Below, piece after piece: positions 1 through 64,000 of a DNA stretch of 64,000 nt. The translations under genes were made by a program, and so were the position numbers. The notes under the pieces were generated by a model. The model did not search any database. It was not told the origin of the DNA and saw only the letters and a program-made list of their open reading frames with translations. Within the stretch, counting starts at the first letter, position 1. Each line of letters begins with the position of its first letter. The stretch spans positions 1,936,468 through 2,000,467 of the forward strand of contig JAHCIY010000002.1 in the NCBI GenBank assembly GCA_026128965.1, given 5' to 3'. The DNA is from Labilithrix sp. GTDB taxonomy: Bacteria > Myxococcota_A > Polyangia > Polyangiales > Polyangiaceae.

Positions 1-1497
1 GGCCGTGATCTGGAGGAGCAAGTTGCGTTCGGCGCCGGGGATGATCGTGTCGAAGACCTGCCCCGTCACGAGCGGGATGAGGGTGGAGAACGATCCGAGG
101 CCGAGGCCCACCACGAGCACGAACGCGACGTCGCGCCAGGCGCGCTTGCCGGAGAAGCGCAGCACGTCGAGCGGTCGGAGCGGGCGGTCCGGCATCGGCG
201 GATAGAACTGGTACGCCTGCGGGTGCACGCGCTCGGCGAGCTCCGCGGTCACCCGACGCGGGCCGCCGGCGCGCGCGTCGAAGAGCTCGTAGCCTCCCTT
301 CGCCGGCAGGAGCGCGATCGGGTTCAGCCGCTCGTCGTTCACCTCGTCGCCGTCGTCGAGCATGAAGCCGAGGAGCGGGCCCACGTCGTCCTCGTGCCAG
401 TCGCCCTCGAGCAGCACCCTGCGCGTGCGCACGCCGGTCATCTGCGCGATCGCGGTCTGGACGGCGCCGAGGCCCGCGCGCGCGGCCGGCCAGCGCGCGT
501 GGATCTCCGCCACGCCGAGGTAGGCCGCGATCTTCTCGGCGGCGTGCTCGAACGGGCGCGCGCTCCCCGACGTCGCGCCGAGGCGCTCGCCGCGCCCCAC
601 CGCCGCGAGCTGGCGGAGCGCGTCGGCGACGAGCTCGCCCTCGGCCTCGCGCGACGCGCCGTCGAGCGCCGCGCGCGCGGCCTCGGCGCCGGCGCGGCTC
701 TTCGCGAGCACCGACACGACGAACGCGTAGAACGCGTCGGCGAAGCTCGTGCTCCGATCGCGCGCGAGGAGCTCCACGCTCGTCGACGTCCGCGCCCCCG
801 TCATCCACGCGCCGCGCGACGAGAGCGGCGACGACAGCGCGCGCGACGACGCGGTCGCGCCCTCGCCGCCGACCACCCACGCGCTCTCGGTCAGCGGCCA
901 CTGCCGCGGCGCGTCTTCGTGCTCGGTCACGCGGACGGCGCCGAAGCGCTCCGGCGTGCTCGCGAGCGTGATCCAGACGAGGCCGCGCGCGGCGCGGAGC
1001 GGGTTCGCCTGCGGTCCGAGGACGAGGCCCGGCTCGACGGCGTCGCACCGCGTCGGCACCGGCGCGGCCGGGAGCATCGAGACGAGGTGCGTGATCCAGG
1101 CGTCGAAGGCGCCCTCGGCGGAGGCGCGCCGCGCCGGATCGGCCAGCGCCTCGACGAAGAGGCGCGACGGGATCCTGAGCACGGAGCCGCCGGGGGGACC
1201 GGTGAGGAGGAGCGCGGCGAGCTCGGTCGCGTTCGCGTCCGGCGCTCGCGCGAAGAGGAGCTGTCCCGGCGCGACGGAGCTCACGTACGCGCGGCGCCCG
1301 ACCGCGCGGCCGTCGCGCCATCCGACGCAGAAGAGCTGGTGGCCCGGCATCGTCGTGACGTAGACGTAGGCGGGATCGTCGAGGAGGAGCGGCTCGTCGC
1401 CCTCGACGCGGAGCTCGTCGCACGCCTCGCCGAAGAGCGCGCGCAGCGACGCGGCGACCTCCGGCTCCTCCTGGCTCGCGCGCGCGGTGTCGATCAT
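1..1497 (-). CDS. NHLM-type bacteriocin system ABC transporter, ATP-binding/permease protein. It has a large N-terminal domain of about 480 aa before the first transmembrane helix. Partial: the C-terminus lies beyond the window start.
   Basis: Its ATG at 1495-1497 overlaps the TGA of the upstream C39-ABC gene (ATGA). I translated the minus frame by hand: it begins MIDTARASQEEPEVAASLRALFGEACDELRVEGDEPLLLDDPAYVYVTTMPGHQLFCVG. Near the window start it reads ...WRDVAFVLVVGLGLGSFSTLIPLVTGQVFDTIIPGAERNLLLQITA, which looks like TM1 of an ABC exporter. There is no stop in this frame inside the window. This fits the second ABC gene of NHLM clusters (TIGR03797-like). Confidence 0.6.
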   Translation of the reverse strand, partial: MIDTARASQEEPEVAASLRALFGEACDELRVEGDEPLLLDDPAYVYVTTMPGHQLFCVGWRDGRAVGRRAYVSSVAPGQLLFARAPDANATELAALLLTGPPGGSVLRIPSRLFVEALADPARRASAEGAFDAWITHLVSMLPAAPVPTRCDAVEPGLVLGPQANPLRAARGLVWITLASTPERFGAVRVTEHEDAPRQWPLTESAWVVGGEGATASSRALSSPLSSRGAWMTGARTSTSVELLARDRSTSFADAFYAFVVSVLAKSRAGAEAARAALDGASREAEGELVADALRQLAAVGRGERLGATSGSARPFEHAAEKIAAYLGVAEIHARWPAARAGLGAVQTAIAQMTGVRTRRVLLEGDWHEDDVGPLLGFMLDDGDEVNDERLNPIALLPAKGGYELFDARAGGPRRVTAELAERVHPQAYQFYPPMPDRPLRPLDVLRFSGKRAWRDVAFVLVVGLGLGSFSTLIPLVTGQVFDTIIPGAERNLLLQITA

Positions 1498-3662
1498 GAG
1501 GTCGTGATCAGCTCGTGGTAGAGGCCGCCCTCGGCCATGAGCGCCTCGTGGGAGCCGCGCTGCACGGCGACGCCGCGATCGAGGACGATGATCTCGTCGG
1601 CGTCGCGGATCGTGGAGAGGCGGTGCGCGATGATGAGGCAGCTGCACCCGCGCCGGCGGAGGTTCGCGTCGACGCGCTGCTCGGTCTCGGGATCGAGCGC
1701 GCTCGTCGCCTCGTCGAGGACGACGATCGCCGGCTGGCGCACGAGCGCGCGCGCGATCTCGAGGCGCTGGCGCTGCCCGCCGCTGAAGTTCACCCCGCCC
1801 TCGAGGATCTTCCCGTCGTAGCCGCCGGGGAGCTTCGCGATGACGTCGTGGATGCACGCGTCCTTCGCCGCCTGCACGACGTCGGCCTCCGGGATCGTGT
1901 CGTCCCAGAGGGTGAGGTTCTCGCGGACGGTACCCTCGAACAACGTCACCTCTTGATCGACGATCGCGACCGACGTCGTGAGCGCGCTCCGCGGGAGCGC
2001 CTCGCGCGGCGTGCCGTCGAAGACGATCTCGCCGCTCCACGGCCGGTAGAGACCGCAGACGAGGCGCGCGACCGTCGACTTGCCGCTCCCGCTCCCGCCG
2101 ACGAGCGCGACGCGCTGTCCCGGCGAGAGGTGCAGCGTCAGCTCGCTCACGAGCGGCGGCGACAGCGGGAGGTAGCCGAAGGTGACGTCCTTCAGATCGA
2201 GCTCGCCGGTGAGGCGGCGCGTGTCCGCCTCCGTCGCGGCCGCGGCGAAGGTCGTGTCCTCCTCGTGCTCGAGGACGTCGTCGAGGCGCTCGAGATCGCC
2301 GCGGAGCTGCTGGAGCGACGCGCCGACGTGGGAGAGGCTCTCGATCGGCCCGAGGAAGCCGGCCATCAGCGTCTGGAAGGCGACGAGCATGCCGAGGCTC
2401 ATGTGGCCGTCCATCACCCGGAGCGCGCCGATCGAGAGGACGAGGAGCGTGCTCGCCTGCCCGACGAGGCCGGTCGTCGTGAGGAGGAGCTGATCGCGCC
2501 GCGCGAGGGCCTGCTGCGACGCGAGCAGCTTCGCGTGGTATCCCGCCCACTGCCCGAAGAACTCGGTCTCGGAGCCGGTCCCCTTGATCGTCTCGATCAT
2601 CTGGAGGCCGCCGGACGCGACGCCGTGGAGCTTGCCGTGGTGCTGCACGACCTGCCGGGAGAGGTCGGTGCGCGCGCGCTCGGCGCCGCGGAGCAGGAGG
2701 ATGTACGCCGCGGCGGTGGCGAAGCCGATGAGCGTCAGCCACGGATCGATGTACAGCATGAAGAGCGCGTAGAACGCGACGAGGACCAGATCGAGCGCGA
2801 TCCCGGAGACGCGCCCCGACAGCGTGTGCGCGACGGCGTCGTTCGCGCGGACGCGATCGGCGAGGTCACCTGCGGAGCGCGCGAGGTAGAAGTCGATCGG
2901 CAAGCGGAGCGCGTGCCAGAGGAACCCGGTCGCCATCTTCACGCCGAGGCGCGCGACGAGCTTGATGAGCGCGGTGCGCTGGAGGTACGTGAGGACGAGG
3001 CGGAGGAGCGCCGCCGCGCTCATCGCGAGGAGGATCGACGAGAGGAGGTCGACCTGCCCGCCGACGAGGACCTCGTCGACGAACACCATGCCGAAGACGG
3101 GGACGACGAGCCCGGGCACGAGGAGGCAGAGACCGGCGAGGGCGATGAAGGCGATCGCTTCGCGCGATCCCGCGAGCCGTCGCGCGAGCATCGCGAACAT
3201 CGAGGGCCGCCGCCCCTTCGGCCGGTACGCCTCCGTCGGCTTGAAGGAGAGGACGACGCCGGTGAAGGCCTGGTTGAACTCCTCGAGCGGGACGCTCGTC
3301 GGCCCCGCCGCGGGATCGTTCAGGTAGGCGCGGCGATCGTCGAAGCCCTCGACGACGAGGAAGTGGTTGAAGTTCCAGTGGACGATGACGGGGAGCGTGA
3401 GGTCGGTGACCTGGTGCGGCTCCTTTCGGTAGCCCTTCGCCTCGAGGTCGTATTTGCGCGCGGCCTTGATGACGTTGCTCGCCTTCGAGCCGTCGCGCGA
3501 GACGCCGCACTCCTCGCGCAGCTTCGAGAGCGGCACGAACGTGCCGTAGTGCTCGAGCACGATCGCGAGGCTCGCCGCGCCGCACTCGGTCGCCTCCATC
3601 TGGAGGCGCGTCGGCGTGCGGATGCGCTTCACCTTCTTCGGCTTCGGCGCCTCGGCGGTCAT
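1494..3662 (-). CDS. Bacteriocin/RiPP export ABC transporter with an N-terminal C39 peptidase domain (NHLM_micro_ABC1-like; peptidase, permease and ATPase in one protein)
   Basis: 722 aa, starting MTAEAPKPKKVKRIRTPTRLQMEATECGAASLAIVLEHYG, which contains the C39 catalytic Cys. It has six TM helices. Walker A is GGSGSGKST, the ABC signature is LSGGQRQRLEIARAL, and Walker B is IVVLDEATSALD. The true start is internal to track ORF 1494..5090, and the residues upstream of it are Arg/Ser junk. Confidence 0.9.
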   Translation of the reverse strand: MTAEAPKPKKVKRIRTPTRLQMEATECGAASLAIVLEHYGTFVPLSKLREECGVSRDGSKASNVIKAARKYDLEAKGYRKEPHQVTDLTLPVIVHWNFNHFLVVEGFDDRRAYLNDPAAGPTSVPLEEFNQAFTGVVLSFKPTEAYRPKGRRPSMFAMLARRLAGSREAIAFIALAGLCLLVPGLVVPVFGMVFVDEVLVGGQVDLLSSILLAMSAAALLRLVLTYLQRTALIKLVARLGVKMATGFLWHALRLPIDFYLARSAGDLADRVRANDAVAHTLSGRVSGIALDLVLVAFYALFMLYIDPWLTLIGFATAAAYILLLRGAERARTDLSRQVVQHHGKLHGVASGGLQMIETIKGTGSETEFFGQWAGYHAKLLASQQALARRDQLLLTTTGLVGQASTLLVLSIGALRVMDGHMSLGMLVAFQTLMAGFLGPIESLSHVGASLQQLRGDLERLDDVLEHEEDTTFAAAATEADTRRLTGELDLKDVTFGYLPLSPPLVSELTLHLSPGQRVALVGGSGSGKSTVARLVCGLYRPWSGEIVFDGTPREALPRSALTTSVAIVDQEVTLFEGTVRENLTLWDDTIPEADVVQAAKDACIHDVIAKLPGGYDGKILEGGVNFSGGQRQRLEIARALVRQPAIVVLDEATSALDPETEQRVDANLRRRGCSCLIIAHRLSTIRDADEIIVLDRGVAVQRGSHEALMAEGGLYHELITTS

Positions 3663-4642
3663 CAGCCCTCGTCGTCGAGCGCCGGGAACACGAGCGCGAT
3701 CGGCCGGCTGGCGCGCGTCACGACCGCCGCCTCGCAGCGCGTGCCGCTCGTCAGCGTCACCTCCGGTCCTTCCCCGTTCGACCAGCGGTACCCGCTCGGC
3801 GTCGCGCCGCGCTCGAGCTCGGCGCGCACCGCGATCGGCGCGCCGCCGGCGGCCTGGATGAACGCGTCGACGAGCTGCTCGTTGCGGAGCGCGCCCATCA
3901 TGCCCGACCGCGTCGACGGGTACTGCTCGACGGACCTCACCTTCCCGAGGAGGACGCCCGCGCGCTCCTTCTTCACGACCGACGGCGCGATCTCGACCTG
4001 CATCCCCGGACGGAGCGACTTGCCGACGTGGGAGTCGAAGTAGAGGAGCGCCTCGAGCTCCTGCCCCTCCGGCGTCGCGCGCTCGATCGTCGCGAGCGGC
4101 GTGCCCGGCGTCACGCGCTCGCCGGGGACGGCCCGCACCTCGAAGACGCGTCCGGCGGCGGCGGCGTAGAGCTTCGCGCCGGAGGTGCGCGTCTTCCTCA
4201 GGCGCTCTAGCTCCTCGCGCAGGCGATCGCGCCGCGCGCCGAGCGACGCCGTCACGGTCCCGGCGTCGACGTCGTGATCGAGCTCGTCGAGGCGGCGCGC
4301 GAGCCCTTCGATCTGTCGATCGAGCGCCGGCTGGGCGACCTGCGCGACGAGCTGTCCCTGCTTCACCTGATCGCCGGCGGAGACCTCGACGCTCACGAGC
4401 TCGCCCTCCGTCTCGGCGAGGACCTCCGAGAGCCCCGCGCCGCCGAGGAGGATCCCGCTCGCGTGGACCTTCGAGCGCACGCGCCCGAGCGAGCCCCACG
4501 CGATCGCGGTGGCGATGACGAGGGCGCAGCCGGCGAGCGCGAGCCACGCCTTCGCGTTGGTCACGCGCATCAGCGTGTGGAGCTGCTCGGGGGAGCTGAG
4601 GCGATCGAGGGCGGCCTTGCGAAAGAGCTTCGAGTCCGCCAT
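3662..4642 (-). CDS. HlyD-family membrane fusion / secretion protein (NHLM bacteriocin system secretion protein-like)
   Basis: 326 aa, starting MADSKLFRKAALDRLSSPEQL, which is the typical N-terminus of bacteriocin-type HlyD proteins. It has one TM helix and a coiled-coil region (LREELERLRK). Its stop overlaps the start of the ABC gene. Confidence 0.85.
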   Translation of the reverse strand: MADSKLFRKAALDRLSSPEQLHTLMRVTNAKAWLALAGCALVIATAIAWGSLGRVRSKVHASGILLGGAGLSEVLAETEGELVSVEVSAGDQVKQGQLVAQVAQPALDRQIEGLARRLDELDHDVDAGTVTASLGARRDRLREELERLRKTRTSGAKLYAAAAGRVFEVRAVPGERVTPGTPLATIERATPEGQELEALLYFDSHVGKSLRPGMQVEIAPSVVKKERAGVLLGKVRSVEQYPSTRSGMMGALRNEQLVDAFIQAAGGAPIAVRAELERGATPSGYRWSNGEGPEVTLTSGTRCEAAVVTRASRPIALVFPALDDEG

Positions 4643-4644
4643 CG

Positions 4645-5154
4645 CTAGCTCCCCCGCGCCTCTTGCACCTGGCGCGCGAGGGCGTTGAAGCGCGCGCCGG
4701 CGCGGTCGACGTTGTCGAGCACGCTGTCGTCGAGCTCGTCGTCGTAGGAGGCGTCGGTCGCGTTGCGGAGCCGGTCGGAGAGGAACGTCGCGACCGACTT
4801 GTAGAAGCGGAGCCCGAAGCCCGGGTTCTGCTCGAGCGCGCCGGCGAGGACACGCCGCGAGATGGCGTACACCACCGCGTCTCCGGCGGCGCTGACGGTG
4901 GCGCTCGGCGGCCGCGCGTCGACGAACGACATCTCGCCCGCGACCTCGCCCACGCCGAGGCGCGCGATCTCGCGCTTCGTCTTCCCCTGCTGCACGACGA
5001 GCTCGCCCTCGAGCACGATGTAGAGGCGCTCGACGGGCACGCCCTCGGTGATGAGCGCAGCGCCCTTCGCGACGCGCTCCTTGCGCCCATGCTTCGCGAG
5101 CCAGTCGACGTCGGCGTCGCTGAGCTGTCCGAAGATGAAGAGGACCTTCCGCAT
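4645..5154 (-). CDS. Cyclic-nucleotide-binding domain protein (bacteriocin-type transport-associated protein, cyc_nuc_ocin-like)
   Basis: 169 aa, starting MRKVLFIFGQLSDADVDWL. It contains the cNMP-binding signature GEVAGEMSFVDARPPSATVSAAGDAVV. Its stop lies 2 nt before the HlyD start. It is the first gene of the cassette. Confidence 0.8.
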   Translation of the reverse strand: MRKVLFIFGQLSDADVDWLAKHGRKERVAKGAALITEGVPVERLYIVLEGELVVQQGKTKREIARLGVGEVAGEMSFVDARPPSATVSAAGDAVVYAISRRVLAGALEQNPGFGLRFYKSVATFLSDRLRNATDASYDDELDDSVLDNVDRAGARFNALARQVQEARGS

Positions 5155-5337
5155 CGCGCGCCTGCCGCCCCTGTAAGGAGGGGCCTACAGTACAGGCTGC
5201 GCGTCGCGGCGTGTTACAAGAACGCGGCTCGCCGCGTCCTTTTTCGGACTGTATCGCGTGCGCGTCGGCGGGCGGGATATCCTGCGTCCGTGCCCGTTCA
5301 GGATCCGGTCAAGCTCTGGTGCCTTGGGGTCGGCGCG

Positions 5338-6858
5338 ATGCTCACGGAGGTGAACGGTCTCCGTCATGACGAGATCGGCGGATGGGCGCCGGGGCCGCGG
5401 GCGCGTGAGTGGTGCGCGAACGTCCTCTCCGACTCGTGGGGCGTCGCGGGGGAGAAGCAGTTCCACGAGATCGTCGACTGGCTCACGCGCACCGGCCACA
5501 GCGCGGAGGCGCGCTCGCAGATCGCGGGGCTCGGGCCGAACCCGCTCGCCGACTACCCGAAGCAGACCATCGTCCGCGCGCACCGGCAGCAGATCGAGCG
5601 GCAAGGCCTCCTCGCCTGGGACTGCGGGCGCCTCGCGTCGATCGTCGGGTGGGGCTTCCACGTCGGGTACCTCGACGAGAACGAGACGTGGCGCATCCTC
5701 CACGGCAACGCGCGGCGCGTGCAGCAGACCTACTCCGCCTGGCGCGAGCTCGGCGACGCCTACGTGATGGGCCGGATGTGGTGGGCGCAGGGCGCGACGA
5801 ACGAGAAGACGCGCAACGCGCACATCAACCTGATCGGGAGCCCGAATTCGCCGTGGAACCGGATGCCGTGGCAGCACCCGCTCGGCGACGCGCCCGCGCC
5901 CGCCGCGCCCGGAGCGTCGAGCAAGGCGACGGTCCGCTTCAAGCGCAGCGTGTGCCCGAGCTGCGGCGGCCACAAAACGCGGCCCTCGCAAACGGCTTAT
6001 GTGTATTGCGACTTCTGCGGGACCCTCGCCGACTACGACTTCCAGAAAGCGTGCGAGGTGCCGGCGAAGCAGCCGGGGCCGGCGTATCAGGAATTGAACG
6101 CGCGGCTCGGGCCGATGATGCAGCAGGCCAAGGCGACCGGCGACGTCAACGGATATCGCAACTTGCAGCGCCAGCTCTTTGCGATGTACATCGAGCAGCT
6201 CCCGAACGCGAACCCGCCGCGCGTGAGCGATCCCGAATACCGTAATCGCTACATCGAATACATGGCCGAGGGCGGCACCGTGACCGCGTTCGACCCGCAG
6301 GCGCTCGCGCTCGAGGCGGAGGTCACGCGCTCGATCGGTGCGCTCCAGTGGGCATTCCCGAAGCCCGGCGTCATGAAAGTAGCGGCCCACAGCTTCGGGC
6401 CGATGGCGAATGCCGTGTTCGCGCAGCAGGACTACATCGCGCGGCTCTACGAGTCGCGCGGCGTCTACGCGATGCACCCCGACCGCGCGCCGGGCGAGCT
6501 CCAGAAGCGGGTAGGGATATCCCTCTTCGTCCAGGGCTGGCTGCCGATGCTCGACGAGGCGTCGACGCAGGCCTTCCTCGAGCGCGCGGGGCTCAAGACC
6601 GAATACGTCGAGGTCGAGCCGGTGAAGGGCGATAAAGCAGATTGTGGGGGGTGCGGCAATCCGCTCGAGGTCCTCCCCGGCGCCAAGCGCTGCATCTGCG
6701 AGAAGTGCGGGCGCGGGCTCGAGGTCGCGGGGGAGCGCATCTCCTGCCGCGGCTGTGGCGCGCCGCTCGCGCCGACGGAGGGCTCGAGCACCGTGACGTG
6801 CCCGCACTGCAAGAACAGCTTCCAGCGCGTCCAGATGATCCAGCCGGGGTTCGGATGA
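5338..6858 (+). CDS. Hypothetical protein with a DUF1266-like N-terminal domain and two C-terminal Cys4 zinc-ribbon pairs
   Basis: The protein reads MLTEVNGLRHDEIGGW...LLAWDCGRLASIVGWGFHVGYLDENETWRILHGNARR, which is the DUF1266 (YbeR/YbeU-like) pattern LLAWDL..R...WGY..GYL. Zinc-ribbon Cys pairs are CPSCGG...CDFCG and CGGCGN...CICEKCG...CRGCG...CPHCK. An alternative in-frame GTG start at 5290 is possible. Confidence 0.6.
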   Translation: MLTEVNGLRHDEIGGWAPGPRAREWCANVLSDSWGVAGEKQFHEIVDWLTRTGHSAEARSQIAGLGPNPLADYPKQTIVRAHRQQIERQGLLAWDCGRLASIVGWGFHVGYLDENETWRILHGNARRVQQTYSAWRELGDAYVMGRMWWAQGATNEKTRNAHINLIGSPNSPWNRMPWQHPLGDAPAPAAPGASSKATVRFKRSVCPSCGGHKTRPSQTAYVYCDFCGTLADYDFQKACEVPAKQPGPAYQELNARLGPMMQQAKATGDVNGYRNLQRQLFAMYIEQLPNANPPRVSDPEYRNRYIEYMAEGGTVTAFDPQALALEAEVTRSIGALQWAFPKPGVMKVAAHSFGPMANAVFAQQDYIARLYESRGVYAMHPDRAPGELQKRVGISLFVQGWLPMLDEASTQAFLERAGLKTEYVEVEPVKGDKADCGGCGNPLEVLPGAKRCICEKCGRGLEVAGERISCRGCGAPLAPTEGSSTVTCPHCKNSFQRVQMIQPGFG

Positions 6859-7502
6859 AGAAGAGCACGAGACTTCGCGCCGCCGAGCCGGCCCCGGACG
6901 TCGACGACGTCGTCCGCCGGCTCGAGCGCCTCACGAAGAAGAAGAACGAGTCGTACCGTTTCGGCACCCGCCTCGCCGAAGAGCAGCTCCGCGCGTTCGA
7001 GGACGCGCACGGCGTCACGCTCCCGGAGGAGTACCGCGCCTTCCTCCAGGCCGCGGGCGAAGGCGCGTCGGGCCCCGACTACGGGCTCGTCACCCTCGCG
7101 CACGCGATCAAGGAGCGCGGCGAGACGATCTACGGCCTCGCCGATCCGTTCCCGATCCCCGCCTCGACCGCCGACCTCCTCGACTTCGCGGTCGGCGGCA
7201 TCCTCCCCGTCGCCTACGGCGGCTGCTCCTACTTCACCGGCATCGTCACGACCGGCCCCGCGCGCGGGACGATGTGGTTCAGCGTCGAGGCGCGCCCGGG
7301 CTGGGTGCCGTGCTGGAAGGGCGCGCTCCTCGGCGCGAACGGCAAGCCGTACGCCGCGCCCGCCGACGCCGATCCGTACCGCGCGACGTACGACGCCGCG
7401 CTCGATCCCGTGAACGAGAAGCTGCGCCTCGGCTTCGCGGGCTGGTACGCGGGGTGGCTCGAAGGCGAGGAGCGCAAGGTCCTCGCCGGGGGCCTGTCGT
7501 GA
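6855..7502 (+). CDS. SMI1/KNR4 (SUKH-1) family protein
   Basis: The protein reads MKKSTRLRAAEPAPDVDDVVRRLERLTKKKNESYRFGTRLAEEQLRAFEDAHGVTLPEEYRAFLQAAGEGASG. This is the SMI1_KNR4 hallmark (L..FE...G..LPEEY..FL). Its ATG overlaps the TGA of the upstream gene (ATGA). Confidence 0.75.
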   Translation: MKKSTRLRAAEPAPDVDDVVRRLERLTKKKNESYRFGTRLAEEQLRAFEDAHGVTLPEEYRAFLQAAGEGASGPDYGLVTLAHAIKERGETIYGLADPFPIPASTADLLDFAVGGILPVAYGGCSYFTGIVTTGPARGTMWFSVEARPGWVPCWKGALLGANGKPYAAPADADPYRATYDAALDPVNEKLRLGFAGWYAGWLEGEERKVLAGGLS

Positions 7503-9586
7503 GCGAGCCGGTCGCGCTGCCGCGCCACCGCGGGAGCGTCACGATGCTCACGTTCACCGCCGACGGCCGCGTCCTCTCGACCAGCCTCGACCGCACCGCG
7601 CAGCTGATGCTCGCCGAGACGCGGAAGCCGCTCGCGGTCTTCGAAGGCCACCTCGCCGCCGTCGCCGACGCGGCCGCGCTCGCGAACGATCGCGTCGTCA
7701 CCGCCTCGTTCGACGGCGGGGTGCGCTTCTTCGACGCGACGACGGGGCGGCTCGCGCTTCTCGCGAAGGGCCACACGAGCCGCGTGATCGCGCTCGCGGT
7801 CGCGCCCGGCCGCGAGCGCGTCGCGAGCGTGAGCGACGACGGATCGGTCCGGATCTGGGACCGCGACGGCAACGCGGGACCGGTCCTGCGCGGCCACGAC
7901 GACGGCGCGATGCGCGCGTACTTCGAGGACGACAAGGCGATCGTCACCGTGTCGCGCGCCGGGATCGTCGCGACGTGGGACGCGACGACGGGCAAGCGCA
8001 TCGAGACGAACCGGATGGCGACGCCGGAGGAGAAGGCGGAGCCGGCGCCGCCGCGCGCGCTCGAGCTCGCGAAGGGGATCGTCGCGGAGGCGCGCGACGA
8101 CGGCACCGTCCGCATCACGGAGGCGAACAGCGGGCGCGCGGTCACGCTCGGCGGCCACGACGACGCCGTCACCGTGCTCGCGATCTCCCCCGACGGCGAT
8201 CTCCTCGCCGCGGGCTCGGCCGACGGCGCGATCCTCGTGTGGCGCTGGCGCGAGGCGTGGGGCCGCGGCGACGGCGCGGCCGCGGCGACGCCGGAGCTGC
8301 CGTGCGTGTGGCGCATCTCCGCCGAGACGAAGACGCCGGACACGCGCTTCGACGGCGGCGAGCTGTGGGTCGGGCGCTCCAACGTCCTCCACGCGTACGA
8401 CGCCGAGACGGGCGAGCGCGGGAGGACGATCGAGGCGCAAGGCGACCTCGTGCACTTCGGCAAGAAGCGGCTCGTCTTCGCGCGCTTCGTCGCCGAGATG
8501 AGCGTCGTCGATCGCAAGAGCGGCAAGGCGGTGCTGACCGCGCCGCTCGAGGGCGAGCACCTCCGCGCGCGCGCCGCGCAACCGCTTGCATGGTGCACAC
8601 GTCGCGCGGGGAAACCGAACGCGCTGCGCATCGTCGATCCCGACAAACCCGACCTCGCGGAGCTCGGCCCGATGAAGGGCTCGCTCGGCGTCTTCGCGTT
8701 CCGCGCCGACGGCAAGCGCGCGGCGGTCGCGGCGGCGGAGGAGCCGCGCGCGTGGCTCTGGAACGTCGAGAGCGGCAAGCTCGTCGCGGAGGCGACGTGG
8801 GAGGGCGCGCCCGCGACGCAGCTCGCGTTCACGCACGACGGCACGCGCGTCGTCGCCGGCACGCGCGACGGCCGCGTCCACGTGCTCGACGCGACGACGG
8901 GGGAGCGCGTCCGCGAGCTCGTCCCGCCGCCGGGCGATCCCCAGCGGCAGGGCCTCGCGCCGATCCACGTGTCGCCGGCGAGCGATCGCGTCGTCGCGTG
9001 GGGCGGCGACGCAAACCACGCGATCCTCTTCGACACCACGACCGGCGCGCCGCTCCTCCGCCTCTTCGGCGAGGAGAAGTCGGGCCTCGTCGCCTCCGGG
9101 GTCGCGTTCTCGCCCGACGGCACGCGCCTCGTCGCCGCGCACGTCGCGCGCCCGAAGCTCGTGTTCTACGACCCGATCGCGGCGGTCCGCGTCGTCTCGC
9201 ACGAGGTCCATCGCTCCGGCGGCGTCGGCGTGCAGCTCCGCTTCTTCGCCGGCGGCAAGCGCATGCTCTCGTGGGCGACGCAGGCGATCGACAAGAGCCT
9301 CCGCGCGTGGGATCCGCGCACGGGCGAGCGGCTCTGGGCGAACCTCGGCCTCGGCGGCGAGGGGATCGACGCGGTCGTGCTCTCACCGAACGAGCGCTTC
9401 CTCGCGGTCACGTCGCGCGGCTGGCCGCTCGTCCGCGTCGTCGACGCCGCGACCGGCAAGACGGTCGCGGACCTCGCCGGCCACCAGGGCTACGTGCCGC
9501 CGCCGAGCTTCGCCGCCGACGAGACGCTCCTCGCGACGAGCTCCTACGAAGGCGACGTGCAGGTCTGGGAGCTGCCTTCGGGTTAA
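7499..9586 (+). CDS. WD40/beta-propeller repeat protein
   Basis: About 695 aa with repeated ...GH.D.V....SPDG..LA.GS.DG.VR.WD... units. Its GTG start overlaps the SMI1 stop (GTGA). The alternative ATG (MLTFTADGR) is 45 nt downstream. Confidence 0.8.
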   Translation: MSEPVALPRHRGSVTMLTFTADGRVLSTSLDRTAQLMLAETRKPLAVFEGHLAAVADAAALANDRVVTASFDGGVRFFDATTGRLALLAKGHTSRVIALAVAPGRERVASVSDDGSVRIWDRDGNAGPVLRGHDDGAMRAYFEDDKAIVTVSRAGIVATWDATTGKRIETNRMATPEEKAEPAPPRALELAKGIVAEARDDGTVRITEANSGRAVTLGGHDDAVTVLAISPDGDLLAAGSADGAILVWRWREAWGRGDGAAAATPELPCVWRISAETKTPDTRFDGGELWVGRSNVLHAYDAETGERGRTIEAQGDLVHFGKKRLVFARFVAEMSVVDRKSGKAVLTAPLEGEHLRARAAQPLAWCTRRAGKPNALRIVDPDKPDLAELGPMKGSLGVFAFRADGKRAAVAAAEEPRAWLWNVESGKLVAEATWEGAPATQLAFTHDGTRVVAGTRDGRVHVLDATTGERVRELVPPPGDPQRQGLAPIHVSPASDRVVAWGGDANHAILFDTTTGAPLLRLFGEEKSGLVASGVAFSPDGTRLVAAHVARPKLVFYDPIAAVRVVSHEVHRSGGVGVQLRFFAGGKRMLSWATQAIDKSLRAWDPRTGERLWANLGLGGEGIDAVVLSPNERFLAVTSRGWPLVRVVDAATGKTVADLAGHQGYVPPPSFAADETLLATSSYEGDVQVWELPSG

Positions 9587-10335
9587 GCCGTCGCGAGGCA
9601 GAAGTGGACGCGCGCGCCGGAGCGGTGCTCGGGGCGCGCGAGGCAGGCGAGGAAGTCCCGCGCGACCGCGTCGAAGCGATCGCCCGCGAAGTCCTTCAGC
9701 GTCACCATGCGATCGAGGCGCGACTGCCAGGCCTCGAGCACGTCCGGCGCGGCGGGGCCGGAGAACGAGAGCTCCGCGTCGCCGAGCGATCGCTCCTCCG
9801 CCGGCGTGAAGCCGATCGCCTCGAGCGTCGGGGCGAGCTTCTTGCCCATGCGGAAGTCGTAGCGCTTCGCGCGGAGGGCGTCGTCCGCGTACGCGTCGAG
9901 GATCGCGCGCGTCTCCTCCGCGAGCGGCGTGTGCGCGAAGAGGTCGTCGACCTCGGTGAGCGCGATGAAGCCGCCCGGCGCGAGGCACGCGATCCAGCTC
10001 TTCAGCGCCGGCTCGAGGTCGACGAAGTACGCGGCGGTGAAGCTGCACCACACGCCGTCGATCGGCTCGCCGAGGTCGGGCAGCGCGCGGAGATCGTGCT
10101 GGCGGAACTCGGCGCGCTCGGGCGGCAGGCCGCGTGCGCGCGCGACCTTCAAGAGGTCCGCGTTCGCGTCGACGCCGATGACGCGCGCGCCGTGGGCGAC
10201 GAGCTCCGCCGCCTGATCGCCGATCGCGCAGCCCACGTCGAGGACCGTCTTCCCCTCGAGGGAGGGGAGGGCCGCGAACGCGGTCGGCCAGTCGCGCCAC
10301 GCCGCCTGGCGGCGATAATCGTTGGCGAGGCTCAT
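9583..10335 (-). CDS. Class I SAM-dependent methyltransferase
   Basis: 250 aa, starting MSLANDYRRQAAWRDWPTAFAALPSLEGKTVLDVGCAIGDQAAELVAHGARVIGVDANADLL. This contains SAM-binding motif I (VLDVGCG-like) and motif II. Its start overlaps the stop of the upstream gene (ATGA). Confidence 0.8.
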   Translation of the reverse strand: MSLANDYRRQAAWRDWPTAFAALPSLEGKTVLDVGCAIGDQAAELVAHGARVIGVDANADLLKVARARGLPPERAEFRQHDLRALPDLGEPIDGVWCSFTAAYFVDLEPALKSWIACLAPGGFIALTEVDDLFAHTPLAEETRAILDAYADDALRAKRYDFRMGKKLAPTLEAIGFTPAEERSLGDAELSFSGPAAPDVLEAWQSRLDRMVTLKDFAGDRFDAVARDFLACLARPEHRSGARVHFCLATA

Positions 10336-11402
10336 GCGGGCGGAGGTACCAGGATCGCGTGGTTCTGCAGGACGAGGAGGAGGTCGTCCGCGATCACGAG
10401 GTCGTTGTCGCGATCGAGCCGCGCGCGCGTCTCGGCCAGCGTCTCCTCCGGCTTGAATTCGCCGAGCACCGCCCAGAGCTCCGGCGTCAGGCTCATCGGA
10501 TCGTACGCGCTGTACGTCGTGACGCCCATCGCGCCGCCGGGGAGCGGACGCGCGACGAGGTTCGGGTTGGGGACGAGACGCTCGGCGAGGCGCGGCGCCG
10601 TGATCGCGTCGAGCTTCGTCGCGACGTCCCGCGCGAGCTCCTCGCTCCGCGGCTCCTCCGCGAGGAGACGATCCATCTCGTCTCGCGTGACGGAGCGCAC
10701 GACGTCGAAGGTGCGGAGGTAGAAGTCCTCCTCGCGTCCCGCCCACTCGCCCCAGCAGGCGGCGTAGTCGATCTCGCTCGGCGCGCGGTCCTCGAGGTCC
10801 TCGAGCGTGAGCTTCATCCGCGGGAAGTCCGGCTCCGCCGCGCCGGGGAACACCGCGCGCGCCGCGTGCCGCGCGAGCACGACCTCCACGTGGGCGGTGA
10901 ATCGTTTGTGCGCGGTCCAGAACGCGTGCCCGGCCGCGCCCGCGTCGTGCTTGCAGAAGAAGGTGGAGCACACCGCCTCGCGATGACGCCAGATCGAGCA
11001 GAGCCCTCCTCCTTCCTCCACGAAGTAGGGACAGAGCAGGACCTTCGAGCGCCCGAAGCTCGTGGTGCGCGCGGCGTCGAGGAGCACGCGGTGCTTCCGC
11101 GGCGGCGCCACCCACTGCGGCGTGATCCCGATCCGCGACGCGATGCGGGCGCGCATCCGGCGCTGCCCCTCCGCCATGTCGGGGTCGGCGAGCACCGCGC
11201 CGGCGAGGAAGTTCGGCAACGTCGGGTGATAGGTGCAGCACTTCAGGTTCGGCTGGAACGCGATCGTGCCCGGCGCCTCCGAGCGCGAGCACATCGCGCA
11301 GTCGCTGCACGTCGCGCGGCGCTCCTCGACGTTCGGTCGGTCGTAGACCGCCGGGAACAGGCGCCGGTGCGCCTCCGGGAGCGTCTCGCGGATCGTCGTC
11401 AT
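10332..11402 (-). CDS. YkgJ-family cysteine-cluster protein (putative Zn/Fe-binding CxxCxxC...CC domain)
   Basis: 356 aa, starting MTTIRETLPEAHRRLF. It contains TCSDCAMCS...KCCTYHP and later LLCPYFVEEGGGLCSIWRHREAVCSTFFC. The second stretch matches the YkgJ/FliB-family motif C.FL..G.CsIY..RP.vC. The C-terminal ~170 aa has no recognisable domain. Confidence 0.65.
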   Translation of the reverse strand: MTTIRETLPEAHRRLFPAVYDRPNVEERRATCSDCAMCSRSEAPGTIAFQPNLKCCTYHPTLPNFLAGAVLADPDMAEGQRRMRARIASRIGITPQWVAPPRKHRVLLDAARTTSFGRSKVLLCPYFVEEGGGLCSIWRHREAVCSTFFCKHDAGAAGHAFWTAHKRFTAHVEVVLARHAARAVFPGAAEPDFPRMKLTLEDLEDRAPSEIDYAACWGEWAGREEDFYLRTFDVVRSVTRDEMDRLLAEEPRSEELARDVATKLDAITAPRLAERLVPNPNLVARPLPGGAMGVTTYSAYDPMSLTPELWAVLGEFKPEETLAETRARLDRDNDLVIADDLLLVLQNHAILVPPPA

Positions 11403-11441
11403 TCGTGGCCACGCGGACGGTACTCGAGTACGACGCTCCGC

Positions 11442-12800
11442 GTGAAGGAGTTCATCGAGGCTTTCAAGGCGCTCCGCCACGCGCCGCTCGCGTTCTGGCT
11501 GTGCGTCTTCGCGTTCACCTTCGACGGCATGGCCTACTTCGGCGTGCTGCCGCTGATGAAGCCGTTCCTCGGGCAGGACCTCCTCATCAAGCCGGAGTAC
11601 GCGAGCATCTGGGTCTCGTGCTTCACCGGCTCGCTCACGATCGCGATGCTCCTCGTCGGCGCGAGCGAACGTGTCCTCGGCATCCGGAAGAGCCTCATCC
11701 TCGCGCTCACGCTCTCGACGCTCGGCCGCGTCGTCTACTCGTCGTCGCCGTTCTTCGGCGGCCTCTTCGGGCTCGCGGTCTCGCTCGTCATCATCGCCAC
11801 CGGCGAGGCGACGGTGCAGGTCATCTGCTACGCGGGCGTGAAGCGCTACACGACCGAGAAGACCAGCTCGATGGGCTACGCGCTCCTCTACGCGGGCCTC
11901 AACTTCGGCGCGATGCTCACCGGGCCGCTCTCGGCGAAGGTCCGCACGACGCAGGACGTCGCCTACAAGGCGGGCACGAGCGCGCTCTCCGGCTTCAACG
12001 CGGTGAACTGGGTCTGCACCGGCATCACCGCCGCGACGCTCCTCGTCTTCTTCCTCTTCATGTCGAAGAAGGTGGAGGCGAACGTCGCGCGCGGGACGGA
12101 CGAGCCGAAGGAGAAGGCGATCGCGGGGGACCGCGGGAGCGCCAAAGAGCCGCCCGCGAAGCCGGCCGGCAAGAGCCCGTTCAAGGACCCGCGCTTCCTC
12201 TTCTTCATCTTCGCGCTCCTCCCCGTGCGCACGCTCTTCGCGCACCAGTGGCTGACGATGCCGGAGTACGTGCTCCGCTCGTACTCGCAAGACGTCGCCG
12301 ATCACATGGAGGTGTTCGTCGACTCGGTGAACCCGCTCGTCATCTTCTTCGGCGTCCCCACCATCGCCGCGCTGACGAAGAAGCGCCACGTCCTCTCGAT
12401 GATGATCGTCGGCTCGCTCGTCAGCGCGTCCGCGACCTTCATCCTCTGCGCCGGCGAGCACGTCACGCTCCTCCTCCTCTACTTCGTCGTCTTCTCGATC
12501 GGCGAGGCGATCTGGTCGTCGCGCTTCCTCGAGTACGCGGCGGAGATCGCGCCGGAGGGCCGCGTCGCGCAGTACATGGGCGTCGCGAACCTGCCCTGGT
12601 TCGTCGCGAAGACGACGACCGGCTTCTACTCCGGCTTCATCCTCGAGAAGTTCGTCCCGAAGGACGGCGCGAAGAGCGGCCCGACGATGTGGCTGATCTA
12701 CGGAGCGATCGCGATGCTCAGCCCGCTCGCGCTCACCACCGCGCGGAAGTGGCTCCGCGCCGGAATGGTGGTCAAGGCGCCCGCGGCGGAGCCGTCGTGA
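11442..12800 (+). CDS. MFS transporter
   Basis: About 452 aa. A GTG start gives MKEFIEAFKALRHAPLAFWLCVFAFTFDGMAYFGVLPLMKPFLGQDL. I count 12 predicted TM helices and a hydrophilic central loop (KEKAIAGDRGSAKEPPAKPAGKSPF). The start is not certain (ATG at MAYFG is possible). Confidence 0.8.
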   Translation: MKEFIEAFKALRHAPLAFWLCVFAFTFDGMAYFGVLPLMKPFLGQDLLIKPEYASIWVSCFTGSLTIAMLLVGASERVLGIRKSLILALTLSTLGRVVYSSSPFFGGLFGLAVSLVIIATGEATVQVICYAGVKRYTTEKTSSMGYALLYAGLNFGAMLTGPLSAKVRTTQDVAYKAGTSALSGFNAVNWVCTGITAATLLVFFLFMSKKVEANVARGTDEPKEKAIAGDRGSAKEPPAKPAGKSPFKDPRFLFFIFALLPVRTLFAHQWLTMPEYVLRSYSQDVADHMEVFVDSVNPLVIFFGVPTIAALTKKRHVLSMMIVGSLVSASATFILCAGEHVTLLLLYFVVFSIGEAIWSSRFLEYAAEIAPEGRVAQYMGVANLPWFVAKTTTGFYSGFILEKFVPKDGAKSGPTMWLIYGAIAMLSPLALTTARKWLRAGMVVKAPAAEPS

Positions 12801-12820
12801 CGGCGTCTCGCCGCTCCCGC

Positions 12821-13705
12821 TCAGCGGCGCTTCGTGCGCTTCGGGCGGGCGGCGACGACGTCGGCGGCGCGTGAAGCGGTCGCGGCGGCGCGGAGCCAGC
12901 GCTCGAGCGTCTCGATGTTCGTCTCGGCGGCGAGCGACGCCTCGATCGCGCGCGCGTCGACGCCGCGGGCTTCGAGCACGGCGAGGATGCTCGTCCGCAG
13001 CGCGTCGATGCGGCCCTCCTCGCGGCCTTCCTCGCGGCCTTCTTCGCGGCCTTCCTCGCGTCCTTCTTCGCGCCCTTCCTCGCGTCCCTCTTCGCGGCCT
13101 TCCTCGCGTCCTTTCGCCTCGACCGCGTCGAGGCTCTCGAATCCCTTGCGCTGCAGCAGGTTCCGGAGCGTGGCTTCGTGCGCGGCGTCGCGGTCGTAGA
13201 GCACCGCGAGCGGGACGGGGTTCTCCAGGATGCCGGGCGCGGTCAGGACGCCGTCGCCCTTCACGACGCGCATCTTGCGGTCCTTCTCGTAGACCTCGAC
13301 GCGGCGCGCGCCCTCGAGGCGGACGACCCAGACGAGCTTCGTCCCCGCGTCGAGCAGCTCGTAGATCTTCGCCTGGAGCTCTTTCTCGTCTTGTCCGACG
13401 TCCGCGTATTCGACGGCCAAGGGCGGCGCCGTCCTTGCCCATCCCTTCTCGTCCGCGATCGGCCCCACCGCGACGTCCGGCGCGCGGAGCATGCCCGGCT
13501 CGGTCGACACGCCGAGGTCGACGCCCGCGGCCTCGACCTTCGGATCCGTCTCCAGCGCCGCGCCGCCCACGAGGTTCCGCGTGCTGCCGCGCTGGCCCGT
13601 CGGCAGGCACTGCACCGGATGCCCGTTCGACAGCTCGTACGGATCGCCGGAGCGGATCTGGCTCGCGACGAAGGGGCCGCGGCCCGAGAGCTTCTGCGTC
13701 CTCAT
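12821..13705 (-). CDS. Uma2-family (DUF820) putative restriction-endonuclease-like protein with an internal (GREE)8 repeat
   Basis: The protein reads MRTQKLSGRGPFVASQIRSGDPYELSNGHPVQCLPTGQ...PDVAVGPIADEKGW...VEYADVGQDEKELQAKIYELLDAGTKLVWVV, which are the Uma2 core motifs. It is followed by GREEGREEGREEGREEGREEGREEGREEGREEGR. The longer track ORF, which runs to 13777, has a junk N-terminus. Confidence 0.7.
   Translation of the reverse strand: MRTQKLSGRGPFVASQIRSGDPYELSNGHPVQCLPTGQRGSTRNLVGGAALETDPKVEAAGVDLGVSTEPGMLRAPDVAVGPIADEKGWARTAPPLAVEYADVGQDEKELQAKIYELLDAGTKLVWVVRLEGARRVEVYEKDRKMRVVKGDGVLTAPGILENPVPLAVLYDRDAAHEATLRNLLQRKGFESLDAVEAKGREEGREEGREEGREEGREEGREEGREEGREEGRIDALRTSILAVLEARGVDARAIEASLAAETNIETLERWLRAAATASRAADVVAARPKRTKRR
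13010..13115. repeat. Imperfect 12-bp tandem repeat (~8.5 copies, ggccttc[ct]tcgcg units). It encodes (GREE)n inside the Uma2 gene.
   Basis: I saw the repeated units cctcgcggccttcttcgcggccttcctcgcgtccttcttcgcgccc... directly in the sequence. Confidence 0.8.
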
Positions 13706-13836
13706 CCTACGAACCGTAGCAGACCCCGCGCCGGCCGGCCGGCGCCGCCTCCGGCCCGGCGGGCGACGGATCCCCATATTTCCCTGCGAATCGGCGGTAT
13801 CGACGTGCGCAACGCGTTCTGAGATACTCGCGAGCC

Positions 13837-14343
13837 ATGAGCACGTCCGTCGTCATCGAGACAGACCTTGGGGATATCGAAGTCGAGCTGGCGGATGACA
13901 AGGCGCCGAAGTCCGTCGCCAACTTCCTCCAGTACGTCGAGTCCGGCCACTACGAGGGCACCATCTTCCACCGCGTCATCCCGGGCTTCATGGCCCAGGG
14001 CGGCGGTTACGACGAGAAGCTCGAGAAGAAGCCGGTGAAGGATCCGGTGGAGAACGAGGCCGACAACGGTCTCAAGAACGAGCGCGGCACCGTCGCGATG
14101 GCGCGGACGAGCGCGCCGAACTCGGCGACGGCGCAGTTCTTCATCAACGTGAAGGACAACGGCTTCCTCGATCACACCGGCAAGAACGACACCGGCTGGG
14201 GCTACGCCGTCTTCGGCAAGGTCACCTCCGGCATGGACGTCGTCGACAAGATCGTCGGCGTGAAGACGGGCGCGAAGGGCCCCTTCACGAAGGACGCGCC
14301 GGAAGAGAACATCAAGATCAAGAGCGTGAAGAAGAAGGAGTGA
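13837..14343 (+). CDS. ppiB: Peptidyl-prolyl cis-trans isomerase, cyclophilin type
   Basis: 168 aa: ...HYEGTIFHRVIPGFMAQGGG...NERGTVAMARTSAPNSATAQFFINV... These are the canonical cyclophilin motifs. Confidence 0.9.
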   Translation: MSTSVVIETDLGDIEVELADDKAPKSVANFLQYVESGHYEGTIFHRVIPGFMAQGGGYDEKLEKKPVKDPVENEADNGLKNERGTVAMARTSAPNSATAQFFINVKDNGFLDHTGKNDTGWGYAVFGKVTSGMDVVDKIVGVKTGAKGPFTKDAPEENIKIKSVKKKE

Positions 14344-14900
14344 AGCCTCCGGCGCGGACGGCACGGCGGATCGCGCTCGTCCTCTCCGCCCTCGCGGTGC
14401 TCGTCTCCGTCGGTTGCGGGGTCGCGGCGCGGCACGCGTTCGCGATGCGCGGCGTGGTCGAGTCGGACCCCGAGGCGCTCGTGGGGCCTCTCCTCTGGTT
14501 CCTCGTCCTGCTCCTCGTCGCGCTCCTCCTCCGGATGGGCGCGGCGGTGTGCGAGCTCCTGTGGCTCGAGCGCACGTGGTCGAACCTGCCGCTCGAGCTG
14601 CGGAAGGTCGGGCCGATCGAGAAGGTCGAGCCGATCGTGCTCATCGGCGTGAGCCTCGTCCCCGGCGTCGCGTGGATCTGGAAGCTCGGCGTCATCGACG
14701 CGGTCGCGCGCGGCTTCGAGGCGATCCGCGCGCGCGTCCCGTTCACCGCGCCGGTCCCGCGCCGCCTCGGCGTGGCGGCCGTCGTCGTCGGCTGGGTGCC
14801 CGGTCTGAACGTGTATGTTGCACCCTTCTTGTGGGAGGTCTTCGCGACGCGGATCGATCGCTGCGTCAGTGAGATCGAAGCGCGACGCGCTCCGGCGTGA
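14340..14900 (+). CDS. Hypothetical membrane protein
   Basis: 186 aa. Its GTG start overlaps the ppiB stop (GTGA). It has several hydrophobic helices with Trp/Lys caps (LLWFLVLLLVALLL, IVLIGVSLVPGVAWIWKLGVI). Its composition is unlike the antisense junk. Confidence 0.5.
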   Translation: MKPPARTARRIALVLSALAVLVSVGCGVAARHAFAMRGVVESDPEALVGPLLWFLVLLLVALLLRMGAAVCELLWLERTWSNLPLELRKVGPIEKVEPIVLIGVSLVPGVAWIWKLGVIDAVARGFEAIRARVPFTAPVPRRLGVAAVVVGWVPGLNVYVAPFLWEVFATRIDRCVSEIEARRAPA

Positions 14901-15717
14901 ACGCGGGCTCGTCGAGCGCGAGCTCCTCGTCGTCGATCGCGACGCGGTAGCGCGCGGTGGGCTCCTCGGCGCCGACGCGCATCGCCGGCGCCGGCTTCTC
15001 CTGTCCGAAGCCCTTCCGCGCGAGGAGGATCGGGAGGAGGTGGAGCGAGAGCATCGGGAGCGCGATGAACGGGAGGAGGACGTTCCAGCCCATCGGCGCG
15101 AAGACCGCGGCGACGAGGAGGACGATGCCCGTCGCGGCGCCGAGGAAGATCCCCCACGACCGCATGCGGACGACGCCGATCGCGGACGCGAGGAGGGCGA
15201 GCGTGAGCCCGGCGAACGGGACGCTGAGCGCGAGATCGAGCTTGCTCGAGGCCCCCGCGAGCTCGAGCGCGATGCCGCCGGTGAGGAACGCGGTGGCCGC
15301 GGTCGCGGTGGAGCCGGCGAGGAGGAGCCGGCGATAGGCCTTGGGCGCGAAGCTCGCGAGCGCCTCCTTCGTGCGGAGCATCGGGGCCGAGAGCGCGAGG
15401 GCGGTCGCGGTCGTCGCCGTGAGCGCGGTCTCGGTGAAATCGGGGATGTGGTGGCGGATGAAGATCTGCGCGAGGAACACGATCGCCATCGGGAAGAGCG
15501 TGACCCACGCCGCGCCGCGGGACAGCACCTGCGCGACGAGCGATCGCCGCGTGATGCCGAGCGCGCTCACGCCGAGGACCCCGGCGAAGGCGAGCGGGAG
15601 CCACTCGACGTGCCAGTGCCGGAGCGACTCCCACGCGACGACGCCGGCCGCGCCGAGCATGGAGGCCGCAGCGACGGCCTTCCGCTTCACCGAGATCCCA
15701 TCGCCTGCGGTCCGCAC
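14866..15717 (-). CDS. Hypothetical polytopic membrane protein
   Basis: 283 aa and rich in Phe/Ile/Met/Trp/His (FPMAIVFLAQIFIRHHIPDF, FLGAATGIVLLVAAVFAPMGWNVLLPFIALPMLSLHLLPILLARKGF). Its 3' end overlaps the convergent membrane-protein gene by about 35 nt. Confidence 0.5.
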   Translation of the reverse strand: MRTAGDGISVKRKAVAAASMLGAAGVVAWESLRHWHVEWLPLAFAGVLGVSALGITRRSLVAQVLSRGAAWVTLFPMAIVFLAQIFIRHHIPDFTETALTATTATALALSAPMLRTKEALASFAPKAYRRLLLAGSTATAATAFLTGGIALELAGASSKLDLALSVPFAGLTLALLASAIGVVRMRSWGIFLGAATGIVLLVAAVFAPMGWNVLLPFIALPMLSLHLLPILLARKGFGQEKPAPAMRVGAEEPTARYRVAIDDEELALDEPAFTPERVALRSH

Positions 15718-15832
15718 CTCTGCTCCGACGAACGAGCGCGCGCGGATGTTCCAGATCCCGAGAAATGAAATCGATTTCGGTCACGCGCGCGCGTTGAACA
15801 CCATCGCGAAAAGGAGTACATGCGCCTACACG

Positions 15833-16495
15833 ATGGCGACCCAGCTCGTGCTCGACGCGCCCGTGAAGCCTCTCCTTCGCGGGGTTTCCCATCAGATCTC
15901 GTTCTTCTGCGCGATCGCGGCGACGGCCGCCCTCGTGCTGCGGGCGAAGCCGGGTCCGGCGACGGCGGTGGCCTTCGTCTTCGGGGCCACCCTCGTCAAC
16001 CTGTTCGGGACGAGCGCGCTCTACCACCGGGTCGACTGGTCGACGCGCGCGCGCAAGCGCATGCGGCGCCTCGATCACGCGGCCATCTTCGTCCTCATCG
16101 CGGGCGGGTACACGCCGATCTTCGGGCTCGTCCCGTCGCAGGCGGGCGGGCACGGCGCGCTCTACGCGATCTGGATCGGCGCGGGCCTCGGCGCCTTCAA
16201 GTCGCTGCTCTGGCCGGACGCGCCGAAGTGGGTGACGGCGCTCCTCTGCGTCGGGCTCGGCTGGATGGTGACGGGGCAGGTCATCGATCGCGCGTCCGCG
16301 GTGGGCACGCTCACGGTGGGGCTCCTCATCGCGAGCGGCGTGACCTACAGCCTCGGCGCCCTCGTCTACGCGCTGAAGCGCCCGAACCCGTTCCCGAAGG
16401 TCTTCGGGTACCACGAGGTCTTCCACGCGATCGTCATCGCCGCGAGCGTGTGCCTCTTCGCGCACGTCGTGATGGTGATGCGCGCGGTCGGCTGA
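15833..16495 (+). CDS. Hemolysin-III / PAQR family membrane protein
   Basis: 220 aa, starting MATQLVLDAPVKPLLRGVSHQISFF. It has the ...LDHAAIFVLIAGGYTP... and ...GYHEVFH... motifs and seven TM helices. Confidence 0.85.
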   Translation: MATQLVLDAPVKPLLRGVSHQISFFCAIAATAALVLRAKPGPATAVAFVFGATLVNLFGTSALYHRVDWSTRARKRMRRLDHAAIFVLIAGGYTPIFGLVPSQAGGHGALYAIWIGAGLGAFKSLLWPDAPKWVTALLCVGLGWMVTGQVIDRASAVGTLTVGLLIASGVTYSLGALVYALKRPNPFPKVFGYHEVFHAIVIAASVCLFAHVVMVMRAVG

Positions 16496-16499
16496 GCGC

Positions 16500-17261
16500 T
16501 CACAGCTTGTCGGCGTTGCAGTACCAGACCTGAACCTTCAGCGAGTCGACCTTCGCGACGACCGGCCCGCTGACGTCGGCCATGCGCCGCGCGGCGAGGC
16601 GCGGGCCGAACGTGGTGGGGCGGAGGTTCTTCGGGTAGAGGTACGTGCGCCACGTGTCGACGCGCGCGCCGTAGTGGTGCGTGCCGACGATCTGGCGCGG
16701 CCAGGGCTTCGAGAACCGCTTCGGCGTCGGCGGCGGCTCGGTGTCCATCACGAGGTTGATCGACACGTCCTCGACGCCGCTGTCGAGGGACTGGCGCTTG
16801 AGCTGCACGATGACGCCCCACGTCGCCTTGTCGTCGGGGAGATCGATCTTGTAGTCGCTCAGCTCGAGGTACGCGGACTCCTGTCCCTCCTCGAGCGTGA
16901 CGGTCGCGAACTCGCCGTCCTCCGAGATCGCGCCTTCGGGCGTCTCCCACGCGACGCCGCCGCCCGCGACGTCGCCGCGAGGCACGCTCTTCGCGACCCC
17001 CGCCTTCAAGAGCTCGGTCGAGTACAGCTTGCAGCCGTCGGGGGCGTGCGTCACGCCGGCGTCGGACGCGGTCGGATCCTCGTCGTCGTCGTCGTCGCCG
17101 GGTTGCTGGCCGCTCGAGCTGCCGCTGCTCGTCGACGTCGAGCTCGACGACGTCGTGCTCCCTCCTCCGGGCGTGGTGCCGGTGTCGTCGCTGCAGGCGA
17201 TGACGACGGCGGTGCCGAGGAACGCGAAGCACGAGAGAGCGGCGACGTACGCGAAGCGCAT
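16500..17261 (-). CDS. Secreted lipoprotein, hypothetical
   Basis: 253 aa. It starts MRFAYVAALSCFAFLGTAVVIACSDD (signal peptide plus lipobox), followed by a Ser/Thr/Gly/Asp-rich linker and a globular C-terminal domain. Confidence 0.65.
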   Translation of the reverse strand: MRFAYVAALSCFAFLGTAVVIACSDDTGTTPGGGSTTSSSSTSTSSGSSSGQQPGDDDDDEDPTASDAGVTHAPDGCKLYSTELLKAGVAKSVPRGDVAGGGVAWETPEGAISEDGEFATVTLEEGQESAYLELSDYKIDLPDDKATWGVIVQLKRQSLDSGVEDVSINLVMDTEPPPTPKRFSKPWPRQIVGTHHYGARVDTWRTYLYPKNLRPTTFGPRLAARRMADVSGPVVAKVDSLKVQVWYCNADKL

Positions 17262-17308
17262 CCCCCGATCCTATCGTGCGGATCGCGTCCGCGCACGCTC
17301 CGCGAGGC

Positions 17309-17542
17309 TCAGCCGCGCTGGAGCTCGCGGCGGAGGCGGAGGCCGTCACGCAGCGTCCAGGCGCCGCCGCCGAGCAGGATCAGCAGCGCGAGCGCGGCCA
17401 GGGGCGGCGCCGATCCATGTCCGACGAGCCCGAAGATCAGGGCGACGCCGCTCGCGATCGAGAGCGAGCCGGTGACGATGCGCTTGACGCACACCATGCG
17501 CGCGAACGCGCGGTCGACCTTGGCAGGCATGGGACGCAACAT
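17309..17542 (-). CDS. Small hypothetical membrane protein (77 aa, two TM helices)
   Basis: The protein reads MLRPMPAKVDRAFARMVCVKRIVTGSLSIASGVALIFGLVG...LALLILLGGGAWTLRDG. It lies between the TetR gene and the lipoprotein gene on the same strand. Confidence 0.4.
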   Translation of the reverse strand: MLRPMPAKVDRAFARMVCVKRIVTGSLSIASGVALIFGLVGHGSAPPLAALALLILLGGGAWTLRDGLRLRRELQRG

Positions 17543-17552
17543 GGCGGCCCTC

Positions 17553-18386
17553 TTAGCGCGAACGGAGCGTGCCGGCCAGGTACGCGTTCGCGGCCGCCGC
17601 GGCGCGCCGCGAGACGTCGCCGCGATCGAGCTCGACCCCGGACCACTCGGGCCCGACGACGATCGCGTGATGCGCGATCGACACGGCGAGGAGCACCGCG
17701 AACCCGACCTCCGGCGCGGCGGGCGGATCGTCGGTCTCGAGCAGCGATCGCGTGAGCCGCACGGTGAGGTGGGTCCCCACCCGCCGGAGCTCGTCGACGA
17801 GCGCGCGCTCTCCCGACGCGAAGATGGCGCGCACGAGCGCGGCGCGCGCGAGCAACAGGTCGACGACCGACCTGATCGCGAGATCGACCGGGCGCGCGCT
17901 CGCCTTGCCGTCCCAGACGCCGGGTCGCGTCGCGTCGTCGATGACGCTCGTCGCCTGCGCAGAGAGCCGCTCGCACAGCGCGCCGAGGAGCGCGCGCATG
18001 TCGGCGAAGTGCGCGTGGAACACGTCGACCGAGACGCCTGCCCACGACGCGACCTCGCGCGACGTCGTCAGGTTGAAGCCGCGGTCCGCGATCACGGCCT
18101 CGGCCGCGTCCATGATGAGCACGCGCGGCCCGGCCGCGCCGAGCGCGGGCACCTCCACCGTCGCGGCGAGGTCGTCGAGCACCCGCGCGGTCGTCGGCGG
18201 GGCAGGGGGAACCGGCGGCGCGTGCGCTACGCTCTTGCCGCGCGCGGCGGCGACGAGCTGCTCGACGGTGAGCGCGGGCGCCTCGATCGTCATCGACGAC
18301 GAGGGGCGGAGCTCCCGCGTCGACGGCGGCGGATCGGCGGCGCGTTTCTTCTCCTTCGTCGCCGGCTTTGCCTTGCGGCTTGCCAT
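17553..18386 (-). CDS. TetR/AcrR-family transcriptional regulator
   Basis: 277 aa, starting MASRKAKPATKEKKRAADPPP. The helix-turn-helix region is ...RVLIMDAAEAVIADRGFNLTTSREVASWAGVSVDVFHAHFADMRALL... The track ORF has an upstream junk extension. Confidence 0.8.
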   Translation of the reverse strand: MASRKAKPATKEKKRAADPPPSTRELRPSSSMTIEAPALTVEQLVAAARGKSVAHAPPVPPAPPTTARVLDDLAATVEVPALGAAGPRVLIMDAAEAVIADRGFNLTTSREVASWAGVSVDVFHAHFADMRALLGALCERLSAQATSVIDDATRPGVWDGKASARPVDLAIRSVVDLLLARAALVRAIFASGERALVDELRRVGTHLTVRLTRSLLETDDPPAAPEVGFAVLLAVSIAHHAIVVGPEWSGVELDRGDVSRRAAAAANAYLAGTLRSR

Positions 18387-18414
18387 CGCGCAGGATCGTA
18401 CTACCGAGAGAGCG

Positions 18415-19341
18415 ATGCGGGGTGTGCTTCGAACCGGTCTGTTCATCGTCGCGGCGTCGTTCGCCGCCGGCGGCGTCGCGCTCGCGCAGAACCCGGACGA
18501 AGCGCCGGCCTCGTGCCGCGCGCAGGTCGTGAACGCGCTCTCGCGCCTGGCCCCGGCCTTCGCCGGCAAGACACGAAAGATCGCGGCGAAGCAGCCCGGC
18601 TCGCTCGAGGCGGCGATCTGGGGTTATGCGCCGCCGAAGTACCACGACGTCGAGGAGGGCACGCTCCCGCCGCCGCGCGCGGGCGGCAAGTGTCCCTCGG
18701 AGATGGCGTTCGTCGCCGGTCGCGTCTGCGTCGACAAGTGGGAGGGCCACATCGTGCTGCGCGCGCCCGACGGCGCGGAGACGCCGCACTCGCCGTACGT
18801 CCCGCCGCCGTCCGACAAGGTCTACGTCGCGAAGAGCGCGCCCAACGTCGTGCCGCAGGGCTACATCAGCGCGAAGCAGTCGGAGACCGCGTGCAAGGCG
18901 GCGGGCAAGCGGCTCTGTCACCCGGTCGAGTGGCGCGTCGCGTGCGGCGGCACGGAGGGCACCGCGTTCCCGTACGGCCCGACGCGCGTGACGGGCAAGT
19001 GCCACGACACGGGCAAGAGCCCGATGGTGACCTACCACGCGGGCACGATGAACCGAGGCTGGGGCCAAGCGGAGCTCAACGATCCGCGCAACAACCAGCT
19101 CGAGGGCGGCCTCGCGAAGACGGGCGCGTACCCGGACTGCGTGACGGACGAGGGCGTCTTCGACATGGTCGGCAACCTGTCGGAGTGGACCGCGGACCCG
19201 AACGGCACGTTCCAGGGCGGCCTCTGGCTCGACACGACCCAACACGGCGAAGGCTGCGCCTACCGCACGATCTCCCACGAGTTCCAGTACCACGACTACT
19301 CGACCGGCTTCCGCTGCTGCGCCGACCCCACCGGCGGCTGA
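18415..19341 (+). CDS. Secreted formylglycine-generating-enzyme (FGE)/sulfatase-modifying-factor domain protein
   Basis: 308 aa, with the signal peptide MRGVLRTGLFIVAASFAAGGVALAQN. FGE-domain motifs are ...EMAFVAGRVCVDKWEG..., ...GNLSEWTADP... and ...YSTGFRCCADP... Confidence 0.8.
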   Translation: MRGVLRTGLFIVAASFAAGGVALAQNPDEAPASCRAQVVNALSRLAPAFAGKTRKIAAKQPGSLEAAIWGYAPPKYHDVEEGTLPPPRAGGKCPSEMAFVAGRVCVDKWEGHIVLRAPDGAETPHSPYVPPPSDKVYVAKSAPNVVPQGYISAKQSETACKAAGKRLCHPVEWRVACGGTEGTAFPYGPTRVTGKCHDTGKSPMVTYHAGTMNRGWGQAELNDPRNNQLEGGLAKTGAYPDCVTDEGVFDMVGNLSEWTADPNGTFQGGLWLDTTQHGEGCAYRTISHEFQYHDYSTGFRCCADPTGG

Positions 19342-19625
19342 CGCGCGAGCGAGCGCTGGAGGGCGCGGAAGCGGCGCGGGTTGGTGAGGCGCTCTTTCTC
19401 GGGGCGGGGGAGGCGCTTCACGGCGAGCTCGAGGCGGAGCGCGTCGCCGTGGGAGGCGCACTTGCGGACGGCGGCGACGGTGAGCGGCCCGCGGCCGCGC
19501 GTGTAGCGGGCGCCCTTGCCCGCGTCGTGCTGCGCGATGCGCGCCTTCACGTCACGCGCGACGCCGCAATACAGCGAGCCGTCTGCGCATCGCGCCACGT
19601 AGACGAACCACGCATCCGTCTTCAT
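19296..19625 (-). CDS. GIY-YIG nuclease-family protein (small, stand-alone)
   Basis: 109 aa, starting MKTDAWFVYVARCADGSLYCGVARDVKARIAQHDAGKGARYTRGRGP. This is the GIY-YIG core (W.VY....DGSLY.G...D...R...H). The track ORF adds a junk N-terminus. Confidence 0.75.
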   Translation of the reverse strand: MKTDAWFVYVARCADGSLYCGVARDVKARIAQHDAGKGARYTRGRGPLTVAAVRKCASHGDALRLELAVKRLPRPEKERLTNPRRFRALQRSLARQPPVGSAQQRKPVE

Positions 19626-19686
19626 CGCGCAGCGAGAGTAGAGCGCCGCGGCGATCGCGTCGACGTCCGGCAGGGCGTCGATTGTG

Positions 19687-20172
19687 TCAGGGCTTGTCGG
19701 CGCACTGCTGGAGGCACTCGGTGGCCTCCGTGCCGAGGTTGCCGAGGTCGCCGAGGTCGCAGCCGTTCTGGAGGAGGCAGATGCCGCACTCGATGTTGGG
19801 GAGGCCGCCCTTGCAGACGTTCTCCTCGCAGACCGTGGTGCACTTGCCGGTGGTGCCGCAGGCGCAGGAGTCGACGATCTTCTTCGGCGCCTGCTGCCCG
19901 CAGCACTTCGCGCAGTCCGCCTTCGTCGCCGCCGTCTTCGGGTCGCACGTGTTCGGCTCGTTCGTCGGGGCCGGCTGCTGCGACTGCTGCGTCTTCGGCT
20001 GCGTCTGCGTCTGCGCCGGCGCCGGGCGCTGCGGCTCCGTCTCGTCCTCGTCCTGCAGCGTCGACTCGTCGTCGTCCGTGCGGTCGAGCAGCTGGTCCGC
20101 CTTCCCGTCGCCGCAGGCGACCGTGAGTCCGGCGAAGGTGGCGACGAGGGAGAGAACGAGGAGGGTGCGCAT
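19687..20172 (-). CDS. Cys-rich secreted lipoprotein with a Gln/Thr-rich linker, hypothetical
   Basis: 161 aa. It starts MRTLLVLSLVATFAGLTVACGDGK (lipobox) and has about 16 Cys in CxxCC/CxC arrangements (CAKCCGQQ, CACGTTGKCTTVCEENVC, CGICLLQNGC). Confidence 0.55.
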   Translation of the reverse strand: MRTLLVLSLVATFAGLTVACGDGKADQLLDRTDDDESTLQDEDETEPQRPAPAQTQTQPKTQQSQQPAPTNEPNTCDPKTAATKADCAKCCGQQAPKKIVDSCACGTTGKCTTVCEENVCKGGLPNIECGICLLQNGCDLGDLGNLGTEATECLQQCADKP

Positions 20173-20308
20173 GACGGAGACATGTAGGTGCACCTGCCGT
20201 GCCGCCGCTTTGGAGGGTGGGTGCTCTAGTAATTTCAAATATTTAAGGATGTAGGATGGTGTGATCTAAGCTCACCACCGGATCGCCCGTTGCGCTAAGA
20301 GCAGCGCA

Positions 20309-22267
20309 ATGCTCCGCCCGACGTTCCTCGTCCTCGGGACCCTGACCCTCACCCTCGCGTGCCACGCGGTCCGGCCCGCGCCCGCCGCCGGCGCTCCGGC
20401 CGCGACCGTCCCCGACGCCAGCGCCGACGAGCCGCTCGTGAAGGGGAACGTCGAGACCGACGCCGAGTACGCGCGCGCGATACGTGAGCATTACACGAAG
20501 TACGAGCACCGCGTCCCGATGCGCGACGGCGTCCGGCTCTTCACCGCCGTCTACGTGCCGAAGGACACGAAGCACCGCTACCCGATCATGCTGCAGCGCA
20601 CGCCGTACTCGGTCGGACCCTACGGCGTGGACCTCTACCCGAGCGACAAGAACGCCCGCGCGATGCGACGGTTCGCGCCGTCGACGCAGATGCTGAAGGA
20701 GGGGTACGTCTTCGTTCATCAGGACGTCCGCGGCCGCATGATGAGCGAAGGCACCTTCGTCGACGTGCGCCCGCACCGAACCGGGAACGCCAAGACGGAC
20801 GTCGACGAGAGCACCGACGCGTGGGACACGATCGACTGGCTCGTGAAGAACGTCCCGAACAACGGGCGCGTCGGGACGTGGGGCATCTCGTATCCCGGCT
20901 TCTACGCCGCGCAGGCCGCGATCGACGCGCACCCCGCGCTGAAGGCCGCGTCGCCGCAGGCGCCGGTGACGGAGTGGTTCATCGGCGACGACTTCCACCA
21001 CAACGGCGCGCTCTTCCTCGCCGCCGCGTTCGACTTCTACGCGTCGTTCGGCAAGCCGCGCCCCGAGCCGACGAAGAAGGGGAAATGGGAGAGCCAGCAC
21101 GAGTCGGAGGACGTCTACGACTTCTTCCTCGCGATGGGCCCGATCGCGAACGCGGACAAGAAGTGGCTCGACGGCAAGATCGCCTTCTGGAACGAGATGC
21201 TCGCGCACCCGAACCGCGACGAGTGGTGGAAGGCGCGCGATCCGCGCCCGCACTACAAGGACGCGCGCCCGGCGATCATGACGGTGGGCGGCTGGTACGA
21301 CGCGGAGGACCTGTGGGGCGCGCTCGAGACGTACCGCGCGTACGAGAAGGGCGCGAAGAGCGAGAACGTCCTCGTGATGGGGCCGTGGAGCCACGGCGGT
21401 TGGGCGCGCCACGACGGCGATCGCCTCGGCGACGTCACGTTCGGGCAGAAGACCTCGCTCTATTACCGCGAGCACATCGAGGCGCCGTTCTTCGCGCGGC
21501 ACCTCAAGGGCAAGAAGGGCGCGCCCGCGCCGGAGGCGACCGTGTTCGAGCGCGGCACCAACATGTGGCGCACCTACGACAAGTGGCCGCCGCCGGAGGC
21601 GAAGCCCGTCACGCTCTGGTTCGGCGCGAACGGCAAGCTCGCGACCAAGGCCGCGGACGCGGAGCCCGACGAGTTCGTGAGCGATCCGAAGAAGCCGGTC
21701 CCGTACCGCGCGAAGCCGAGCGACGCGATCGATCAGGACTTCATGACCGAGGACCAGCGCTTCGCCGCGCGCCGCCCCGACGTCGTGGTCTACGCGACGG
21801 AGCCGCTCGCGGACGACGTGCTCCTCACCGGCCCGATCGAGGCGTCGGTGTGGCTCTCGACGACCGGCACCGACGCGGACGTCGTCGTGAAGCTCGTCGA
21901 CGTCTGGCCCGCCGACACCGCGGCGGAGAACAACGTGCACTTCGGCGGCTACCAGGAGCTCGTGCGCGCGGAGGTGATGCGCGGCCGCTTCCGTAACTCG
22001 TTCGAGAAGCCGGAGCCGTTCAAGCCGAACGAGCCGGCGCTCGTGAAGGTCACGCTCCCCGACGTCGCGCACACCTTCCGGACCGGGCATCGCCTGATGG
22101 TGCAGGTCCAGAGCTCGTGGTTCCCGCTCGTCGATCGCAACCCGCAGACGTTCGTCGACATCGCGAAGGCGACCGATGCCGACTTCAAGCTCGCGACCCA
22201 CCGCATCTTCAAGGGCGGCGACAAGGCGTCGAGCGTCAAGCTCCTCGTCTCGCGCGGCGCGCTCTGA
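20309..22267 (+). CDS. CocE/NonD-family hydrolase (X-Pro dipeptidyl-peptidase S15-like), lipoprotein
   Basis: 652 aa. It starts MLRPTFLVLGTLTLTLAC and carries the nucleophile motif ...GTWGISYPGFYA... The C-terminal beta-sandwich region is typical of the family. Confidence 0.9.
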   Translation: MLRPTFLVLGTLTLTLACHAVRPAPAAGAPAATVPDASADEPLVKGNVETDAEYARAIREHYTKYEHRVPMRDGVRLFTAVYVPKDTKHRYPIMLQRTPYSVGPYGVDLYPSDKNARAMRRFAPSTQMLKEGYVFVHQDVRGRMMSEGTFVDVRPHRTGNAKTDVDESTDAWDTIDWLVKNVPNNGRVGTWGISYPGFYAAQAAIDAHPALKAASPQAPVTEWFIGDDFHHNGALFLAAAFDFYASFGKPRPEPTKKGKWESQHESEDVYDFFLAMGPIANADKKWLDGKIAFWNEMLAHPNRDEWWKARDPRPHYKDARPAIMTVGGWYDAEDLWGALETYRAYEKGAKSENVLVMGPWSHGGWARHDGDRLGDVTFGQKTSLYYREHIEAPFFARHLKGKKGAPAPEATVFERGTNMWRTYDKWPPPEAKPVTLWFGANGKLATKAADAEPDEFVSDPKKPVPYRAKPSDAIDQDFMTEDQRFAARRPDVVVYATEPLADDVLLTGPIEASVWLSTTGTDADVVVKLVDVWPADTAAENNVHFGGYQELVRAEVMRGRFRNSFEKPEPFKPNEPALVKVTLPDVAHTFRTGHRLMVQVQSSWFPLVDRNPQTFVDIAKATDADFKLATHRIFKGGDKASSVKLLVSRGAL

Positions 22268-22272
22268 GGCGG

Positions 22273-22617
22273 TCAGTCCGCGCGGAAGCGGATCATCACG
22301 TCGCGGCGCTCGAGGTGCGCCTCGCAGAGCTCCAGCATCACGTTCTGCGCCTCCTCGACGTCGATGATGAGCGTGCGCGCCGTCTCGTCGCCGGAGCAGA
22401 AGACGTCCGCGTTCGCGGTCGCGACGATCTTGCCCTTGCCGGGCGCGGCGACCACCACGTCGTGCTCGTTCATGGTCGCCGCCGCGCCGATGCTCGTGAC
22501 GCTGTTCTCCACCACCGTGGCGATGCCGGCGGCCGTACCCATGTACTCTGCACGGGCCGAGACGCTCGAAGCGACGAGGGCGAGGGCGAGACCGGCGGCG
22601 ACGCTGAGGCGGAGCAT
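22273..22617 (-). CDS. Small secreted hypothetical protein
   Basis: 114 aa, starting MLRLSVAAGLALALVASSVSARAEYMG (signal peptide). It has a normal amino-acid composition. Confidence 0.45.
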   Translation of the reverse strand: MLRLSVAAGLALALVASSVSARAEYMGTAAGIATVVENSVTSIGAAATMNEHDVVVAAPGKGKIVATANADVFCSGDETARTLIIDVEEAQNVMLELCEAHLERRDVMIRFRAD

Positions 22618-22739
22618 GGTTCGGGGTCTTGCAACCGCGGGGCCAGCTTCTGCGTAGGCTAACTCCGCGAAATGACGTCGCGATGCACCAGCAGTGCGCA
22701 GGATACAGCGATACACCCTGCGATACAGAGACAGCAGGT

Positions 22740-23306
22740 TCATAGGTCCGTCTCCACGTTTCTCCCGCAGATCTTCCCGCTGAGGGCGTTGCCGGTCTGA
22801 CCGAGCTGGAGCGGGCACTCGACGTTGTAGGGGGAGGGCGGATCGTAGACCGAGCCTTCGATCTTCAGCGAGGGGCTCGCCATGATGAGCGCGGTCGGCG
22901 ACGTGGGCTGCACCGCCATGACGCCCTCCTGCGTGAACACGCCCGTGATCTTCGTCTCGTAGTTCTCGTCCGCGTCTTCGTCCTTCGATAGGTACGCGCA
23001 CTCCTCGAGCTGGTAGACGATGCGCACTTCGGTCGCGCCCTGGATCGCGTTCGACGTCGCGCTCCCGGTCACGCGCACGGCGCCGCCCTGCGGGCACTTC
23101 GCGGCGAGGTCGTATTCGCCGACGGGCTTGCCCTGGAAGGTGAGGTTGAACGCGAGCTTCACCGTCTCGCGCACCGCCCGCACCGCGATCTCGTCCTTGC
23201 ACTCGTCGTCGCACGGCGGCGCCTCCGGCGGCGGCGTGACCGCGCTCGCGCCGTCGCACGCCGGCCCGGCGGCGAGGGCGAGCATGAAGAGGAGCACACG
23301 TCGCAT
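22740..23306 (-). CDS. Lipoprotein, hypothetical (co-transcribed downstream of the TonB-dependent receptor)
   Basis: 188 aa, starting MRRVLLFMLALAAGPACDG, with six Cys. Its start overlaps the receptor stop (TGATG). In the track this gene is fused into the 3' end of the ORF 22740..25793. Confidence 0.6.
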   Translation of the reverse strand: MRRVLLFMLALAAGPACDGASAVTPPPEAPPCDDECKDEIAVRAVRETVKLAFNLTFQGKPVGEYDLAAKCPQGGAVRVTGSATSNAIQGATEVRIVYQLEECAYLSKDEDADENYETKITGVFTQEGVMAVQPTSPTALIMASPSLKIEGSVYDPPSPYNVECPLQLGQTGNALSGKICGRNVETDL

Positions 23307-25753
23307 CAGAACCCTCCTTCCAGTCCTAGGCTCGGGATCGTCACCGGTCCAATCTCCTGCGCGACGCAGCCGCCGAGCGTGCACGTCGTCGCGATCGACT
23401 CCTTCGTCAAGGTCGCGTTCATCCACTCCGCCACGAACGAGAGCCAGAACCTCTCCCAGTGCCAGCGCTTCTCGAGGCGGAGGTCGGCGCGGAAGAACGA
23501 CGGCAGCCGCGTCGAGTCGTCGGTCGGATCGGGGAGCTTGGGCAGTCCGGTGTAGAAGGTGAAGCGCGTGCCCGCGCGCCAGTTCTTGCCGAGGTCGAAC
23601 GCGAGCGCGGTGTTGAGCACGTGCGTTCGGTCGAACGTCGCGACGTACGTGCGGCCCTCGTACGAGCGCGTCGAGCGCGACAGCGTGTACGAGAGGAAGC
23701 CGCCGATCCGGCTCGTGAGCTTGCGCTTGAGGAAGACCTCGAGGCCGTAGGCGGTGCCCTTCGTGCGGACCTCGAAGATGTTCGCGTTCTCCTGCGCCGA
23801 GGCGCTGTCCGCGCCCTGTCCGCCGCCGCCGCTGCGGTCCGGTCCGATCGTGCCCGGCGCGAAGCGGGGGACGCCGCACGTCCCGCCGCCGCCGCCACCT
23901 CCTCCGAACTGATCGAAGCCGAGGCGCCCGCGATCGCCCGCGATCGTGGTGGTCGGGAACGCGCCCGGCGCGCAGCCGCTGAGCTGCGGGGGGCGGACGC
24001 CGAGCGGATCGCTCATGTCGGCGAACGAGTTGTGGAAGACCGTGAGCGTGCCGGTGATGTCGGCCCAGAGATCGGCCTCGACGCCCGCGCTCTCCTGGTA
24101 CGCCTTCTGGAGGCCGCCGATGAGGCCGCCGGGCTGGAAGCCGGGGACGGGGACGACGAACGCGGGCGCCTGATGCGCGATGCCGAACGCGGAGAGGAGG
24201 CGGACGTGTTTCGTCATCTCGGTGCGCATCGCGAGGCGCGGGTCGAGGCCGACCGCGGTCGCGCCGTTCGAGGTGTAGAGGTCGGTGCGGACGCCGGGCG
24301 TGATCTCGAGGCGGTTCGTCACGCCGATGACCGCGTCGCCGCGCGCGCCCATGACGAGGTCGCTGCGCGTGGGGAAGAAGCTCGCGACGCGCGCGGCGGA
24401 CGGCGAGAGCGTGCCGGCGACGACCTGGAGGTCGTAGGTGTCCATCTGGAGGTCGGTGCCGGCGCGGAGCAAGACGCGCGGGCTCGCGGAGTACGTCCAC
24501 TCCGAGCGCGCGCCGAGGATGCGGTCGCGGACGAAGCGGTCCTCCGTCGCGCGCGAGCGATCGAAGCCGGTCGTGACCGCCATCCGAACGTTGCCCTTGT
24601 CGCCGAGCTTCTTGTCGTAGCGGAGGTCGATGCGGTGGAACTCGGTGCCGAAGAGCGTGATGTCCTGCGTCGGCGTGCGCTGGCCGAGGTAGTCGTACGA
24701 GCCGAAGACGAAGACGCCGACCTGATCGTCCTTCGTCAGGTCGTAGGTCGCGCGCGCCTGGTAGTCCCAGTAGTTGAGGAGCGTGTCCGACGCGATCTGG
24801 GTGAGGAGGAACGCGGTGTACGAGTAGCGGCCGCCGAGGAGGAGGGAGCCGCGATCCTGCGGGCCCCAGCGCGTCTCGGCCATGCCGCCGGCGTCGAAGA
24901 GGCGGACGTTGAACTCGCCGTGACGCTTGTCGAGCGGCGGTGAGGTCTCGCCCGCGACGATGCCGCCGCTGAAGCGACCGAAGCGCGCGGGGTAGCCGCC
25001 GGGGTAGAGGTCGACGCGGTTGATGAGCCCCGGGTGCACGACGGAGGGGCCGACGCCGACGTGGAAGAGGAGCGGGATGCGGACGCCGTCGAGGTAGTAG
25101 CCGACGTTGCCCGGCGGCGCGCCGCGGATGAAGAAGAAGGGGAGGCCCGAGACGATCGGCGTCACGCCGGGCATGATCTCGACCGCGCGGAAGGGATCGC
25201 CGAAGGCGCCCGGGATCTGACGGACCTCCTGGCGCGTGAGCGTCACCGTGCGTCCGGGCTCGCGCGCGCCGCGGACGCGCACCTCTTGTGGCTCGTCGCG
25301 CTTGGGCGCGGGCGCGGCTCCTTTCGTTCCCGGCTTCGCCTCGGTCTTCGGCGGCTCCTCCGGCTCCTCCGGCTCGGGCTCGGTCGTGGTGACGATCGGC
25401 GCGTGGAAGGCGACCTCCATCTTGATGCGCGCGGCGATCGGCTTTCCTCCGCGCGTCGCGGGCTCGAACGTCCACGTCTTCACCGCCTCCGCCGCCGCGC
25501 CGCCGAACGGCTCGGGGGTGCCGTCCTCCGGCTTCACCTCGCCGACGGTGCCGTCGGCGTTGACGAGCACGACGACGATGACGGTCGCGTCGCCGCTCGC
25601 GCCGGCCGGGTAGTCGACGTCCGGATCGGAGACGAGCTTCGGCGGCACGATCTCGACCGAAGGCGGCGGCGCGGGCGCGGGCTGTTGTGCGCTCGCGACG
25701 GAGGCGAAGGCGAGCCCACAAAGCGAAGCAGCGACGGCGAGTGCGCGACGCAA
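23306..25753 (-). CDS. TonB-dependent outer-membrane receptor with an N-terminal TonB-C-like domain
   Basis: 815 aa. It has the signal peptide MRRALAVAASLCGLAFASVASAQ, an N-terminal TonB-C-like segment (VDYPAGASGDATVIVVVLVNADGTVGEVKPE...AAEAVKTWTFEPA), a plug region (TLTRQEVRQIPGAFGDPFRAVEIMPGV), a long beta-barrel, and a C-terminal aromatic residue (…LEGGF). Confidence 0.85.
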   Translation of the reverse strand: MRRALAVAASLCGLAFASVASAQQPAPAPPPSVEIVPPKLVSDPDVDYPAGASGDATVIVVVLVNADGTVGEVKPEDGTPEPFGGAAAEAVKTWTFEPATRGGKPIAARIKMEVAFHAPIVTTTEPEPEEPEEPPKTEAKPGTKGAAPAPKRDEPQEVRVRGAREPGRTVTLTRQEVRQIPGAFGDPFRAVEIMPGVTPIVSGLPFFFIRGAPPGNVGYYLDGVRIPLLFHVGVGPSVVHPGLINRVDLYPGGYPARFGRFSGGIVAGETSPPLDKRHGEFNVRLFDAGGMAETRWGPQDRGSLLLGGRYSYTAFLLTQIASDTLLNYWDYQARATYDLTKDDQVGVFVFGSYDYLGQRTPTQDITLFGTEFHRIDLRYDKKLGDKGNVRMAVTTGFDRSRATEDRFVRDRILGARSEWTYSASPRVLLRAGTDLQMDTYDLQVVAGTLSPSAARVASFFPTRSDLVMGARGDAVIGVTNRLEITPGVRTDLYTSNGATAVGLDPRLAMRTEMTKHVRLLSAFGIAHQAPAFVVPVPGFQPGGLIGGLQKAYQESAGVEADLWADITGTLTVFHNSFADMSDPLGVRPPQLSGCAPGAFPTTTIAGDRGRLGFDQFGGGGGGGGTCGVPRFAPGTIGPDRSGGGGQGADSASAQENANIFEVRTKGTAYGLEVFLKRKLTSRIGGFLSYTLSRSTRSYEGRTYVATFDRTHVLNTALAFDLGKNWRAGTRFTFYTGLPKLPDPTDDSTRLPSFFRADLRLEKRWHWERFWLSFVAEWMNATLTKESIATTCTLGGCVAQEIGPVTIPSLGLEGGF

Positions 25754-25839
25754 GGCGGCAAAGTCTTACGCCCTTTTTCTCCGCGCACCGCACGTTCTTA
25801 CGAACCGTTAACGTCGCGGCACCGAGCCGCCGCGTATCG

Positions 25840-26829
25840 CTACGGGACGAGGACGAGCTTGCCCTTCACCTCGCGGCGCTCCATCCGCTCGAGCGCCTCG
25901 GGCGCGCGATCGAACGAGAACGTCGCGTCGACGTGCGGCCGCAGCTTCCCGGCGGCGACCCACTCGAAGATCCTCTGTCCGTTCGCCTGGTTCCGCGCGG
26001 GATCGCGCGTCGCGAACGAGCCCCAGAAGACGCCGCAGACCTGGCAGCCCTTCAGGAGCACGAGGTTCAGCGGGATCTTCGGGATGTCTCCCGCCGCGAA
26101 GCCGACGACGAGGAAGCGCCCCTCCCACGCGATCGATCGCAGCGCCGCCTCCGACAGCGCGCCGCCGACGGGGTCGTAGATCACGTCGGCGCCGAGCCCG
26201 TTCGTGAGCGCCTTCGCGCGCTCCTTCAGCGTCGCGGCGGGGTCCGCGCCGCCGTAGACGATCCCCTCGTCGGCGCCGTGCTCCTTGCAGAATGCAACTT
26301 TCTCCTCGGTCGAGGCGGCCGCGATCACGCGCGCGCCGAGGAGCTTGCCGAGCTCGACCGCGGCGGTCCCCACCCCGCCCGCGGCGCCGAGGACGAGAAG
26401 CGTCTCGCCCGCCTTCAACGCCGCGCGATCGACGAGCGCGTGGTACGTCGTCGCGTACGTGAGCAGCGTCGCGGCCGCGACCTCGAAGGAGACGCCGGCC
26501 GGCAGCTTCACGACCGAGAGCTCGGGGACGGCGATCTGCTCCGCGAAGGCGCCGTGCACCATCCAGGTCGCGACGCGCTCGCCGGGCGCGACGCCGGTGA
26601 CGCCTTCGCCCACCGCCGCGACGACGCCGGCCGCCTCGCCGCCGAGCGTGAACGGCGGCTCCGGCCGGAACTGGTACTTGCCGTAGGAGAGGAGCACGTC
26701 GGGGAAGTTCAGCCCCGCCGCCTTCACGTCGATGAGCACCTCGCCGCGCCCGGCCTTCGGCGCAGGGAGATCGGCGTCGACGCGAACGGCGGAGGGACCG
26801 GCATACGACTGGCTTCGAACGGCGCGCAT
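25840..26829 (-). CDS. qor: NADPH:quinone oxidoreductase / zinc-type alcohol-dehydrogenase-family protein
   Basis: 329 aa, starting [44 protein letters not shown]. It carries the Rossmann-fold motif [15 protein letters not shown]. Confidence 0.85.
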
Positions 26830-26844
26830 GTGAAGAGGGGTATC

Positions 26845-27318
26845 ATGACGCGCGTGTACCGCGACGACCTCGAAGCTGCGCATCGGCGCATCGCGGACCT
26901 CGAGCGCGCCGTCGCGGCGGTCGAGAAGGTGGAGACGACGGAGACGCCGAAGCGAGAGGAGCGGCGGTACAACGCGCCGCTGCTCGTCGTCGTCACGATC
27001 ACGACGACGTTCGTCTACTACGTCGTCGTCATCGGGTTGTTCGACGGGCAGCCGCCGGACTACCTCGCGGAGGAGGCGGCGGCGTGGCTCGGCGCGTTCG
27101 TCCCCGTCCTCGCGTCGGGGCGGCTGTGGTGGGCGCGCGGCGGCCGATCGAGCGACGTCTGCTGGTTGGTCTTCAACGCGCTGCGCGTCGCGCTCGTGCT
27201 CATTTTCGCCAGAGGCGCGCTCCACGTCTTCTTCTGGTGGGCGCCGCTCACGAGCGTCGCGATCCTGCTCGGCGAGATCGTCGCCGCGCGCCGAAACCGA
27301 AGCGCGCGCCGCGCGTAG
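26845..27318 (+). CDS. Hypothetical membrane protein
   Basis: 157 aa. A GA-rich ribosome-binding site (gaagagggg) sits 7 nt upstream of the ATG. The N-terminus is coiled-coil ([30 protein letters not shown]) and is followed by 3-4 TM helices with Trp ([14 protein letters not shown]). Confidence 0.5.
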
Positions 27319-27329
27319 AGGAGAGAGAC

Positions 27330-27998
27330 ATGAAGACGTTCGCGCTCGCGCTCTTGGTCCTCGTCGCCGGCTGCAAGTCCACGGCATCGGAGGCGAAACC
27401 GGAGGCGAAGACCTCGACGACCACGACGACCGCGACGGCGCGGCGCACGAACGTCGGGGCCGACCCCGGCGGCGTGGGCATGGGCACGCCGCTCGCGCCG
27501 AAGCCCGGGCACGAGCTCGCGGCGTTCGCGGCGGGGTGCTTCTGGGGCGTCGAAGACAACTTCCGGCAGGTCCCCGGCGTCACCGCGACCGCGGTCGGCT
27601 ACACCGGCGGCCACACCGAGCGACCGACGTACGAAGACGTCTGCGCGCACACGACCGGTCACGCCGAGACGGTGCTCGTCGAGTTCGATCCGGCGAAGGT
27701 CACGTACGACGACCTGCTCCGCGTCTTCTTCCTCAACCACGATCCGACGACGAAGAACCGGCAAGGGCCCGACGTCGGCACGCAGTACCGCAGCGCGATC
27801 TTCACCCTGAACGACGCGCAGGCCGCGGCCGCGCGCGCCGCCGCGAGCGCGGCGTCGGCGCGGCTCGGCAAGGAGGTGACGACCGAGATCGCGAAGCTCG
27901 GCGCCTTCTGGAAGGCGGAGGAGTACCACCAGCAATACGACGAGAAGACGGGCACGCACTCGTGCCCGATGCCGAAGGGCGTCGCGCGCGGAACTTAG
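27330..27998 (+). CDS. msrA: Peptide-methionine (S)-S-oxide reductase MsrA (lipoprotein form)
   Basis: 222 aa, starting [17 protein letters not shown] and carrying the GCFWGVE active-site motif. A gaggagagaga ribosome-binding site lies upstream. Confidence 0.9.
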
Positions 27999-28098
27999 AG
28001 CGCAACCGTCACGCGGCGCGGCCGACCCGCCGCCCATGTATGCGTTCGACCTTTCCCCAGGGGCCGCCGGCGCAGTCGTGCTATCGAGCACGACGCGG

Positions 28099-30021
28099 AT
28101 GGCGGCTTCACCGATCGACGACGTGCTCCGCGAGCGGTTCGGCCTCGAGGCGTTCCGACCGTGGCAGCGCGAGGCGATCGACGCGGTGCTCGGCGAGCCA
28201 GGCCGCGCCCTCGTCGTCGCCCCGACCGGCGGCGGCAAGTCGCTCACGTACCAGCTCCCCGCCGCGGTCCTCGGCGCGGAGGGCCTCACCCTCGTCGTCT
28301 CGCCGCTCGTCGCGCTGATGGAAGATCAGGTCCGCTCCCTCACCGCGCGCGGCATCCAGGCGACGTACCTCGCGTCGACGGTGGACATGGCGGAGCGGCG
28401 CGCGCGCGAGGACGCGATGCTGCGCGGCGACTACGAGCTCGTCTACGTCGCGCCGGAGCGCCTCGCGAACGGGCCGTTCCTCGATCGCCTCACGCGCTGC
28501 AAGCTCGCCCTCGTCGCGATCGACGAGGCGCACTGCATCGCGCAGTGGGGACACGACTTCCGTCCCGAGTACCTGCAGATCGGCGCGCTCCTCGAGCGCC
28601 TGCGCCCTCCGCGCGTCCTCGCGTGCACCGCGACCGCCACGCCCGCCGTGCGCCGCGAGATCCTCGAGCGCCTCGGCCTCGAGGAGCGCTGCAAGGAGGT
28701 GCTTCGCGGGTTCGCTCGCCCGAACCTCCACCTCGCCGCGCAGCACGTCGAGGGGCCGCGCGAGGCGAAGGCGGCGCTCGAGCGCGAGCTCGACAAGGCG
28801 CTCGGCGACCGCCGCATGCCGCGCGGCGGCGCGATCGTCTACGCCGCCACGCGCAAGACGACGGAGCAGTACGCCGACATGCTCGCGAAGAAGGGCTGGA
28901 GCGCCGCCGCGTACCACGCCGGCATGAGCGGCGACGAGCGCTCGAAGGTCGCGGCGCGCTTCGCCTCGCGGAAGCTCCATGTCGTCGTCGCGACGAACGC
29001 GTTCGGCATGGGGATCGATCGCGCCGACATCCGCGCCGTCGTCCACGTGCAGCCGCCGTCGTCGATCGAGGCCTACTACCAGGAGGTCGGGCGCGCGGGC
29101 CGCGACGGCGACGAGGCGAGCGGGCTCCTCCTCTGCAGCAACCAGGACATCGGGCTCCGGCGCCGCCTCGTGACGAGCGGTGGAGACGGAGAGGTGGACC
29201 CCGCGCTCGCGGCGCGCGCGTGGGACCTCTTCCGCGATCTCCTCCGCTACCTCGACGCCCGCTCGTGCCGGCACGACTTCGTGCTCCGCTACTTCGGCGA
29301 CGAGAACGAGACGCTCGGCGGCTGCGGTCACTGCGACGTGTGCCTCGAGCTCGACGGCGAGGCGGCGATCGACGACGCGCCGAACGAGGAGACGACGCTC
29401 CTCGTGAAGAAGGCGCTCTCCGCCGTCGCGCGCGCGCAGCGGCGCGGCGGCATGCTCGCGATCGCGGACATGCTCCGCGGCGCGACGACGGCGAAGACGG
29501 AGAACATGGGCTTCACCAAGCTCTCCACCTTCGGCCTCATGAAGGACCGCTCGCACGAGTGGATCGTGGCGTTCCTCCGCTCGCTCCTCGCGGCGGGCTG
29601 GATCGATCTCACGCCGTCGGAGCACCCCGTGCCGTACCTCACGAAGGCGGGGACGGCGGTGATGATGGGGCAGACGCCGGCGCGCATCGGGCTCCCGGCG
29701 GAGCCGCGCGCGCCGTCGTCGCGCCGCCGCGGTCGGGCGGAGCGCGGCGCTTCTTCTTCCTCTTCTTCGCCGAAGCCGAAGGTGGAGCTCGCGCTCGACG
29801 ACGTGACGAAGGCGCTGTTCGAGCGCCTGCGCGCGCGCCGCGCCGAGATCGCGCGCGAGAGCAAGCTCCCCGCGTACGTGATCTGCCACGACCGAACGCT
29901 CGCCGACATGGCGCACAAGAAGCCGCTCACACGCGCGGCGCTCCTCGAGGTCCACGGGATGGGCCCGGCGCGCATCGAGAGCTACGGCGAGCGCTTCCTC
30001 GACGTCCTCACGAGCGGTTGA
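28099..30021 (+). CDS. recQ: ATP-dependent DNA helicase RecQ
   Basis: 640 aa. Motifs include ...FRPWQREAIDAVL...APTGGGKSLTYQLPA..., DEAHCIAQWGHDFRPEY and the Zn-binding CRHDFVLRYFGD...CGHCDVC. The C-terminal HRDC region is ...ICHDRTLADMA... Confidence 0.9.
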   Translation: MAASPIDDVLRERFGLEAFRPWQREAIDAVLGEPGRALVVAPTGGGKSLTYQLPAAVLGAEGLTLVVSPLVALMEDQVRSLTARGIQATYLASTVDMAERRAREDAMLRGDYELVYVAPERLANGPFLDRLTRCKLALVAIDEAHCIAQWGHDFRPEYLQIGALLERLRPPRVLACTATATPAVRREILERLGLEERCKEVLRGFARPNLHLAAQHVEGPREAKAALERELDKALGDRRMPRGGAIVYAATRKTTEQYADMLAKKGWSAAAYHAGMSGDERSKVAARFASRKLHVVVATNAFGMGIDRADIRAVVHVQPPSSIEAYYQEVGRAGRDGDEASGLLLCSNQDIGLRRRLVTSGGDGEVDPALAARAWDLFRDLLRYLDARSCRHDFVLRYFGDENETLGGCGHCDVCLELDGEAAIDDAPNEETTLLVKKALSAVARAQRRGGMLAIADMLRGATTAKTENMGFTKLSTFGLMKDRSHEWIVAFLRSLLAAGWIDLTPSEHPVPYLTKAGTAVMMGQTPARIGLPAEPRAPSSRRRGRAERGASSSSSSPKPKVELALDDVTKALFERLRARRAEIARESKLPAYVICHDRTLADMAHKKPLTRAALLEVHGMGPARIESYGERFLDVLTSG

Positions 30022-30088
30022 CGCTCACGTGCGCGAGAGGCGCGGGTAAGTACACGCGCCGGCGCAAAGGATAGTAGGCTCGTTTTGC

Positions 30089-31885
30089 TTGGATCCTCGG
30101 CTCTTTGCTCGATGCGCCTCGATCGCGAGCCTGGTCGCCCTGACGACGTCCGGGAGCGCCGCCGCGGGCGGCTTCAACTTGAACCGCTTCGAGCCCGCGG
30201 AGCGCGGATCGCGCTGGTTCGTGCTCGACTCGCTCGATCTGAAGGGCCACGGCCGCCCCGCCGCCGGCCTCACGCTCGACTACCAGTACCAGCCGATCGC
30301 GATCAAAGGACCCGACAGCGAGGTCCGCGCGGCGGTGGTCGGGCACGTCGTCACGACCCACGCCGGCGCCAACGTCGTGCTCTGGGACCGCGTCCGTGTC
30401 GGCGCGAGCCTGCCGGTCCTCCTCTACAACGAGGGCACGACGGCGGGCCTCCGCGGCGAGACCTTCTACCGCCCGCAGAACGAGCAGGGCATCGGCGACC
30501 TCCGCTTCGGCGCGGACGCCCGGCTCTTCGGGACCGCGGAGAGCCCGATCACCGTCGCCTTCGGCGGCAGGCTCTGGCTCCCGACCGGCTCGCCGACCTC
30601 GTACACGAGCGACGGCTTCGTGCGCGGCGGCCCCCGCCTCTCCGCCGCGGGGAAGGTCTCGTATTTCGTGTATGGTGCAACCATCGGCGCGATGTTCCGC
30701 AGCCCGCAGACGCGGATCTTCGCCGACACCGCGATCGATCACGACCTCACCTTCGGCGTGTCGGCCGGCGCGAGCCTCGCGGACGGGAAGGTGACGATCG
30801 GCCCCGAGCTCTACGGCTCCACCGTGCTCGGCGACGCCGCGTTCAAGACGCGCTCGACGCCGCTCGAGGTCCTCCTCGGTGGCCACGTGCGGCTGCCGTT
30901 CGGGCTCCGCGCGGGCGCGGGCGTCGGCACCGCCGTCACCGCCGGCTACGGCTCGCCGCAGGTCCGCGTCGTCGGGTCGATCGAGTGGGTGATGGACCCC
31001 GAGCTCGACACCGACGGCGACGGGATCCTCGACAAGGACGACGCCTGCCCGCGCGTGGTGGGGACGCCGTCGACGGATCCGGCGCGCAACGGGTGCGTGA
31101 ACGTCGACACCGACGGGGACGGCATCGTCGACGAGGAGGACGCGTGCGCCGACGTCTACGGCGTGCGCACGAAGGACAAGCGCACGAACGGCTGCGACGA
31201 TCGCGACAAGGACGGGATCATGGACCCGCTCGACGCGTGTCCGAACGAGGCCGGTCCCGCGAACGCCGATCCGTCCAAGAACGGCTGCGTCATCCACACC
31301 GACAAGGACGAGGACGGGATCTGGGACGAGGACGACGCGTGTCCGGACAAGGCCGGTCCGAAGACGGACGACCCGAAGACGAACGGCTGCCCGGACCCCG
31401 ATCGCGACAAGGACGGCATCCCGAACGAGGCGGACGCGTGCCCCGACAACGCGGGCCCCGCGCACGCGAACCCCGCGCGCAACGGCTGCCCGATCGCGTT
31501 CATCTCCGGCGGTGAGATCCGGATCAAGGAGCAGGTGAACTTCGTGGTCGGGAGCTACACGCTCTCGACCGGGAAGGAGACGCTCGAGGTGCTGGAGGCG
31601 GTGAGGGAGATCCTCTCCGCCCACCCCGAGATCACGCGTGTCCGGGTGGAGGGGCACACCGACAACCGCGGAAACCCGGCCTGGAACAAGAAGTTGAGCG
31701 ACGCGCGCGCGGCCGCGGTCGTCAACTGGCTTGTTCGTAAGGGGATAGCGAAGACACGTCTGACGAGCGTTGGCTGGGGACAGGAGCGTCCGCTCGAAGC
31801 CAATGATACGGATCAGGGTCGCGCTCTGAATCGGCGCGTCGAGTTCCACATCGAGTCGTCAGAAGCTGCGAAGCCTTCGCCGTAG
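30089..31885 (+). CDS. OmpA-family outer-membrane protein with thrombospondin type-3 (TSP3) calcium-binding repeats
   Basis: 598 aa with a putative TTG start. It has an N-terminal beta-barrel-like region, then eight or more D.D.DG..D..D.C repeats (DTDGDGILDKDDACP, DTDGDGIVDEEDACA, DKDGIMDPLDACP...), then an OmpA C-terminal domain (...RVEGHTDNRGNPAWNKKLSDARAAAVVNWL...). Confidence 0.85.
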   Translation: MDPRLFARCASIASLVALTTSGSAAAGGFNLNRFEPAERGSRWFVLDSLDLKGHGRPAAGLTLDYQYQPIAIKGPDSEVRAAVVGHVVTTHAGANVVLWDRVRVGASLPVLLYNEGTTAGLRGETFYRPQNEQGIGDLRFGADARLFGTAESPITVAFGGRLWLPTGSPTSYTSDGFVRGGPRLSAAGKVSYFVYGATIGAMFRSPQTRIFADTAIDHDLTFGVSAGASLADGKVTIGPELYGSTVLGDAAFKTRSTPLEVLLGGHVRLPFGLRAGAGVGTAVTAGYGSPQVRVVGSIEWVMDPELDTDGDGILDKDDACPRVVGTPSTDPARNGCVNVDTDGDGIVDEEDACADVYGVRTKDKRTNGCDDRDKDGIMDPLDACPNEAGPANADPSKNGCVIHTDKDEDGIWDEDDACPDKAGPKTDDPKTNGCPDPDRDKDGIPNEADACPDNAGPAHANPARNGCPIAFISGGEIRIKEQVNFVVGSYTLSTGKETLEVLEAVREILSAHPEITRVRVEGHTDNRGNPAWNKKLSDARAAAVVNWLVRKGIAKTRLTSVGWGQERPLEANDTDQGRALNRRVEFHIESSEAAKPSP

Positions 31886-31904
31886 CCGTAGTAGGGGTGA
31901 AACC

Positions 31905-34418
31905 ATGCGTCAGATCATCAGGAGCTTCGCGCTCGCGGGCGTCCTCGCCGCTGCGCTCACGATCGAGCACAGCGCCGAAGCGCAGACCTTCCCGAACCCG
32001 CCGACGAACGCGAACCCGTTCTGGATCCCGATCCGGCGTGGCGGCAACGTCATCGGGGACCTCCCGAACGCGAACGCGGACTACCGCGACATCGTCGGTG
32101 ACGCGACGTTCCCCGCCGCGTACGTCGCCTCGGACGCCACCTTCCTCTACTTCCGCGTCCGCATCAACGGCAGCCCCGGGACGTTGGGCTCGCTCGGCAA
32201 CAATCGCGGCTACGGCTGCATGATCGACGTCAACAACAACAACTTCTGGGACCGCTTGGTCACGCTTGACGGCAACGGCACGGATGCGGTCAAGCTCTGG
32301 TCGAACTCGACGACGACGCCTGCACCGGCGAACGCGTCGACCGACACCGCGGACGGTTCGTCGACCAACTTCGCAGCGAACACGCATGCGCGAGTGTCCG
32401 TCGCGGACTCCACCTTCTCGAGCAACGCGGACTCTTTCGTGGACGTCGCCGTTCCGTGGGCCAACCTCCGGACCGGTGGTGTGACGGCGGCGACCGCTCT
32501 TCGCTTCGTCTGCGGGGTGACGGTCAGCGCGACGTCGGCGAACAACCTCGGCGCCGACATCTTCGACGGCGATGCCTCGACGACGCTCTCGACGAGCTGG
32601 AGCGACGCGTACACGTGCAACGGCGGGGGGCGGAACCTCTGCACGACGTCGTACGACTCTGACGGTGACGGCGTGTCGAACACGCTCGAGGACGTGTTCG
32701 GGACGATGCCGAACAACGCCGACAGCGACGGCGACGGCATCCCCGACTTCTACGAGCTCACGCCCGCGGGCGGCGGTGACTTCGCGGCGGTGAACTCCGA
32801 CAGCCTCGGGCCGATCGACGCGCTCGACACCGACGCCGACAACGACTGCGTCCTCGACTCCGTCGAGGGCATGACGACCTACCGCAACGCCTCGCTCCCG
32901 AACGCGAACCCGAACGACGCGTGCACGGCCGATCCCGCGGAGGCGATCTGCAACCGCCAGACGGGCACCTGCGCCGGCTGCACCGGCAACATCGGCACCG
33001 GCCCGCTCGCGTGCCCCGACGCGGCGGAGCCGTACTGCAACCAGTCCGGGCCGATCGCCGGGCAGTGCTCGGTGTGCACGATCGCGCTGGCGAGCGCCTG
33101 CACCGGAGACACGCCGGTCTGCGACAGCGCGACCGGCACGTGCTCGACCTGCAACGGCGACCGCGGCTCGGCCGCGAGCGCGCCGTGCACCTCCGTCAGC
33201 GCCCCCGCCTGCCAGCCGGCCGGGACGACGCTCGCCGGCAGCTGCCGCCAGTGCAACGCGACCAACACGGCGCTCTGCAACGTCGTGAACCCGGCCTGCT
33301 CGACCGAGACCGGGACGTGCACGAAGTGCGACGCTCACTTCGGCGCCGCCGGCGCGATCGCGCCGTGCCCGACCGCGGCCGCGCCCGCCTGCAACGTCGG
33401 CAGCGCGTACGACGGGCGCTGCACGGTCTGCTCGCCGAACAACACGAGCCTCTGCACGACCGATCGCCCCGCGTGCGATCCCTCCACCCGCACCTGCGCG
33501 CGCTGCAACGGCGACCGCGGGAGCGGCGCCGCGATGCAGTGCCCGAACGAAGACGCCCCCAACTGCGTCCTCGCCGGCGTCGATCAGGGCGCGTGCAAGA
33601 AGTGCGAGTCGAGCGCGGACTGCGGGCCGGGGCACACCGGTCCGACCTGCGACACGACGACGGGCGCCTGCGTCGACGTCGACACCGACGGCGACGGGCT
33701 CCAGGACGAGATCGAGATCCTGCTCGGCACCGATCCGCTGCTGCCCGACACCGACGGAGACGGCATCGACGACAAGACCGAGGTCACGCCTCCCGGGGGC
33801 GGGGCGTTCGAGAAGGTGGACAGCGACAGCGACGGTACGATCGACGCGCTGGACCTCGACAGCGACGACGACGGCATCCCCGACGCGGAGGAGGCGCGCG
33901 TCGGCGACGCGGGCCCGATCCTCGACACCGACGGGGACGGCCTCGCAGATTTCCGCGATCCCGACGACGACAACGACGGCATCCCGACGAAGGACGAGGT
34001 CGCGGACTCGAAGCTGGCGGCGGTGAACAACGACGACGTCGACGGCGACGGCAAGAAGAACTGGCTCGACTCCGACGCCAACAACAACACCTTCAGCGAC
34101 GGCGACGACGGCCGCGACGACGAGGACGGCGACGGCATCCCGAACTACCTCGACATGAAGAAGGACGTGCCGGCCCCCGAAGGCGGAGCGTCGTCGACGA
34201 GCTCGAGCTCTTCGTCGAGCTCGGGCAACGTCATCATCCGCCCGCCCTCCTCGAGCGGCGATCCCGACGCGGGCGCGCCCGGCGCCAACGCGGAGGACGG
34301 CGTTCTCGAGGGGAGCGGCTGCAACGCGACCGGCGGCCCCGCGTCGTCGCTCGTCGTGTTCGGCCTCGGCGCGATCGCGATCGGCCTCGTCTCCCGCCGC
34401 CGCCGCCTCCGCCGTTGA
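31905..34418 (+). CDS. Large secreted Cys-rich repeat protein with TSP3-like Asp repeats and a C-terminal MYXO-CTERM sorting signal
   Basis: 837 aa. It has the signal peptide MRQIIRSFALAGVLAAALTIEHSAEAQ and about seven tandem C...TGTC..C modules (CNRQTGTCAGCTGN, CDSATGTCSTCNGDRGS, CSTETGTCTKCDAHFG, CDPSTRTCARCNGDRGS, CDTTTGACVD). These are followed by D.D.DG repeats, a poly-Ser stretch, and the terminus GSGCNATGGPASSLVVFGLGAIAIGLVSRRRRLRR. Confidence 0.8.
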   Translation: MRQIIRSFALAGVLAAALTIEHSAEAQTFPNPPTNANPFWIPIRRGGNVIGDLPNANADYRDIVGDATFPAAYVASDATFLYFRVRINGSPGTLGSLGNNRGYGCMIDVNNNNFWDRLVTLDGNGTDAVKLWSNSTTTPAPANASTDTADGSSTNFAANTHARVSVADSTFSSNADSFVDVAVPWANLRTGGVTAATALRFVCGVTVSATSANNLGADIFDGDASTTLSTSWSDAYTCNGGGRNLCTTSYDSDGDGVSNTLEDVFGTMPNNADSDGDGIPDFYELTPAGGGDFAAVNSDSLGPIDALDTDADNDCVLDSVEGMTTYRNASLPNANPNDACTADPAEAICNRQTGTCAGCTGNIGTGPLACPDAAEPYCNQSGPIAGQCSVCTIALASACTGDTPVCDSATGTCSTCNGDRGSAASAPCTSVSAPACQPAGTTLAGSCRQCNATNTALCNVVNPACSTETGTCTKCDAHFGAAGAIAPCPTAAAPACNVGSAYDGRCTVCSPNNTSLCTTDRPACDPSTRTCARCNGDRGSGAAMQCPNEDAPNCVLAGVDQGACKKCESSADCGPGHTGPTCDTTTGACVDVDTDGDGLQDEIEILLGTDPLLPDTDGDGIDDKTEVTPPGGGAFEKVDSDSDGTIDALDLDSDDDGIPDAEEARVGDAGPILDTDGDGLADFRDPDDDNDGIPTKDEVADSKLAAVNNDDVDGDGKKNWLDSDANNNTFSDGDDGRDDEDGDGIPNYLDMKKDVPAPEGGASSTSSSSSSSSGNVIIRPPSSSGDPDAGAPGANAEDGVLEGSGCNATGGPASSLVVFGLGAIAIGLVSRRRRLRR

Positions 34419-34420
34419 GC

Positions 34421-34595
34421 GGACGCATCGCCGCCGCCTCCTCCGCCGCCGCGCGGAGCAGGCCCGCGGCCGGGCGGTCGATCCACGCGCGGACGCATCG
34501 CCTCCGCTCCTCCGCCGTCGCGCGGTCGCATCGCCGCCGCTCCTCCGCCGTCGCGCGGTCGCATCGCCGCCGCTCCTCCGCCTCCGTCGTCGCGC
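34421..34595. repeat. Intergenic 33-36 bp direct repeat: one copy, a 35-bp gap, then three tandem copies
   Basis: The units are gg[at]cgcatcgcc[gt]ccgc(c)tcctccgcc(g)tcgcgc, at about 34421-34455, 34491-34523, 34524-34556 and 34557-34595. They lie between the MYXO-CTERM gene and ychJ. Confidence 0.75.
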
Positions 34596-34617
34596 GGGCG
34601 TGGACCGAGGTGCACGC

Positions 34618-35079
34618 GTGAACGTACGTGACTGCCCGTGCGGAGCGGGCGCTCGTTACCGCGAGTGCTGCGGTCCGCTCCACGAGGGCGCGAAGCTCGC
34701 CGTCACACCCGAGGCGCTCATGCGTTCGCGGTGGTCGGGCTTCGCGCTCGGCAAGGGCGAGTACCTCTACGACACGCTCGCGAGCGACCACCCCGATCGC
34801 GCCGCGCCCCGCGCCGCCGCCGCGCGCGAGCTCGGTCGCGCGAAGGATCGCCAGCGCTTCATGAAGCTGACGATCCTCGACGCAGCCGAGGACGAGGTGC
34901 TCTTCCACGCCCGCGTCTTCGAGAAGGGGCAAGACCGCTCCTTCGCCGAGCTCTCCCGCTTCGTGCGCGAAGCCGGCGCCTGGCGCTACGCCTCCGGCCT
35001 CCTCCTGCCCGCGAGCGCGCTCCCCGCCGACGTCACGACCCTCGACCGCGCCGCCTTCCTCGCGCTGGGCCCAGCCTGA
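34618..35079 (+). CDS. YchJ-family (UPF0225, SEC-C motif) protein
   Basis: A GTG start gives MNVRDCPCGAGARYRECCGPLHEG (SEC-C-type CPCG...CC). A second half follows (...WRYASGLLL...). About 153 aa. Confidence 0.75.
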   Translation: MNVRDCPCGAGARYRECCGPLHEGAKLAVTPEALMRSRWSGFALGKGEYLYDTLASDHPDRAAPRAAAARELGRAKDRQRFMKLTILDAAEDEVLFHARVFEKGQDRSFAELSRFVREAGAWRYASGLLLPASALPADVTTLDRAAFLALGPA

Positions 35080-35173
35080 GCACACCCGAAATCGCGCGGG
35101 CGCGGACGGGCGGGCGTGAGGCTGCTTCTCCGCGCGGGCGCGGGCGCGGACGGGCGGGCGGGCGGGCGTGAGG

Positions 35174-35626
35174 CTACTTCTCCGCGCGGACGGCGTTCAT
35201 TGCGGCGGCGTGGCGGGCGGCGGCGGGCTTGAGGTCGGCGAAGCGGCGGGCCTCGGCCTCGATCGCGTCGCGGAGGTTCACGAACTCCATGCTCATCGTC
35301 GCGATCTCGGTCGCCGGGGCCTTGTCACCCTTCGCGAGGACCTTCTGCATCCGCTCGTGGACCGCTTCCATCTTCGCGGCGCTGTCGCTCAGCCACTTCG
35401 AGTGCTCCGCGAAGCGCTTCTTCTCCGTCGCCGAGAGCTTCGCCGGCGCCTGCTGCTTCGCGATCGAGCGCAGCGTCGTCGCGGCGCGACGCGCGATGGA
35501 CGCGTTGAGGATCAGCTTCGCGCGGAACGGCGCGTTCTCCGCCGTCGTCGTCTCCGTTGCGACGCGCGGATACGCCCACGCGGGGGTCGCGACGAGCAGG
35601 GTCAGGGCCACGAAGAGAGCACGCAT
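35174..35626 (-). CDS. Secreted/periplasmic hypothetical protein
   Basis: 150 aa. It starts MRALFVALTLLVATPAWAYP (signal peptide), and the mature part is helical and Ala/Lys-rich. Confidence 0.5.
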   Translation of the reverse strand: MRALFVALTLLVATPAWAYPRVATETTTAENAPFRAKLILNASIARRAATTLRSIAKQQAPAKLSATEKKRFAEHSKWLSDSAAKMEAVHERMQKVLAKGDKAPATEIATMSMEFVNLRDAIEAEARRFADLKPAAARHAAAMNAVRAEK

Positions 35627-35711
35627 CGAACGATGTAGGGAAGTGTGGTGCGAGTGGAAGGATCGTGCAAGGAGGAATGCGACGGGACGAGCGGCGGTAG
35701 TCTGCGAACCG

Positions 35712-36776
35712 ATGCGTACCCCCGTGATCGCTCTGGTTTTCTGCGCCGTTGCATGTGCGTCTCCGCCGCCGGCGAAGCCCGCCGGCGGCCAGGTCCCCAC
35801 CGTCGTCACGGCCGCCGCCGGCGACGGCGATCTGCGGATCGCGGAGCTCGGCAAGTGCGCGCTCGACAGCGGCGAGACGATCGAGGAGTGCCGCATCGGC
35901 TACCGCACCTACGGCAAGCTCGACGCGACGAAGTCGAACGTCGTCCTCTGGCCGACGTGGTTCACCGGCACGACGAAGCACCTCGCGTTCGTGCCGAAGG
36001 ACTTCGTCGACACGAAGCGCTTCTTCCTCGTGCTCGTCGACGCGATCGGCAACGGCGTGTCGTCGGCACCGTCGAGCAGCCGCGTGCAGCCGCGCCTTCG
36101 CTTCCCGAAGTTCACCGTCCACGACATGGTCGAGAGCCAGCGCCGCTTGCTGCGTGAGGTGCTCAAGGTCGAGAAGCTCCACACGGTGATGGGAATATCC
36201 ATGGGCGGAATGCAGTCCTTCGAGTGGGCCGTCAGTCACCCGGACGAAGTGGGACGCATCGTTCCGATCGTGGGCACTCCACAGCTCACGGCGCAGGACC
36301 TGTTGCTCTGGCACGCCGAGCTCGACCTCCTGGATGGATCGAAGGCGTACGCTGGTGGGGAGTACCAGGACCGGCCGAAGATCCCAGCCCTGCACGAGCT
36401 CCACTGGTTGATGCTCTCCACTGCTCAACATCGGAACCAGGAGACGAGCCGCGCGCAGTTCGCCGCGTTCAAGTCGGAGATCGAGAACGACACCGAGTTC
36501 GACTGGAACGACTGGCACCGCCAGCTCGAGGCGATGATCGTCCACGACGTCGCGCGGAGCGACGGCGGCGACCTCGAGAAGGCCGCGAAGCGCGTGAAGG
36601 CGAAGGCGCTCGTCGTCGTCGCCGAGCACGATCGCATGGTGAGCCCCGAGCCGGCGAAGGCCTTCGCGAAGGCGACGAACGCGAAGCTCGTCATCACCGA
36701 ATCCCCATGGGGTCACATGGCCCCAGGCCACGACCCCGCCGTACCCGCCGCAGTAAAGGCCTTCCTCGCAGAGTAA
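35712..36776 (+). CDS. Alpha/beta-fold hydrolase of the MetX/homoserine-O-acetyltransferase-like family, lipoprotein
   Basis: About 354 aa. It starts MRTPVIALVFCAVACAS (lipobox) and has the nucleophile elbow GISMGGMQSFEW. It ends with the conserved C-terminal His region (...SPWGHMAPGHD...). Confidence 0.8.
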   Translation: MRTPVIALVFCAVACASPPPAKPAGGQVPTVVTAAAGDGDLRIAELGKCALDSGETIEECRIGYRTYGKLDATKSNVVLWPTWFTGTTKHLAFVPKDFVDTKRFFLVLVDAIGNGVSSAPSSSRVQPRLRFPKFTVHDMVESQRRLLREVLKVEKLHTVMGISMGGMQSFEWAVSHPDEVGRIVPIVGTPQLTAQDLLLWHAELDLLDGSKAYAGGEYQDRPKIPALHELHWLMLSTAQHRNQETSRAQFAAFKSEIENDTEFDWNDWHRQLEAMIVHDVARSDGGDLEKAAKRVKAKALVVVAEHDRMVSPEPAKAFAKATNAKLVITESPWGHMAPGHDPAVPAAVKAFLAE

Positions 36777-36892
36777 GCCGCGCTCGCGACATTCCGCGAG
36801 CAAGCGAGCACGCGGCAGAAAAACGTTCCGACGTTTTTCTGCATCGTGCGAGCGGGGTGCAGGGGCGGAGCCCCTGCTATGAAAAGCCCCTG

Positions 36893-37558
36893 CTATGAAG
36901 AGCAGCCCGCGACGCTCGACTTCTTGGCGCACGACGTCGCGAACGCGGAGAGCATCGCCTTCGTCGGGAGGTAACAGCTGCCGTCCTTCGCCGTCGCGCT
37001 GACCCACTTCACCGCGCCCGAGGGCGTCGCCATGATGCGCGCCGCCTTCGCGTCGCCGTAGGCCGGCTTGCCGTCCTTCGTCGTGCCGCCGTAGTCGTCG
37101 TTCCAGTTCGTGAACGCGCCGTCCCAGTCGTCGTGCTTCGCGCGCAGATCGGCGAGCTCCTCCGGCGGGTCGGCCATGATGGCCTCGAACCGCGCGATCG
37201 ACGCCCACGCGCAGCGGCGACCGAGGTCGCTGCCGTTCGCCCACTCGTGATCGCTGCTCTTGCCGCCGGCCCACTTCTGGTGCCAGTCGATCCCGAAGAG
37301 CGAAGCACCCTCGCTCTCGGACCCGGTGCTCGCGTCGATCGTGGGGGCCACGATGCTCGCGCCGAGGACGACGTGCTCCTGATCGACATCGCCGACCGCC
37401 TTCTTGATCGCAGCGACCTGGTTCTCGTCACCGGTCAAGTCGCTGATCCCCGTCTCGGTGTCTTCGTCCAGCGCCGGCGCACAGCCGCCGAGGAAGCTGG
37501 CGGCTCCGAGGAGGACACAGATAAGGAGGGCCCGGCCCATCGCGGGTAGGTTCTGCAT
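36893..37558 (-). CDS. Lipoprotein, hypothetical
   Basis: About 221 aa. It starts MQNLPAMGRALLICVLLGAASFLGGCAP (lipobox). An alternative start at MGRALL (37540) is possible. Confidence 0.6.
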   Translation of the reverse strand: MQNLPAMGRALLICVLLGAASFLGGCAPALDEDTETGISDLTGDENQVAAIKKAVGDVDQEHVVLGASIVAPTIDASTGSESEGASLFGIDWHQKWAGGKSSDHEWANGSDLGRRCAWASIARFEAIMADPPEELADLRAKHDDWDGAFTNWNDDYGGTTKDGKPAYGDAKAARIMATPSGAVKWVSATAKDGSCYLPTKAMLSAFATSCAKKSSVAGCSS

Positions 37559-37566
37559 ACATCGAA

Positions 37567-37624
37567 CCACCCACGGACCTTGCCTCGAAGCGAACGATTC
37601 CGGCAAGTTATCCGAGATGGGTGG
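37567..37624. promoter_or_regulatory. Nested stem-loop in the 5' leader of the lipoprotein gene, inside the 325-bp divergent intergenic region
   Basis: The outer stem ccaccca (37567-73) pairs with tgggtgg (37618-24). The inner stem cttgcc (37579-84) pairs with ggcaag (37602-07). The loop is 17 nt. Confidence 0.35.
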
Positions 37625-37882
37625 GGCTCGATCCCGCGCCGGGTGAGCAGCGCGAGGCCCACTGCGCAAGTCCATGGCGGTCGGGTGCTCGGCGGCGCGC
37701 CAGACGCGCAGATCGGGGACGAGGATCGGGTGCTCCGGCTTGGCCCGCCGCCTGCACACACTCTCCGCATGGTCGTCCCGCTTCGTGATTGGCTCCTCCT
37801 CCGTGGTCGCTTGCGCCGTGTGCTCGGCAAGGAGATGGAGATCCTTGTCTGGTGAGGGTAGCGTCCGCGCGCTTTGCGCTTC

Positions 37883-39322
37883 ATGCACCCCGCTCACGAC
37901 GAGCACCTCGAGCTCTCGACCGACGACGTCTTCATCAACCCGGGCTACTTCGACGGCGGCTCGCGCCTCGACACGGATCTGACGCCGCCCGACTTCGCGG
38001 GCAGCTCGCATCCGATCGTCTCCGCGAACATGAACGCGGTGACCGGGAAGCGAATGGCAGAGACGATGGCGCGCTTCGGCGGCCTCGGCGTGCTCCCGCA
38101 AGACATGGAGCTCCACACCGTGGAGCGCATCGTGAAGCACATTCACGGCGCCGACGTCCGCTACGACACGCCGCTCGAGGTCTCGCCGCGCGCGACCTTG
38201 CGCGACGTGCAGGGGATCATCCGCAAGCGCTCGCACGATCTCGTCGTCGTCGTCGACAAGCTGCGCCGTCCCGTCGGCGTCGTCACGCACTCCGTCCTCG
38301 CGAACCGCGATCAGTACACGCCGGTCGAGGCGGTCATGTCGAAGCGGATCGTGGCGCTTCCGGTCGGGGTCCCCAACCGCGACGCGTTCCTCCGCATGGA
38401 GGAGGAGCGCGTCAAGGCCGCGCCCGTCGTCGACGACGCGGGCCGCCTCGTCGGCGTCCTCGGCAAGGAGGACTGCGTGCGCCTCGAGCTCCTCCGCCCC
38501 GCGCTGAGCAAGAAGGGCGAGCTCATGGTCGCGGCCGCGGTCGGCATCTCGGCGCAGGCGGCCGACACCGCGAAGAAGCTCCTCGACCTCGGCGTCGACG
38601 CGCTCGTCCTCGACACCGCGCACGGCCACCAGCGGCGGATGCTCGAGGCGATCCGCGCGGTGCGCGCCGTCATCGGCGATCGCGTCCCGCTCGTCGCCGG
38701 CAACGTCTGCACCGCGGAGGGCACGCGCGCGCTGATCGAAGCGGGCGCCGACGTGATCAAGGTCAACGTCGGCCCCGGCGCGATGTGCACGACGCGCATG
38801 CAGACGGCTGCCGGACGCCCGACCTTCAGCTCCGTCCTCGCCTGCGCGCGCGAGGCGCGGAGGCTCGGCCGGCACGTGTGGGCCGACGGCGGCGTGCGCC
38901 ACCCGCGCGACGTCGCGCTCTACCTCGCCGCCGGCGCCGCGCGCGTGATGGTCGGCACCGCGCTCGCGGGCACCTACGAGAGCCCGGGCGACGTGCTCGA
39001 GGACAAGGACGGCCTCCTCTTCAAGGAGAACTACGGCATGGCGAGCGCGCGCGCGGTGGAGGGGCGCACCGCCGATCTCGACGTGTTCGAGCGCGCGAAG
39101 AAGGGCTTCTTCCGCGAGGGCATCTCGACGTCGCGCATCTACCTCCGCGCGGGGCAGGAGAGCGCGGCCGGGATCCTCGTCGACATGATCACGGGCGTGC
39201 AGTCCGCCTTCACGTACGTCGGCGCCCGCACCGTCGACGAGTTCCACGAGCGCGCCGAGATCGGCGTCCAGACCTGGGCCGGCTACGGCGAGGGCACGCC
39301 GCACGGCCAGGTCCGGCGTTAG
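37883..39322 (+). CDS. GuaB1-type IMP dehydrogenase/GMP reductase family protein
   Basis: 479 aa, starting MHPAHDEHLELSTDDVFINPGY. It has a CBS pair (…VVVVDKLRRPVGVVTHSVL…APVVDDAGRLVGVLGKEDC) and a catalytic loop VNVGPGAMCTTR that is typical of GuaB1-like enzymes. Confidence 0.85.
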   Translation: MHPAHDEHLELSTDDVFINPGYFDGGSRLDTDLTPPDFAGSSHPIVSANMNAVTGKRMAETMARFGGLGVLPQDMELHTVERIVKHIHGADVRYDTPLEVSPRATLRDVQGIIRKRSHDLVVVVDKLRRPVGVVTHSVLANRDQYTPVEAVMSKRIVALPVGVPNRDAFLRMEEERVKAAPVVDDAGRLVGVLGKEDCVRLELLRPALSKKGELMVAAAVGISAQAADTAKKLLDLGVDALVLDTAHGHQRRMLEAIRAVRAVIGDRVPLVAGNVCTAEGTRALIEAGADVIKVNVGPGAMCTTRMQTAAGRPTFSSVLACAREARRLGRHVWADGGVRHPRDVALYLAAGAARVMVGTALAGTYESPGDVLEDKDGLLFKENYGMASARAVEGRTADLDVFERAKKGFFREGISTSRIYLRAGQESAAGILVDMITGVQSAFTYVGARTVDEFHERAEIGVQTWAGYGEGTPHGQVRR

Positions 39323-39327
39323 CCGCG

Positions 39328-42300
39328 CTACGGCGGGGCCACCGCGGGGAGCGGCTTTCCTTTCAGCGCCTCGATCGCGCGTTCGCAGCGCGCGATCGCC
39401 TCCGGGAGCGCGTCCTCCACCGTGCAGCGGACGCTGCGCCGCCCGCCGAGATCGTCGGGCATGACCGCGACGACGCCGCCGAGGACCTCTTCGCCCGCCG
39501 CGTCCACCGCGATGAAGTGGGCGTGGAGGGACGTCGTCGGCACGAGGGCGCCGATCGGGAGCGCCGACAGCGTCCAGCGCCAGCGGAGGTTCGGTCCGCT
39601 CGCTTGTGTCTGCTCCGCGCTCACGAGGCCCCGCGCGCGGGCGATCGGATCCGTCGTCGGGATCGGCTTCACGATCAGGGTGAACGCGCCGCACGTGTAC
39701 GTCGTGCGCGTGGCGTCGAGCGCGCACTGCTCGTGCTCGAATTTCGCGCGGCGCGGCGCGTCGGGCGTGAGGTCGAAGTCGGCTTCGAGGTTCTCGCGCC
39801 GCGCGTTCGGCGTCTGGTGTCCGGCGGTGAGCTCGGCGACGGTCTTCCTCACGTAGGCGCGCAGCTCCGAGACCTTGAGCTCACCGTCCTCGCCGGCGTC
39901 GGCCTTCCGCTCGCGGAGCCCCTGCAGGAGCGCGTAGGTGAAGACGCTGTTCTTCCACTCCGGATCTTCGAGCGAGTACTCGGCGCCCGCGGACGAGGCG
40001 AGCACGTGCGCGCCGGTCCCGCGACGGAGATCGGCGAAGAAGTCACGCGGCTGCGCGGCGCGCGTCGTTCGCGACGCCGGCGTCGGGCTCGTCACCTTCA
40101 CGCGCCCGCTCTTCGTGATCTCGGCGGCCTCGGCCGCGTCGAGCTCGCCGGCGTGGCAGCTATCCATCACGAGGAGCTTCTTCCGCGCGGGGACGCCGTC
40201 GAGGAGCCCCTCGATCGCGGCGTACGACACCGCGGTCCTCTGCACGTCGGCGACGTCGGCGTCGTGCGGCGCGAAGAAGTAGCCGCCGCTCCGGTCGAGG
40301 ACGCCGTGCCCCGACGCGTAGAGGACGACGACGTCCTCCGCCTTCGTCTTCTCGATCTCGGAGCGGAGCGCGAGGATCGCGGCGCGCGTCGCCTTCGCGT
40401 TCGTGAGCTCCGTCGTGCGGACGCCGGCGAACGACGGGCCCGGCTTGAACGCGCTCGCGAAGTCGCGCGCGTCCTTCGCGGGATAACGCAGACCCGCGAG
40501 CTCGGGCCGCGCGTACTCCGTTACGCCGATCGCGTAGACGTGGAGCACCGGCTTCGGCGCGGCGCCCACGTACGTCGTCACCGCCGTCGCCTCGAGCGAG
40601 AGGACGCCGAGCTCGTTCTCGACCGAGACCTGGAGCTTGTTCGAGCCGGGCACGAGCTCGATCGCGACCTCCTCCTCCACGCGCGGCGCCGGCGTGAGCG
40701 CCTTTCCTCCCGCGCCGAAGAGCGGCACGCCGTTGTCGATCACGTGGAGCCGATGCAGCTTCTTCGTCCGGTCGGACGCGCTCACGCGGAGGCGCAGCGT
40801 CTTGTCCTTCGCGACGGGCGTGACGCCGGCGACGGTGACGGTCGGGACCTCGCCGCGGACGAGCGACGCGGCGCGGTCGGGCGCGACCCCGAGCTTTCGG
40901 AGCCGCTCTCGCCGCGCGGCGTCGTAAGCGTCGACCACGTCCTTCGGCGCGTAGCCGACGCGCGCGAGGGCGCCGGCAGGATTGTTGTAGAGCGCATCGA
41001 ACTGCTCGAAGGGGTAGACGCGGTCCCCCCAGCGAAACCCGAGCGCGCCGGCGGCGTCGCGCGGCGCGAGGTACGCGCCGGTGTCGGCGACGAGGACGAG
41101 CCCGCCGGAGGGGAGGGCGGCGAAGGTGGTGACGACGCCCGACGCCGTGTCGAGGAGCCGGCCCGAGCCGTCGGTGTCGAGCCACACCAGCGTGCGGCCG
41201 TCCCCGAAGAAGCCGAGCTTCGACGGCGCGTGCGCGTGCAGGTCGGCGTGCCCGCGCTCGCGCCACGTCTCGGTGTCGAAGAGCGTGACGTGGCCCGCCT
41301 CGTCGCCGACCGCGAGGAGCTTCTGGCGCGGCGAGGCCGCGACGGCGGCGAAGCCGGGGAAGCCGCTCAGCGTCGTGAGGACGCGCTTCGTCGCGAGGTC
41401 CCACGCCACGACGTGGGTCCCGTCGCTCGTGACGAGCACCCGATCCGACGCGAAGGCGATCGGGCGCAGGAACCTCCCGCTCGCGTCGAGCGCGGCGACG
41501 CGCGCGCCGTCCTTCGTCGCGAAGACCTCCACCGATCTTTCGTCGCGCTGAGAGGAGACCGCGACGCGAGAGCCGTCCGGGCTCACCGCCATCGCGAAGA
41601 CGTGGTCGCCCTGGAGCGGCACGCGCCATCGCTCGGCGCCGGTGGCGGCCTCGTGCGCGACGATCGCGGCGTGGCCGTCGAGCGTCACGATCGCGCTGCC
41701 GCGATCGGCGTGCTCGACGTGCTGCAGCAGTCCGAAGGGGCCGTTCGCCTTCGTCACGCGCCAGAGCTCCTTCCTCGCCGCCCCCTCCGCGGCGTCGATC
41801 TCGCGGTAGCGCGAGGTGACGAGCACGTCGCGGTCCGGCGCGAACGAGCCCGCGCTCGCGCTCGCGCCCATCGGCGGGCGGATCTTCCGCTCGCCGCCGC
41901 CGTCGCGCGCGTCCCAGACGAGGTCCTGTCCGCCGCGCGAAGTCGCGTCCACGCTCGCGACGAACATGCGCGGCGCGCGCGGATCGGTCGCGAGGGAGAC
42001 GATGTTGGTCGTGCGGGAGCGGAGGTCGCGGACGTTCTGCCATCCGCCGGTCTCCCAGAGCGCGAGCTCGCCGGACCGCCCCGAGGCGAGGAGCGCGCCG
42101 TCGGGCGAGAACGCGAGCGCCTGCGTCGCGCGCGGCTCGAGCCTCGTCGTCGCCCCCGCGTCGAGGTCGTGCACGAAGAGACCGTCGGTGGTGGCGGCGG
42201 CGACGATCCGCCGCGTGGGGTGAAGCGCGATCGCCTCGACGTGCCCCTCCGTTCCCCACGCGCCGCCGTACACGAGCGGTCGCCAGCGCGTCCGCGCGCC

Positions 42301-44955
42301 GGTCGCGACGTCGACGACGACGACGAGCCCGCGGTCGTCGGCGCACGCGGCGAGCTCCCCGCGCTGGGCGGCTGCGACGGCGACGATCGCGCGCGACGTG
42401 CAGCGGAGCTCGCGCGGCGCCGCGGCGCGGAGGTCGAAGACCTGGAGCATGCCGGTGTGGTCCTTGCCGTCCTTCTCGAAGGACAGGAGCGGGGACCGGC
42501 GCGCTCCCACGACGACGTCGCCCGCGACCGCGAGGAGATCCGAGATCACCTTCGCCGGCAGCGTGCTCGCGCGCTCGCCGACGTCCTCGAGCACGGAGAG
42601 CGACCGGCCGCCATGAACAACGACGTGGCGCGGATCGCTCCACGAGAGCGGCCTCCGGCCGTGACCTCCGAGCGGCCGCTCCGCGATCCGCTCGCCCGTC
42701 CGCGCCGAGAGGAAGAGGCTCTCGTCGCTCGCGGTCGCGATCGTCGCGCCGTCGGGCGAGAAGGCAGCGCGATCCTTCCCCGGGAGGCGCGCGGTGAGGA
42801 GACCGGTCGCGACGTCGAAGAGGAGGACCCCTTCGCGCTGCACCGTCGCGAGCGTCGCGCTCGTCGGATCGAACGCGAGCGACTCGAACCGCGAGTCCGG
42901 CCAGCCTTGCACGATCGCGCTCGGCGCCTCGGCCGGCGGCGCGCGTCCGTCGACGGCGCGTCCGAGCACGCCGCGGCGACGGCGCGTGTCCGCCCACGCG
43001 TCCCACGGCGCCGCCGCGCCGTCCTTCACGCCGTACACGATCATGCGCTCGGCGCGCGCGGAGCGGCTCTCGAAGCGGCCGTCCGCGCCGAGGACGAGCC
43101 AGTCGTGCGCGCCCACCGTCGCGAGCTCGGCGGCGAGCGCGCCGCGCGGATCCCAGAGCCGCACCCCGCCGTCGTCGTGTCCGGAGACGACGCGGCCGTC
43201 GGGGAGGAACGCGACCGCGTTCGCCCAGGAGGGGACCGGCGCGGTCTCGAGCAGGCGCGCGCCCGTCGCGACGTCGAAGACGCGAGCCTTGCCGTCACGC
43301 GCGCCGGCGGCGATGACCTTGCCGTCGCTCCGGAAGGCGAGCGACAGCACCGGCGCGCCGGCGTCGATCGTGCGGATCGGAGCGTCGCCGGTCGTGTCCC
43401 ACAGCCGGATCGTCCCGTCGCGGTGCCCGCTCGCGAGGAGCGCGCCGGCCGGCGCGAACGCGACCGCGGCCGTCGCGCCGGGACCGCGCGCGAGGATCCG
43501 CTCGCCGTCCCCGTCGAGCGCACGGAGCGCGAGGATCGGCTCGTCGCGCGTGGACTCGCCGCCGACCGCCGCCACGCGATCGTCGGCGCGGACGGCGAGC
43601 GCGGTCCCGAGCGCGATCGCCTTCAGCGGCAAGAGCCGCTCCTCCTCGTCCTTCGCCGGCGTCCGCAGCGCGATCGCGTCGCGGGTCGCGATCGCGAAGG
43701 TGGTCCCGTCGCGGAGGAAGGAGACCGCGCCCACCTCGTGCGTGAAGGACGGTCCGTCGAGCGCCGCGCCGGTGCTCACGCGATGGAGCAAGATCCCGCC
43801 GAGGCGGTTCGGGCGGAGCGCGAGCTCGCCGCTCGGCGAGAGGCTCATTCCACCCGCCCCGTCGGCGCGCGGGACGTCGACGACCTTCGTCCCGCCGTCG
43901 AGCGACCACACATGGACCGCTGCCCCGCTGGCGACGAGGCGCTTGCCGTCCGGCGTCACCGCGAGGGCCGAGACCGTCGCGCTGCGGGCGGGCGCGAAGA
44001 CGACGCCGGTCCTTCGGTCGACGGAGAAGAGGTCCTCGCCCTTGCTTGCGACGATGCGCTCGTCGTCGAGCCAGGCCTGGTCGAACTCGAACGCGCCGGC
44101 CGACGACGCGTGGCTCGTCGCGACCTCGATCACGCGGCTGTCGTGCTTGCCGATCGGCGGCTGGACGAGGAGCCAGCGTCCGTCGCGCGAGAGCGCCATC
44201 GCGTCGAGCGTCGAGCCCGCGGCCGCGTGCGGGCGGCGCGTCTCGTCGCCTTTGCGCCAGGTCTCGATCGACGTGGCGCTCTTGCCCGCGATCGTCGCGC
44301 CGTCGCCCGAGAGCGCCTTGCTCCAGAATCCGTTCACGACCGTGTCGTCGAAGGCCGGCGCGCCGCGCGCGTCGCGGACGCGGACCATCGCCATGCTGCC
44401 GAGGACGACGAGCCCTCCCGCGTCGTCGAACCGCGCCGCGACGACGTCGCCGAGGCCTTCCGGCAGCGGATCGCTCTCGCGCTCCACGCGGACGCGATCG
44501 CTCACGATCGCGATCGCGCCGTCGTCCGCGATCGCGACCGCGCGCACACCGGTCGCGGCGAGCTCGCGGTGCCCCTCGTTCGATCGCGGGCTCCACCTCG
44601 TCGCGCGACCTTCCTTCGTCCAGACGAAGGCCTCGCCCTCGCTCGTGACCAGGACGCCCGCGACCGAGCCCGGCACGAGCGACGTCGCGAGCTCGCGGAG
44701 CGGCTCGGCCTGCCAGAGCTTCACGACCCCGTGCTCGTCCCCGGTCGCGACCCAGCGTCGATCGCGCGAGACGTCGATCGTGGTGATGGTCGCGCCGTGC
44801 CCGCTCGCGCGGACGGTCCGGACCCCGTCGTTCGGGACCGGGACGTCGGGCTCGTCCTGCGGGACGGCCTCGCGCGGCGGCGGAGGACGCACCGGGTGGC
44901 GGTGCCCTGCACACGCGGTGAGGAGCGCCGTTAATAGAAGGAGGAGGGCCCTCAT
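39328..44955 (-). CDS. Giant lipoprotein (~1,875 aa) made of multiple WD40/beta-propeller arrays with a C-terminal caspase-like (peptidase C14, orthocaspase) domain
   Basis: The signal peptide and lipobox are MRALLLLLTALLTACAG. It has dozens of WD-like units (…GHRDGTIRLWD…, …GHDDGGVRLWD…). The C-terminal region reads …HVYAIGVTEYARPELAGLRYPAKDARDFASAF…VVVLYASGHGV… (catalytic His) …KKLLVMDSCHAGE… (catalytic Cys). Track ORF 39328..45642 includes a non-coding N-terminal extension. Confidence 0.85.
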   Translation of the reverse strand: MRALLLLLTALLTACAGHRHPVRPPPPREAVPQDEPDVPVPNDGVRTVRASGHGATITTIDVSRDRRWVATGDEHGVVKLWQAEPLRELATSLVPGSVAGVLVTSEGEAFVWTKEGRATRWSPRSNEGHRELAATGVRAVAIADDGAIAIVSDRVRVERESDPLPEGLGDVVAARFDDAGGLVVLGSMAMVRVRDARGAPAFDDTVVNGFWSKALSGDGATIAGKSATSIETWRKGDETRRPHAAAGSTLDAMALSRDGRWLLVQPPIGKHDSRVIEVATSHASSAGAFEFDQAWLDDERIVASKGEDLFSVDRRTGVVFAPARSATVSALAVTPDGKRLVASGAAVHVWSLDGGTKVVDVPRADGAGGMSLSPSGELALRPNRLGGILLHRVSTGAALDGPSFTHEVGAVSFLRDGTTFAIATRDAIALRTPAKDEEERLLPLKAIALGTALAVRADDRVAAVGGESTRDEPILALRALDGDGERILARGPGATAAVAFAPAGALLASGHRDGTIRLWDTTGDAPIRTIDAGAPVLSLAFRSDGKVIAAGARDGKARVFDVATGARLLETAPVPSWANAVAFLPDGRVVSGHDDGGVRLWDPRGALAAELATVGAHDWLVLGADGRFESRSARAERMIVYGVKDGAAAPWDAWADTRRRRGVLGRAVDGRAPPAEAPSAIVQGWPDSRFESLAFDPTSATLATVQREGVLLFDVATGLLTARLPGKDRAAFSPDGATIATASDESLFLSARTGERIAERPLGGHGRRPLSWSDPRHVVVHGGRSLSVLEDVGERASTLPAKVISDLLAVAGDVVVGARRSPLLSFEKDGKDHTGMLQVFDLRAAAPRELRCTSRAIVAVAAAQRGELAACADDRGLVVVVDVATGARTRWRPLVYGGAWGTEGHVEAIALHPTRRIVAAATTDGLFVHDLDAGATTRLEPRATQALAFSPDGALLASGRSGELALWETGGWQNVRDLRSRTTNIVSLATDPRAPRMFVASVDATSRGGQDLVWDARDGGGERKIRPPMGASASAGSFAPDRDVLVTSRYREIDAAEGAARKELWRVTKANGPFGLLQHVEHADRGSAIVTLDGHAAIVAHEAATGAERWRVPLQGDHVFAMAVSPDGSRVAVSSQRDERSVEVFATKDGARVAALDASGRFLRPIAFASDRVLVTSDGTHVVAWDLATKRVLTTLSGFPGFAAVAASPRQKLLAVGDEAGHVTLFDTETWRERGHADLHAHAPSKLGFFGDGRTLVWLDTDGSGRLLDTASGVVTTFAALPSGGLVLVADTGAYLAPRDAAGALGFRWGDRVYPFEQFDALYNNPAGALARVGYAPKDVVDAYDAARRERLRKLGVAPDRAASLVRGEVPTVTVAGVTPVAKDKTLRLRVSASDRTKKLHRLHVIDNGVPLFGAGGKALTPAPRVEEEVAIELVPGSNKLQVSVENELGVLSLEATAVTTYVGAAPKPVLHVYAIGVTEYARPELAGLRYPAKDARDFASAFKPGPSFAGVRTTELTNAKATRAAILALRSEIEKTKAEDVVVLYASGHGVLDRSGGYFFAPHDADVADVQRTAVSYAAIEGLLDGVPARKKLLVMDSCHAGELDAAEAAEITKSGRVKVTSPTPASRTTRAAQPRDFFADLRRGTGAHVLASSAGAEYSLEDPEWKNSVFTYALLQGLRERKADAGEDGELKVSELRAYVRKTVAELTAGHQTPNARRENLEADFDLTPDAPRRAKFEHEQCALDATRTTYTCGAFTLIVKPIPTTDPIARARGLVSAEQTQASGPNLRWRWTLSALPIGALVPTTSLHAHFIAVDAAGEEVLGGVVAVMPDDLGGRRSVRCTVEDALPEAIARCERAIEALKGKPLPAVAPP

Positions 44956-45097
44956 GGAACCGTGCATCCTACCGCCGGGCTGGACTCCTGCCGCCGGAGG
45001 CCTAAAAAAGGCGCGCAACGCCGAGACCTCTTGCGGCATCTCTACGTTGGCCGGCTCCTTGACCGGCGATAACCCCTCGAATAGACGTCGGATCTCA

Positions 45098-46189
45098 ATG
45101 CAACTTGCTCGTTGGCGGTTCGTCGTTGGCGTGGCCGCCCTCTCGTTCTTCGCTGTCGCCTGCAAGAAACCACCGCAGGCCGAAGGGGAGGCGCAGCTCA
45201 CGTCCGCCACGTCGGAGGGGACGCCGATCAAGGTACAGAGCGCGCCCGTCGTCGAGAAGCCGATGCCGGAGCACCTCGTGCTCACTGGCACGCTGAAGGC
45301 GAGCCAGGAGTCGCAGGTCGCCGCCGACGGAGCGGGGAAGGTGACCGCCACGTTCGTCGAGCGCGGCCAGCACGTGAAGCAGGGCGAGACCCTCGCGCTC
45401 CTCGACGCGCGCGGCGCGAACCTGCAGGTGAACACGCTGAACGCGCAGTCGGCGCTCGCGCAGGCGCAGCTCGAGCAGGCGCAGCGCGAGTGCGATCGCG
45501 TGAAGGCGCTCCGCGACTCGGGCGCGATCTCGCAGGCCGAGTACGATCGCACCACCTCACAGTGCCAGACCACGCAGTGGTCGGTCGCCGCCGCGCAGGC
45601 GCAGACGAAGAGCGCGCAGAAGATCGTCGGCGACTCGGTCATCCGCGCGCCGTTCGCGGGGATCGTCGGCGAGCGCTTCGTGAACGTCGGGCAGTACGTC
45701 GCGCCGCAGACGCCGATCGTCTCGCTCTACACGCCGGACCCGCTGCGGCTCGAGCTCACGGTGCCGGAGGCGAACGTGGGCGGGCTCAAGCAGGAGCAGG
45801 TCGTCACGTTCAGCGTGTCCGCGTTCGAGAAGGATCGGTTCCAGGGCACGGTCCGCTACATCGCGCCGAACGTCCGCCCGCAGACGCGCGACCTCATCAT
45901 CGAGGCGCTCTGCCCGAACGCGGACGGCAAGCTGAAGCCCGGCATGTTCGCGGTCGCGCAGCTCGAGACCGCGGAGAAGCCGCTCCCCACCGTGCCGCTC
46001 GCGGCGCTGCAGAAGGGGCCCGACGCGACGAAGGCGTACGTCGTCGTCGACAAGCACGTGCAGGAGCGCATCGTGCAGACCGGGTCCGAGAAGGACGGCG
46101 CGGTCGCGATCCTCGCCGGGATGAAGGTCGGCGAGCAGGTCATCCTGAGCCCCGGCGCGGACGTGCGCGACGGCGCGAAGGTCCAGTAG
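45098..46189 (+). CDS. RND-efflux periplasmic adaptor (membrane fusion protein), lipoprotein
   Basis: 363 aa. It starts MQLARWRFVVGVAALSFFAVAC. It has a coiled-coil hairpin (…QSALAQAQLEQAQRECDRVKALRDSGAISQAEYDR…) and beta-barrel and lipoyl motifs (VIRAPFAGIVG). Confidence 0.85.
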   Translation: MQLARWRFVVGVAALSFFAVACKKPPQAEGEAQLTSATSEGTPIKVQSAPVVEKPMPEHLVLTGTLKASQESQVAADGAGKVTATFVERGQHVKQGETLALLDARGANLQVNTLNAQSALAQAQLEQAQRECDRVKALRDSGAISQAEYDRTTSQCQTTQWSVAAAQAQTKSAQKIVGDSVIRAPFAGIVGERFVNVGQYVAPQTPIVSLYTPDPLRLELTVPEANVGGLKQEQVVTFSVSAFEKDRFQGTVRYIAPNVRPQTRDLIIEALCPNADGKLKPGMFAVAQLETAEKPLPTVPLAALQKGPDATKAYVVVDKHVQERIVQTGSEKDGAVAILAGMKVGEQVILSPGADVRDGAKVQ

Positions 46190-46206
46190 GTCGGTCGAGG
46201 CGGCTC

Positions 46207-49374
<3,168 letters not shown>

Positions 49375-49404
49375 GTCCTTCCCGTGCGCGCGGGCTGAGT
49401 CGCG

Positions 49405-49752
49405 TCAGCTCGTGCGCTTGGTGCGTTTGCGTGGCTTCTTGCCGGCGACGCCGGTGGCGCGGGGCTTCTTGGCCTTCTTCGCCTTCTTCTTGTTCGCCTT
49501 CTTCACCGGTTGGGGCGCGACGTCGTCGTTCTCGGCCTCGAGCGTGCTCGCCGTCGGCTCCGGCTTCGCATCCGCCTTCGCCTCGGTCTTCTCCGGCTCC
49601 GGGGTCGGCTCCGGCTTCGCGTAGCCGTTGTTGAAGCCCGCCCACGGGTCGGGCTCGGCGACCACTGGGGTCATCGCGACGGGCTTCGCCGCGGCGCAAC
49701 CGGTGGCCGTCGCGAGGACGGCGGCTGCAAGGATGGCGAGCAAGCCCTTCAT
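49405..49752 (-). CDS. Small lipoprotein with a Pro/Glu/Lys-rich, strongly basic C-terminal tail
   Basis: 115 aa. It starts MKGLLAILAAAVLATATGC and ends …KKANKKKAKKAKKPRATGVAGKKPRKRTKRTS. Confidence 0.45.
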   Translation of the reverse strand: MKGLLAILAAAVLATATGCAAAKPVAMTPVVAEPDPWAGFNNGYAKPEPTPEPEKTEAKADAKPEPTASTLEAENDDVAPQPVKKANKKKAKKAKKPRATGVAGKKPRKRTKRTS

Positions 49753-49852
49753 GCTGAGTCAGTACCACGTCATCCCACCTCGGGCGCGTCTCCCCAGCGG
49801 ACAACATCGTTGATCCAGCGCGCGCGTGGAACGTTCCGCTCCGGCGGGTGGA

Positions 49853-50338
49853 TCAAAGTCGACCGGTCGGCGCCCACTGGCGCTCGCCCGCGACGTGGCC
49901 GTAGCCCGCGCCCATGATCGCGCCGTAGACCACGTGCGAGAGGAAGAAGCTGATGACGCCCGCCGCGCCGAGGCGCGCGAAGTACGGGCCCGGGTCCGGG
50001 AGCGCTTCGGGGACGAGCGGATGCACGTGCGGAGTGAGGCCCAGCATCATGCCGATGAGGCCGGCGTGGAGGACCGAGAGCAACATGCCCGTCGGCGCGC
50101 CGCCGTGGACCCAGACCCGCTCGAAGAGCGCGCCGTAGAGGAGGCCGAAGAGCGCGCCCAACCCGAGGTGCATCAGGAGGCCGATGCCGAACGCGAGGCC
50201 GCCCGGCGCGATGCCCGTCAGCGTGCCGAGGTAGATCTCGATGCTGAGCGGCAGGCCGATCGCGCGCAGGATGGCGCTGAGCAGGCTGATCGCGGCGGCG
50301 CCAAGGACGCCGAAAAGGATGGCTTTGCCGGGTCGCAT
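49853..50338 (-). CDS. Hypothetical membrane protein (four TM helices)
   Basis: 161 aa and Gly/Leu-rich, with His and Tyr residues (GIGLLMHLGLGALFGLLYGALFERVWVHGG). Confidence 0.55.
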   Translation of the reverse strand: MRPGKAILFGVLGAAAISLLSAILRAIGLPLSIEIYLGTLTGIAPGGLAFGIGLLMHLGLGALFGLLYGALFERVWVHGGAPTGMLLSVLHAGLIGMMLGLTPHVHPLVPEALPDPGPYFARLGAAGVISFFLSHVVYGAIMGAGYGHVAGERQWAPTGRL

Positions 50339-50499
50339 TTCGATTTTCCTCCGCTGCTGAGCAATGCAGTCGGTGGGCCACGCGCCCGCGCCCGTTTCTG
50401 CGGAGAAAGGCCTTGTCGAGCTCGCGCTCTAGCTGACCCGTCGTGCCCCTCGGTGTGGCGCTCTTGTCTCGCGCGATAGTAGGATCGCGGCCTCGAACC

Positions 50500-53400
50500 A
50501 TGTCGGACGAGGAACCGACCTCCGCAGATTCCATTCGGCTCGTCGTGCCGAAGCGGAAGTCGCCGGAATCGATCCGCAACATCGCCGCGCTCGCGGACGA
50601 TGAGACGCGGGTCGAGGCCCTGCTCGCGCGCCTCGAGCAGACGCCGGACCCGAGCGCGCGGAGCCGGATCCTCGTCGAGATCGCGATCACGATGCGCGAC
50701 GGGCTCGACGATGCCGAGCAGGCGCTCGAGGCGCTCCTCGAGGCCTGGCGGTCGGACCCGCGCAACGACGACATCCTCGACAACCTCGAGCCGCTCGTCC
50801 GCGCGCAGGACAAGTGGACCGAGCTGATGGAGCTGACGCGCGCGCTCGCCGGCGCGGAGCGCGTGCCCGATCGATCGCTCGCGTACCACGAGGCGATGGT
50901 GCGCTGGCTCACGCGCGACCGGCCCGACCCGTCGCTCGCGCGGCAGTGGGTCGAGCGCGTGCGCGTGATCGACTCGACCCACGCGCTCGTGCACTTCATG
51001 CAGGCCGCGCTCTCGCGCGAGCACGGCGATCTCAAGCGCGAGATCGACGAGCTGGACCTCGCGGTGCTCTCGACGCGCCGGAAGGACGAGCGCCTCCCGA
51101 TCCACCTGCTCCTCGCGTCGCGCTACATGGACGAGCGCACCTACAACCGCGTCGAGGCGAAGAAGCAATACGAGCAAGCGCACAAGCTGTTCCCGCAGAT
51201 GATGGATCCGCTGCGCGGGCTCGAGCAGATCGCGGTCGCGGAGAAGGACAACCACGCCCTCGCCGACGTGCTCCGGCGGCAGGCCGACGCGGAGGTGGAG
51301 GAGCCGGAGCGCGTCCAGATCCTCATGCGCCTCGCGAAGCTCCAGGAGCTCGAGTTCCGGCGGCCCGAGCTCGCGGCGAAGACGCTCGAGCGCATCGCCT
51401 CTCGCTCCGCCAAGCTCGACTTCCTCTTCGACGACCTCGAGCGCTGCTACCGCGCCGCGCGGATGTGGCCCGAGCTCCTCGCGGTGCTGGAGCGCGCCGC
51501 GATCAGCGACGACGAGCCCGAGAAGCGCGCCGCGCGCCTGAAGCGCCTCGGCGAGGTGCTCGAGGCGAAGATGGGCGACATCCGCGCCGCCCTCGACACG
51601 TACAAGCGGCTCGCCGGGCTGATGCCCGAGGACGAGACGGTCGTGACCGAGCTCGCGCGCCTCGCGGAGAAGGTCTCCGACGTCGAGCTCGCGGTGAACT
51701 GCCGCGAGCGCCTCGCCGAGCTGACGACCGACCCCATCGCGCGCGCGCGCCACAACCTCGTCGCGGGGCAGCTCCTCACGCCGATCGACGGCAAACGCGC
51801 GCGGCGGTTCTTCGAGCAAGCCGTCGCGTCCGACCCGACCAACGCGCCGGCGTGGAACGCGCTCTTGTGGGACGCGCGCGCGGAGAACGACCTCCCGCGC
51901 GCGGCGCACTACCTCGAGCAGCGCGCGAACGCGACCGAGACTCCGCGCGCGCGCGCGACGTGCTTCGTCGAGCTCGCCGAGATCCAGCAGAAGATGGGCA
52001 ACCGGCCCGGCATGCTCTCCGCCTACGAGAGCGCGTTCCTCTCCGATCCCAGCAACGAGGCGGCGGCGTCCGCGCTCCTCGAGCCCTGGATGGCGATCGA
52101 GCGCTACGAGGACGTCGAGAAGATCATCCACGTGATCATCGCGGCGGCGGAGCGCGATCGCGACGGCTACCGCGCCTACACCGCGCGCCGCGCGTTGACG
52201 AAGATCGGCTTCGAGCTCCACAAACCCGACGTCGCGCTCGAGGCCGCCTTCGCCGCGTTCAACTCCCGGCGCGAGGAGGACGAGGCGCGGCGTGACCTCG
52301 TCCTCGCCGCGAGCGCGATGCGCGCCGACCCCGCCGTGCTGAAGGTGCGTGACGCGCTCCTCGTCATCGCGGAGCGCCCGGACGGGCTCGCTCCCGACGT
52401 GCGCGTCGCGCTCGGCGAGACGCTCGCGTCGATGGGGGAGAGCGATCGCGCCGCGTCGCTCTACGACGAGGTCCTCACCGAGTCGCCCGACAACGAGCGC
52501 GCGCTCGCGGGCCTCTCCCAGCACCACGCCGCGTCGGGGAACAAGGTCGCCTCGCTCGCGCTGAAGCGCCAGCGCGCGATGGCGATGGCCGATCCGAAGG
52601 AGCGCCTCGCGACGCTGCTCGAGACCGCGGAGGCGTTCGCGAAGATCGACCAGGAGGCGCTCGCGGCCGAGGTCTACGAGGCGGCGCGCGTGCTCGCCCC
52701 GAACGACCTGCCGATCCTCCACAAGCTCCTCGCGCTCTACCAGAAGGCCTCGAAGTGGGTCTCGCTCTTCGACGTGCTGCGATCGATCGCGGAGGTCGAC
52801 GCCGATCCGCTCCGCCGCGCGAAGACGTACTTCACGATGGGGCAGATCGCGAGCGTCGAGCTCCTCGATCGCGGGACCGCGCTCGAGATGTTCGACCGCG
52901 CGCTCGACGTCGACGCGACGCAGCTCGAGGCGTTCGAGAACATCGTCAAGATCCTCACCCGCACGAAGGACTGGGCCGGCCTCGAGCAGATGTACCGGCG
53001 CATGCTCGCGCGGGCGGAGGCGCGGCGCGATCAACGGCTCTCCTTCGTCCTGAACAAGCAGCTCGCGATCATCCTCCGCGATCGCGTCGGCGACGCGCAG
53101 GGAGCGATCGAGGCGATCCGCGCCGCGACGAAGCTCGTGCCGGAGGACGACGAGTCGCAGGCTATCCTGCGCGAGCTGCTCTCGCACACGGGCCAGGCGC
53201 AAGGCGCGGTCGCGATCACGCTCGAGCGCGTGCTGAAGGAGCCGCTCGACCCGCGGCCGTACCCCGCGCTCTTCGATCTGCTCCTCACGCAGGGCCAGCG
53301 CGACCGCGCGCTCTGCGTCGCGAGCGCGATGACCTTCCTCGACGTGAACCATCCGAGCGCGACGGCGTGGCGCCAGACCTACGCCCCGCCGCCGATCGAG

Positions 53401-54186
53401 GCGATCGTCCGCGAGCTCGGCCCCGAGGGCTACCGCTACCTCCTCCACCCCGAGCTCGATCCCACCCTCACCGAGATCCTCCAGATCTGCGCGCCGGCCG
53501 TGATCGACATCGCGCTCTCCCGCCTCTCGCTCCGCGAGCGCATGAGCCACCCCGGCTCGGCGCTGAAGGGGCAGGACTGGCTCGGGAAGGTCGTCGCCCG
53601 CGCGGCGCAGATCCTCGGCGTGCCGGCGCCGCCGAAGCTCTTCGCGCGCAAGACGCCCGGCCCCGCGATCGCCGCCGCGCCGACGAAGCCGCCGAGCCTC
53701 CTCGTCTACACCCAGTCGCTCGCGGGCGTGAGCCGCGAGGCGCTCGCGTTCATGATCGGCAAGCGGGTGATGGAGCTGACGCCCCCGCTCCTCGCGCGCG
53801 CGCTGTGCCCCTCCATCACCGAGCTCAAGGCGCTCGCGTCGTCGGCGGCGCGCATCGCGACGGAGCAGATCGAGCCCGGCGACCAGCCGCTCCGCGAACG
53901 CCTCAAGCGCGACGACGTCGCGCGCATCGGCGCAGCCGTGCGGCGCTCGATGATGGGCGGCGGCCGGATCGACGTCGTGCGCTGGTCCCAGCTCGCGGAC
54001 GTCTCGGTCTCGTGCGCGGGCCTGCTCCTCGCCGGCGATCTCGAGGCCGCGCGCGCCGCGATCGCGATCGAGCCGCAGGCCCCGGGCGACCTCAGCCCGC
54101 GCGACAAGATGCGCGAGCTCGTCGCCTGGTACCTCGGCGACGCGTGCGCTCGGCTTCGCCAAGGTCTGGGGCTCGCGATCCTATGA
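50500..54186 (+). CDS. Large tetratricopeptide-repeat (TPR) protein
   Basis: About 1,228 aa, starting MSDEEPTSADSIRLVVPKRK. It has many 34-residue helical repeats with a W-LG-Y / A…F…A…P pattern (…AEQALEALLEAWRSDPRNDD…, …GMLSAYESAFLSDPSNEAA…, …AAEVYEAARVLAPNDLPIL…). Two in-frame stop codons lie just upstream of the ATG. Confidence 0.75.
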   Translation: MSDEEPTSADSIRLVVPKRKSPESIRNIAALADDETRVEALLARLEQTPDPSARSRILVEIAITMRDGLDDAEQALEALLEAWRSDPRNDDILDNLEPLVRAQDKWTELMELTRALAGAERVPDRSLAYHEAMVRWLTRDRPDPSLARQWVERVRVIDSTHALVHFMQAALSREHGDLKREIDELDLAVLSTRRKDERLPIHLLLASRYMDERTYNRVEAKKQYEQAHKLFPQMMDPLRGLEQIAVAEKDNHALADVLRRQADAEVEEPERVQILMRLAKLQELEFRRPELAAKTLERIASRSAKLDFLFDDLERCYRAARMWPELLAVLERAAISDDEPEKRAARLKRLGEVLEAKMGDIRAALDTYKRLAGLMPEDETVVTELARLAEKVSDVELAVNCRERLAELTTDPIARARHNLVAGQLLTPIDGKRARRFFEQAVASDPTNAPAWNALLWDARAENDLPRAAHYLEQRANATETPRARATCFVELAEIQQKMGNRPGMLSAYESAFLSDPSNEAAASALLEPWMAIERYEDVEKIIHVIIAAAERDRDGYRAYTARRALTKIGFELHKPDVALEAAFAAFNSRREEDEARRDLVLAASAMRADPAVLKVRDALLVIAERPDGLAPDVRVALGETLASMGESDRAASLYDEVLTESPDNERALAGLSQHHAASGNKVASLALKRQRAMAMADPKERLATLLETAEAFAKIDQEALAAEVYEAARVLAPNDLPILHKLLALYQKASKWVSLFDVLRSIAEVDADPLRRAKTYFTMGQIASVELLDRGTALEMFDRALDVDATQLEAFENIVKILTRTKDWAGLEQMYRRMLARAEARRDQRLSFVLNKQLAIILRDRVGDAQGAIEAIRAATKLVPEDDESQAILRELLSHTGQAQGAVAITLERVLKEPLDPRPYPALFDLLLTQGQRDRALCVASAMTFLDVNHPSATAWRQTYAPPPIEAIVRELGPEGYRYLLHPELDPTLTEILQICAPAVIDIALSRLSLRERMSHPGSALKGQDWLGKVVARAAQILGVPAPPKLFARKTPGPAIAAAPTKPPSLLVYTQSLAGVSREALAFMIGKRVMELTPPLLARALCPSITELKALASSAARIATEQIEPGDQPLRERLKRDDVARIGAAVRRSMMGGGRIDVVRWSQLADVSVSCAGLLLAGDLEAARAAIAIEPQAPGDLSPRDKMRELVAWYLGDACARLRQGLGLAIL

Positions 54187-54193
54187 GGTGCTC

Positions 54194-54976
54194 ATGAAGC
54201 TCGACGCGTTGTTGAAGGTCCTCGATGAGCTCGCGCCGCTGCGGTACGCGGAGGGCTGGGACAACGTCGGGCTCCTCGTCGGCGATCCCGACGCCGACGT
54301 GACGCGCGTGCTCGTCACGGTGGACTACTCGAAGGAGGTCGCGGAGGAGGCGCGCGCGAAGGGGGTACAGCTCGTCGTCGCGTACCACCCGCCGATGTTC
54401 GCAGCGGTGAAGCGCGCGCCGCACGCCGCGCTCTGGGTCGACGCGGTCCGCCGCGGCATCGCGCTCTACAGCATGCACACCGCCCTCGACGTCGCCGCGC
54501 AGGGGACGAACGAATTCCTCGCCCGCGTCGCCGGCGTCGACCTCGCGTCGATGAAGCCGCTCCGTCCCTTCGTCGGGAAGCCGGGGCGGCCCGAGCCGGA
54601 GGGGATCGGGCTCGGACGTGTCGGCGACGTCGCGCCGGCGCCGCTCGGCGATCTGGTCGCGCGCCTCAAGACCGCGCTGACGCTCGAGCGCGTGCTCGTC
54701 GCAGGATCGCTCGATCGCGTCGTGCGCCGCGTCGCGGTCGCGGCCGGCGCCGGCGGCGAGCTCCTCGGCGACGCGATCCGCGAGCGCGCGGACGTCTTCG
54801 TCACCGGCGAGCTCCGCCACCACGACGCGATGCGCGGCTGCAGCGTCGTCGCGACGCTCCACTCGAACAGCGAGCGCGCGGCGGTGAAGGAGCTCGCCGG
54901 CCGCATCGCGGCCGCGCTCGCCGGCGTCGAGGTGACGTTCAGCGAGCGCGACGCGGACCCGTTCGCGTTCGTCTGA
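54194..54976 (+). CDS. Nif3-like dinuclear-metal-centre protein (YqfO/YbgI family)
   Basis: 260 aa, starting MKLDALLKVLDELAPLRYAEGWDNVGLLVGD. Further motifs are …VAYHPPMF… and …TGELRHHD…. Confidence 0.85.
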   Translation: MKLDALLKVLDELAPLRYAEGWDNVGLLVGDPDADVTRVLVTVDYSKEVAEEARAKGVQLVVAYHPPMFAAVKRAPHAALWVDAVRRGIALYSMHTALDVAAQGTNEFLARVAGVDLASMKPLRPFVGKPGRPEPEGIGLGRVGDVAPAPLGDLVARLKTALTLERVLVAGSLDRVVRRVAVAAGAGGELLGDAIRERADVFVTGELRHHDAMRGCSVVATLHSNSERAAVKELAGRIAAALAGVEVTFSERDADPFAFV

Positions 54977-55098
54977 GTCTCTCAGGTTCGAGAGGGGCCA
55001 GCCCCTCTCGAGCTCTCCCCGCCGGGGCCTCTCCGCGCGCGGGGCGCGCTGCGCCGCCCCGGGCCCCCGAGAGGGCGACCCGCAGCGTCTGCTCTGAC

Positions 55099-55875
55099 CT
55101 AGGGGCGCCGGCCGATCGCGTCGGTCCAGATCTCGAGGTCCTTCGGCGCGACGTTGCCATGCGGCGCGACGCGCGCGTCGGCGTAGCCGCGCTCGCGGAG
55201 GTCGACGAGGTACTGCTCGCGCGAGAGGAGCGTGCCGCGGCAGACCTCGACGTCCTCGGGGCGGTGCTCCGCCTTCGCGCGCTCGAGCAGCGCGTTCATC
55301 ACGTGCCTCGGGACGCAGTGGCGCTTCTGCGGGTACACGAACGAGAAGAAGACGAGGTGCCCGAGGAGGACGCGCCAGTGCTCGCCGAAGTGGGAGAGGA
55401 GGCGGCTCCAGTCGAGGTCGGGGCCGCACGCCTCGAGGAGGTGATAGATGTCCGCGCCGTCGAAGCGCTCGCGCTCCATGACGAAGCACTTGCTCGCGAT
55501 CATCTCCTCCGCCCCGGAGACGAGGACGGGGACGCCCCACAGCGTGCACCCTGCAGCGTGCTCGAACCAGCGATCGTCGACCGCGCAGAGGCCGTTCGCC
55601 GACGCGTAGATGAAGTCGACGAAGTGCGGGCCCGACCACGCCTTCGCGAGCCAGTGCGGGAAGCACTTCTCGACCTCGAAGCCCTCGTCGGCGAGGACCT
55701 CGAGCGCGCGGTCGACGTCGCGCGCGCGGAGGAAGATGTCGAGGTCCTTCGTGTCGCGTGCGATCCCCGCGAAGTGCTTGAGCGCGAGCGCGCCGCCGAC
55801 GAGGAAGGGAACGCGGCGGCGGACCAAGGTCCGCAGCGTGTCCTCGTAGAACTGCCGCGCGACGGGGCGCACCAT
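55099..55875 (-). CDS. Nucleotidyltransferase-fold family protein, hypothetical
   Basis: 258 aa. It contains …VPFLVGGALALKHFAGIARDTKDLDIFL…, which is the G(G/S)…D(x)D signature of the minimal nucleotidyltransferase fold. Confidence 0.6.
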   Translation of the reverse strand: MVRPVARQFYEDTLRTLVRRRVPFLVGGALALKHFAGIARDTKDLDIFLRARDVDRALEVLADEGFEVEKCFPHWLAKAWSGPHFVDFIYASANGLCAVDDRWFEHAAGCTLWGVPVLVSGAEEMIASKCFVMERERFDGADIYHLLEACGPDLDWSRLLSHFGEHWRVLLGHLVFFSFVYPQKRHCVPRHVMNALLERAKAEHRPEDVEVCRGTLLSREQYLVDLRERGYADARVAPHGNVAPKDLEIWTDAIGRRP

Positions 55876-55990
55876 TCGACGAGTGCTGAGAGGCTCATGC
55901 GTACGGTGCGAGGGATGGGCGGCCATGCGATCGAGATCGCCTGCGAGCGGCGGGCCACCGGGCGGTACGTGCGTTGCTCTGCTCGCGCTC

Positions 55991-56761
55991 ATGACCGACT
56001 CCGCCGTCCCCGCGCCGCGCCCGCTCCGCATCGCCGCCGTCGGCGATCTCCACTGCACGAAGGAGTCGAGCGGGCTCTTCCGTCCGCTGTTTCAGCAGGT
56101 CGAGACGCATGCGGACGTGCTGCTCCTCTGCGGCGATCTCACCGACTACGGCACGGCGGAAGAGGCGCACGTGCTCGCGAGAGAGCTCGCGGTGGTGAAG
56201 CACCCGATCATCGCCGTGCTCGGCAATCACGACTTCGAGTCGGGCACGCCGGAGAAGGTGAGCGAGATCCTGCACGACGCCGGAGTCCGCGTGCTCGACG
56301 GCGACAGCGTCGTGGTCGGCGACGTCGGCTTCGCGGGGGTGAAGGGCTTCTGCGGCGGTTTTGGTCGAGGCACGTTGGGACCTTGGGGCGAGGCTGCGGT
56401 GAAGGCCTTCGTCAAAGAAGCGCTCGACGAGGCGCTCAAGCTCGAGTCTGCGCTCGCGCGTCTCCGCACGCCGCAGCGCGTCGCGCTCCTCCACTATTCT
56501 CCCGTCGCCGACACCGTCGCGGGCGAGCCGGAGCAGATCTACGCGTTCCTCGGCTGCAGCCGCCTCGAAGATCCGCTCGAACGCTACCCGGTGACGGCGT
56601 GTTTCCACGGCCACGCCCACCGCGGCACCATGACCGGAAAGACGCGCGCGGGGATCCCCGTCTACAACGTCGCGCTGCCGCTGCTCCGCCGCGAGCTCGG
56701 GAACGATCTTCCGCTCCGCATCGTCGAGCTCGACGTGGACGTGCTCGTCGCGGCGGAGTAG
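55991..56761 (+). CDS. Metallophosphoesterase (calcineurin-like)
   Basis: 256 aa with …IAAVGDLHC…LLCGDLTDYG…VLGNHDFE…HGHAHR…. Confidence 0.8.
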   Translation: MTDSAVPAPRPLRIAAVGDLHCTKESSGLFRPLFQQVETHADVLLLCGDLTDYGTAEEAHVLARELAVVKHPIIAVLGNHDFESGTPEKVSEILHDAGVRVLDGDSVVVGDVGFAGVKGFCGGFGRGTLGPWGEAAVKAFVKEALDEALKLESALARLRTPQRVALLHYSPVADTVAGEPEQIYAFLGCSRLEDPLERYPVTACFHGHAHRGTMTGKTRAGIPVYNVALPLLRRELGNDLPLRIVELDVDVLVAAE

Positions 56762-56906
56762 TCGCCGCCGCATCCCGGTCCACGCGTCAGGCTCGACGCC
56801 CGTACCATGATGCCGTCGAGGGGCAGGATGCCACGGAGCGCGAGCGCGCGAGCAGCGCGCAAAGCGAGCCACGCGCGCGTCAGGATTGTGAGGCACGCGC
56901 CTCGCA

Positions 56907-57749
56907 ATGGCCGAGCGCGAGACAACCATGGCTGCCACCGCACAGATCCTTTCGCTTCCGTCCCGCGTCTCCGTCGATGACCTCACGTTCGATCGCGTCA
57001 CGATGAAGGACGCCGTCCGCCGCATCGTGCGGATGGCGAGACGTCACGACAAGGCGCGCTACGTCTGCACCGGGAACCTCGATCACCTCGTCCTCGCCGA
57101 GCGCGATCCCGAGTTCCGCGCCGCGTACAAGAAGGCCGACCTCGTCGTCGCCGACGGCGCGCCCGTCGTCTGGCTCTCGAAGCTCGCCGCGCGCGCGGCG
57201 GCCGGCGTCCTCCCCGAGCGCGTCGCGGGGAGCGACCTCTTCTGGGAGCTCGCGAAGGTCTCCGGCGAGGCGAACCTCCGCCTCTTCTTCCTCGGCGGGG
57301 TCGAGGGCGCGGCGGCGAAGGCGGCGGAGGAGGTGCTCCGCCGCCACCCGCGCGCGCGCATCGCCGGCACGTATTGCCCGCCGCACGCGACGTTCGCGAC
57401 GTCGGAGGAGCAGGCGCGCATCAAGCGCATCGTGCGTCAGGCCGCGCCCGACGTCTTGCTCGTCGCGTTCGGCGCGCCGAAGCAGGAGAAATGGATCGCC
57501 GCGCACAAGGACGCGCTCGGCGTGCCGGTGTCGATCGGCGTCGGCGGCTCCTTCGAGATGGCGTCGGGCATGCTGAAGCGCGCGCCGCGCTGGATCCAGG
57601 ACATCGGCCTCGAGTGGCTCTACCGCTTCACGCAGCAGCCGAAGCGCCTCTTCCAGCGCTACTTCGTGGACGATCTCCCGTACCTCGCCGGCGCCGCGAC
57701 GCGCGCGCTCGTGCACCGGTTCAAAGGTCCGGCGCGTCTCGCGGGCTGA
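56907..57749 (+). CDS. WecB/TagA/CpsF-family glycosyltransferase (N-acetylmannosaminyltransferase-like)
   Basis: 280 aa with …CTGNLDHLVLAERDPEFRAAYKKADLVVADGAPVVW…FFLGGVEG…LLVAFGAPKQEKWI…. Confidence 0.85.
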   Translation: MAERETTMAATAQILSLPSRVSVDDLTFDRVTMKDAVRRIVRMARRHDKARYVCTGNLDHLVLAERDPEFRAAYKKADLVVADGAPVVWLSKLAARAAAGVLPERVAGSDLFWELAKVSGEANLRLFFLGGVEGAAAKAAEEVLRRHPRARIAGTYCPPHATFATSEEQARIKRIVRQAAPDVLLVAFGAPKQEKWIAAHKDALGVPVSIGVGGSFEMASGMLKRAPRWIQDIGLEWLYRFTQQPKRLFQRYFVDDLPYLAGAATRALVHRFKGPARLAG

Positions 57750-57761
57750 TACCATCGCCGC

Positions 57762-59843
57762 GTGCTCGGGGCCTCACGACCGCTCTCCCTCTTCTTCGTC
57801 GCGCTCGTCGCCACGACGACGTCGTCGATCGCGGGGTCGAGCGCGAGCGCCTCGGCGGTGGGGGAGCCCGTCACCTTCACCGTCCTCGTGTCCGGCGAGG
57901 AGACGAGCGGCGCGGTCGCGCTGCACGAGGGGACGACCACGCTCGTCGATCCGTGCACGCCGCGCGCGCCGGGGACGTGGACGTGCACGACGAGCTTCAC
58001 GACGCCCGGACCGCACGAGCTCACCGCGGTCCATGGGACGTCGACGTCCGCCGTCTTCACGCACACGGTCGAGGAGGAGGCGGCCGGCGGGTCGATCGCG
58101 TTCGTCGCGCCCGCCGCGCCGAGCGCGACCCTCGGCGAGGCGGTCACGTTCACGGTGCGCGTGAGCGGCGGAGATCCGCGGCCGAGCGGCACCGTCGCGT
58201 GGTCGCTCGTCTCGCAGCCCGCCGGCTCGCCGGAGGTGACGCTCCCCGCGCCGGCGCCCGCGCTCCCGGAGGCGGGGCCGAACGAGGTCTCGCTCACGGT
58301 CCCCCCCACCGAGCTCCGCGCCGGCGCGTACGTGCTCCGCGCGACGTACTCCGGCGACGCGAGCTACCCATCGACGCCGTCGGCCACGTTCACGAAGACG
58401 ATCCTGAGGGCGCCGAGCAGCTTCGTCGTCACGCGCTCGCCGGCCGGCGCGCTCCACTACGGCGACGCCGTGACCTTCACCGCGACGTCCGGCGCGCACG
58501 CCTCCGGCGTCGTGCCCGCGGGCGGCACGGTCACGTTCACCGACGCGATCGACGGGGTCCTCGGCTCCGCCGCCGTCGACGCCGCCGGCGTCGCCGCCGT
58601 CACGCCGGCGCAGCGCCTCAGCGTCGGCGACGGGCACGTCGTGACCGCGACGTACGACGCGACGAACGATCCGAACCTCGGCCCCGGCGCCGCGGAGCTC
58701 GGGCCGTTCGCGGTCGCGCCCGCGGAGCTCGCGGTGACGCTGCTGCCCGCGAGCGTGAGCCCCTCGCGGCCCGGCCACGCGGTGACGTTCAGCGTCGCCG
58801 CGGTCCCGACCAAAGGCCACGGCCAGCCGAACGGCGTCGCGACGATCGTCGACACCTTCGACGGAACGGCGACGACGCTCTGCGGCGGCGGCGGCGCGCC
58901 TGCGTGCACGCGCACCGTGACCGGCGCCGACGACGGCGCGCTGTACTCCGTCACGACGAGCGCGCTCGCGCTCGGCACGCACGCGATCAGCGCGACGTAC
59001 GACGTCGCGAACGATCCGCGCTTCGCGTTCGCCGGCGCCGTCGCCGAGAGCCCGCGCACGCACGCGGTCGATCCGACCGTGCCGTCGATCGTGATCACCT
59101 CGTCGGTGAACCCATCCGTCATCCGGCAGAGCGTCACGTTCCGCGCGATCGTGTCGGTCACGAGCGGGCCGCTCGCGACCGGCGACGTCACGTTCCAGGA
59201 CGGCACCACCGTCCTCGGCGCCGCGCCGCTGACGCCGGAGTCCGCCGCGTCGTCGGCGAGCTTCAGCACGACCGCGCTCGGCGCAGGACAGCACGGCATC
59301 ACCGCGCGCTTCGGCGGCGCGACCGCGACGATCGCTCATCTCGTCGTGAAGGCCTCCACGAAGACGGACCTCGTCGCGGCGCCGGACCCCGCGCCGCTCG
59401 GCGAGCCCGTCGTCCTGACCGCGCGCGTGACGTCGGGCCTCGCGGAGGCGATCGGCGGGACGGTGACGTTCAAGGACGGCGCCGTCATGATCGCGACCAC
59501 GAACGTCGGCGCGGACGGCGTCGCGAGCTACGTCGCGCCGAGCCTCGCCGCCGGCGAGCACGCGCTCACGGCCGAGTACGGCGGCGACGCGGTCTTCGCG
59601 TCGAGCGCGGGCGCGCTCGCGCTCACCGTCGGAGCGACCGCGCCGCCGCCGCCGACCGTCACGCCGCCGGAGGAGCCGGTCGTCCCGAGCGACGCCGGTC
59701 CCGCGAGCGCGCCGTCGACGTCGAGCGGTGGCTGCTCCGCGGCGCCGGGGCGCGCGGGCGCGGGTCCGTCGGCGCTCGCTGCCGCCGTCGCGATCGCCGT
59801 CGCCCGCCGCCGGCGAAGGCGCGGTGCTAACCTGCGCGCGTGA
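57762..59843 (+). CDS. Secreted Ig-like (BIG) domain repeat protein with a MYXO-CTERM sorting signal
   Basis: 693 aa with a GTG start and a signal peptide. It has about six repeats of roughly 100 aa, each ending in …VTFTA/VTFTV/ATYDATNDP… The terminus is SSGGCSAAPGRAGAGPSALAAAVAIAVARRRRRRG. Confidence 0.75.
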   Translation: MLGASRPLSLFFVALVATTTSSIAGSSASASAVGEPVTFTVLVSGEETSGAVALHEGTTTLVDPCTPRAPGTWTCTTSFTTPGPHELTAVHGTSTSAVFTHTVEEEAAGGSIAFVAPAAPSATLGEAVTFTVRVSGGDPRPSGTVAWSLVSQPAGSPEVTLPAPAPALPEAGPNEVSLTVPPTELRAGAYVLRATYSGDASYPSTPSATFTKTILRAPSSFVVTRSPAGALHYGDAVTFTATSGAHASGVVPAGGTVTFTDAIDGVLGSAAVDAAGVAAVTPAQRLSVGDGHVVTATYDATNDPNLGPGAAELGPFAVAPAELAVTLLPASVSPSRPGHAVTFSVAAVPTKGHGQPNGVATIVDTFDGTATTLCGGGGAPACTRTVTGADDGALYSVTTSALALGTHAISATYDVANDPRFAFAGAVAESPRTHAVDPTVPSIVITSSVNPSVIRQSVTFRAIVSVTSGPLATGDVTFQDGTTVLGAAPLTPESAASSASFSTTALGAGQHGITARFGGATATIAHLVVKASTKTDLVAAPDPAPLGEPVVLTARVTSGLAEAIGGTVTFKDGAVMIATTNVGADGVASYVAPSLAAGEHALTAEYGGDAVFASSAGALALTVGATAPPPPTVTPPEEPVVPSDAGPASAPSTSSGGCSAAPGRAGAGPSALAAAVAIAVARRRRRRGANLRA

Positions 59844-60925
59844 CGCTTCCTTTCAAGCCTCCGGTCCCGCCGATGCTGGCGAAGCTGGAGAACGAGATCC
59901 CGGAAGGGGACGAGTGGCTCTACGAGCCGAAGTGGGACGGGTTCCGCGCGATCGTCTTCAAGGACGGCGACACGGTCCAGACGCAGAGCCGTGACCTGAA
60001 GCCGCTCGATCGCTATTTCCCCGAGCTGGCGAAGCCGTTCGCGGAGCAGCTGCCGGAGCGCTGCGTGCTCGACGGCGAGATCGTCATCGCGACGGACGAC
60101 CACCTCGACTTCGACGCGCTCCTCCTCCGCATCCACCCCGCCGCGTCGCGCGTCGCGATGCTCGCGGAAGAGAAGCCGGCGTCGTTCGTCGCGTGGGACC
60201 TCCTCGCGCTCGGCGACGAGGACCTCCGTGCGCTCCCGCAGCTCGAGCGCCGCGAGCGCCTCGAGGAGGTGCTCGCGCACGTGAAGGCGCCGCTCCACGT
60301 GACGCCCGCGACGCGCGACAAGGCGATCGCGCAGGACTGGTTCTCGCGCTTCGAAGGCGCGGGCCTCGACGGCGTGATGGCGAAGCCGGTCGGCGCGCCG
60401 TACCAGCCGAACAAGCGCGCGATGGTGAAGGTGAAGCACGCGCGCACCGCCGACTGCGTCGTCGCAGGCTTCCGCTGGTACAAGGAAGGGAAGGGCACAC
60501 TCGTCGGCTCGCTCCTCCTCGGCCTCTACGACGGCGAGGGCGTGCTCCATCACGTCGGCATCTGCGGCTCCTTCACCCGCGCCCGCCGCGCCGAGCTCGC
60601 GCAGGAGCTCGCGCCGCTCCGCGAGGGCGCGCGCGAGGGCCACCCGTGGCAGAAGTGGGCCGAGTGGCAGGACTCCCACCACGAGGGCGGGCAGCGCCGC
60701 CCGGGCGCGACGAGCCGCTGGAACCGCGGCAAAGACCTCTCCTGGGAGCCGCTCCGCATCGAGCGCGTCGCGGAGGTGGGCTACGATCACTTGCAAGGTA
60801 CACGCTTCCGCCACGCGACCCACTTCAAGCGCTGGCGCCCCGACAAGCCGACCGCCGAGTGCCGCTACGACCAGCTCGACGCGACGCCGGCGATCGAGAT
60901 CCGGAAGATCTTCGGCCGCGACTGA
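59840..60925 (+). CDS. ATP-dependent DNA ligase, LigD ligase-domain-only protein
   Basis: 361 aa. Its GTG start overlaps the upstream stop (GTGA). Motif I is EPKWDGFR (adenylation Lys). Motifs III-V are …VLDGEIV…, …FVAWDLL… and …EGVMAKP…. Confidence 0.85.
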   Translation: MTLPFKPPVPPMLAKLENEIPEGDEWLYEPKWDGFRAIVFKDGDTVQTQSRDLKPLDRYFPELAKPFAEQLPERCVLDGEIVIATDDHLDFDALLLRIHPAASRVAMLAEEKPASFVAWDLLALGDEDLRALPQLERRERLEEVLAHVKAPLHVTPATRDKAIAQDWFSRFEGAGLDGVMAKPVGAPYQPNKRAMVKVKHARTADCVVAGFRWYKEGKGTLVGSLLLGLYDGEGVLHHVGICGSFTRARRAELAQELAPLREGAREGHPWQKWAEWQDSHHEGGQRRPGATSRWNRGKDLSWEPLRIERVAEVGYDHLQGTRFRHATHFKRWRPDKPTAECRYDQLDATPAIEIRKIFGRD

Positions 60926-60962
60926 CCCAGGCCGCGTCGCGCAGGAGGAGCGCCTCCTCGAT

Positions 60963-61430
60963 TCAGTCGCGCGGGACCGCTCGGCGCGCGTGCTCCGCGA
61001 GGAGCGCGCCGGCGAGCTCGAAGAGCGCGATCGCCGCTGAATATGCGTCGGGCGGGGCCTTCGCTGCGAGCTCCGGCGCGCTCGCGACGAGCTTCGCCAC
61101 CTGATCGCTTCGCATCTCGTTCGTCCAGAGGCTCTTCGTGCCGCTCGTCTGGCCGACCGTCCACGTGAGCCGCGCCTGGTGGTTCGTCGTGGAGCGGCTT
61201 CCGTTCGGGACCTCCGGCCGGAGCGCCGCTTCGACGACGCGCGCGACGATCGCGCGCGCCTCGGCCGACGAACGCGGGAGCTCGTGCCCGCCGGCGGAGA
61301 TCGATGCCTCCTCGTTCGACCAGCGCACGACGATGGTGCGCGCCGCGCCGCTGAAGCAGGCGCCGACCTCGACTTCGAGGCGGAGCTCGCCCGCGGGCGC
61401 GGTGGGGAGATCCTCTAGCCGTGCTGCCAT
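60963..61430 (-). CDS. Hypothetical protein (155 aa), immediately downstream of the LigD polymerase-domain gene
   Basis: It starts MAARLEDLPTAPAGELRLEVEVGACFSGAARTIVVRWSNEE… The start lies 15 nt past the stop of the upstream gene. Its composition is normal. Confidence 0.45.
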   Translation of the reverse strand: MAARLEDLPTAPAGELRLEVEVGACFSGAARTIVVRWSNEEASISAGGHELPRSSAEARAIVARVVEAALRPEVPNGSRSTTNHQARLTWTVGQTSGTKSLWTNEMRSDQVAKLVASAPELAAKAPPDAYSAAIALFELAGALLAEHARRAVPRD

Positions 61431-62713
61431 TCCTGGATCGGATCGTAGTCCGGATCGGGCGCTTCTTCCGCGGGGCGGAGCTCCTCGGGGACGTTCTTCA
61501 GGTTCACGCGGACGCGGTACCACGCCGACGAGCGGCCGCGCATCGCGTCGACGAGGTACGCCTCGGGCGGGAGGTACTCGAGGATGGCGGCGTGCTTCGC
61601 CTTCCAGCGCTCGAGGCCCGCGAGGCCCTCCGGCTTGTGCTTCGCCTTCGCGATCGTGATGACGGGCAGCTTCGGACGCGGCGGCGGCTTCGCGCCCTTC
61701 GCGCCCTTCGCTCCTTTCGCGCGGGAGGGCGCGACGCGCGGCGCTTCGCCCGGCGCCTTGCCGAAGTGCGGCGGCCACGGCGCGTCGCCCTGGCCCTCGG
61801 TCTCGAAGCGCTCCGCGAGCTGCAAGAGCGGCTCGATCGAGTAGCTCCGCGCGTCGATCGCCGCGTGCGCGTCGCCGCGCTCGGCGAAGATCGCGGGCAC
61901 CGTGCGGAGCGTGAACGACGCGGGATCGGCCGTCTTCAGGTCCTCCCACGAGAGCGGCATCGACACGCGCGCGTCCTGCGTCGGCCGCACCGAGTACGCG
62001 TTCGAGGTCGTGCGATCGCGCGCGTTCTGGTTGTAGTCGATGAAGACGCCGTGCCGCTCCTCCTTCCACCACTTGCTCGTCGCGATCTTCGGCGCGCGCC
62101 GCTCGATCTCGCGCGCGAGGCCGATCGCGGCGCGGCGCACGACCTCGAACGGCCACCGCTGCTCGATGCGCACCCAGACGTGCACGCCGCGCGAGCCGCT
62201 CGTCTTCGGCCAGCCGACGAGGCCGACGTCGGCGAGGACCTCGCGCGCCACCATCGCCACGTCGATGATCTGGCTCCACGGCACCCCCGGCACCGGGTCG
62301 AGATCGACCCGCAGCTCGTCGGGGTGGTCCATGTCCTCCGCGCGGACGGGGTGCGCGTTGAGGTCGATGCAGCCGAGGTTGATGACCCACGCGAGCTGGG
62401 CGACGTCGCGGACGACGAGCTCGTCGGCGTGACGGCCGGACGGGAACGTGAACGTCGCGACTTCCGTCCAATCCGGACGTTTCGGGGGAGCCCGCTTCTG
62501 GAAGAACGGCTCCTGATCGACGCCGTTCGGGAAGCGCTTCAGCAACATCGGGCGGCCGTAGACGCCGCGCACGGCGCCCTCCGCCACCGCGACGTAGTAC
62601 TGCACGAGGTCGAGCTTCGTGATCCCGAGCTTCGGCCAGAAGAGCTTCGTCGGGTTCGTGATCGTGACCTCGCGCCCCGCGAGCTCGAGGACGGCGGGCT
62701 TCGGCGCCGCCAC
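61415..62713 (-). CDS. NHEJ DNA polymerase/primase (LigD Pol-domain-only protein) with a C-terminal extension of about 120 aa
   Basis: About 432 aa, with a GTG start. It begins MAAPKPAVLELAGREVTITNPTKLFWP. Further Pol-domain motifs include …VINLGCIDLNAHP… and …GSRGVHVWVRIE… The C-terminal tail contains KGAKGAKGAK. The track ORF has an upstream junk extension. Confidence 0.8.
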   Translation of the reverse strand: MAAPKPAVLELAGREVTITNPTKLFWPKLGITKLDLVQYYVAVAEGAVRGVYGRPMLLKRFPNGVDQEPFFQKRAPPKRPDWTEVATFTFPSGRHADELVVRDVAQLAWVINLGCIDLNAHPVRAEDMDHPDELRVDLDPVPGVPWSQIIDVAMVAREVLADVGLVGWPKTSGSRGVHVWVRIEQRWPFEVVRRAAIGLAREIERRAPKIATSKWWKEERHGVFIDYNQNARDRTTSNAYSVRPTQDARVSMPLSWEDLKTADPASFTLRTVPAIFAERGDAHAAIDARSYSIEPLLQLAERFETEGQGDAPWPPHFGKAPGEAPRVAPSRAKGAKGAKGAKPPPRPKLPVITIAKAKHKPEGLAGLERWKAKHAAILEYLPPEAYLVDAMRGRSSAWYRVRVNLKNVPEELRPAEEAPDPDYDPIQEWQHG

Positions 62714-64000
62714 TACAACGCCGCGAGGTTGACGGCGGAGTGCACGAGCGCGACGTGCGACAGCGCCTGGGGGAAGTTGCCGAGCATGCGCTTCGCGGCA
62801 GGGTCGTACTCCTCGGCGAGGAGGCCCACGTCGTTGACGAGCGCCATCAGGCGATCGAAGTGCGCGCGCGCCTCCTCGTGACGGCCGAGGAGCGTGAGCA
62901 CGTCGACGTACCAGAACGAGCACGCGAGGAACGCGCCCTCGCCCGGCGGCAGGCCGTCGACGCCGGGACGCGTGACGTAGCGCGCGACGAAGCCGCCGGA
63001 GAGGAGCCGCCGCTCGACGTCGAGGACGGTGCGGATGATGCGCGGATCGGTCGGCGGCAGGAAGCCGACGATCGGCAAGAAGAGGAGGCTCGCGTCGGGA
63101 TCATTCGCGCCGTAGTACTGCGCGAAGCCTCCCGTCTGCGGGTTATAGCCTTGCGCGCAGACCTCGGCGTGGATCTCGTCGCGGACGGCGCGCCACCGAT
63201 CGAGCGGTCCCTCGAAGCCCCAGCGCTCGATCGACTTCACCGCGCGGTCGAAGGCGACCCAGCACATGACCTTCGAGTGCACGAAGTGGCGCTTCGGTCC
63301 GCGCACCTCCCAGATGCCGTGATCGGGCTCGCGCCAGGCCTTCTCGAGGTGGAGGAGGAGCTGCCGCTCGAGCGCCCAGCCCGCTTCGTTCGGCGTCGCG
63401 GCGAGGCCGCCGAGGCGCGCCTCGTAGAGGGTGGCCGCGACCTCGCCGTAGACGTCGAGCTGCGTCTGCTCGCTCGCGAGGTTGCCGACCCGCACCGGCG
63501 CGCTCCCTTCGTAGCCGGAGAGCCACGGCAGCTCGACCTCGGTGAGCCGCCGCTCGCCCGCGATGCCGTAGAGGATCTGCAGTTGATCGGGCGCGCCCGC
63601 CGCCGCGCGGAGGAGCCAGTCGCGCCACGCGCGCGCCTCCTCGAGGTAACCGGCGCGCAGGAGCGCGTAGAGCGTGAACGTCGCGTCGCGCAGCCAGCAG
63701 AAGCGGTAGTCCCAGTTGCGGACGCCGCCGATGAGCTCCGGGAGCGAGCTCGTCGCCGCCGCGACGATGCCGCCGGTCGGCGCGAACGTGAGCGCCTTCA
63801 GCGTGATGAGCGATCGCTTCACGATCGCGGCATGCGGACCGTCGAGCGCGCAGCGGCTGCTCCACTCCTGCCAGATCGCGTCGCAGCGCGCGAGCGCGGC
63901 CTCGGGATCGAGCGTGGGGATCGGGTGCGACGCGTACGACGGGCTCCAGCGCAGCACGAAATGCGCGCGCTCGCCGGGGCGCACGACGAAGTCGGCGACG
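62713..64000 (-). CDS. Glycoside hydrolase family 15 (glucoamylase/trehalase-like) protein. Partial: the N-terminus lies beyond the window end.
   Basis: The protein contains …WDYRFCWLRDATFTLYALLRAGY… and …GIWEVRGPKRHFVHSKVMCWVAF…, which are motifs of the GH15 (alpha/alpha)6 barrel. The frame stays open to position 64000. Its TAG stop overlaps the GTG of the downstream gene (TAGTG). Confidence 0.8.
   Translation of the reverse strand, partial: VADFVVRPGERAHFVLRWSPSYASHPIPTLDPEAALARCDAIWQEWSSRCALDGPHAAIVKRSLITLKALTFAPTGGIVAAATSSLPELIGGVRNWDYRFCWLRDATFTLYALLRAGYLEEARAWRDWLLRAAAGAPDQLQILYGIAGERRLTEVELPWLSGYEGSAPVRVGNLASEQTQLDVYGEVAATLYEARLGGLAATPNEAGWALERQLLLHLEKAWREPDHGIWEVRGPKRHFVHSKVMCWVAFDRAVKSIERWGFEGPLDRWRAVRDEIHAEVCAQGYNPQTGGFAQYYGANDPDASLLFLPIVGFLPPTDPRIIRTVLDVERRLLSGGFVARYVTRPGVDGLPPGEGAFLACSFWYVDVLTLLGRHEEARAHFDRLMALVNDVGLLAEEYDPAAKRMLGNFPQALSHVALVHSAVNLAAL

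Follow-up and report, generated by a model that had tools for sequence, protein, structure and literature searches.

The closest described counterpart of the locus analysed here is the three-gene transport cluster that Haft, Basu and Mitchell defined in 2010 by phylogenetic profiling against NHLP; precursors of that system may be encoded far away from the exporter, the distribution of which is wider than that of NHLP (PMC2887384). Another related system is HetC of Nostoc PCC 7120, a PCAT that bears a cNMP domain at its N-terminus and has been proposed to export a signalling peptide; the cNMP domain of HetC is essential and in vitro binds ppGpp rather than canonical ligands (PMC10986499). PCAT1, ComA and LahT are single-gene homodimeric transporters, mostly of Gram-positive bacteria, while HlyB, which contains a C39-like domain (CLD; PDB 3zua), works by itself as a homodimer and responds to a C-terminal secretion signal. 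In the case of periplasmic adaptors, recruitment of the exit duct is the task of the alpha-hairpin, although BesA of Borrelia works with an outer-membrane duct despite lacking the hairpin (PMC3807786).

Positions 1-5154 of the window (the whole analysed stretch of 64 kb from a Labilithrix sp. MAG, Myxococcota) are the upstream four-fifths of a tightly packed five-gene operon (Table 1). The order of the four co-directional minus-strand genes of this region, namely cNMP protein, HlyD, ABC1 and ABC2, was given correctly in the initial annotation and is borne out by gene calls and domain matches. The description of these genes as a complete four-gene cassette has to be revised, as the edge of the window cuts ABC2 shortly after TM1 begins, its cytoplasmic N-terminal region being entirely inside, and a fifth gene, encoding an S41/PDZ protease, follows. 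On the parent contig the full-length ABC2 comprises 1004 residues (L001 12166-15180; L001 is the locus of the window). The overlap of starts and stops described previously is present at the HlyD/ABC1 junction (1 nt, TGATG) and the ABC1/ABC2 junction (4 nt, ATGA), but not between the cNMP protein and HlyD genes, which are separated by 2 nt (TAG CG ATG); the stop of ABC2 and the start of the S41 gene overlap by 4 nt (GTGA). All five open reading frames are intact, with GC3 of 0.95-0.97. The divergent intergenic region upstream of the operon has the length previously ascribed to it and presumably contains the operon promoter; scans of this region revealed no sigma-70-like site, no Rfam match and no small ORF with a Gly-Gly-leader motif.

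Table 1. Features of the export operon and of the DNA directly upstream of it (window positions unless the locus is named)
Feature	Position	Strand	Remarks
cNMP accessory protein	4645..5154	-	169 aa; operon gene 1; MBX3233187.1
Phosphate-binding-cassette-like motif of accessory protein, GEMSFVDARPPSATV	4894..4938	-	aa 73-87; core [R/K]PPSATV
HlyD-family periplasmic adaptor of NHLP system, short form	3662..4642	-	326 aa
Residual short coiled-coil hairpin of HlyD	4187..4333	-	aa ~104-152; alignment; AF2 helix-turn-helix
ABC1, peptidase-containing ABC transporter (C39 + TMD + NBD)	1494..3662	-	722 aa; MBX3233185.1
C39 double-glycine peptidase domain of ABC1	3231..3614	-	aa 17-144; PF03412, 120.8 bits
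ABC2, N-terminal part	1..1497	-	499 of 1004 residues; MBX3233184.1; remainder past window start
CRP/cNMP-binding-like beta-barrel domain of ABC2	1075..1461	-	aa ~13-141
C39-like, cysteine-less domain of ABC2	202..561	-	aa ~313-432
S41/PDZ protease, fifth operon gene	L001 15177-16892	same operon, outside window	PDZ (PF17816) and Peptidase_S41 (PF03572) domains
Divergent intergenic region	5155..5289	.	135 bp; from gene calls

The assignment of the operon to the NHLP/Nif11 export family, already proposed as an NHLM/NHLP-type exporter in the initial annotation, is upheld by matches to three cassette HMMs above their curated cut-offs. ABC1 matched TIGR03796 with 1028.6 bits (cut-off 853.3; profile positions 1-709 of 710), full-length ABC2 matched TIGR03797 with 826.7 bits (cut-off 709.4), and HlyD matched TIGR03794 with 272.9 bits (cut-off 156.2) in two stretches, the match being split because of a deletion in the hairpin of this adaptor. 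With E-values from 0 to 1e-81, the HMM matches are far beyond chance. The fragment of ABC2 that is present in the window scored 113.8 bits against TIGR03797 (aa 318-498 on profile positions 6-179). The fourth of the models suggested for the check, TIGR03896, was the best match of the cNMP protein (E = 1e-37) but gave 130.1 bits, below its cut-off of 161.05, because the protein is half-length, its match being confined to profile positions 139-317 of 317.

The three transport genes are neighbours on one strand, in an order that is also found in 13 related loci; like those of the described cluster (PMC2887384), they are co-directional and translationally coupled and are preceded by the gene of a cNMP-domain accessory protein. 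The locus differs from the standard NHLP/Nif11 cluster in the lack of about 90 hairpin residues in HlyD, in the S41/PDZ gene at the operon end and in having no cargo identified, and its accessory protein is single-domain, unlike the 317-position TIGR03896 model. ABC1 and ABC2 are independently named NHLP bacteriocin export subunits by NCBI PGAP; the name of ABC1 is NHLP family bacteriocin export ABC transporter peptidase/permease/ATPase subunit. The cassette is thus an ordinary, previously annotated operon type, and in itself it is of minor import, as its family has been known since 2010 and the NCBI pipeline already applies NHLP-exporter names to it. We consider it highly probable (about 0.88) that the operon encodes a dedicated exporter of an NHLP/Nif11-leader peptide system whose cargo gene is distant.

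Besides the C39 domain, ABC1 contains Pfam domains PF00664 (ABC_membrane) and PF00005 (ABC_tran). Residues Q21, C27, H100 and D116 of its C39 domain sit in the expected motifs and, as judged from the sequence, would be the catalytic residues, while the Walker A, signature, Walker B and H-loop motifs are all canonical. ABC1 has the layout of a PCAT, with an N-terminal C39 domain that carries the Gln/Cys/His/Asp motif (a predicted peptidase), followed by TMD and NBD. The cytoplasmic C39 domain would cut the precursor after a Gly-Gly-type motif, the TMD/NBD part would pump the core peptide out, and the HlyD-family adaptor would form a bridge into the periplasm. Unlike PCAT1, ComA and LahT, the system would combine a pair of paralogous half-transporters with an adaptor and a cNMP-like accessory protein. 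A 1198-aa ORF at 1494-5090, which extends ABC1 at its N-terminus, was rejected as an artefact of the kind typical of DNA of 71% GC; the start of ABC1 is at 3662.

ABC2 would be the obligate paralogous partner of ABC1, and we infer that the two proteins heterodimerise. Its TMD and NBD are canonical, with intact NBD motifs. The large N-terminal domain that had been noticed in this protein corresponds to a region of about 440 residues, modelled by AF2 with pLDDT of 84.6 and comprising, in order, a CRP-like fold, a beta-rich linker, a long helix and what appears in the model to be a C39-like fold devoid of cysteine. Profile methods gave little for this region: a search of PDB sequences returned only noise, hhalign did not detect the C39 domain of ABC1, and the CRP-like part was the sole segment with a profile match, which was weak. 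The family of this region comprises 882 representative clusters (at 50% identity), and most of its full-length proteins have about 960-1000 aa. No cysteine is present in aa 305-445 of ABC2, including the HetC-type catalytic Cys; Ala occupies the column where most family members have Cys, and a nearly invariant Pro may stand at the column that we take as the His position. The C39-like domain is therefore presumed, from its sequence, to be catalytically dead. The combination of a CRP-like fold with a C39-like fold without cysteine points to a regulatory or substrate-docking function of the N-terminus rather than a catalytic one, and the CRP-like modules would have a regulatory role.

ABC2 resembles HetC in its size of about 1000 aa and in the order of a CRP/cNMP-like domain, a spacer, a C39 fold, TMD and NBD. 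However, the peptidase of HetC is active (C347/H420), HetC has neither an adjacent adaptor gene nor a paralogous partner, both of which accompany ABC2, and its cNMP domain is recognised by Pfam, which found nothing in the N-terminus of ABC2 (0/40 family members). In contrast to the CLD of HlyB, the presumably dead domain of ABC2 is located in the partner of a predicted active PCAT and behind a CRP-like module. If true, the presence of a CRP-like sensor and a dead C39 fold in the unannotated N-terminus of such a widespread TIGR03797 partner would be of interest to transporter specialists.

The cassette was compared with 13 related Polyangiaceae/Myxococcales loci, one of which (L008) is cut. The cNMP, HlyD, ABC1 and ABC2 genes recur together in nearly all of them, the exceptions being L008 and L010, where no cNMP gene was found. 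Gly-Gly-leader peptides adjoin the cassette in 6 of the 13 relatives, in some cases with YcaO/TfuA or LanM. None were detected in the flanks of the other seven, and a cassette without a neighbouring peptide is therefore normal in this group. Precursors beside the cassettes of L002, L005 and L010 pass TIGR03798 or TIGR03793 (59-85 bits vs. cut-offs of 32.3 and 50.9), and YcaO/TfuA and LanM adjoin the cassettes of L002 and L005. Further Gly-Gly-leader peptides, ending ...EL..[DE]L..V.GG, are encoded in L004, L010, L011 and L014. L004, the closest relative with flanks, encodes two tandem 60-70-aa short-leader peptides (...GELTADDLDKVTGG) directly upstream of the cNMP gene, and its flanks contain no modification enzyme among the families of the query set. 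The link of the cassette to Gly-Gly-leader cargo is supported by the precursors of L002, L005 and L010.

The cargo itself was sought in the 64-kb window and in 8.5 kb past its start. Three regular expressions, with and without a GC3 filter, revealed no Gly-Gly-leader peptide in this DNA, and the same outcome was obtained for precursors with phmmer and two myxobacterial precursors as queries, with custom HMMs (65 NHLP sequences, 3 Nif11 leaders and 11 cleavage-site motifs) and with NCBIfam models applied to all 31 small intergenic ORFs. Pfam analysis of every called gene of the window identified only housekeeping or unrelated families, and no RiPP modification enzyme was found in the window or the 8.5-kb extension. 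A set of 5.8 billion proteins searched with two myxobacterial NHLP leaders, in a way that sees only relatives sharing 5-residue words, gave 72 candidates, none of which was attributable to Labilithrix. The previous finding of neither a precursor nor a modification enzyme thus holds for the window and 8.5 kb past its start, and over these 8.5 kb the suggested location of the cargo directly past the window start is excluded. Since neither the 8.5 kb on the left of the operon nor the 59 kb on its right contain a cargo gene, the putative cargo would be encoded elsewhere; this agrees with the described cluster (PMC2887384), in which the precursor need not adjoin, and the relatives of the present cassette flank both NHLP and Nif11 precursors. 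In this respect, the cassette may serve as a flag that Gly-Gly-leader peptides, possibly new RiPPs, are to be expected somewhere in this Labilithrix genome, myxobacteria being rich producers.

Other interpretations differ from a dedicated NHLP/Nif11 exporter with a distant cargo gene in the nature of the transporter or of its cargo. A generic ABC system for type I secretion or multidrug transport, with no more than a C39 domain in common with bacteriocin exporters, is one of the outcomes that the initial annotation had named as speaking against it, and would account for the matches of ABC1 to HlyB, LssB and MsbA models. These matches score 397 bits at most, far under the models' own cut-offs, while HlyD, ABC1 and full-length ABC2 passed the three NHLP-specific models and related cassettes adjoin NHLP/Nif11 precursors, so that the HMM results refute the generic reading, to which we ascribe a negligible probability. 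It is possible, albeit tentatively, that the same cassette exports a short-leader Gly-Gly peptide encoded elsewhere, maybe unmodified, which would act as a bacteriocin or as a signal of the kind proposed to be exported by HetC (PMC10986499). The tandem peptides of L004, beside which no modification enzyme was detected, the short-leader Gly-Gly peptides of L010 and L011 and the lack of RiPP-tailoring enzymes in the window are in favour of such cargo; however, the flanks of L004 were compared with a query set of enzyme families only, and L002 and L005, which have the same short type of HlyD as the window, encode Nif11/NHLP precursors together with YcaO/TfuA and LanM beside the cassette. The stretch of about 70 kb with no cargo or tailoring gene, as well as the seven relatives with no detectable Gly-Gly peptides in their flanks, could also be expected if the operon were a remnant, orphaned by the loss of its cargo and no longer engaged in dedicated peptide export. 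Such decay is very improbable given the five intact ORFs with their high GC3, the canonical C39 residues and both canonical sets of NBD motifs, the accessory protein that is 58-64% identical to those of relatives and retains the conserved [R/K]PPSATV core, and the precedent of distant precursors in the NHLP system (PMC2887384).

The remaining alternative concerns the delivery of the peptide and rests on the adaptor. An alignment with relatives of 413-422 aa revealed the deletion in the coiled-coil hairpin of HlyD, the hairpin segment of which has about 53 residues as compared to about 145 in the long-form relatives. In the single-sequence AF2 model, the stub is a helix-turn-helix (pLDDT ~80-87), the rest of the model being unreliable. 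The short HlyD is encoded in loci with no TolC-like gene (the window, L002, L004, L005, L012 and probably L013), whereas in six loci with HlyD of 413-422 aa a TolC-like gene is located between the cNMP and HlyD genes; L010 encodes a long HlyD, yet has no TolC-like gene in the flank examined. Neither the window nor its 8.5-kb extension contains a TolC-like ORF, and no OEP-type Pfam match was found among the called genes. Within one myxobacterial clade, the loss of the in-cassette TolC gene thus appears, from these sequences, to accompany the loss of about 90 adaptor hairpin residues, a pairing that would, if true, also be of interest. As the HlyD hairpin is truncated and there is no TolC-like gene nearby, passage through the outer membrane cannot be taken for granted, and any destination assigned to the cargo is one that we infer. 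This subtype might deliver the peptide only into the periplasm, where here a co-transcribed S41 protease would process or destroy it, and the role of the alpha-hairpin in recruiting the exit duct (PMC3807786) fits such a scheme, as do the overlap of the S41 gene with the ABC2 stop and the lipoprotein-like signal (...IVALAAAC) at the N-terminus of the S41 product. We nevertheless regard delivery to the periplasm alone as unlikely. BesA, which likewise has no long alpha-hairpin, uses an outer-membrane duct (PMC3807786), and a short hairpin is accordingly no proof of periplasmic delivery, although BesA serves an RND pump and lacks the hairpin wholly, while the present adaptor belongs to the HlyD/TIGR03794 family and keeps about 22 residues of each arm as a stub. 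The case of L010 is also relevant here, and TolC is possibly encoded elsewhere in the genome. The best NCBIfam match of the S41 product is the CPAF model NF033424 (221.4 bits, under the cut-off of 250), and a review from 2023 on RiPP leader proteases does not name S41 proteases in its text (PMC10885120). The S41 gene is beside the cassette in 0 of the 13 relatives, and no exporter neighbours the S41 homologues (55-58% identity) at three other loci; the protease was therefore rejected as a member of the exporter system.

In the dedicated NHLP/Nif11 exporter that we favour, the accessory protein would be a conserved soluble factor, probably a regulator. It consists of a single cyclic-nucleotide-binding-like domain (PF00027, 59.4 bits), and its match to CRP (6e-7) is far weaker than that to TIGR03896. 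Its orthologues in 11 related loci have about 160-190 aa, TIGR03896 scores of relatives are 125-131 bits, and the core of the motif listed in Table 1 is kept in 11/11 of the relatives' accessory proteins. When compared with the CAP/PKA motif, GEMSFVDARPPSATV presumably has Pro at the place of the phosphate-contacting Arg of canonical cNMP binders. A classic cNMP is unlikely to be the ligand of this protein, and the degenerate sequence of the binding motif in the "cNMP" modules suggests that they bind neither cAMP nor cGMP but another ligand, which would, if true, be of interest as well. The binding of ppGpp by HetC fits the degenerate motifs seen here, and the association of a cNMP domain with a peptide exporter, described in the initial annotation as poorly understood, is not wholly open, HetC being a studied precedent (PMC10986499). 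A more elaborate and quite unlikely scheme would combine these elements: a short-HlyD, TolC-less exporter would hand Gly-Gly-leader peptides to the periplasm, where, in this Labilithrix genome, the co-transcribed S41/PDZ lipoprotein protease would mature or inactivate them in a second step, and the system would be gated through a non-cNMP ligand such as ppGpp, as in HetC, by a pair of degenerate CRP-like modules, of which one is free and the other is part of the catalytically dead partner transporter. Apart from these considerations, the accessory protein has a conserved C-terminal tail, DELDDSVLDNVDRAGARF, which is a candidate docking helix.

The exporter cassette at the start of the window is a known and already annotated system, and the initial annotation identified it correctly, including its gene order and content: a cNMP-domain accessory protein, HlyD, a C39-peptidase ABC transporter (ABC1) and a second ABC transporter (ABC2). 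Its NHLP/NHLM membership is upheld by HMM scores of 272.9 bits for HlyD on TIGR03794 (cut-off 156.2), 1028.6 bits for ABC1 on TIGR03796 (cut-off 853.3) and 826.7 bits for full-length ABC2 on TIGR03797 (cut-off 709.4). For the cNMP protein, TIGR03896 is the best match by 30 orders of magnitude, yet the score reaches only 130.1 bits (cut-off 161.05), since the match is confined to the second half of the 317-position model. By Pfam, ABC1 contains Peptidase_C39, ABC_membrane and ABC_tran, and the accessory protein has a cNMP_binding domain. The C39 motifs of ABC1 hold Q21, C27, H100 and D116, and Walker A, signature, Walker B and H-loop are canonical in both transporters, which the NCBI pipeline names NHLP bacteriocin export subunits. 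The three-gene export cluster was defined by Haft et al. 2010 (PMC2887384), according to whom precursors may be distant from the export genes and the exporter is distributed more widely than NHLP itself.

An exact-protein look-up located identical proteins, labelled by NCBI 'MAG: ... [Labilithrix sp.]', on contig JAHBWE010000023.1 (170,854 bp; assembly GCA_019637155.1; window position w is record position 61081+w), as well as on a 2.5-Mb contig of a second assembly. The parent-contig locus, L001, adds 8.5 kb beyond the window start. Along the operon, the cNMP and HlyD genes are separated by 2 nt, HlyD and ABC1 overlap by 1 nt, and ABC1 and ABC2 by 4 nt. Full-length ABC2, as seen on the parent contig, has 1004 aa, of which only residues 1-499 lie inside the window, and its stop is overlapped as GTGA by a fifth gene encoding a PDZ and Peptidase_S41 protein. 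Two points thus contradict the description of a complete four-gene cassette: ABC2 is cut by the window edge, and a fifth gene is present. A 1198-aa ORF at 1494-5090 was rejected as an artefactual extension; the G+C content of the window is 71%, and ORF listing is noisy in GC-rich DNA.

Features of the exporter operon and other genes mentioned in the text (window positions unless a locus is named)
Feature	Length (aa)	Position	Strand
cNMP-domain protein	169	4645-5154	minus
HlyD	326	3662-4642	minus
C39-ABC transporter (ABC1)	722	1494-3662	minus
ABC2		start 1497, runs past window start	minus
PDZ + Peptidase_S41 protein	571	L001 15177-16892 (+); window -3229 to -1514	minus in window frame
DUF1266/SMI1_KNR4/WD40 unit	522/215/695	5290-9586	plus
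Uma2-family putative endonuclease		12821-13705	minus
Cysteine-rich predicted lipoprotein		19687-20172	minus
Cysteine-rich predicted lipoprotein		L001 16896-17384	minus
WD40-caspase protein	~2100	39328-45642	minus
ATP-dependent DNA ligase		59873-60925	plus
LigD primase-polymerase		61415-62713	minus
Tandem Gly-Gly peptides		L004 5639-5830, 5905-6114	plus
YcaO/TfuA flank		L002 12896-19641	
YcaO/TfuA flank		L005 1996-6266	

No precursor peptide was found in the six frames of the window and the 8.5 kb to its left by any of five methods, namely Gly-Gly-leader regexes, phmmer with the Nif11 and NHLP precursors of a related locus, NCBIfam models on all small intergenic ORFs, and two custom HMMs built from 65 NHLP sequences and from 11 cleavage-site motifs. 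The best E value was ~4, and all weak matches lie inside, or antisense to, large genes. Pfam assigned none of the called genes to YcaO, LanM/LanC, radical-SAM or a similar enzyme family; the surrounding genes are housekeeping or miscellaneous (DUF1266, SMI1_KNR4, WD40, MFS, cyclophilin, haemolysin III, S15 peptidase, TonB-dependent receptor, RecQ, IMPDH, AcrB, LigD and others). The reported absence of precursor and modification enzyme is thus confirmed, and a cargo just beyond the window start is ruled out over 8.5 kb. When myxobacterial NHLP leaders were used as queries in a word-indexed protein search, which has low reach, no Labilithrix protein was among the matches. Two small cysteine-rich predicted lipoproteins occur in the region, without family match or Gly-Gly leader.

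Thirteen related loci (L002-L014), all from Polyangiaceae/Myxococcales MAGs, were fetched with the ABC2 N-terminal region. HlyD, ABC1 and ABC2 recur in 13/13, with L008 truncated; 11 loci have the cNMP gene. L002 encodes one precursor each of the Nif11 and NHLP types, directly followed by YcaO, TfuA and a LanM-like enzyme; L005 encodes two of the Nif11 type together with YcaO/TfuA, and L010 one of the NHLP type. These precursors pass TIGR03798 or TIGR03793 at 59-85 bits (cut-offs 32.3 and 50.9). Further Gly-Gly-leader peptides with weaker HMM matches, all ending ...EL..[DE]L..V.GG, occur in L004 (two), L010, L011 and L014. Since the fetched flanks contain cargo in six of the 13 relatives and none in seven, an exporter without visible cargo is common in the clade and not anomalous; missing cargo is typical for this system. 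The L002 and L005 precursors have Lys/Gly-rich cores, the LanM-like enzyme of L002 is split, and the YcaO and TfuA genes flanking these two cassettes suggest thioamide formation. The tandem short-leader peptides of L004 (...GELTADDLDKVTGG) lie directly upstream of the cNMP gene and match neither the NHLP nor the Nif11 model; GDNDDA-type repeats abound in their cores, which end VITFGKE.

In the most likely mechanism, judged from the protein families and their intact motifs, a precursor with a Gly-Gly leader whose gene lies elsewhere would be recognised in the cytoplasm and cleaved behind the Gly-Gly motif by the C39 domain of ABC1, and the core peptide would be translocated by the ABC1/ABC2 pair, probably a heterodimer given its strict co-occurrence and translational coupling. 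HlyD would connect the pump with the periplasm and perhaps also with an outer-membrane channel encoded at an unlinked site. We further infer the cargo destination and a regulation in which two CRP-like units, the free protein and the module within ABC2, would tune activity in answer to a small ligand.

The fifth gene product has a lipoprotein-like N-terminus and matches best the chlamydial CPAF model (221.4 bits, under the cut-off of 250). A dedicated role of this protease in periplasmic processing is of low probability: its gene stands beside the cassette in none of the 13 relatives, and three loci with S41 homologues (55-58% identical) have unrelated neighbours. We regard it as a passenger of the operon, specific to this lineage.

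Three features of the exporter are modest leads and not discoveries: a degenerate cNMP motif, the fold content of the ABC2 N-terminal region, and a short-hairpin, TolC-less subtype. The phosphate-binding-cassette region of the accessory protein reads GEMSFVDARPPSATV, and its [R/K]PPSATV core is kept across 11 relatives. Pro replaces what we take to be the Arg touching the cyclic phosphate in the CAP/PKA motif, and therefore cAMP or cGMP appears doubtful as the ligand. The accessory protein ends in a conserved acidic tail, DELDDSVLDNVDRAGARF, a possible docking element.

An exhaustive HMMER search gave 882 representative clusters of the ABC2 family, whose full-length members mostly have 960-1000 aa; thus the long N-terminus is the family's normal form. 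TIGR03797 begins at residue 318; for the N-terminal region, Pfam gave a match in 0/40 family members, and a sequence-profile search found no solved structure. AlphaFold2 with 29 sequences gives a confident prediction of this region (mean pLDDT 84.6): a beta-barrel with helices at aa ~13-141, then another beta-rich segment, a helix of 50 residues and, at aa ~313-432, an alpha/beta domain. In the C39-like domain of the ABC2 family alignment (A2), the residue-320 column is Cys in 23/29 members and Ala in the window protein, and the presumed His is Pro in 26/29.

An alignment of HlyD from 11 loci distinguishes a long form (413-422 aa), covering the whole TIGR03794 model (335.8 bits), from a short form (325-329 aa) without ~90 residues within the coiled-coil hairpin, to which the window protein belongs. 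A TolC-like gene (TIGR01844 at 52-83 bits, under cut-off) sits between the cNMP and HlyD genes in L003, L006, L007, L009, L011 and L014, all with long HlyD, and is absent from the short-HlyD loci (the window, L002, L004, L005, L012 and probably L013); the exception is L010, where HlyD is long and the flank has no TolC-like match. The single-sequence AF2 model of HlyD is unreliable overall (pLDDT 39.8) and predicts a helix-turn-helix at aa ~104-152 with pLDDT ~80-87. The hairpin is normally the part of the adaptor by which the outer-membrane duct is recruited (PMC3807786), so that TolC coupling of the short HlyD may depart from the usual mode; this departure is hypothetical, since BesA, an adaptor without the hairpin, still works with a duct (PMC3807786).

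Divergent from the exporter lies a three-gene unit with 4-nt overlaps, whose DUF1266 protein has several CxxC zinc-ribbon motifs; SMI1/KNR4 domains are often found in immunity proteins of toxin systems. The C-terminal half of the Uma2-family protein holds eight tandem GREE repeats (GREEGREEGREEG...). The WD40-caspase protein combines many WD40 repeats with a C-terminal Peptidase_C14 domain, and its gene call is probably over-extended at the N-terminus. The non-homologous end-joining genes at 59873-62713 form a convergent pair.

Follow-up and report, generated by a model that had tools for sequence, protein, structure and literature searches.

Three overlapping genes of Labilithrix sp. encode a DUF1266 and zinc-ribbon protein, a SUKH-1 (SMI1/KNR4) protein and a WD40 repeat protein. 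We tentatively favour, while stopping short of calling it probable, the reading that they form a composite operon whose products are cytoplasmic protein-binding modules and make up a scaffold or adaptor set specific to this lineage, not a toxin–immunity cassette. This reading is built on observed gene structure and domain identities, on the lack of detectable catalytic or toxin folds, and on patterns of distribution and linkage.

Operon organization and genomic setting

A GC3 frame plot of this 72% G+C DNA supports exactly three + strand genes at positions 5290–9586 of the window (the whole 64-kb stretch of DNA analysed). Gene 1 (5290..6858, 522 aa, GTG start) is defined by its GC3 frame, translation and public annotation, gene 2 (6855..7502, 215 aa) by HMM match, AlphaFold2 (AF2) model and junction, and gene 3 (7499..9586, 695 aa) by HMM match, sequence matches in the PDB and junction; a public record of a Labilithrix sp. 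MAG (GCA_019637155.1, JAHBWE010000023.1) calls the same products at 522, 215 and 695 aa. As the sequence-only reading of this DNA had described, the genes share one orientation and overlap twice by 4 nt, with the ATG of gene 2 lying on the gene 1 stop (ggATGAag, 6855–6858) and the GTG of gene 3 on the gene 2 stop (tcGTGAgc, 7499–7502). A scan found no terminator-like site on the + strand within 5290–9586, and the three genes appear to be co-transcribed. Hydropathy analysis showed no hydrophobic segments or signal-like N-termini in any of the three proteins. Searches against PADLOC-DB gave a single spurious zinc-ribbon match to Cas12f for gene 1 (E 0.004), none for gene 2 and a generic repeat match for gene 3, and a known anti-phage defence system was rejected on these grounds.

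Upstream, a divergent intergenic region of 135 nt (5155..5289), presumed to be the promoter region of gene 1, separates it from a cNMP-binding gene on the − strand. Scans of this interval identified a GC hairpin followed by a T-run on the + strand (5222–5237) and no sigma-70-like promoter, the latter result carrying little weight for a myxobacterium. The divergent genes encode, together with the cNMP-binding protein, an NHLP-type bacteriocin exporter (TIGR03796, 1028 bits; TIGR03794, 273 bits), which bears out the earlier observation that the operon diverges from such an exporter. That the trio might serve this system as accessory parts, for example in regulation or self-protection, is suggested by its position 135 nt from the divergent cNMP-binding, HlyD and C39-ABC exporter genes, but we consider it barely credible, as the exporter adjoins gene 1 only in this genome and relatives have PolX or other genes upstream.

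Domain composition of the gene 1 protein

The gene 1 protein consists, in order, of a DUF1266 domain, a disordered linker, a zinc ribbon, a helical domain and two further zinc ribbons. Its assignment to DUF1266, proposed from the sequence alone, is secure: PF06889 matches aa 46–194 (5425..5871) with an E-value of 6e-31 and 108.4 bits against a cutoff of 27, covering profile positions 2–175 of 175, and the AF2 model (pLDDT 86) shows a helical domain at approximately aa 5–200. In an alignment with 149 diverse DUF1266 representatives, D111 corresponds to the family-wide invariant Asp of the A-W-D-x-x-R motif, while W110, R114, Q145, W151, W165 and S187-P188-W189 align with invariant or near-invariant columns. 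Orthologues of gene 1 begin with MPVQDP.

The C-terminal part had been described as four CxxC pairs forming two zinc ribbons, a count that we revise to six conserved pairs and three ribbons. Zinc ribbon 1 (C222, C225, C240 and C243; 5953..6018) has cysteines that are invariant in A1 and 94–97% conserved among 72 homologues from several phyla; zinc ribbons 2 and 3 (C452, C455, C470 and C473; C486, C489, C504 and C507; 6643..6810) gave only sub-threshold matches to Zn_ribbon_6 and LSD1. Between them lies a conserved all-helical core of about 190 residues (aa ~248–445; 6031..6624), covered by no Pfam model and matched by no solved structure.

Comparison of the whole AF2 model with solved structures matched no toxin or enzyme fold, and HMM searches likewise agreed with the earlier view that gene 1 has no recognisable toxin domain. 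Signal peptide, transmembrane segment and trafficking domain are all absent (maximum 19-residue hydropathy, 0.98), and the product is predicted to be cytoplasmic. The conserved Asp/Arg set of the helical core, together with the invariant Asp of DUF1266, could nonetheless form an undetected catalytic site, in which case the label 'non-catalytic' would be wrong.

A widespread C-terminal module

The zinc ribbon–helical–double zinc ribbon part of gene 1, hereafter the C-module, also occurs as stand-alone proteins homologous to gene 1 aa ~205–520 at 34–47% identity. These span at least six phyla, with hosts including Arenimonas, Armatimonadota, Actinomycetota, Chloroflexota and Myxococcota, and are annotated only as hypothetical, 'LSD1 zinc finger' or 'RPC12/RpoP'. 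They retain all 12 cysteines and the Asp/Arg/Trp set of gene 1 but differ from it in lacking a DUF1266 domain, in starting with short low-complexity stretches (MG[LI]F...) and in having neither SUKH nor WD40 genes beside them. Gene 1 itself is a myxobacterial fusion of a DUF1266 domain to a far more widespread stand-alone module.

Among the same-strand neighbours of C-module genes, comprising 43 putative operon partners, each of the 25 most frequent of 58 Pfam families was seen once; in a Nannocystineae MAG, a C-module-only homologue is preceded, at a distance of 3 nt, by a PQQ_2 beta-propeller gene. Given its invariant Asp/Arg/Trp constellation and unmatched fold it is conceivable, although we give the idea little credence, that the C-module is a new enzymatic or nucleic-acid-binding effector domain. 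In Labilithrix it would then be part of a three-component regulatory or conflict system, in which the SUKH protein would restrain it and the WD40 protein would release it upon sensing a protein signal. As a widespread family whose core has neither a Pfam model nor a structural relative, the C-module is a reasonable target for structure determination.

The SUKH-1 and WD40 proteins

The SUKH call for gene 2 survives HMM search, with SMI1_KNR4 (PF09346) scoring 31.7 bits against a cutoff of 25.4 and the same precomputed Pfam match in its orthologues. An NCBI protein annotated 'SMI1/KNR4 family protein [Labilithrix sp.]' is 100% identical to it. The AF2 model (pLDDT 81, pTM 0.82) adopts the SUKH alpha+beta fold, and its 11 best PDB matches by Foldseek are all SUKH-1 structures, namely those of yeast Knr4/Smi1, Bacillus subtilis YobK (2PRV), BF1740 and human FBXO3 (probability 0.97–1.00 for the first nine, with modest E-values of 6e-3 at best). 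Relative to other SUKH-1 proteins, gene 2 has extra helices at both ends (aa 16–28 and 174–209). Its family is tiny, with 10 close clusters and then nothing better than E 2e-6.

Gene 3 corresponds to the ~700-aa beta-propeller anticipated downstream, with PF00400 at 125 bits against a cutoff of 27 (E 6e-37), Beta-prop_WDR3_1st at 166.8 bits against 154 and matches to many more beta-propeller families. It matches 323 WD40 chains in the PDB at E ≤ 1e-10, and its closest solved relative by sequence is the Nostoc punctiforme WD40 repeat protein 2YMU (E 2e-59). Like the latter it is of the canonical WD40 repeat type, without further domains, and it carries no effector, kinase or NTPase domain; its length would suffice for two beta-propellers. 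Unlike other bacterial multi-blade WD40 proteins, the gene 3 group is small, and members of one particular SUKH family always precede it.

Distribution and linkage of the three genes

The trio with the same overlaps occurs in five contig lineages, all within one subclade of the neighbour-joining gene 1 tree, with gene 1 identities to the Labilithrix protein of 76% (L083), 70% (L084/L085), 81% (L091) and 83% (L092). Orthology of all three genes was confirmed between the trio-bearing relatives, where the overlapping start/stop junctions are kept down to approximately 70% identity for gene 1, 56% for gene 2 and 43–48% for gene 3, and the chromosomal backbone that holds the genes is syntenic, unlike a mobile cassette. 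The test of gene-order conservation that had been proposed against chance adjacency comes out positive within this Labilithrix-like subclade and negative elsewhere, the order being found nowhere outside it among about 80 homologous loci. Because the trio is confined to one subclade, it probably arose once, and the five contigs would count as roughly one event.

Tight linkage is a property of the SUKH–WD40 pair: in every complete relative the SUKH gene is followed by a WD40 orthologue of 632–699 aa, and the pair, with its 4-nt overlap, is also found without gene 1. Conversely, gene 1 occurs without either partner in the relative on the P0005 contig (71% identical), in the sister clade and in every distant homologue. 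No SMI1_KNR4 gene was found near gene 1 orthologues in L001, L086/L087, the P0005 contig, L116 or the P0012 contig, within flanks of up to 5–10 kb or to the contig end. The SUKH gene is bound more closely to its WD40 partner than to gene 1. Directly beside gene 1, in three different arrangements, lies a second and small WD40 family (282–325 aa).

Because the pair and gene 1 each occur alone, their adjacency could be an accident of insertion. On that account the pair arrived behind gene 1 in a single event, inertia has preserved the 4-nt overlaps, and the neighbours act in different processes. We regard this as possible but rather unlikely. The single clade bearing the trio, which implies one origin, speaks for it, as do the separate occurrences of pair and gene 1 and the lack of any recurrent same-strand neighbour in the C-module sample above. 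Set against it are the retention of the overlapping junctions at the identities given, the persistence of the second WD40 family beside gene 1 through three rearrangements and a general affinity of DUF1266 for repeat scaffolds.

Comparison with toxin–immunity systems

In bacteria, SUKH proteins are predicted to act as immunity proteins for toxins encoded immediately upstream; the typical upstream gene specifies a multidomain secreted nuclease or deaminase toxin, and the SUKH genes often form paralogue arrays (PMC3113570). The sequence-only reading had raised a toxin/immunity-like module, in which gene 1 would be a cryptic toxin and the SUKH protein its immunity partner. The local layout does resemble polymorphic toxin systems (Zhang et al. 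2011, 2012), with a SUKH gene directly behind, overlapping and translationally coupled to a larger multidomain gene, and the helical core of gene 1 combines conserved acidic and basic residues with an unmatched fold.

The distribution, however, largely refutes this reading, and we judge it very unlikely. The would-be toxin persists in many genomes with no SUKH gene within the 8–10 kb around it. The WD40 gene always lies behind the SUKH gene, even where gene 1 is missing. Gene 1 has none of the N-terminal trafficking or repeat domains, signal peptides or known toxin domains of such systems, and it is the slowest-evolving of the three genes. Polymorphic toxins vary most at the C terminus; here the C-terminal part is the more conserved (51–57% identity against 38–46% for the N-terminal part in L003–L008). 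The SUKH gene is single, without a tandem array of paralogues or a cassette array, and the backbone setting is not that of a mobile cassette. Its constant partner, a beta-propeller, sets it apart from the known SUKH-1 context, and immunity proteins are not known to include beta-propellers (PMC3482391).

Comparison with Escherichia coli DUF1266 genes

A chaperone-like module had also been suggested, from the proximity of enterobacterial DUF1266 genes to DnaJ/Hsp70-like genes. That proximity is real in the E. coli region ybeQ-ybeR-djlB-ybeT-ybeU-djlC-hscC, where ybeR-djlB and ybeU-djlC overlap by 4 nt beside hscC and where ybeR and ybeU adjoin the Sel1 genes ybeQ and ybeT. The N-terminal domain of gene 1 is a true distant homologue of YbeR and YbeU (22–24% identity, E 1e-5 to 3e-4), sharing PF06889, the invariant Asp and the Trp-rich motifs, and gene 1 resembles them further in its translational coupling to the next gene by a 4-nt overlap and in its association with repeat-scaffold proteins. 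YbeR and YbeU, however, are single-domain proteins of 235 aa whose genes are coupled to those of J-domain co-chaperones, close to an Hsp70 gene, while the DUF1266 domain of gene 1 is fused to the three-ribbon helical module and coupled to SUKH and WD40 genes.

These parallels would fit a chaperone-linked adaptor in which DUF1266 recruits clients for, or presents them to, an Hsp70 system whose genes lie elsewhere and the WD40 and SUKH proteins bind clients. We think this improbable. Searches by tblastn found no homologues of E. coli DjlB, DjlC or HscC in the 64-kb window, and the Pfam families listed for called genes flanking the loci in the examined relatives include neither DnaJ nor HSP70, so the chaperone-like proposal finds no local support. 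In a set of 99 longer DUF1266 proteins, fusion is most often to TPR (10), Sel1 (6) and ankyrin (4) domains, with neither DnaJ nor any enzyme or toxin family among the commonest listed partners. The searched literature holds no report of a function for YbeR or YbeU, a further point against the chaperone link.

A proposed SUKH–WD40 platform

Returning to the scaffold or adaptor reading, we propose that gene 1 has been inherited vertically as a chromosomal gene in Labilithrix-like Polyangia, and that a separate two-gene unit, encoding a SUKH-1 protein and a WD40 protein of ~630–700 aa, was inserted directly behind it. A single insertion at the base of one subclade is probable, with the unit then retained in most members and lost in some. 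Co-transcription, physical interaction of the three proteins and any cellular role are our inferences. The SUKH and WD40 genes form the constant pair, and the SUKH fold has been described as a versatile scaffold that binds partners in a cleft (PMC3113570). The cleft would hold the WD40 protein or bridge something to it, and the DUF1266 and zinc-ribbon protein, made from the same transcript, would be a partner or client of the SUKH–WD40 platform. A wider pattern may underlie this arrangement, in which DUF1266 is repeatedly joined to repeat scaffolds, either fused (TPR, Sel1, ankyrin) or encoded adjacently (Sel1 in E. coli, WD40 here). The smaller WD40 family next to gene 1 and the PQQ_2 gene next to the Nannocystineae C-module gene also speak for the scaffold reading.

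The trio is a tidy but narrow lineage-specific operon, and nothing about it contradicts current knowledge. If the complex forms, it would link a SUKH-1 protein from a bacterium to a defined partner other than a toxin, namely a WD40 beta-propeller, and would offer a first functional handle on DUF1266, a family of about 1,900 clusters at 50% identity that includes E. coli YbeR and YbeU and on which the searched literature holds essentially nothing. It would also show that a SUKH gene does not warrant automatic annotation as an immunity gene.

An overlapping gene trio divergent from a bacteriocin exporter

In this G+C-rich DNA (approximately 72% across the window), gene location by third-position GC (frame plot) places three consecutive genes on the + strand: gene 1 (5290-6858, 522 aa), gene 2 (6855-7502, 215 aa) and gene 3 (7499-9586, 695 aa). 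Both junctions are 4-nt overlaps (ggATGAag between genes 1 and 2, tcGTGAgc between genes 2 and 3), confirming the operon of DUF1266, SUKH and WD40 genes described in the sequence-only reading. Products of the same three lengths are called in the public record GCA_019637155.1 (JAHBWE010000023.1), and the gene 2 product matches at 100% identity a protein in NCBI from a Labilithrix sp. metagenome-assembled genome (MAG); these matches place the source among the myxobacteria of the Polyangia. A scan of the + strand found no terminator-like hairpins within genes 1-3, no Rfam families were found in 1-16000, and the DNA repeats inside gene 3 reflect only its WD40 repeats. At 43231-43359 (-), a short stretch 49% identical to aa 436-478 of gene 3 indicates a putative further WD40-repeat gene elsewhere in the window.

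Upstream of gene 1 and divergent from it, an export set within 1-5154 (-) includes three NHLP-type bacteriocin exporter genes, encoding a C39-peptidase ABC exporter (1494-3662, -; TIGR03796, 1028 bits), an NHLP-type HlyD protein (3662-4642, -; TIGR03794, 273 bits) and a cNMP-binding protein (4645-5154, -) that scores below the cutoff of the 'bacteriocin-type transport-associated' model (130 vs 161 bits). Farther upstream, the public record holds a second ABC protein (1004 aa) and an S41 peptidase. Within the 135 nt that separate gene 1 from the divergent cNMP-binding gene lies a GC-rich hairpin with a T-run after it (ACGCGG-CTCG-CCGCGT, 5222-5237, +), which could be an operator or attenuator-like element. 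Downstream of gene 3 lie a convergent methyltransferase gene (9583-10335, -) and genes for a 356-aa protein without a Pfam match, an MFS transporter, a Uma2 protein and a cyclophilin. The stops of gene 3 and the methyltransferase gene overlap in TTAA (9583-9586), thus leaving zero intergenic room for a terminator.

Domain architecture and predicted folds

In an AF2 model (pLDDT 86) and in an alignment of 37 full-length homologues, the gene 1 protein shows two well-folded regions with a disordered linker between them (aa 204-216). The first is a helical DUF1266 domain (aa 46-194, E 6e-31); the second, which we term the C-module, consists of a zinc ribbon (C222/225, C240/243), an all-helical core of approximately 190 aa and two further zinc ribbons (C452/455/470/473 and C486/489/504/507). 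The zinc ribbons proposed from sequence alone stand, but the number of CxxC pairs is six rather than four. Gene 2 matches SMI1_KNR4 at 31.7 bits (threshold 25.4), and its AF2 model (pLDDT 81) has Knr4, YobK, BF1740 and FBXO3 as best PDB matches; gene 3 encodes a canonical WD40 protein that carries no further domains and whose length would accommodate two propellers. All three proteins are predicted to be cytoplasmic, as none carries a hydrophobic segment or signal-like N-terminus.

Searches for a toxin or enzyme hidden in gene 1 found none: Foldseek comparison of the model with the PDB gave no convincing match (best E 0.25), and sequence comparison with the PDB gave nothing meaningful. A defence system was likewise rejected, PADLOC having yielded nothing meaningful. 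Gene 1 may nonetheless have some activity, given the residues of the helical core that are strongly conserved in 72 homologues from several phyla (D248, D250, Y266, D285, R311, D314, R318, D335, P397, D398, Q415 and W417).

The trio is conserved within one narrow clade

The trio is carried by the closest metagenomic relatives, designated here by locus. It is contiguous in L092 (gene 1 83% identical), which was the only further close locus returned by a metagenome scan with a SUKH profile; L091 (81%) retains gene 1 and then the SUKH gene before the contig ends; L083 (76%) has the trio with a 282-aa WD40 gene upstream; and L084/L085 (70%) has it with a 298-aa WD40 gene downstream. Across these loci all three genes are orthologous and the 4-nt overlaps are preserved. 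In Labilithrix L001 (69%) a small WD40 gene alone comes directly after gene 1, and neither a SUKH nor a WD40 gene accompanies gene 1 in the P0005 contig (71%) or in three members of the sister clade, L086/L087 (61%), L116 (62%) and the P0012 contig (57%). No gene 2 or gene 3 homologues were found in 80 genome loci, and conservation of the gene order is confined to one narrow clade.

In a neighbour-joining tree, the trio-bearing gene 1 sequences form one clade with those of P0004 and P0005, a pattern most simply explained by a single insertion and two later losses. Relatives share a syntenic backbone (PolX ... gene 1 ... an approximately 360-aa gene on the opposite strand, MFS and cyclophilin genes), which marks the SUKH–WD40 pair and the methyltransferase gene as inserts. 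Another indel in this otherwise syntenic backbone is the gene at 12821-13777 (-) for a Uma2-family protein, putatively restriction endonuclease-like, which is flanked by the MFS and cyclophilin genes; in relatives its position is occupied by Kelch, Ser/Thr kinase and TPR/PEGA genes, or is empty. On the upstream side, the window genome has had its backbone replaced by the bacteriocin exporter; no relative has this exporter beside gene 1, and a bacteriocin link is thus not supported.

Two further features vary around gene 1 in these genomes. A second small WD40-like family (282-325 aa, 35-58% mutual identity), absent from the window, shifts position among relatives, lying upstream of gene 1 in L083 (7110-7958), directly after it with a 4-nt overlap in L001 (11590-12567) and after the large WD40 gene in L084 (10291-11184). 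A gene for PolX, a family X DNA polymerase with a PHP domain, precedes gene 1 on the same strand by 2-60 nt in three relatives, L116 (3165-4988) and the P0005 and P0012 contigs; in L001, L083, L084 and L086 it is found within a few kb of gene 1. PolX is absent from the 64-kb window and from the surroundings of distant gene 1 homologues; a functional link was set aside on that ground, and its proximity probably reflects local synteny.

The tight unit is the SUKH gene with its WD40 gene. The gene 2 family is very small, with ten close clusters and a next best match no better than E 2e-6, and in every complete case a WD40 gene follows the SUKH gene. In the P0067 contig and L088, the SUKH gene overlaps by 4 nt a WD40 orthologue of 678-699 aa, with gene 1 not nearby. 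P0067 shares its sample of origin with the P0005 and P0065 contigs, so gene 1 and the SUKH–WD40 pair could be present there in one genome but apart from each other. A literature search for the SUKH and WD40 combination returned only noise.

Toxin/immunity and chaperone readings

Contexts in which SUKH proteins serve as immunity partners are defined by an upstream gene for a secreted multidomain toxin, toxins with variable C-termini, arrays of paralogues and toxin/immunity co-occurrence (PMC3113570; PMC3482391). None of these four features is found in the trio, where the putative toxin position is held by the most conserved of the three genes; moreover, the trio includes a beta-propeller, a fold not found among immunity proteins (PMC3482391). 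A toxin/immunity-like module, as first proposed, is therefore not supported. The proposed chaperone link draws on E. coli, in which ybeR-djlB and ybeU-djlC overlap beside hscC and Sel1 genes; J-domain and Hsp70 genes are absent from the window, and the Pfam families listed for called genes in the flanks of relatives include neither, leaving this link unsupported as well.

A widespread C-module without conserved neighbours

The full-length architecture of DUF1266 plus C-module occurs in Myxococcota MAGs only, its distant representatives having housekeeping neighbours (for example, F420 oxidoreductase, RluA and sucCD). By itself, the C-module forms a 300-430-aa protein, lacking DUF1266 by HMM test, in Arenimonas, Armatimonadota, Actinomycetota, Chloroflexota, Dormiibacterota, spirochaetes and Myxococcota. 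Neither an initial genome scan by single-sequence patterns nor a word-index search querying only the DUF1266 domain gave matches. In Armatimonadota and Actinomycetota (L018, L020, L036, L053, L054 and L060), the stand-alone proteins open with MG[LI]F[KDN][KR]K, after which comes a low-complexity stretch rich in Q and A.

This stand-alone family is without a conserved neighbour. Genes were called at 80 genome loci and their neighbours clustered, and the only conserved association was within-genus synteny in Arenimonas. Upstream genes of C-module homologues from ten lineages were mutually unrelated (peptidase M16, amidohydrolase, Fe-ADH, beta-lactamase, MFS, radical SAM and others), and in a Pfam census of 43 close same-strand neighbours each family listed was seen once. 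At eight Arenimonas loci (L013, L015, L016, L019, L025, L026, L028 and L035), the C-module gene precedes a Band_7_1 (SPFH)+HTH_17 gene and a gene for a 367-aa zinc-ribbon protein, an arrangement recalling the B. subtilis pspA-ydjGHI membrane-stress operon. A resemblance to YdjG, suspected from this SPFH adjacency, was set aside: the literature describes YdjG as a membrane-integral protein (PMC8581546), and gene 1 lacks any hydrophobic segment.

A possible association of DUF1266 with repeat-type binding platforms

An exhaustive HMMER search recovered 1,898 DUF1266 clusters; the domains most often fused to DUF1266 in 99 longer representatives are TPR, Sel1 and ankyrin repeats. In E. coli, ybeR and ybeU, both DUF1266 genes, have Sel1 genes beside them, two different WD40 families adjoin gene 1 within its clade, and in a Nannocystineae MAG only 3 nt separate a C-module homologue from the beta-propeller gene upstream of it. 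The searched literature contained no functional study of DUF1266, YbeU or YbeR. Together, these fusions and adjacencies suggest a partnership of DUF1266 proteins with repeat-type binding platforms, and mainly for this reason we prefer, at somewhat less than even confidence, a real functional link among the trio genes over accidental adjacency, which seems less likely. The cluster brings together known domain families in an undescribed combination, along with one unmodelled, widespread zinc-ribbon/helical module.

Follow-up and report, generated by a model that had tools for sequence, protein, structure and literature searches.

The window, a 64,000-nucleotide stretch of Labilithrix sp. DNA, holds at positions 39328-44955 of its minus strand a single coding gene whose 1,875-aa product represents, in enlarged form, a widely distributed WD40-linker-Ig-caspase family and is set apart by an N-terminal pair of propellers and by its C-terminal tail. 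We read this protein as an envelope-anchored protease specific for Arg or Lys whose propellers select its substrates, and we assign this reading a probability of roughly 60%. In the proposed model Sec export, lipidation at Cys15 and a Pro-rich tether would hold the protein in the cell envelope, with four seven-bladed WD40-type propellers, a helical linker, an Ig-like sandwich, a C14 domain and a 148-aa tail predicted to follow one another from the N to the C terminus. The propellers would most likely serve as a platform on which protein substrates of the envelope or the outside medium are recruited or selected, the C14 domain would cut these after Arg or Lys, and activation may involve cleavage in a disordered basic loop between the caspase halves. 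The features are:

39328..44955, minus strand: complete gene, 1,875 codons plus a TAG stop (ORF list, GC3 above 0.92 throughout, same product in GCA_019637155.1, codons checked)
44911..44955, minus strand: signal peptide with lipobox, aa 1-15, MRALLLLLTALLTAC, Cys15 being the predicted lipidated residue (by direct reading)
44824..44910, minus strand: Pro-rich putative tether, aa 16-44, AGHRHPVRPPPPREAVPQDEPDVPVPNDG... (by direct reading)
42946..44823, minus strand: predicted first propeller pair, aa ~45-670, ~14 blades (blade HMM: 12 blades and two blade-sized gaps)
41086..42930, minus strand: second propeller pair, aa 676-1290, two 7-bladed propellers with 14 four-stranded blades in all
40852..41085, minus strand: hairpin and helical linker following the propellers, aa 1291-1368, carrying the family signature VYPFEQFDALYNNP (AF2, family consensus, motif HMM)
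40558..40851, minus strand: Ig-like beta-sandwich of seven to eight strands, aa 1369-1466, kept across the family (AF2 pLDDT >90)
39766..40557, minus strand: caspase-like (Peptidase_C14) domain, aa 1467-1730 (Pfam, invariant columns, AF2 and Foldseek, profile matches, codons)
40036..40143, minus strand: disordered loop, aa 1605-1640, separating the p20-like part from the p10-like part (pLDDT <50 at aa 1617-1633)
39331..39765, minus strand: C-terminal tail domain, aa 1731-1875, predicted alpha/beta (alignment A4; AF2 pLDDT ~55-86 with relatives in the alignment)
44956..45103, no strand: intergenic region of 148 bp between the gene and the divergent MFP/RND operon

Gene integrity and export

The reading frame is coding along its length, GC3 lying at 0.92-1.00 in each 300-nt segment from ~44742 down to 39642, and it ends in a TAG stop at 39328-39330. 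The ATG start (44953-44955) has AGGA ~11 nt upstream and another in-frame ATG 12 nt further up. Exactly the same 1,875-aa product is called in the NCBI annotation of GCA_019637155.1, and on these two grounds, codon-position composition and an identical call, the gene of about this length proposed in the initial annotation is real.

At the N-terminus, MRALLLLLTALLTAC consists of M-R followed by ALLLLLTAL and then L-T-A-C15, which, when read by eye, fits the lipobox pattern [LVI][ASTVI][GAS]C behind a short leader that is first basic and then hydrophobic. Lipobox-like N-termini recur in the relative P0029 and in all three closest relatives, P0096, P0097 and P0098, and a crude test finds an N-terminal hydrophobic run typical of a signal peptide in at least 38 of the 45 full-length family members; the signal peptides of flavobacterial members end in ...A/S-Q, in agreement with the Bacteroidetes Q-rule (PMC5837995). 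The 1,875 residues include eight cysteines, one in the lipobox, one in the active site and six in three pairs that P0096-P0098 also have, and this conserved pairing matches the expectation for an oxidising compartment. Together, the relatives' lipoboxes, the family's signal peptides and the paired cysteines favour the original suggestion of an exported rather than cytosolic protein, one that probably leaves the cytoplasm through Sec; its lipid modification at Cys15 and its place in the cell envelope are predicted from the sequence. A thiol protease outside the cytoplasm has to stay reduced, which counts against our main reading, though gingipains offer a precedent.

Propellers, linker and Ig-like domain

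The propeller region spans ~aa 45-1290 (~1,250 aa), with Pfam WD40 matches reaching E-values as low as 1e-39, and nearly all of aa 62-1278 is accounted for by propeller blades. The initial annotation had described more than 1,500 residues of propeller repeats running up to the caspase domain and had proposed that the propellers be counted. The long WD40 array stands, but at the shorter length, and the count comes to 28 blades in four predicted 7-bladed propellers, those of the first pair being assigned by an HMM built from AF2-defined blades. What had been missed is aa 1291-1466, which AF2 models as a helical linker and an Ig-like sandwich.

Within the first pair, Pfam WD40 matches fall at aa 49-115 and 470-664. 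The pair is also found in one collinear relative and is missing from relatives of ~1,100 aa, the alignments with P0097 and P0098 beginning at aa ~677-681. The second pair contains the conserved Cys852/Cys871. A recent internal duplication of the propeller halves was considered and rejected, as the matches are short and weak, with E no better than ~2e-6.

The linker consensus in the family is YPFEQFDLxxNRPDxVLxRLG, and the corresponding motif of the window protein, VYPFEQFDALYNNPAGALARVG, scores 52 bits against a motif HMM built without it; a collinear BLASTP alignment with the family member P0020 spans aa 1134-1727. Neither the linker (aa 1291-1368) nor the Ig-like domain matches a Pfam model, and the linker-Ig module used alone as a homology query returned one short fragment and nothing more.

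Caspase-like domain and C-terminal tail

PF00656 (Peptidase_C14) covers aa 1475-1727 with E=6.3e-15 and 55.9 bits against a cut-off of 21.4, over model positions 6-232 of 233. The His and Cys motifs first recognised as a caspase dyad, YASGH(1550)G and DSC(1600)HAGE, are present (codons 40306-40308 for the catalytic His1550 and 40156-40158 for Cys1600), and His1550, Gly1551, Cys1600 and the Asp at -2, Asp1598, are invariant across 62 homologues; Asp1495, Glu1659 and Glu1663 are likewise invariant in the family alignment. Structure prediction of the C-terminal part, suggested at the outset as a check, confirms the caspase fold: AF2 pLDDT exceeds 90 over the domain, and Foldseek retrieves MALT1 (E=5e-10, TM 0.72 to its caspase domain) and caspases-3/7/8/9 (~1e-6) with probability 1.00. 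A profile search of the PDB with the untrimmed alignment A1 was swamped by WD40 matches; repeated with the trimmed caspase alignment A2, it returned AtMC4 (E=3.8e-5), GSU0716 (6e-4) and Yca1 (0.14). Judged from its residues and fold, the domain appears to be a catalytically intact member of clan CD, family C14, of the metacaspase/paracaspase type.

Members of the metacaspase/paracaspase/orthocaspase subgroup are expected to have acidic S1 pocket residues on alpha1, L4 and L5. Described as S1 residues for a basic P1 are Asp95/Asp211 in TbMCA2 and Asp365/Asp462/Glu500 in MALT1 (PMC4357240). The metacaspase 'ND' and 'DSC' aspartates, which correspond to TbMCA2 Asp95/Asp211 and MALT1 Asp365/Asp462, are matched in the alignment by Asp1495 and Asp1598 of the window protein, and the invariant Glu1659 and Glu1663 lie in the L5-equivalent segment; because of these acidic candidates for the S1 pocket, cleavage after Arg or Lys is predicted, most likely through a metacaspase-type basic-P1 pocket. 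The disordered loop at aa 1605-1640 carries Lys1615, Arg1618, Lys1620, Arg1629, Arg1632 and Arg1637 and is a candidate autoprocessing region. The family motif in this p20/p10 loop is V-[KS]-x-R-x-F, and the window protein has Thr1622 at the position of the conserved Arg, so that its autoprocessing site, if any, would differ from that of the family.

Behind the caspase domain, the initial annotation had noted ~170 aa with no recognisable motif. The segment is shorter, 148 aa (1728-1875), but the absence of a known motif holds: there is no Pfam match at E<=10 for the tail alone or with all four tail sequences, and a PDB profile search gave noise only (E>=0.33). A word-indexed homologue search of the tail returned nothing, and an exhaustive search of 1.84 billion cluster representatives found convincing matches only in P0096, P0097 and P0098 besides the query's own entry. 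Two conserved pairs, Cys1744/Cys1755 and Cys1844/Cys1857, suggest a disulfide-type domain, whose fold is predicted with moderate confidence and any role of which would be conjectural.

An exported family with a conserved core

The gene had been presented as the most unusual in the window; its product does not stand alone but belongs to a populous exported family of 977-1,730 aa, which sources already annotate as 'caspase family protein' or as 'WD40 repeat protein'. The family core consists of the last propeller, the linker, the Ig-like domain and the caspase domain, and is 30-44% identical to the window protein across ~430 aa. Members carry signal peptides and occur in Bacteroidota, Myxococcota, Nitrospirota and other phyla, with a concentration in Flavobacteriia, Saprospiria, Chitinophagia and Myxococcota; examples are Reichenbachiella P0038 (1,015 aa), Nitrospirota P0029 (996 aa) and locus L006 of Leeuwenhoekiella blandensis MED217 (1,713 aa). 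Like the window protein, these members combine propellers of the WD40 type with a signal peptide or lipobox, and they share its YPFEQFD... linker, Ig-like sandwich, C14 domain and invariant residues. Most members have two propellers and end in ...RRENLExDFxVW/Y, whereas the window protein has four and continues for 148 aa after RRENLEADFDL. Where the family varies is in its propellers, which several lineages have expanded independently; the flavobacterial giants (Flavobacteriia, ~1,700 aa) are independent ones, with N-terminal extensions that are not homologous to that of the window protein. One further variant, L016, ends in an FGE-sulfatase C-terminal domain.

Genomic context

An MFP and RND pair lies divergent ~150 bp upstream, an IMPDH/CBS gene runs towards the 3' end of the gene from the other side, and the other neighbours in the window include RecQ and peptidases, among them an S15 X-Pro dipeptidyl peptidase. 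The divergence from an RND operon pointed out initially is thus correct as a position, but not as a link: all-against-all ORF clustering of 34 loci found no conserved neighbour genes beyond within-genus synteny, the collinear relative lies in an unrelated neighbourhood, and since neighbours are not conserved the adjacent RND operon is best regarded as incidental. A functional link to that operon was accordingly rejected, and a large TPR protein beside the collinear relative proved not to be homologous to the TPR protein of the window. No partner gene or operon hinting at a substrate or pathway is conserved across the 34 loci, which counts against our main reading. A consensus scan of 44956..45103 found no sigma-70-like promoter, and Rfam, tRNA and promoter scans gave nothing relevant. 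The search for paralogues that had been recommended, carried out within the window, found no second caspase domain and one further WD40 protein, at 6839-9586. In one Nitrospirota locus another C14 protein, of secreted type, lies close by, as does an ECF sigma/anti-sigma pair.

Comparison with known systems

Asplund-Samuelsson et al. 2012 (PMC3501461) give WD40 as the domain most often fused to prokaryotic caspase homologues, with 10.9% of 671 sequences carrying it. The WD40-bearing metacaspase-like proteins of prokaryotes (PMC3501461) and the orthocaspases, such as those of cyanobacteria (PMC6426788), have in common with the window protein a C14 p20-type domain, the His-Cys dyad and a predicted basic P1. 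The architectures named in PMC3501461 place the metacaspase first and NACHT and WD40 repeats after it, and that paper does not describe its WD40 forms as exported; the window protein differs in its reversed order, its lack of an NTPase, its predicted export and a linker-Ig module that has no Pfam model. No NTPase (NACHT, NB-ARC or AAA) occurs among the best 25 of the 39 Pfam matches, all five NCBIfam matches and both PADLOC matches.

MALT1 is a cytosolic, eukaryotic paracaspase activated via the CBM complex. It is the best structural match to the protease module (PDB 8v4x, 3uo8, 3v4o), with acidic residues at S1 positions predicted to be equivalent and an Ig domain that also adjoins the caspase, although Ig3 follows the caspase in MALT1 and the Ig-like domain precedes it here, and identity is 10-16%. 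By sequence profile the closest solved structures are AtMC4 (6w8s), Yca1 (4f6o) and Geobacter GSU0716 (3bij), a very remote similarity; these have the motifs K/N-D ... SGHG ... D-x-C-H-S-G in common with the window protein but, unlike it, are single-domain and cytosolic. The Apaf-1/caspase-9 apoptosome likewise combines a tandem WD40 propeller pair with a caspase, and Apaf-1 propellers are among the best PDB family-profile matches; there, however, sensor and protease are separate proteins, assembly is driven by a STAND ATPase and the complex is cytosolic, while the window protein lacks an NTPase. Prolyl oligopeptidase and tricorn provide precedents for propellers that restrict access to a protease, by analogy only; they belong to different peptidase families. 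Gingipains carry an adjacent Ig-like domain. They are extracytoplasmic clan CD proteases specific for Arg or Lys (PMC4357240). This too is an analogy only. Their peptidase family (C25) is a different one, and they rely on sorting by a T9SS domain and have a prodomain at the N-terminus.

Alternative readings and significance

One alternative is an envelope 'sensor-executioner', in which the propellers would bind a foreign or danger-related periplasmic ligand (phage, toxin or prey protein) and the activated caspase would destroy envelope proteins, leading to abortive defence or developmental lysis through Apaf-1/caspase logic without an NTPase and outside the cytoplasm. We consider it unlikely, though worth keeping in view. 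The roles first suggested for the gene, as a protease-gated sensor or in developmental lysis, are conjectural. Combinations of WD40 and caspase recur in prokaryotic conflict systems (PMC7159879), the propellers are the region that the family varies and has enlarged independently in several lineages, and the Nitrospirota locus described above, with its second C14 protein and sigma/anti-sigma pair, would also fit. Of the NCBIfam models, NF047832 ('caspase, EACC1-associated type') comes closest to the caspase domain, but its 100.2 bits fall below the cut-off of 140. In the two-gene EACC1-caspase conflict system (Kaur et al. 2020, PMC7159879), where, as proposed here, the components are membrane-associated, a single-TM EACC1 gene lies 5' of the caspase; the window gene instead has a divergent MFP gene upstream, and the 148-bp spacer holds no small TM gene that could be an EACC1 partner. 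PADLOC gave only weak, generic matches, including a 'caspase' model at E=6e-7 that leans towards this alternative, and membership in a defence system was rejected on that account. Against the sensor-executioner stand, furthermore, the lack of an NTPase and of a defence island, the neighbours being RND efflux, IMPDH, RecQ and peptidases, and the zero conserved neighbours in 34 loci.

A bulk nutritional or predatory protease, displayed on the surface or on vesicles and digesting external protein as gingipains do in Bacteroidota, likewise has an outside chance. Such a role would suit a family concentrated in surface-associated lineages that degrade polymers and proteins (Flavobacteriia, Saprospiria, Chitinophagia, Myxococcota), the S15 X-Pro dipeptidyl peptidase and further peptidases in the window, and a clan CD fold with a predicted preference for basic P1 like that of gingipains (PMC4357240). 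Four propellers, however, would be costly for a non-selective digestive enzyme, the gene is usually single-copy per locus without PUL-like context, and Bacteroidota members stop at ...ENLExDFxVW, leaving no extension in which a C-terminal sorting domain for T9SS could fit; for them this points to the periplasm and away from secretion.

That the protein is a non-catalytic scaffold or adhesin, a pseudo-protease binding module serving as a structural envelope component, is very unlikely: pseudo-orthocaspases are known in bacteria (PMC6426788) and WD40 proteins are typically scaffolds, but the His, Gly, Cys and candidate pocket acids are invariant in 62 homologues and the SGHG and DSCHAGE motifs of the window protein are canonical. 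Finally, a mis-called start or chimeric assembly, with a true protein that is cytoplasmic or shorter and an untranslated lipobox, is hardly credible, for despite the many alternative starts typical of high-GC genomes and a maximal ORF extending up to 45642, the codon-position GC pattern upstream of 44955 is the antisense of the divergent MFP gene, the identical product is present on two contigs, P0096, which comes from two independent metagenome assemblies, aligns collinearly across aa 15-1867 and has a lipobox too, and the paired cysteines are compatible with export.

Beyond the substrate-selecting protease that we prefer, the family as a whole might form an extracytoplasmic surveillance device, in which propeller arrays varying in number would sense foreign or damaged envelope proteins and activate a caspase-like protease, tethered and Arg/Lys-specific, with the Cys-paired tail of a small Myxococcota subgroup as a further control or targeting element. 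We regard this as a speculative and rather improbable extension; if true, it would place apoptosome-like sensor-protease logic outside the cytoplasm without an NTPase. Discussions of WD40-fused caspase homologues usually treat them as modules for cell death or conflict in the cytoplasm, and the family adds a large, phylogenetically broad exported set whose linker-Ig-caspase core is conserved, has no domain model and has not been studied experimentally in any member. Cultured members (Leeuwenhoekiella blandensis MED217, Crocinitomix algicola and Reichenbachiella) offer a way into the function of envelope caspase-type proteases. The window gene is of value mainly as an enlarged example whose limits are well defined and whose tail domain is an orphan; its sequence and context indicate no new mechanism. 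As a minor observation, the post-propeller motif of the family is faintly visible at aa 607-644 (conditional E=0.044), a non-significant hint that a truncated family module may have been fused in long ago.

The gene and its export signal

The gene described in the initial annotation, with a lipoprotein signal, WD40 repeats and a caspase dyad, is real and was mostly read correctly: Pfam, codon composition and an NCBI gene call confirm it, with corrections to the sizes of its parts. As long spurious ORFs are common at the ~71% G+C of the window, we used codon-position composition to tell the real gene from such frames. Along the minus-strand frame that ends at 39328, each 300-nt window from ~44742 to 39642 has 0.92-1.00 G+C at third positions, and upstream of ~45040 the codon pattern becomes the antisense of a plus-strand gene. 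The start originally proposed, ATG 44953-44955, stands, with an AGGA ~11 nt upstream of it and another in-frame ATG 12 nt farther upstream; the exact 1,875-aa product is annotated by NCBI in GCA_019637155.1 (contig JAHBWE010000023.1), and an identical protein is also present on a second contig.

Features of the 1,875-aa product (39328-44955, minus strand)
N-terminus, MRALLLLLTALLTAC: basic residue, 10-residue hydrophobic core and L-T-A-C lipobox
Cys15: lipobox cysteine
Cys1600: catalytic cysteine
Cys 852/871, 1744/1755 and 1844/1857: cysteine pairs
aa ~1305-1367: beta-hairpin and four-helix linker (AlphaFold2)
aa ~1372-1462: Ig-like sandwich (AlphaFold2)
aa ~1470-1730: alpha/beta caspase-like domain (AlphaFold2)
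aa 1605-1640 (40036-40143, minus strand): disordered loop between the catalytic Cys and the invariant FADLRRG segment

The N-terminal sequence has the elements of the putative lipoprotein signal, and Ala at +2 is not known to act as an inner-membrane retention signal under either E. coli or Myxococcus rules. The protein contains eight cysteines in all, and each of the three pairs is kept in its closest, tail-bearing relatives (P0096, P0097 and P0098), a pattern expected for disulfides of an exported protein. Overall, an exported state is supported by the evidence.

Domain architecture

Pfam matches WD40 and beta-propeller families with E-values down to 1e-39. Two AlphaFold2 predictions, with family alignments as input, covered aa 1290-1875 and aa 676-1875. 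The shorter model features three consecutive units at pLDDT >90, namely the linker, the Ig-like sandwich and the caspase-like domain, with no Pfam model matching the linker-Ig module. In the longer one (mean pLDDT 81.9, pTM 0.75) the first 615 residues form exactly 14 four-stranded blades, indicating two seven-bladed propellers. A blade HMM built from these 14 modelled blades of the second half recovers all 14 of them and detects 12 more in aa 62-610, together with two blade-sized gaps, so that the first half very probably comprises another two propellers. The propellers would in total span aa ~45-1290, or ~1,250 residues and 28 blades with the first pair predicted from sequence, short of the >1,500 residues first estimated, a figure in which the linker and Ig-like domain had been counted.

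The mature N-termini of P0097 and P0098 align at aa ~677-681, so that the window protein is a tail-bearing unit of ~1,100 aa preceded by an extra N-terminal propeller pair. Comparison of the two propeller halves rejected a recent duplication. An HMM of the post-propeller motif has its sole other match at aa 607-644 (window 43024-43137, minus strand, GAHDWLVLGADGRF...), right where the first propeller pair ends; as its conditional E-value of 0.044 is marginal, an ancient fusion, in which a truncated family module would have been placed in front, is only hinted at.

The protease domain

Pfam Peptidase_C14 matches aa 1475-1727 (E=6.3e-15; 55.9 bits against a cut-off of 21.4), and both dyad motifs, YASGH(1550)G and DSC(1600)HAGE, are found. 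Structure prediction, by which the caspase fold was to be checked, confirms it: the best Foldseek hit in the PDB is MALT1 paracaspase (E=5e-10, and TM 0.72 to its caspase domain taken alone), followed by caspases-3, -7, -8 and -9 at ~1e-6 to 1e-7. Asp1495, Asp1541, His1550, Gly1551, Asp1598, Cys1600 and Gly1603 are invariant in a 62-homologue alignment, as are Glu1604, Glu1659 and Glu1663 when it is trimmed. Among solved structures, the trimmed-domain profile matches Arabidopsis metacaspase-4 (6w8s, E=3.8e-5), Geobacter GSU0716 (3bij, E=6e-4) and yeast Yca1 (4f6o, E=0.14), and the profile alignments place Asp1495 on the metacaspase 'ND' aspartate and Asp1598 on that of 'D-S-C'. The S1 residues for basic P1 are Asp95 (alpha1) and Asp211 (L4) in TbMCA2, and Asp365 (alpha1), Asp462 (L4) and Glu500 (L5) in MALT1 (McLuskey and Mottram, PMC4357240); from this correspondence we infer Arg/Lys specificity.

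Within the loop that follows the catalytic Cys, aa 1617-1633 are disordered in the aa 1290-1875 model, and a V-[K/S]-x-R-x-F motif is conserved family-wide in the untrimmed alignment, making it a plausible self-cleavage site of an Arg-specific enzyme. The window protein reads VKVTS here, keeping Lys1620 and replacing Arg with Thr1622, with further Arg residues nearby at 1618, 1629, 1632 and 1637. Many family members carry F instead of H directly after the catalytic Cys (DTCFSGE).

The C-terminal tail and the wider family

The tail, put at ~170 aa in the initial annotation, comprises 148 residues and indeed lacks a recognisable motif, with no match in Pfam or PDB profile searches. It is of low confidence in the aa 1290-1875 model; with relatives in the alignment it reaches a moderate pLDDT of ~55-86, in a predicted order of three strands, a helix, four strands and a C-terminal helix. 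When the tail was searched exhaustively with HMMER against 1.84 billion cluster representatives, the search returned its own entry and three convincing relatives, P0096 (1,922 aa), P0097 (1,145 aa) and P0098 (1,091 aa); three more matches were weak, repetitive and unconvincing. The identity is 39% for P0096, which is collinear with aa 15-1867, and 45-46% for P0097 and P0098, which match aa ~845-1875; like the window protein, all three begin with a lipobox-like N-terminus.

Searching with aa 1290-1875 yielded 94 proteins at 29-45% identity, all with PF00656 and most with WD40 families; each covers ~40-75% of the query, and thus none extends into the tail. Complete members are typically ~1,000 aa and end in ...RRENLExDFxVW/Y. 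With one genome scanned per species, 31 loci turned up, most of them in Bacteroidota (Leeuwenhoekiella, including cultured L. blandensis MED217, Aequorivita, Crocinitomix, Lewinellaceae, Chitinophagaceae and Cyclobacteriaceae), with others in Cloacimonadota, Nitrospiraceae, Gallionellaceae, Gammaproteobacteria, Terriglobia and Verrucomicrobia. Full ORFs run from 977 to 1,730 aa, so that giants of ~1,700 aa are normal in Flavobacteriia; the N-terminal extension of the window protein is not homologous with theirs. A Gallionellaceae member (L016, 1399-5655) carries a C-terminal FGE-sulfatase domain, and a Spartobacteria member (L022, 5256-9521) an N-terminal LprI domain and a cadherin-like sandwich, with WD40 undetected. 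By a crude test that undercounts, several failing members visibly having one, a signal peptide is present in at least 38 of the 45 full-length members, and the ...A/S-Q at the predicted cleavage site of flavobacterial members fits the Bacteroidetes Q-rule (PMC5837995).

Among 671 prokaryotic caspase homologues, WD40 is the commonest accessory domain (10.9%), and ~15% have transmembrane or signal segments (PMC3501461); the available literature yielded neither experiments on the exported, caspase-last family nor a paper devoted to it. Rather than being one of a kind, the gene encodes an enlarged variant, with a tail, of a widespread family of exported WD40-caspase proteins that already carries a generic database label. 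As this family is uncharacterised and its linker-Ig-caspase core conserved and unmodelled, it has some value as an experimental target.

Proposed mechanism and role

We favour, with a probability of about 0.6, an exported, tethered, propeller-recruiting Arg/Lys protease, a scheme in which export is backed by evidence and the remaining steps are those we infer. The protein would leave the cytoplasm by Sec, be lipidated at Cys15 and be tethered via its Pro-rich segment; the four-propeller platform would bind protein partners or substrates, and the tethered clan-CD protease would cut bound proteins after Arg or Lys, possibly once its own inter-subunit loop had been cleaved. Such a protease could serve in processing or quality control of envelope proteins, in degradation of nutrient or prey proteins or, with low probability, as an envelope sensor-executioner. 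In comparisons with conflict systems, PADLOC gave weak generic matches only; the NCBIfam 'caspase, EACC1-associated type' model reaches 100 bits, below its cut-off of 140, with the EACC1 gene absent beside the window protein gene, and no NTPase domain is among the best 25 of 39 Pfam matches or any of the 5 NCBIfam and 2 PADLOC matches.

Genomic context

The gene diverges, as originally described, from an RND operon, whose membrane-fusion protein and pump lie ~150 bp upstream, and an IMPDH/CBS gene converges on it, the two stops being 5 bp apart. The small genes around that for P0096 (L036) are unrelated, the TPR protein there is not homologous, and ORF clustering across 34 loci found no common partner beyond within-genus synteny; with the neighbourhood unconserved, the RND adjacency is incidental. 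Elsewhere the window carries housekeeping genes alongside envelope genes, an ordinary chromosomal context and not a defence or mobile island, and tRNA and Rfam scans of the whole window gave no match.

Other genes in the window
6839-9586, plus strand: second large WD40/beta-propeller protein (915-aa frame, propeller matches at aa ~220-915, first ~220 aa unassigned), weakly similar to the window protein's repeats, caspase domain absent
20270-22267, plus strand: S15 X-Pro dipeptidyl peptidase
23306-25765, minus strand: TonB-dependent-receptor-like protein (TonB_C and Plug)
27880-30021, plus strand: RecQ helicase
30050-31885, plus strand: OmpA-family protein with thrombospondin type-3 repeats
31830-34418, plus strand: 862-aa protein with a bacterial TSP3 repeat, after the OmpA-family gene
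50437-54186, plus strand: 1,249-aa protein with weak TPR matches at ~aa 657-709

The last of these is not homologous to the 1,362-aa TPR protein after the collinear relative. At a Reichenbachiella sp. locus (L003, 4747-13436), a WD40-caspase gene (1,015 aa) and, behind it, another large WD40 gene (1,025 aa) each have a ~403-aa TPR gene in front, so that a TPR-plus-WD40 unit is repeated, a pairing not seen at the other loci compared. In a Nitrospirota MAG (L004, 1-2742), the region upstream of the family member encodes another C14 protein, which also contains DUF4384, as well as an ECF sigma factor with a zf-HC2 anti-sigma partner.
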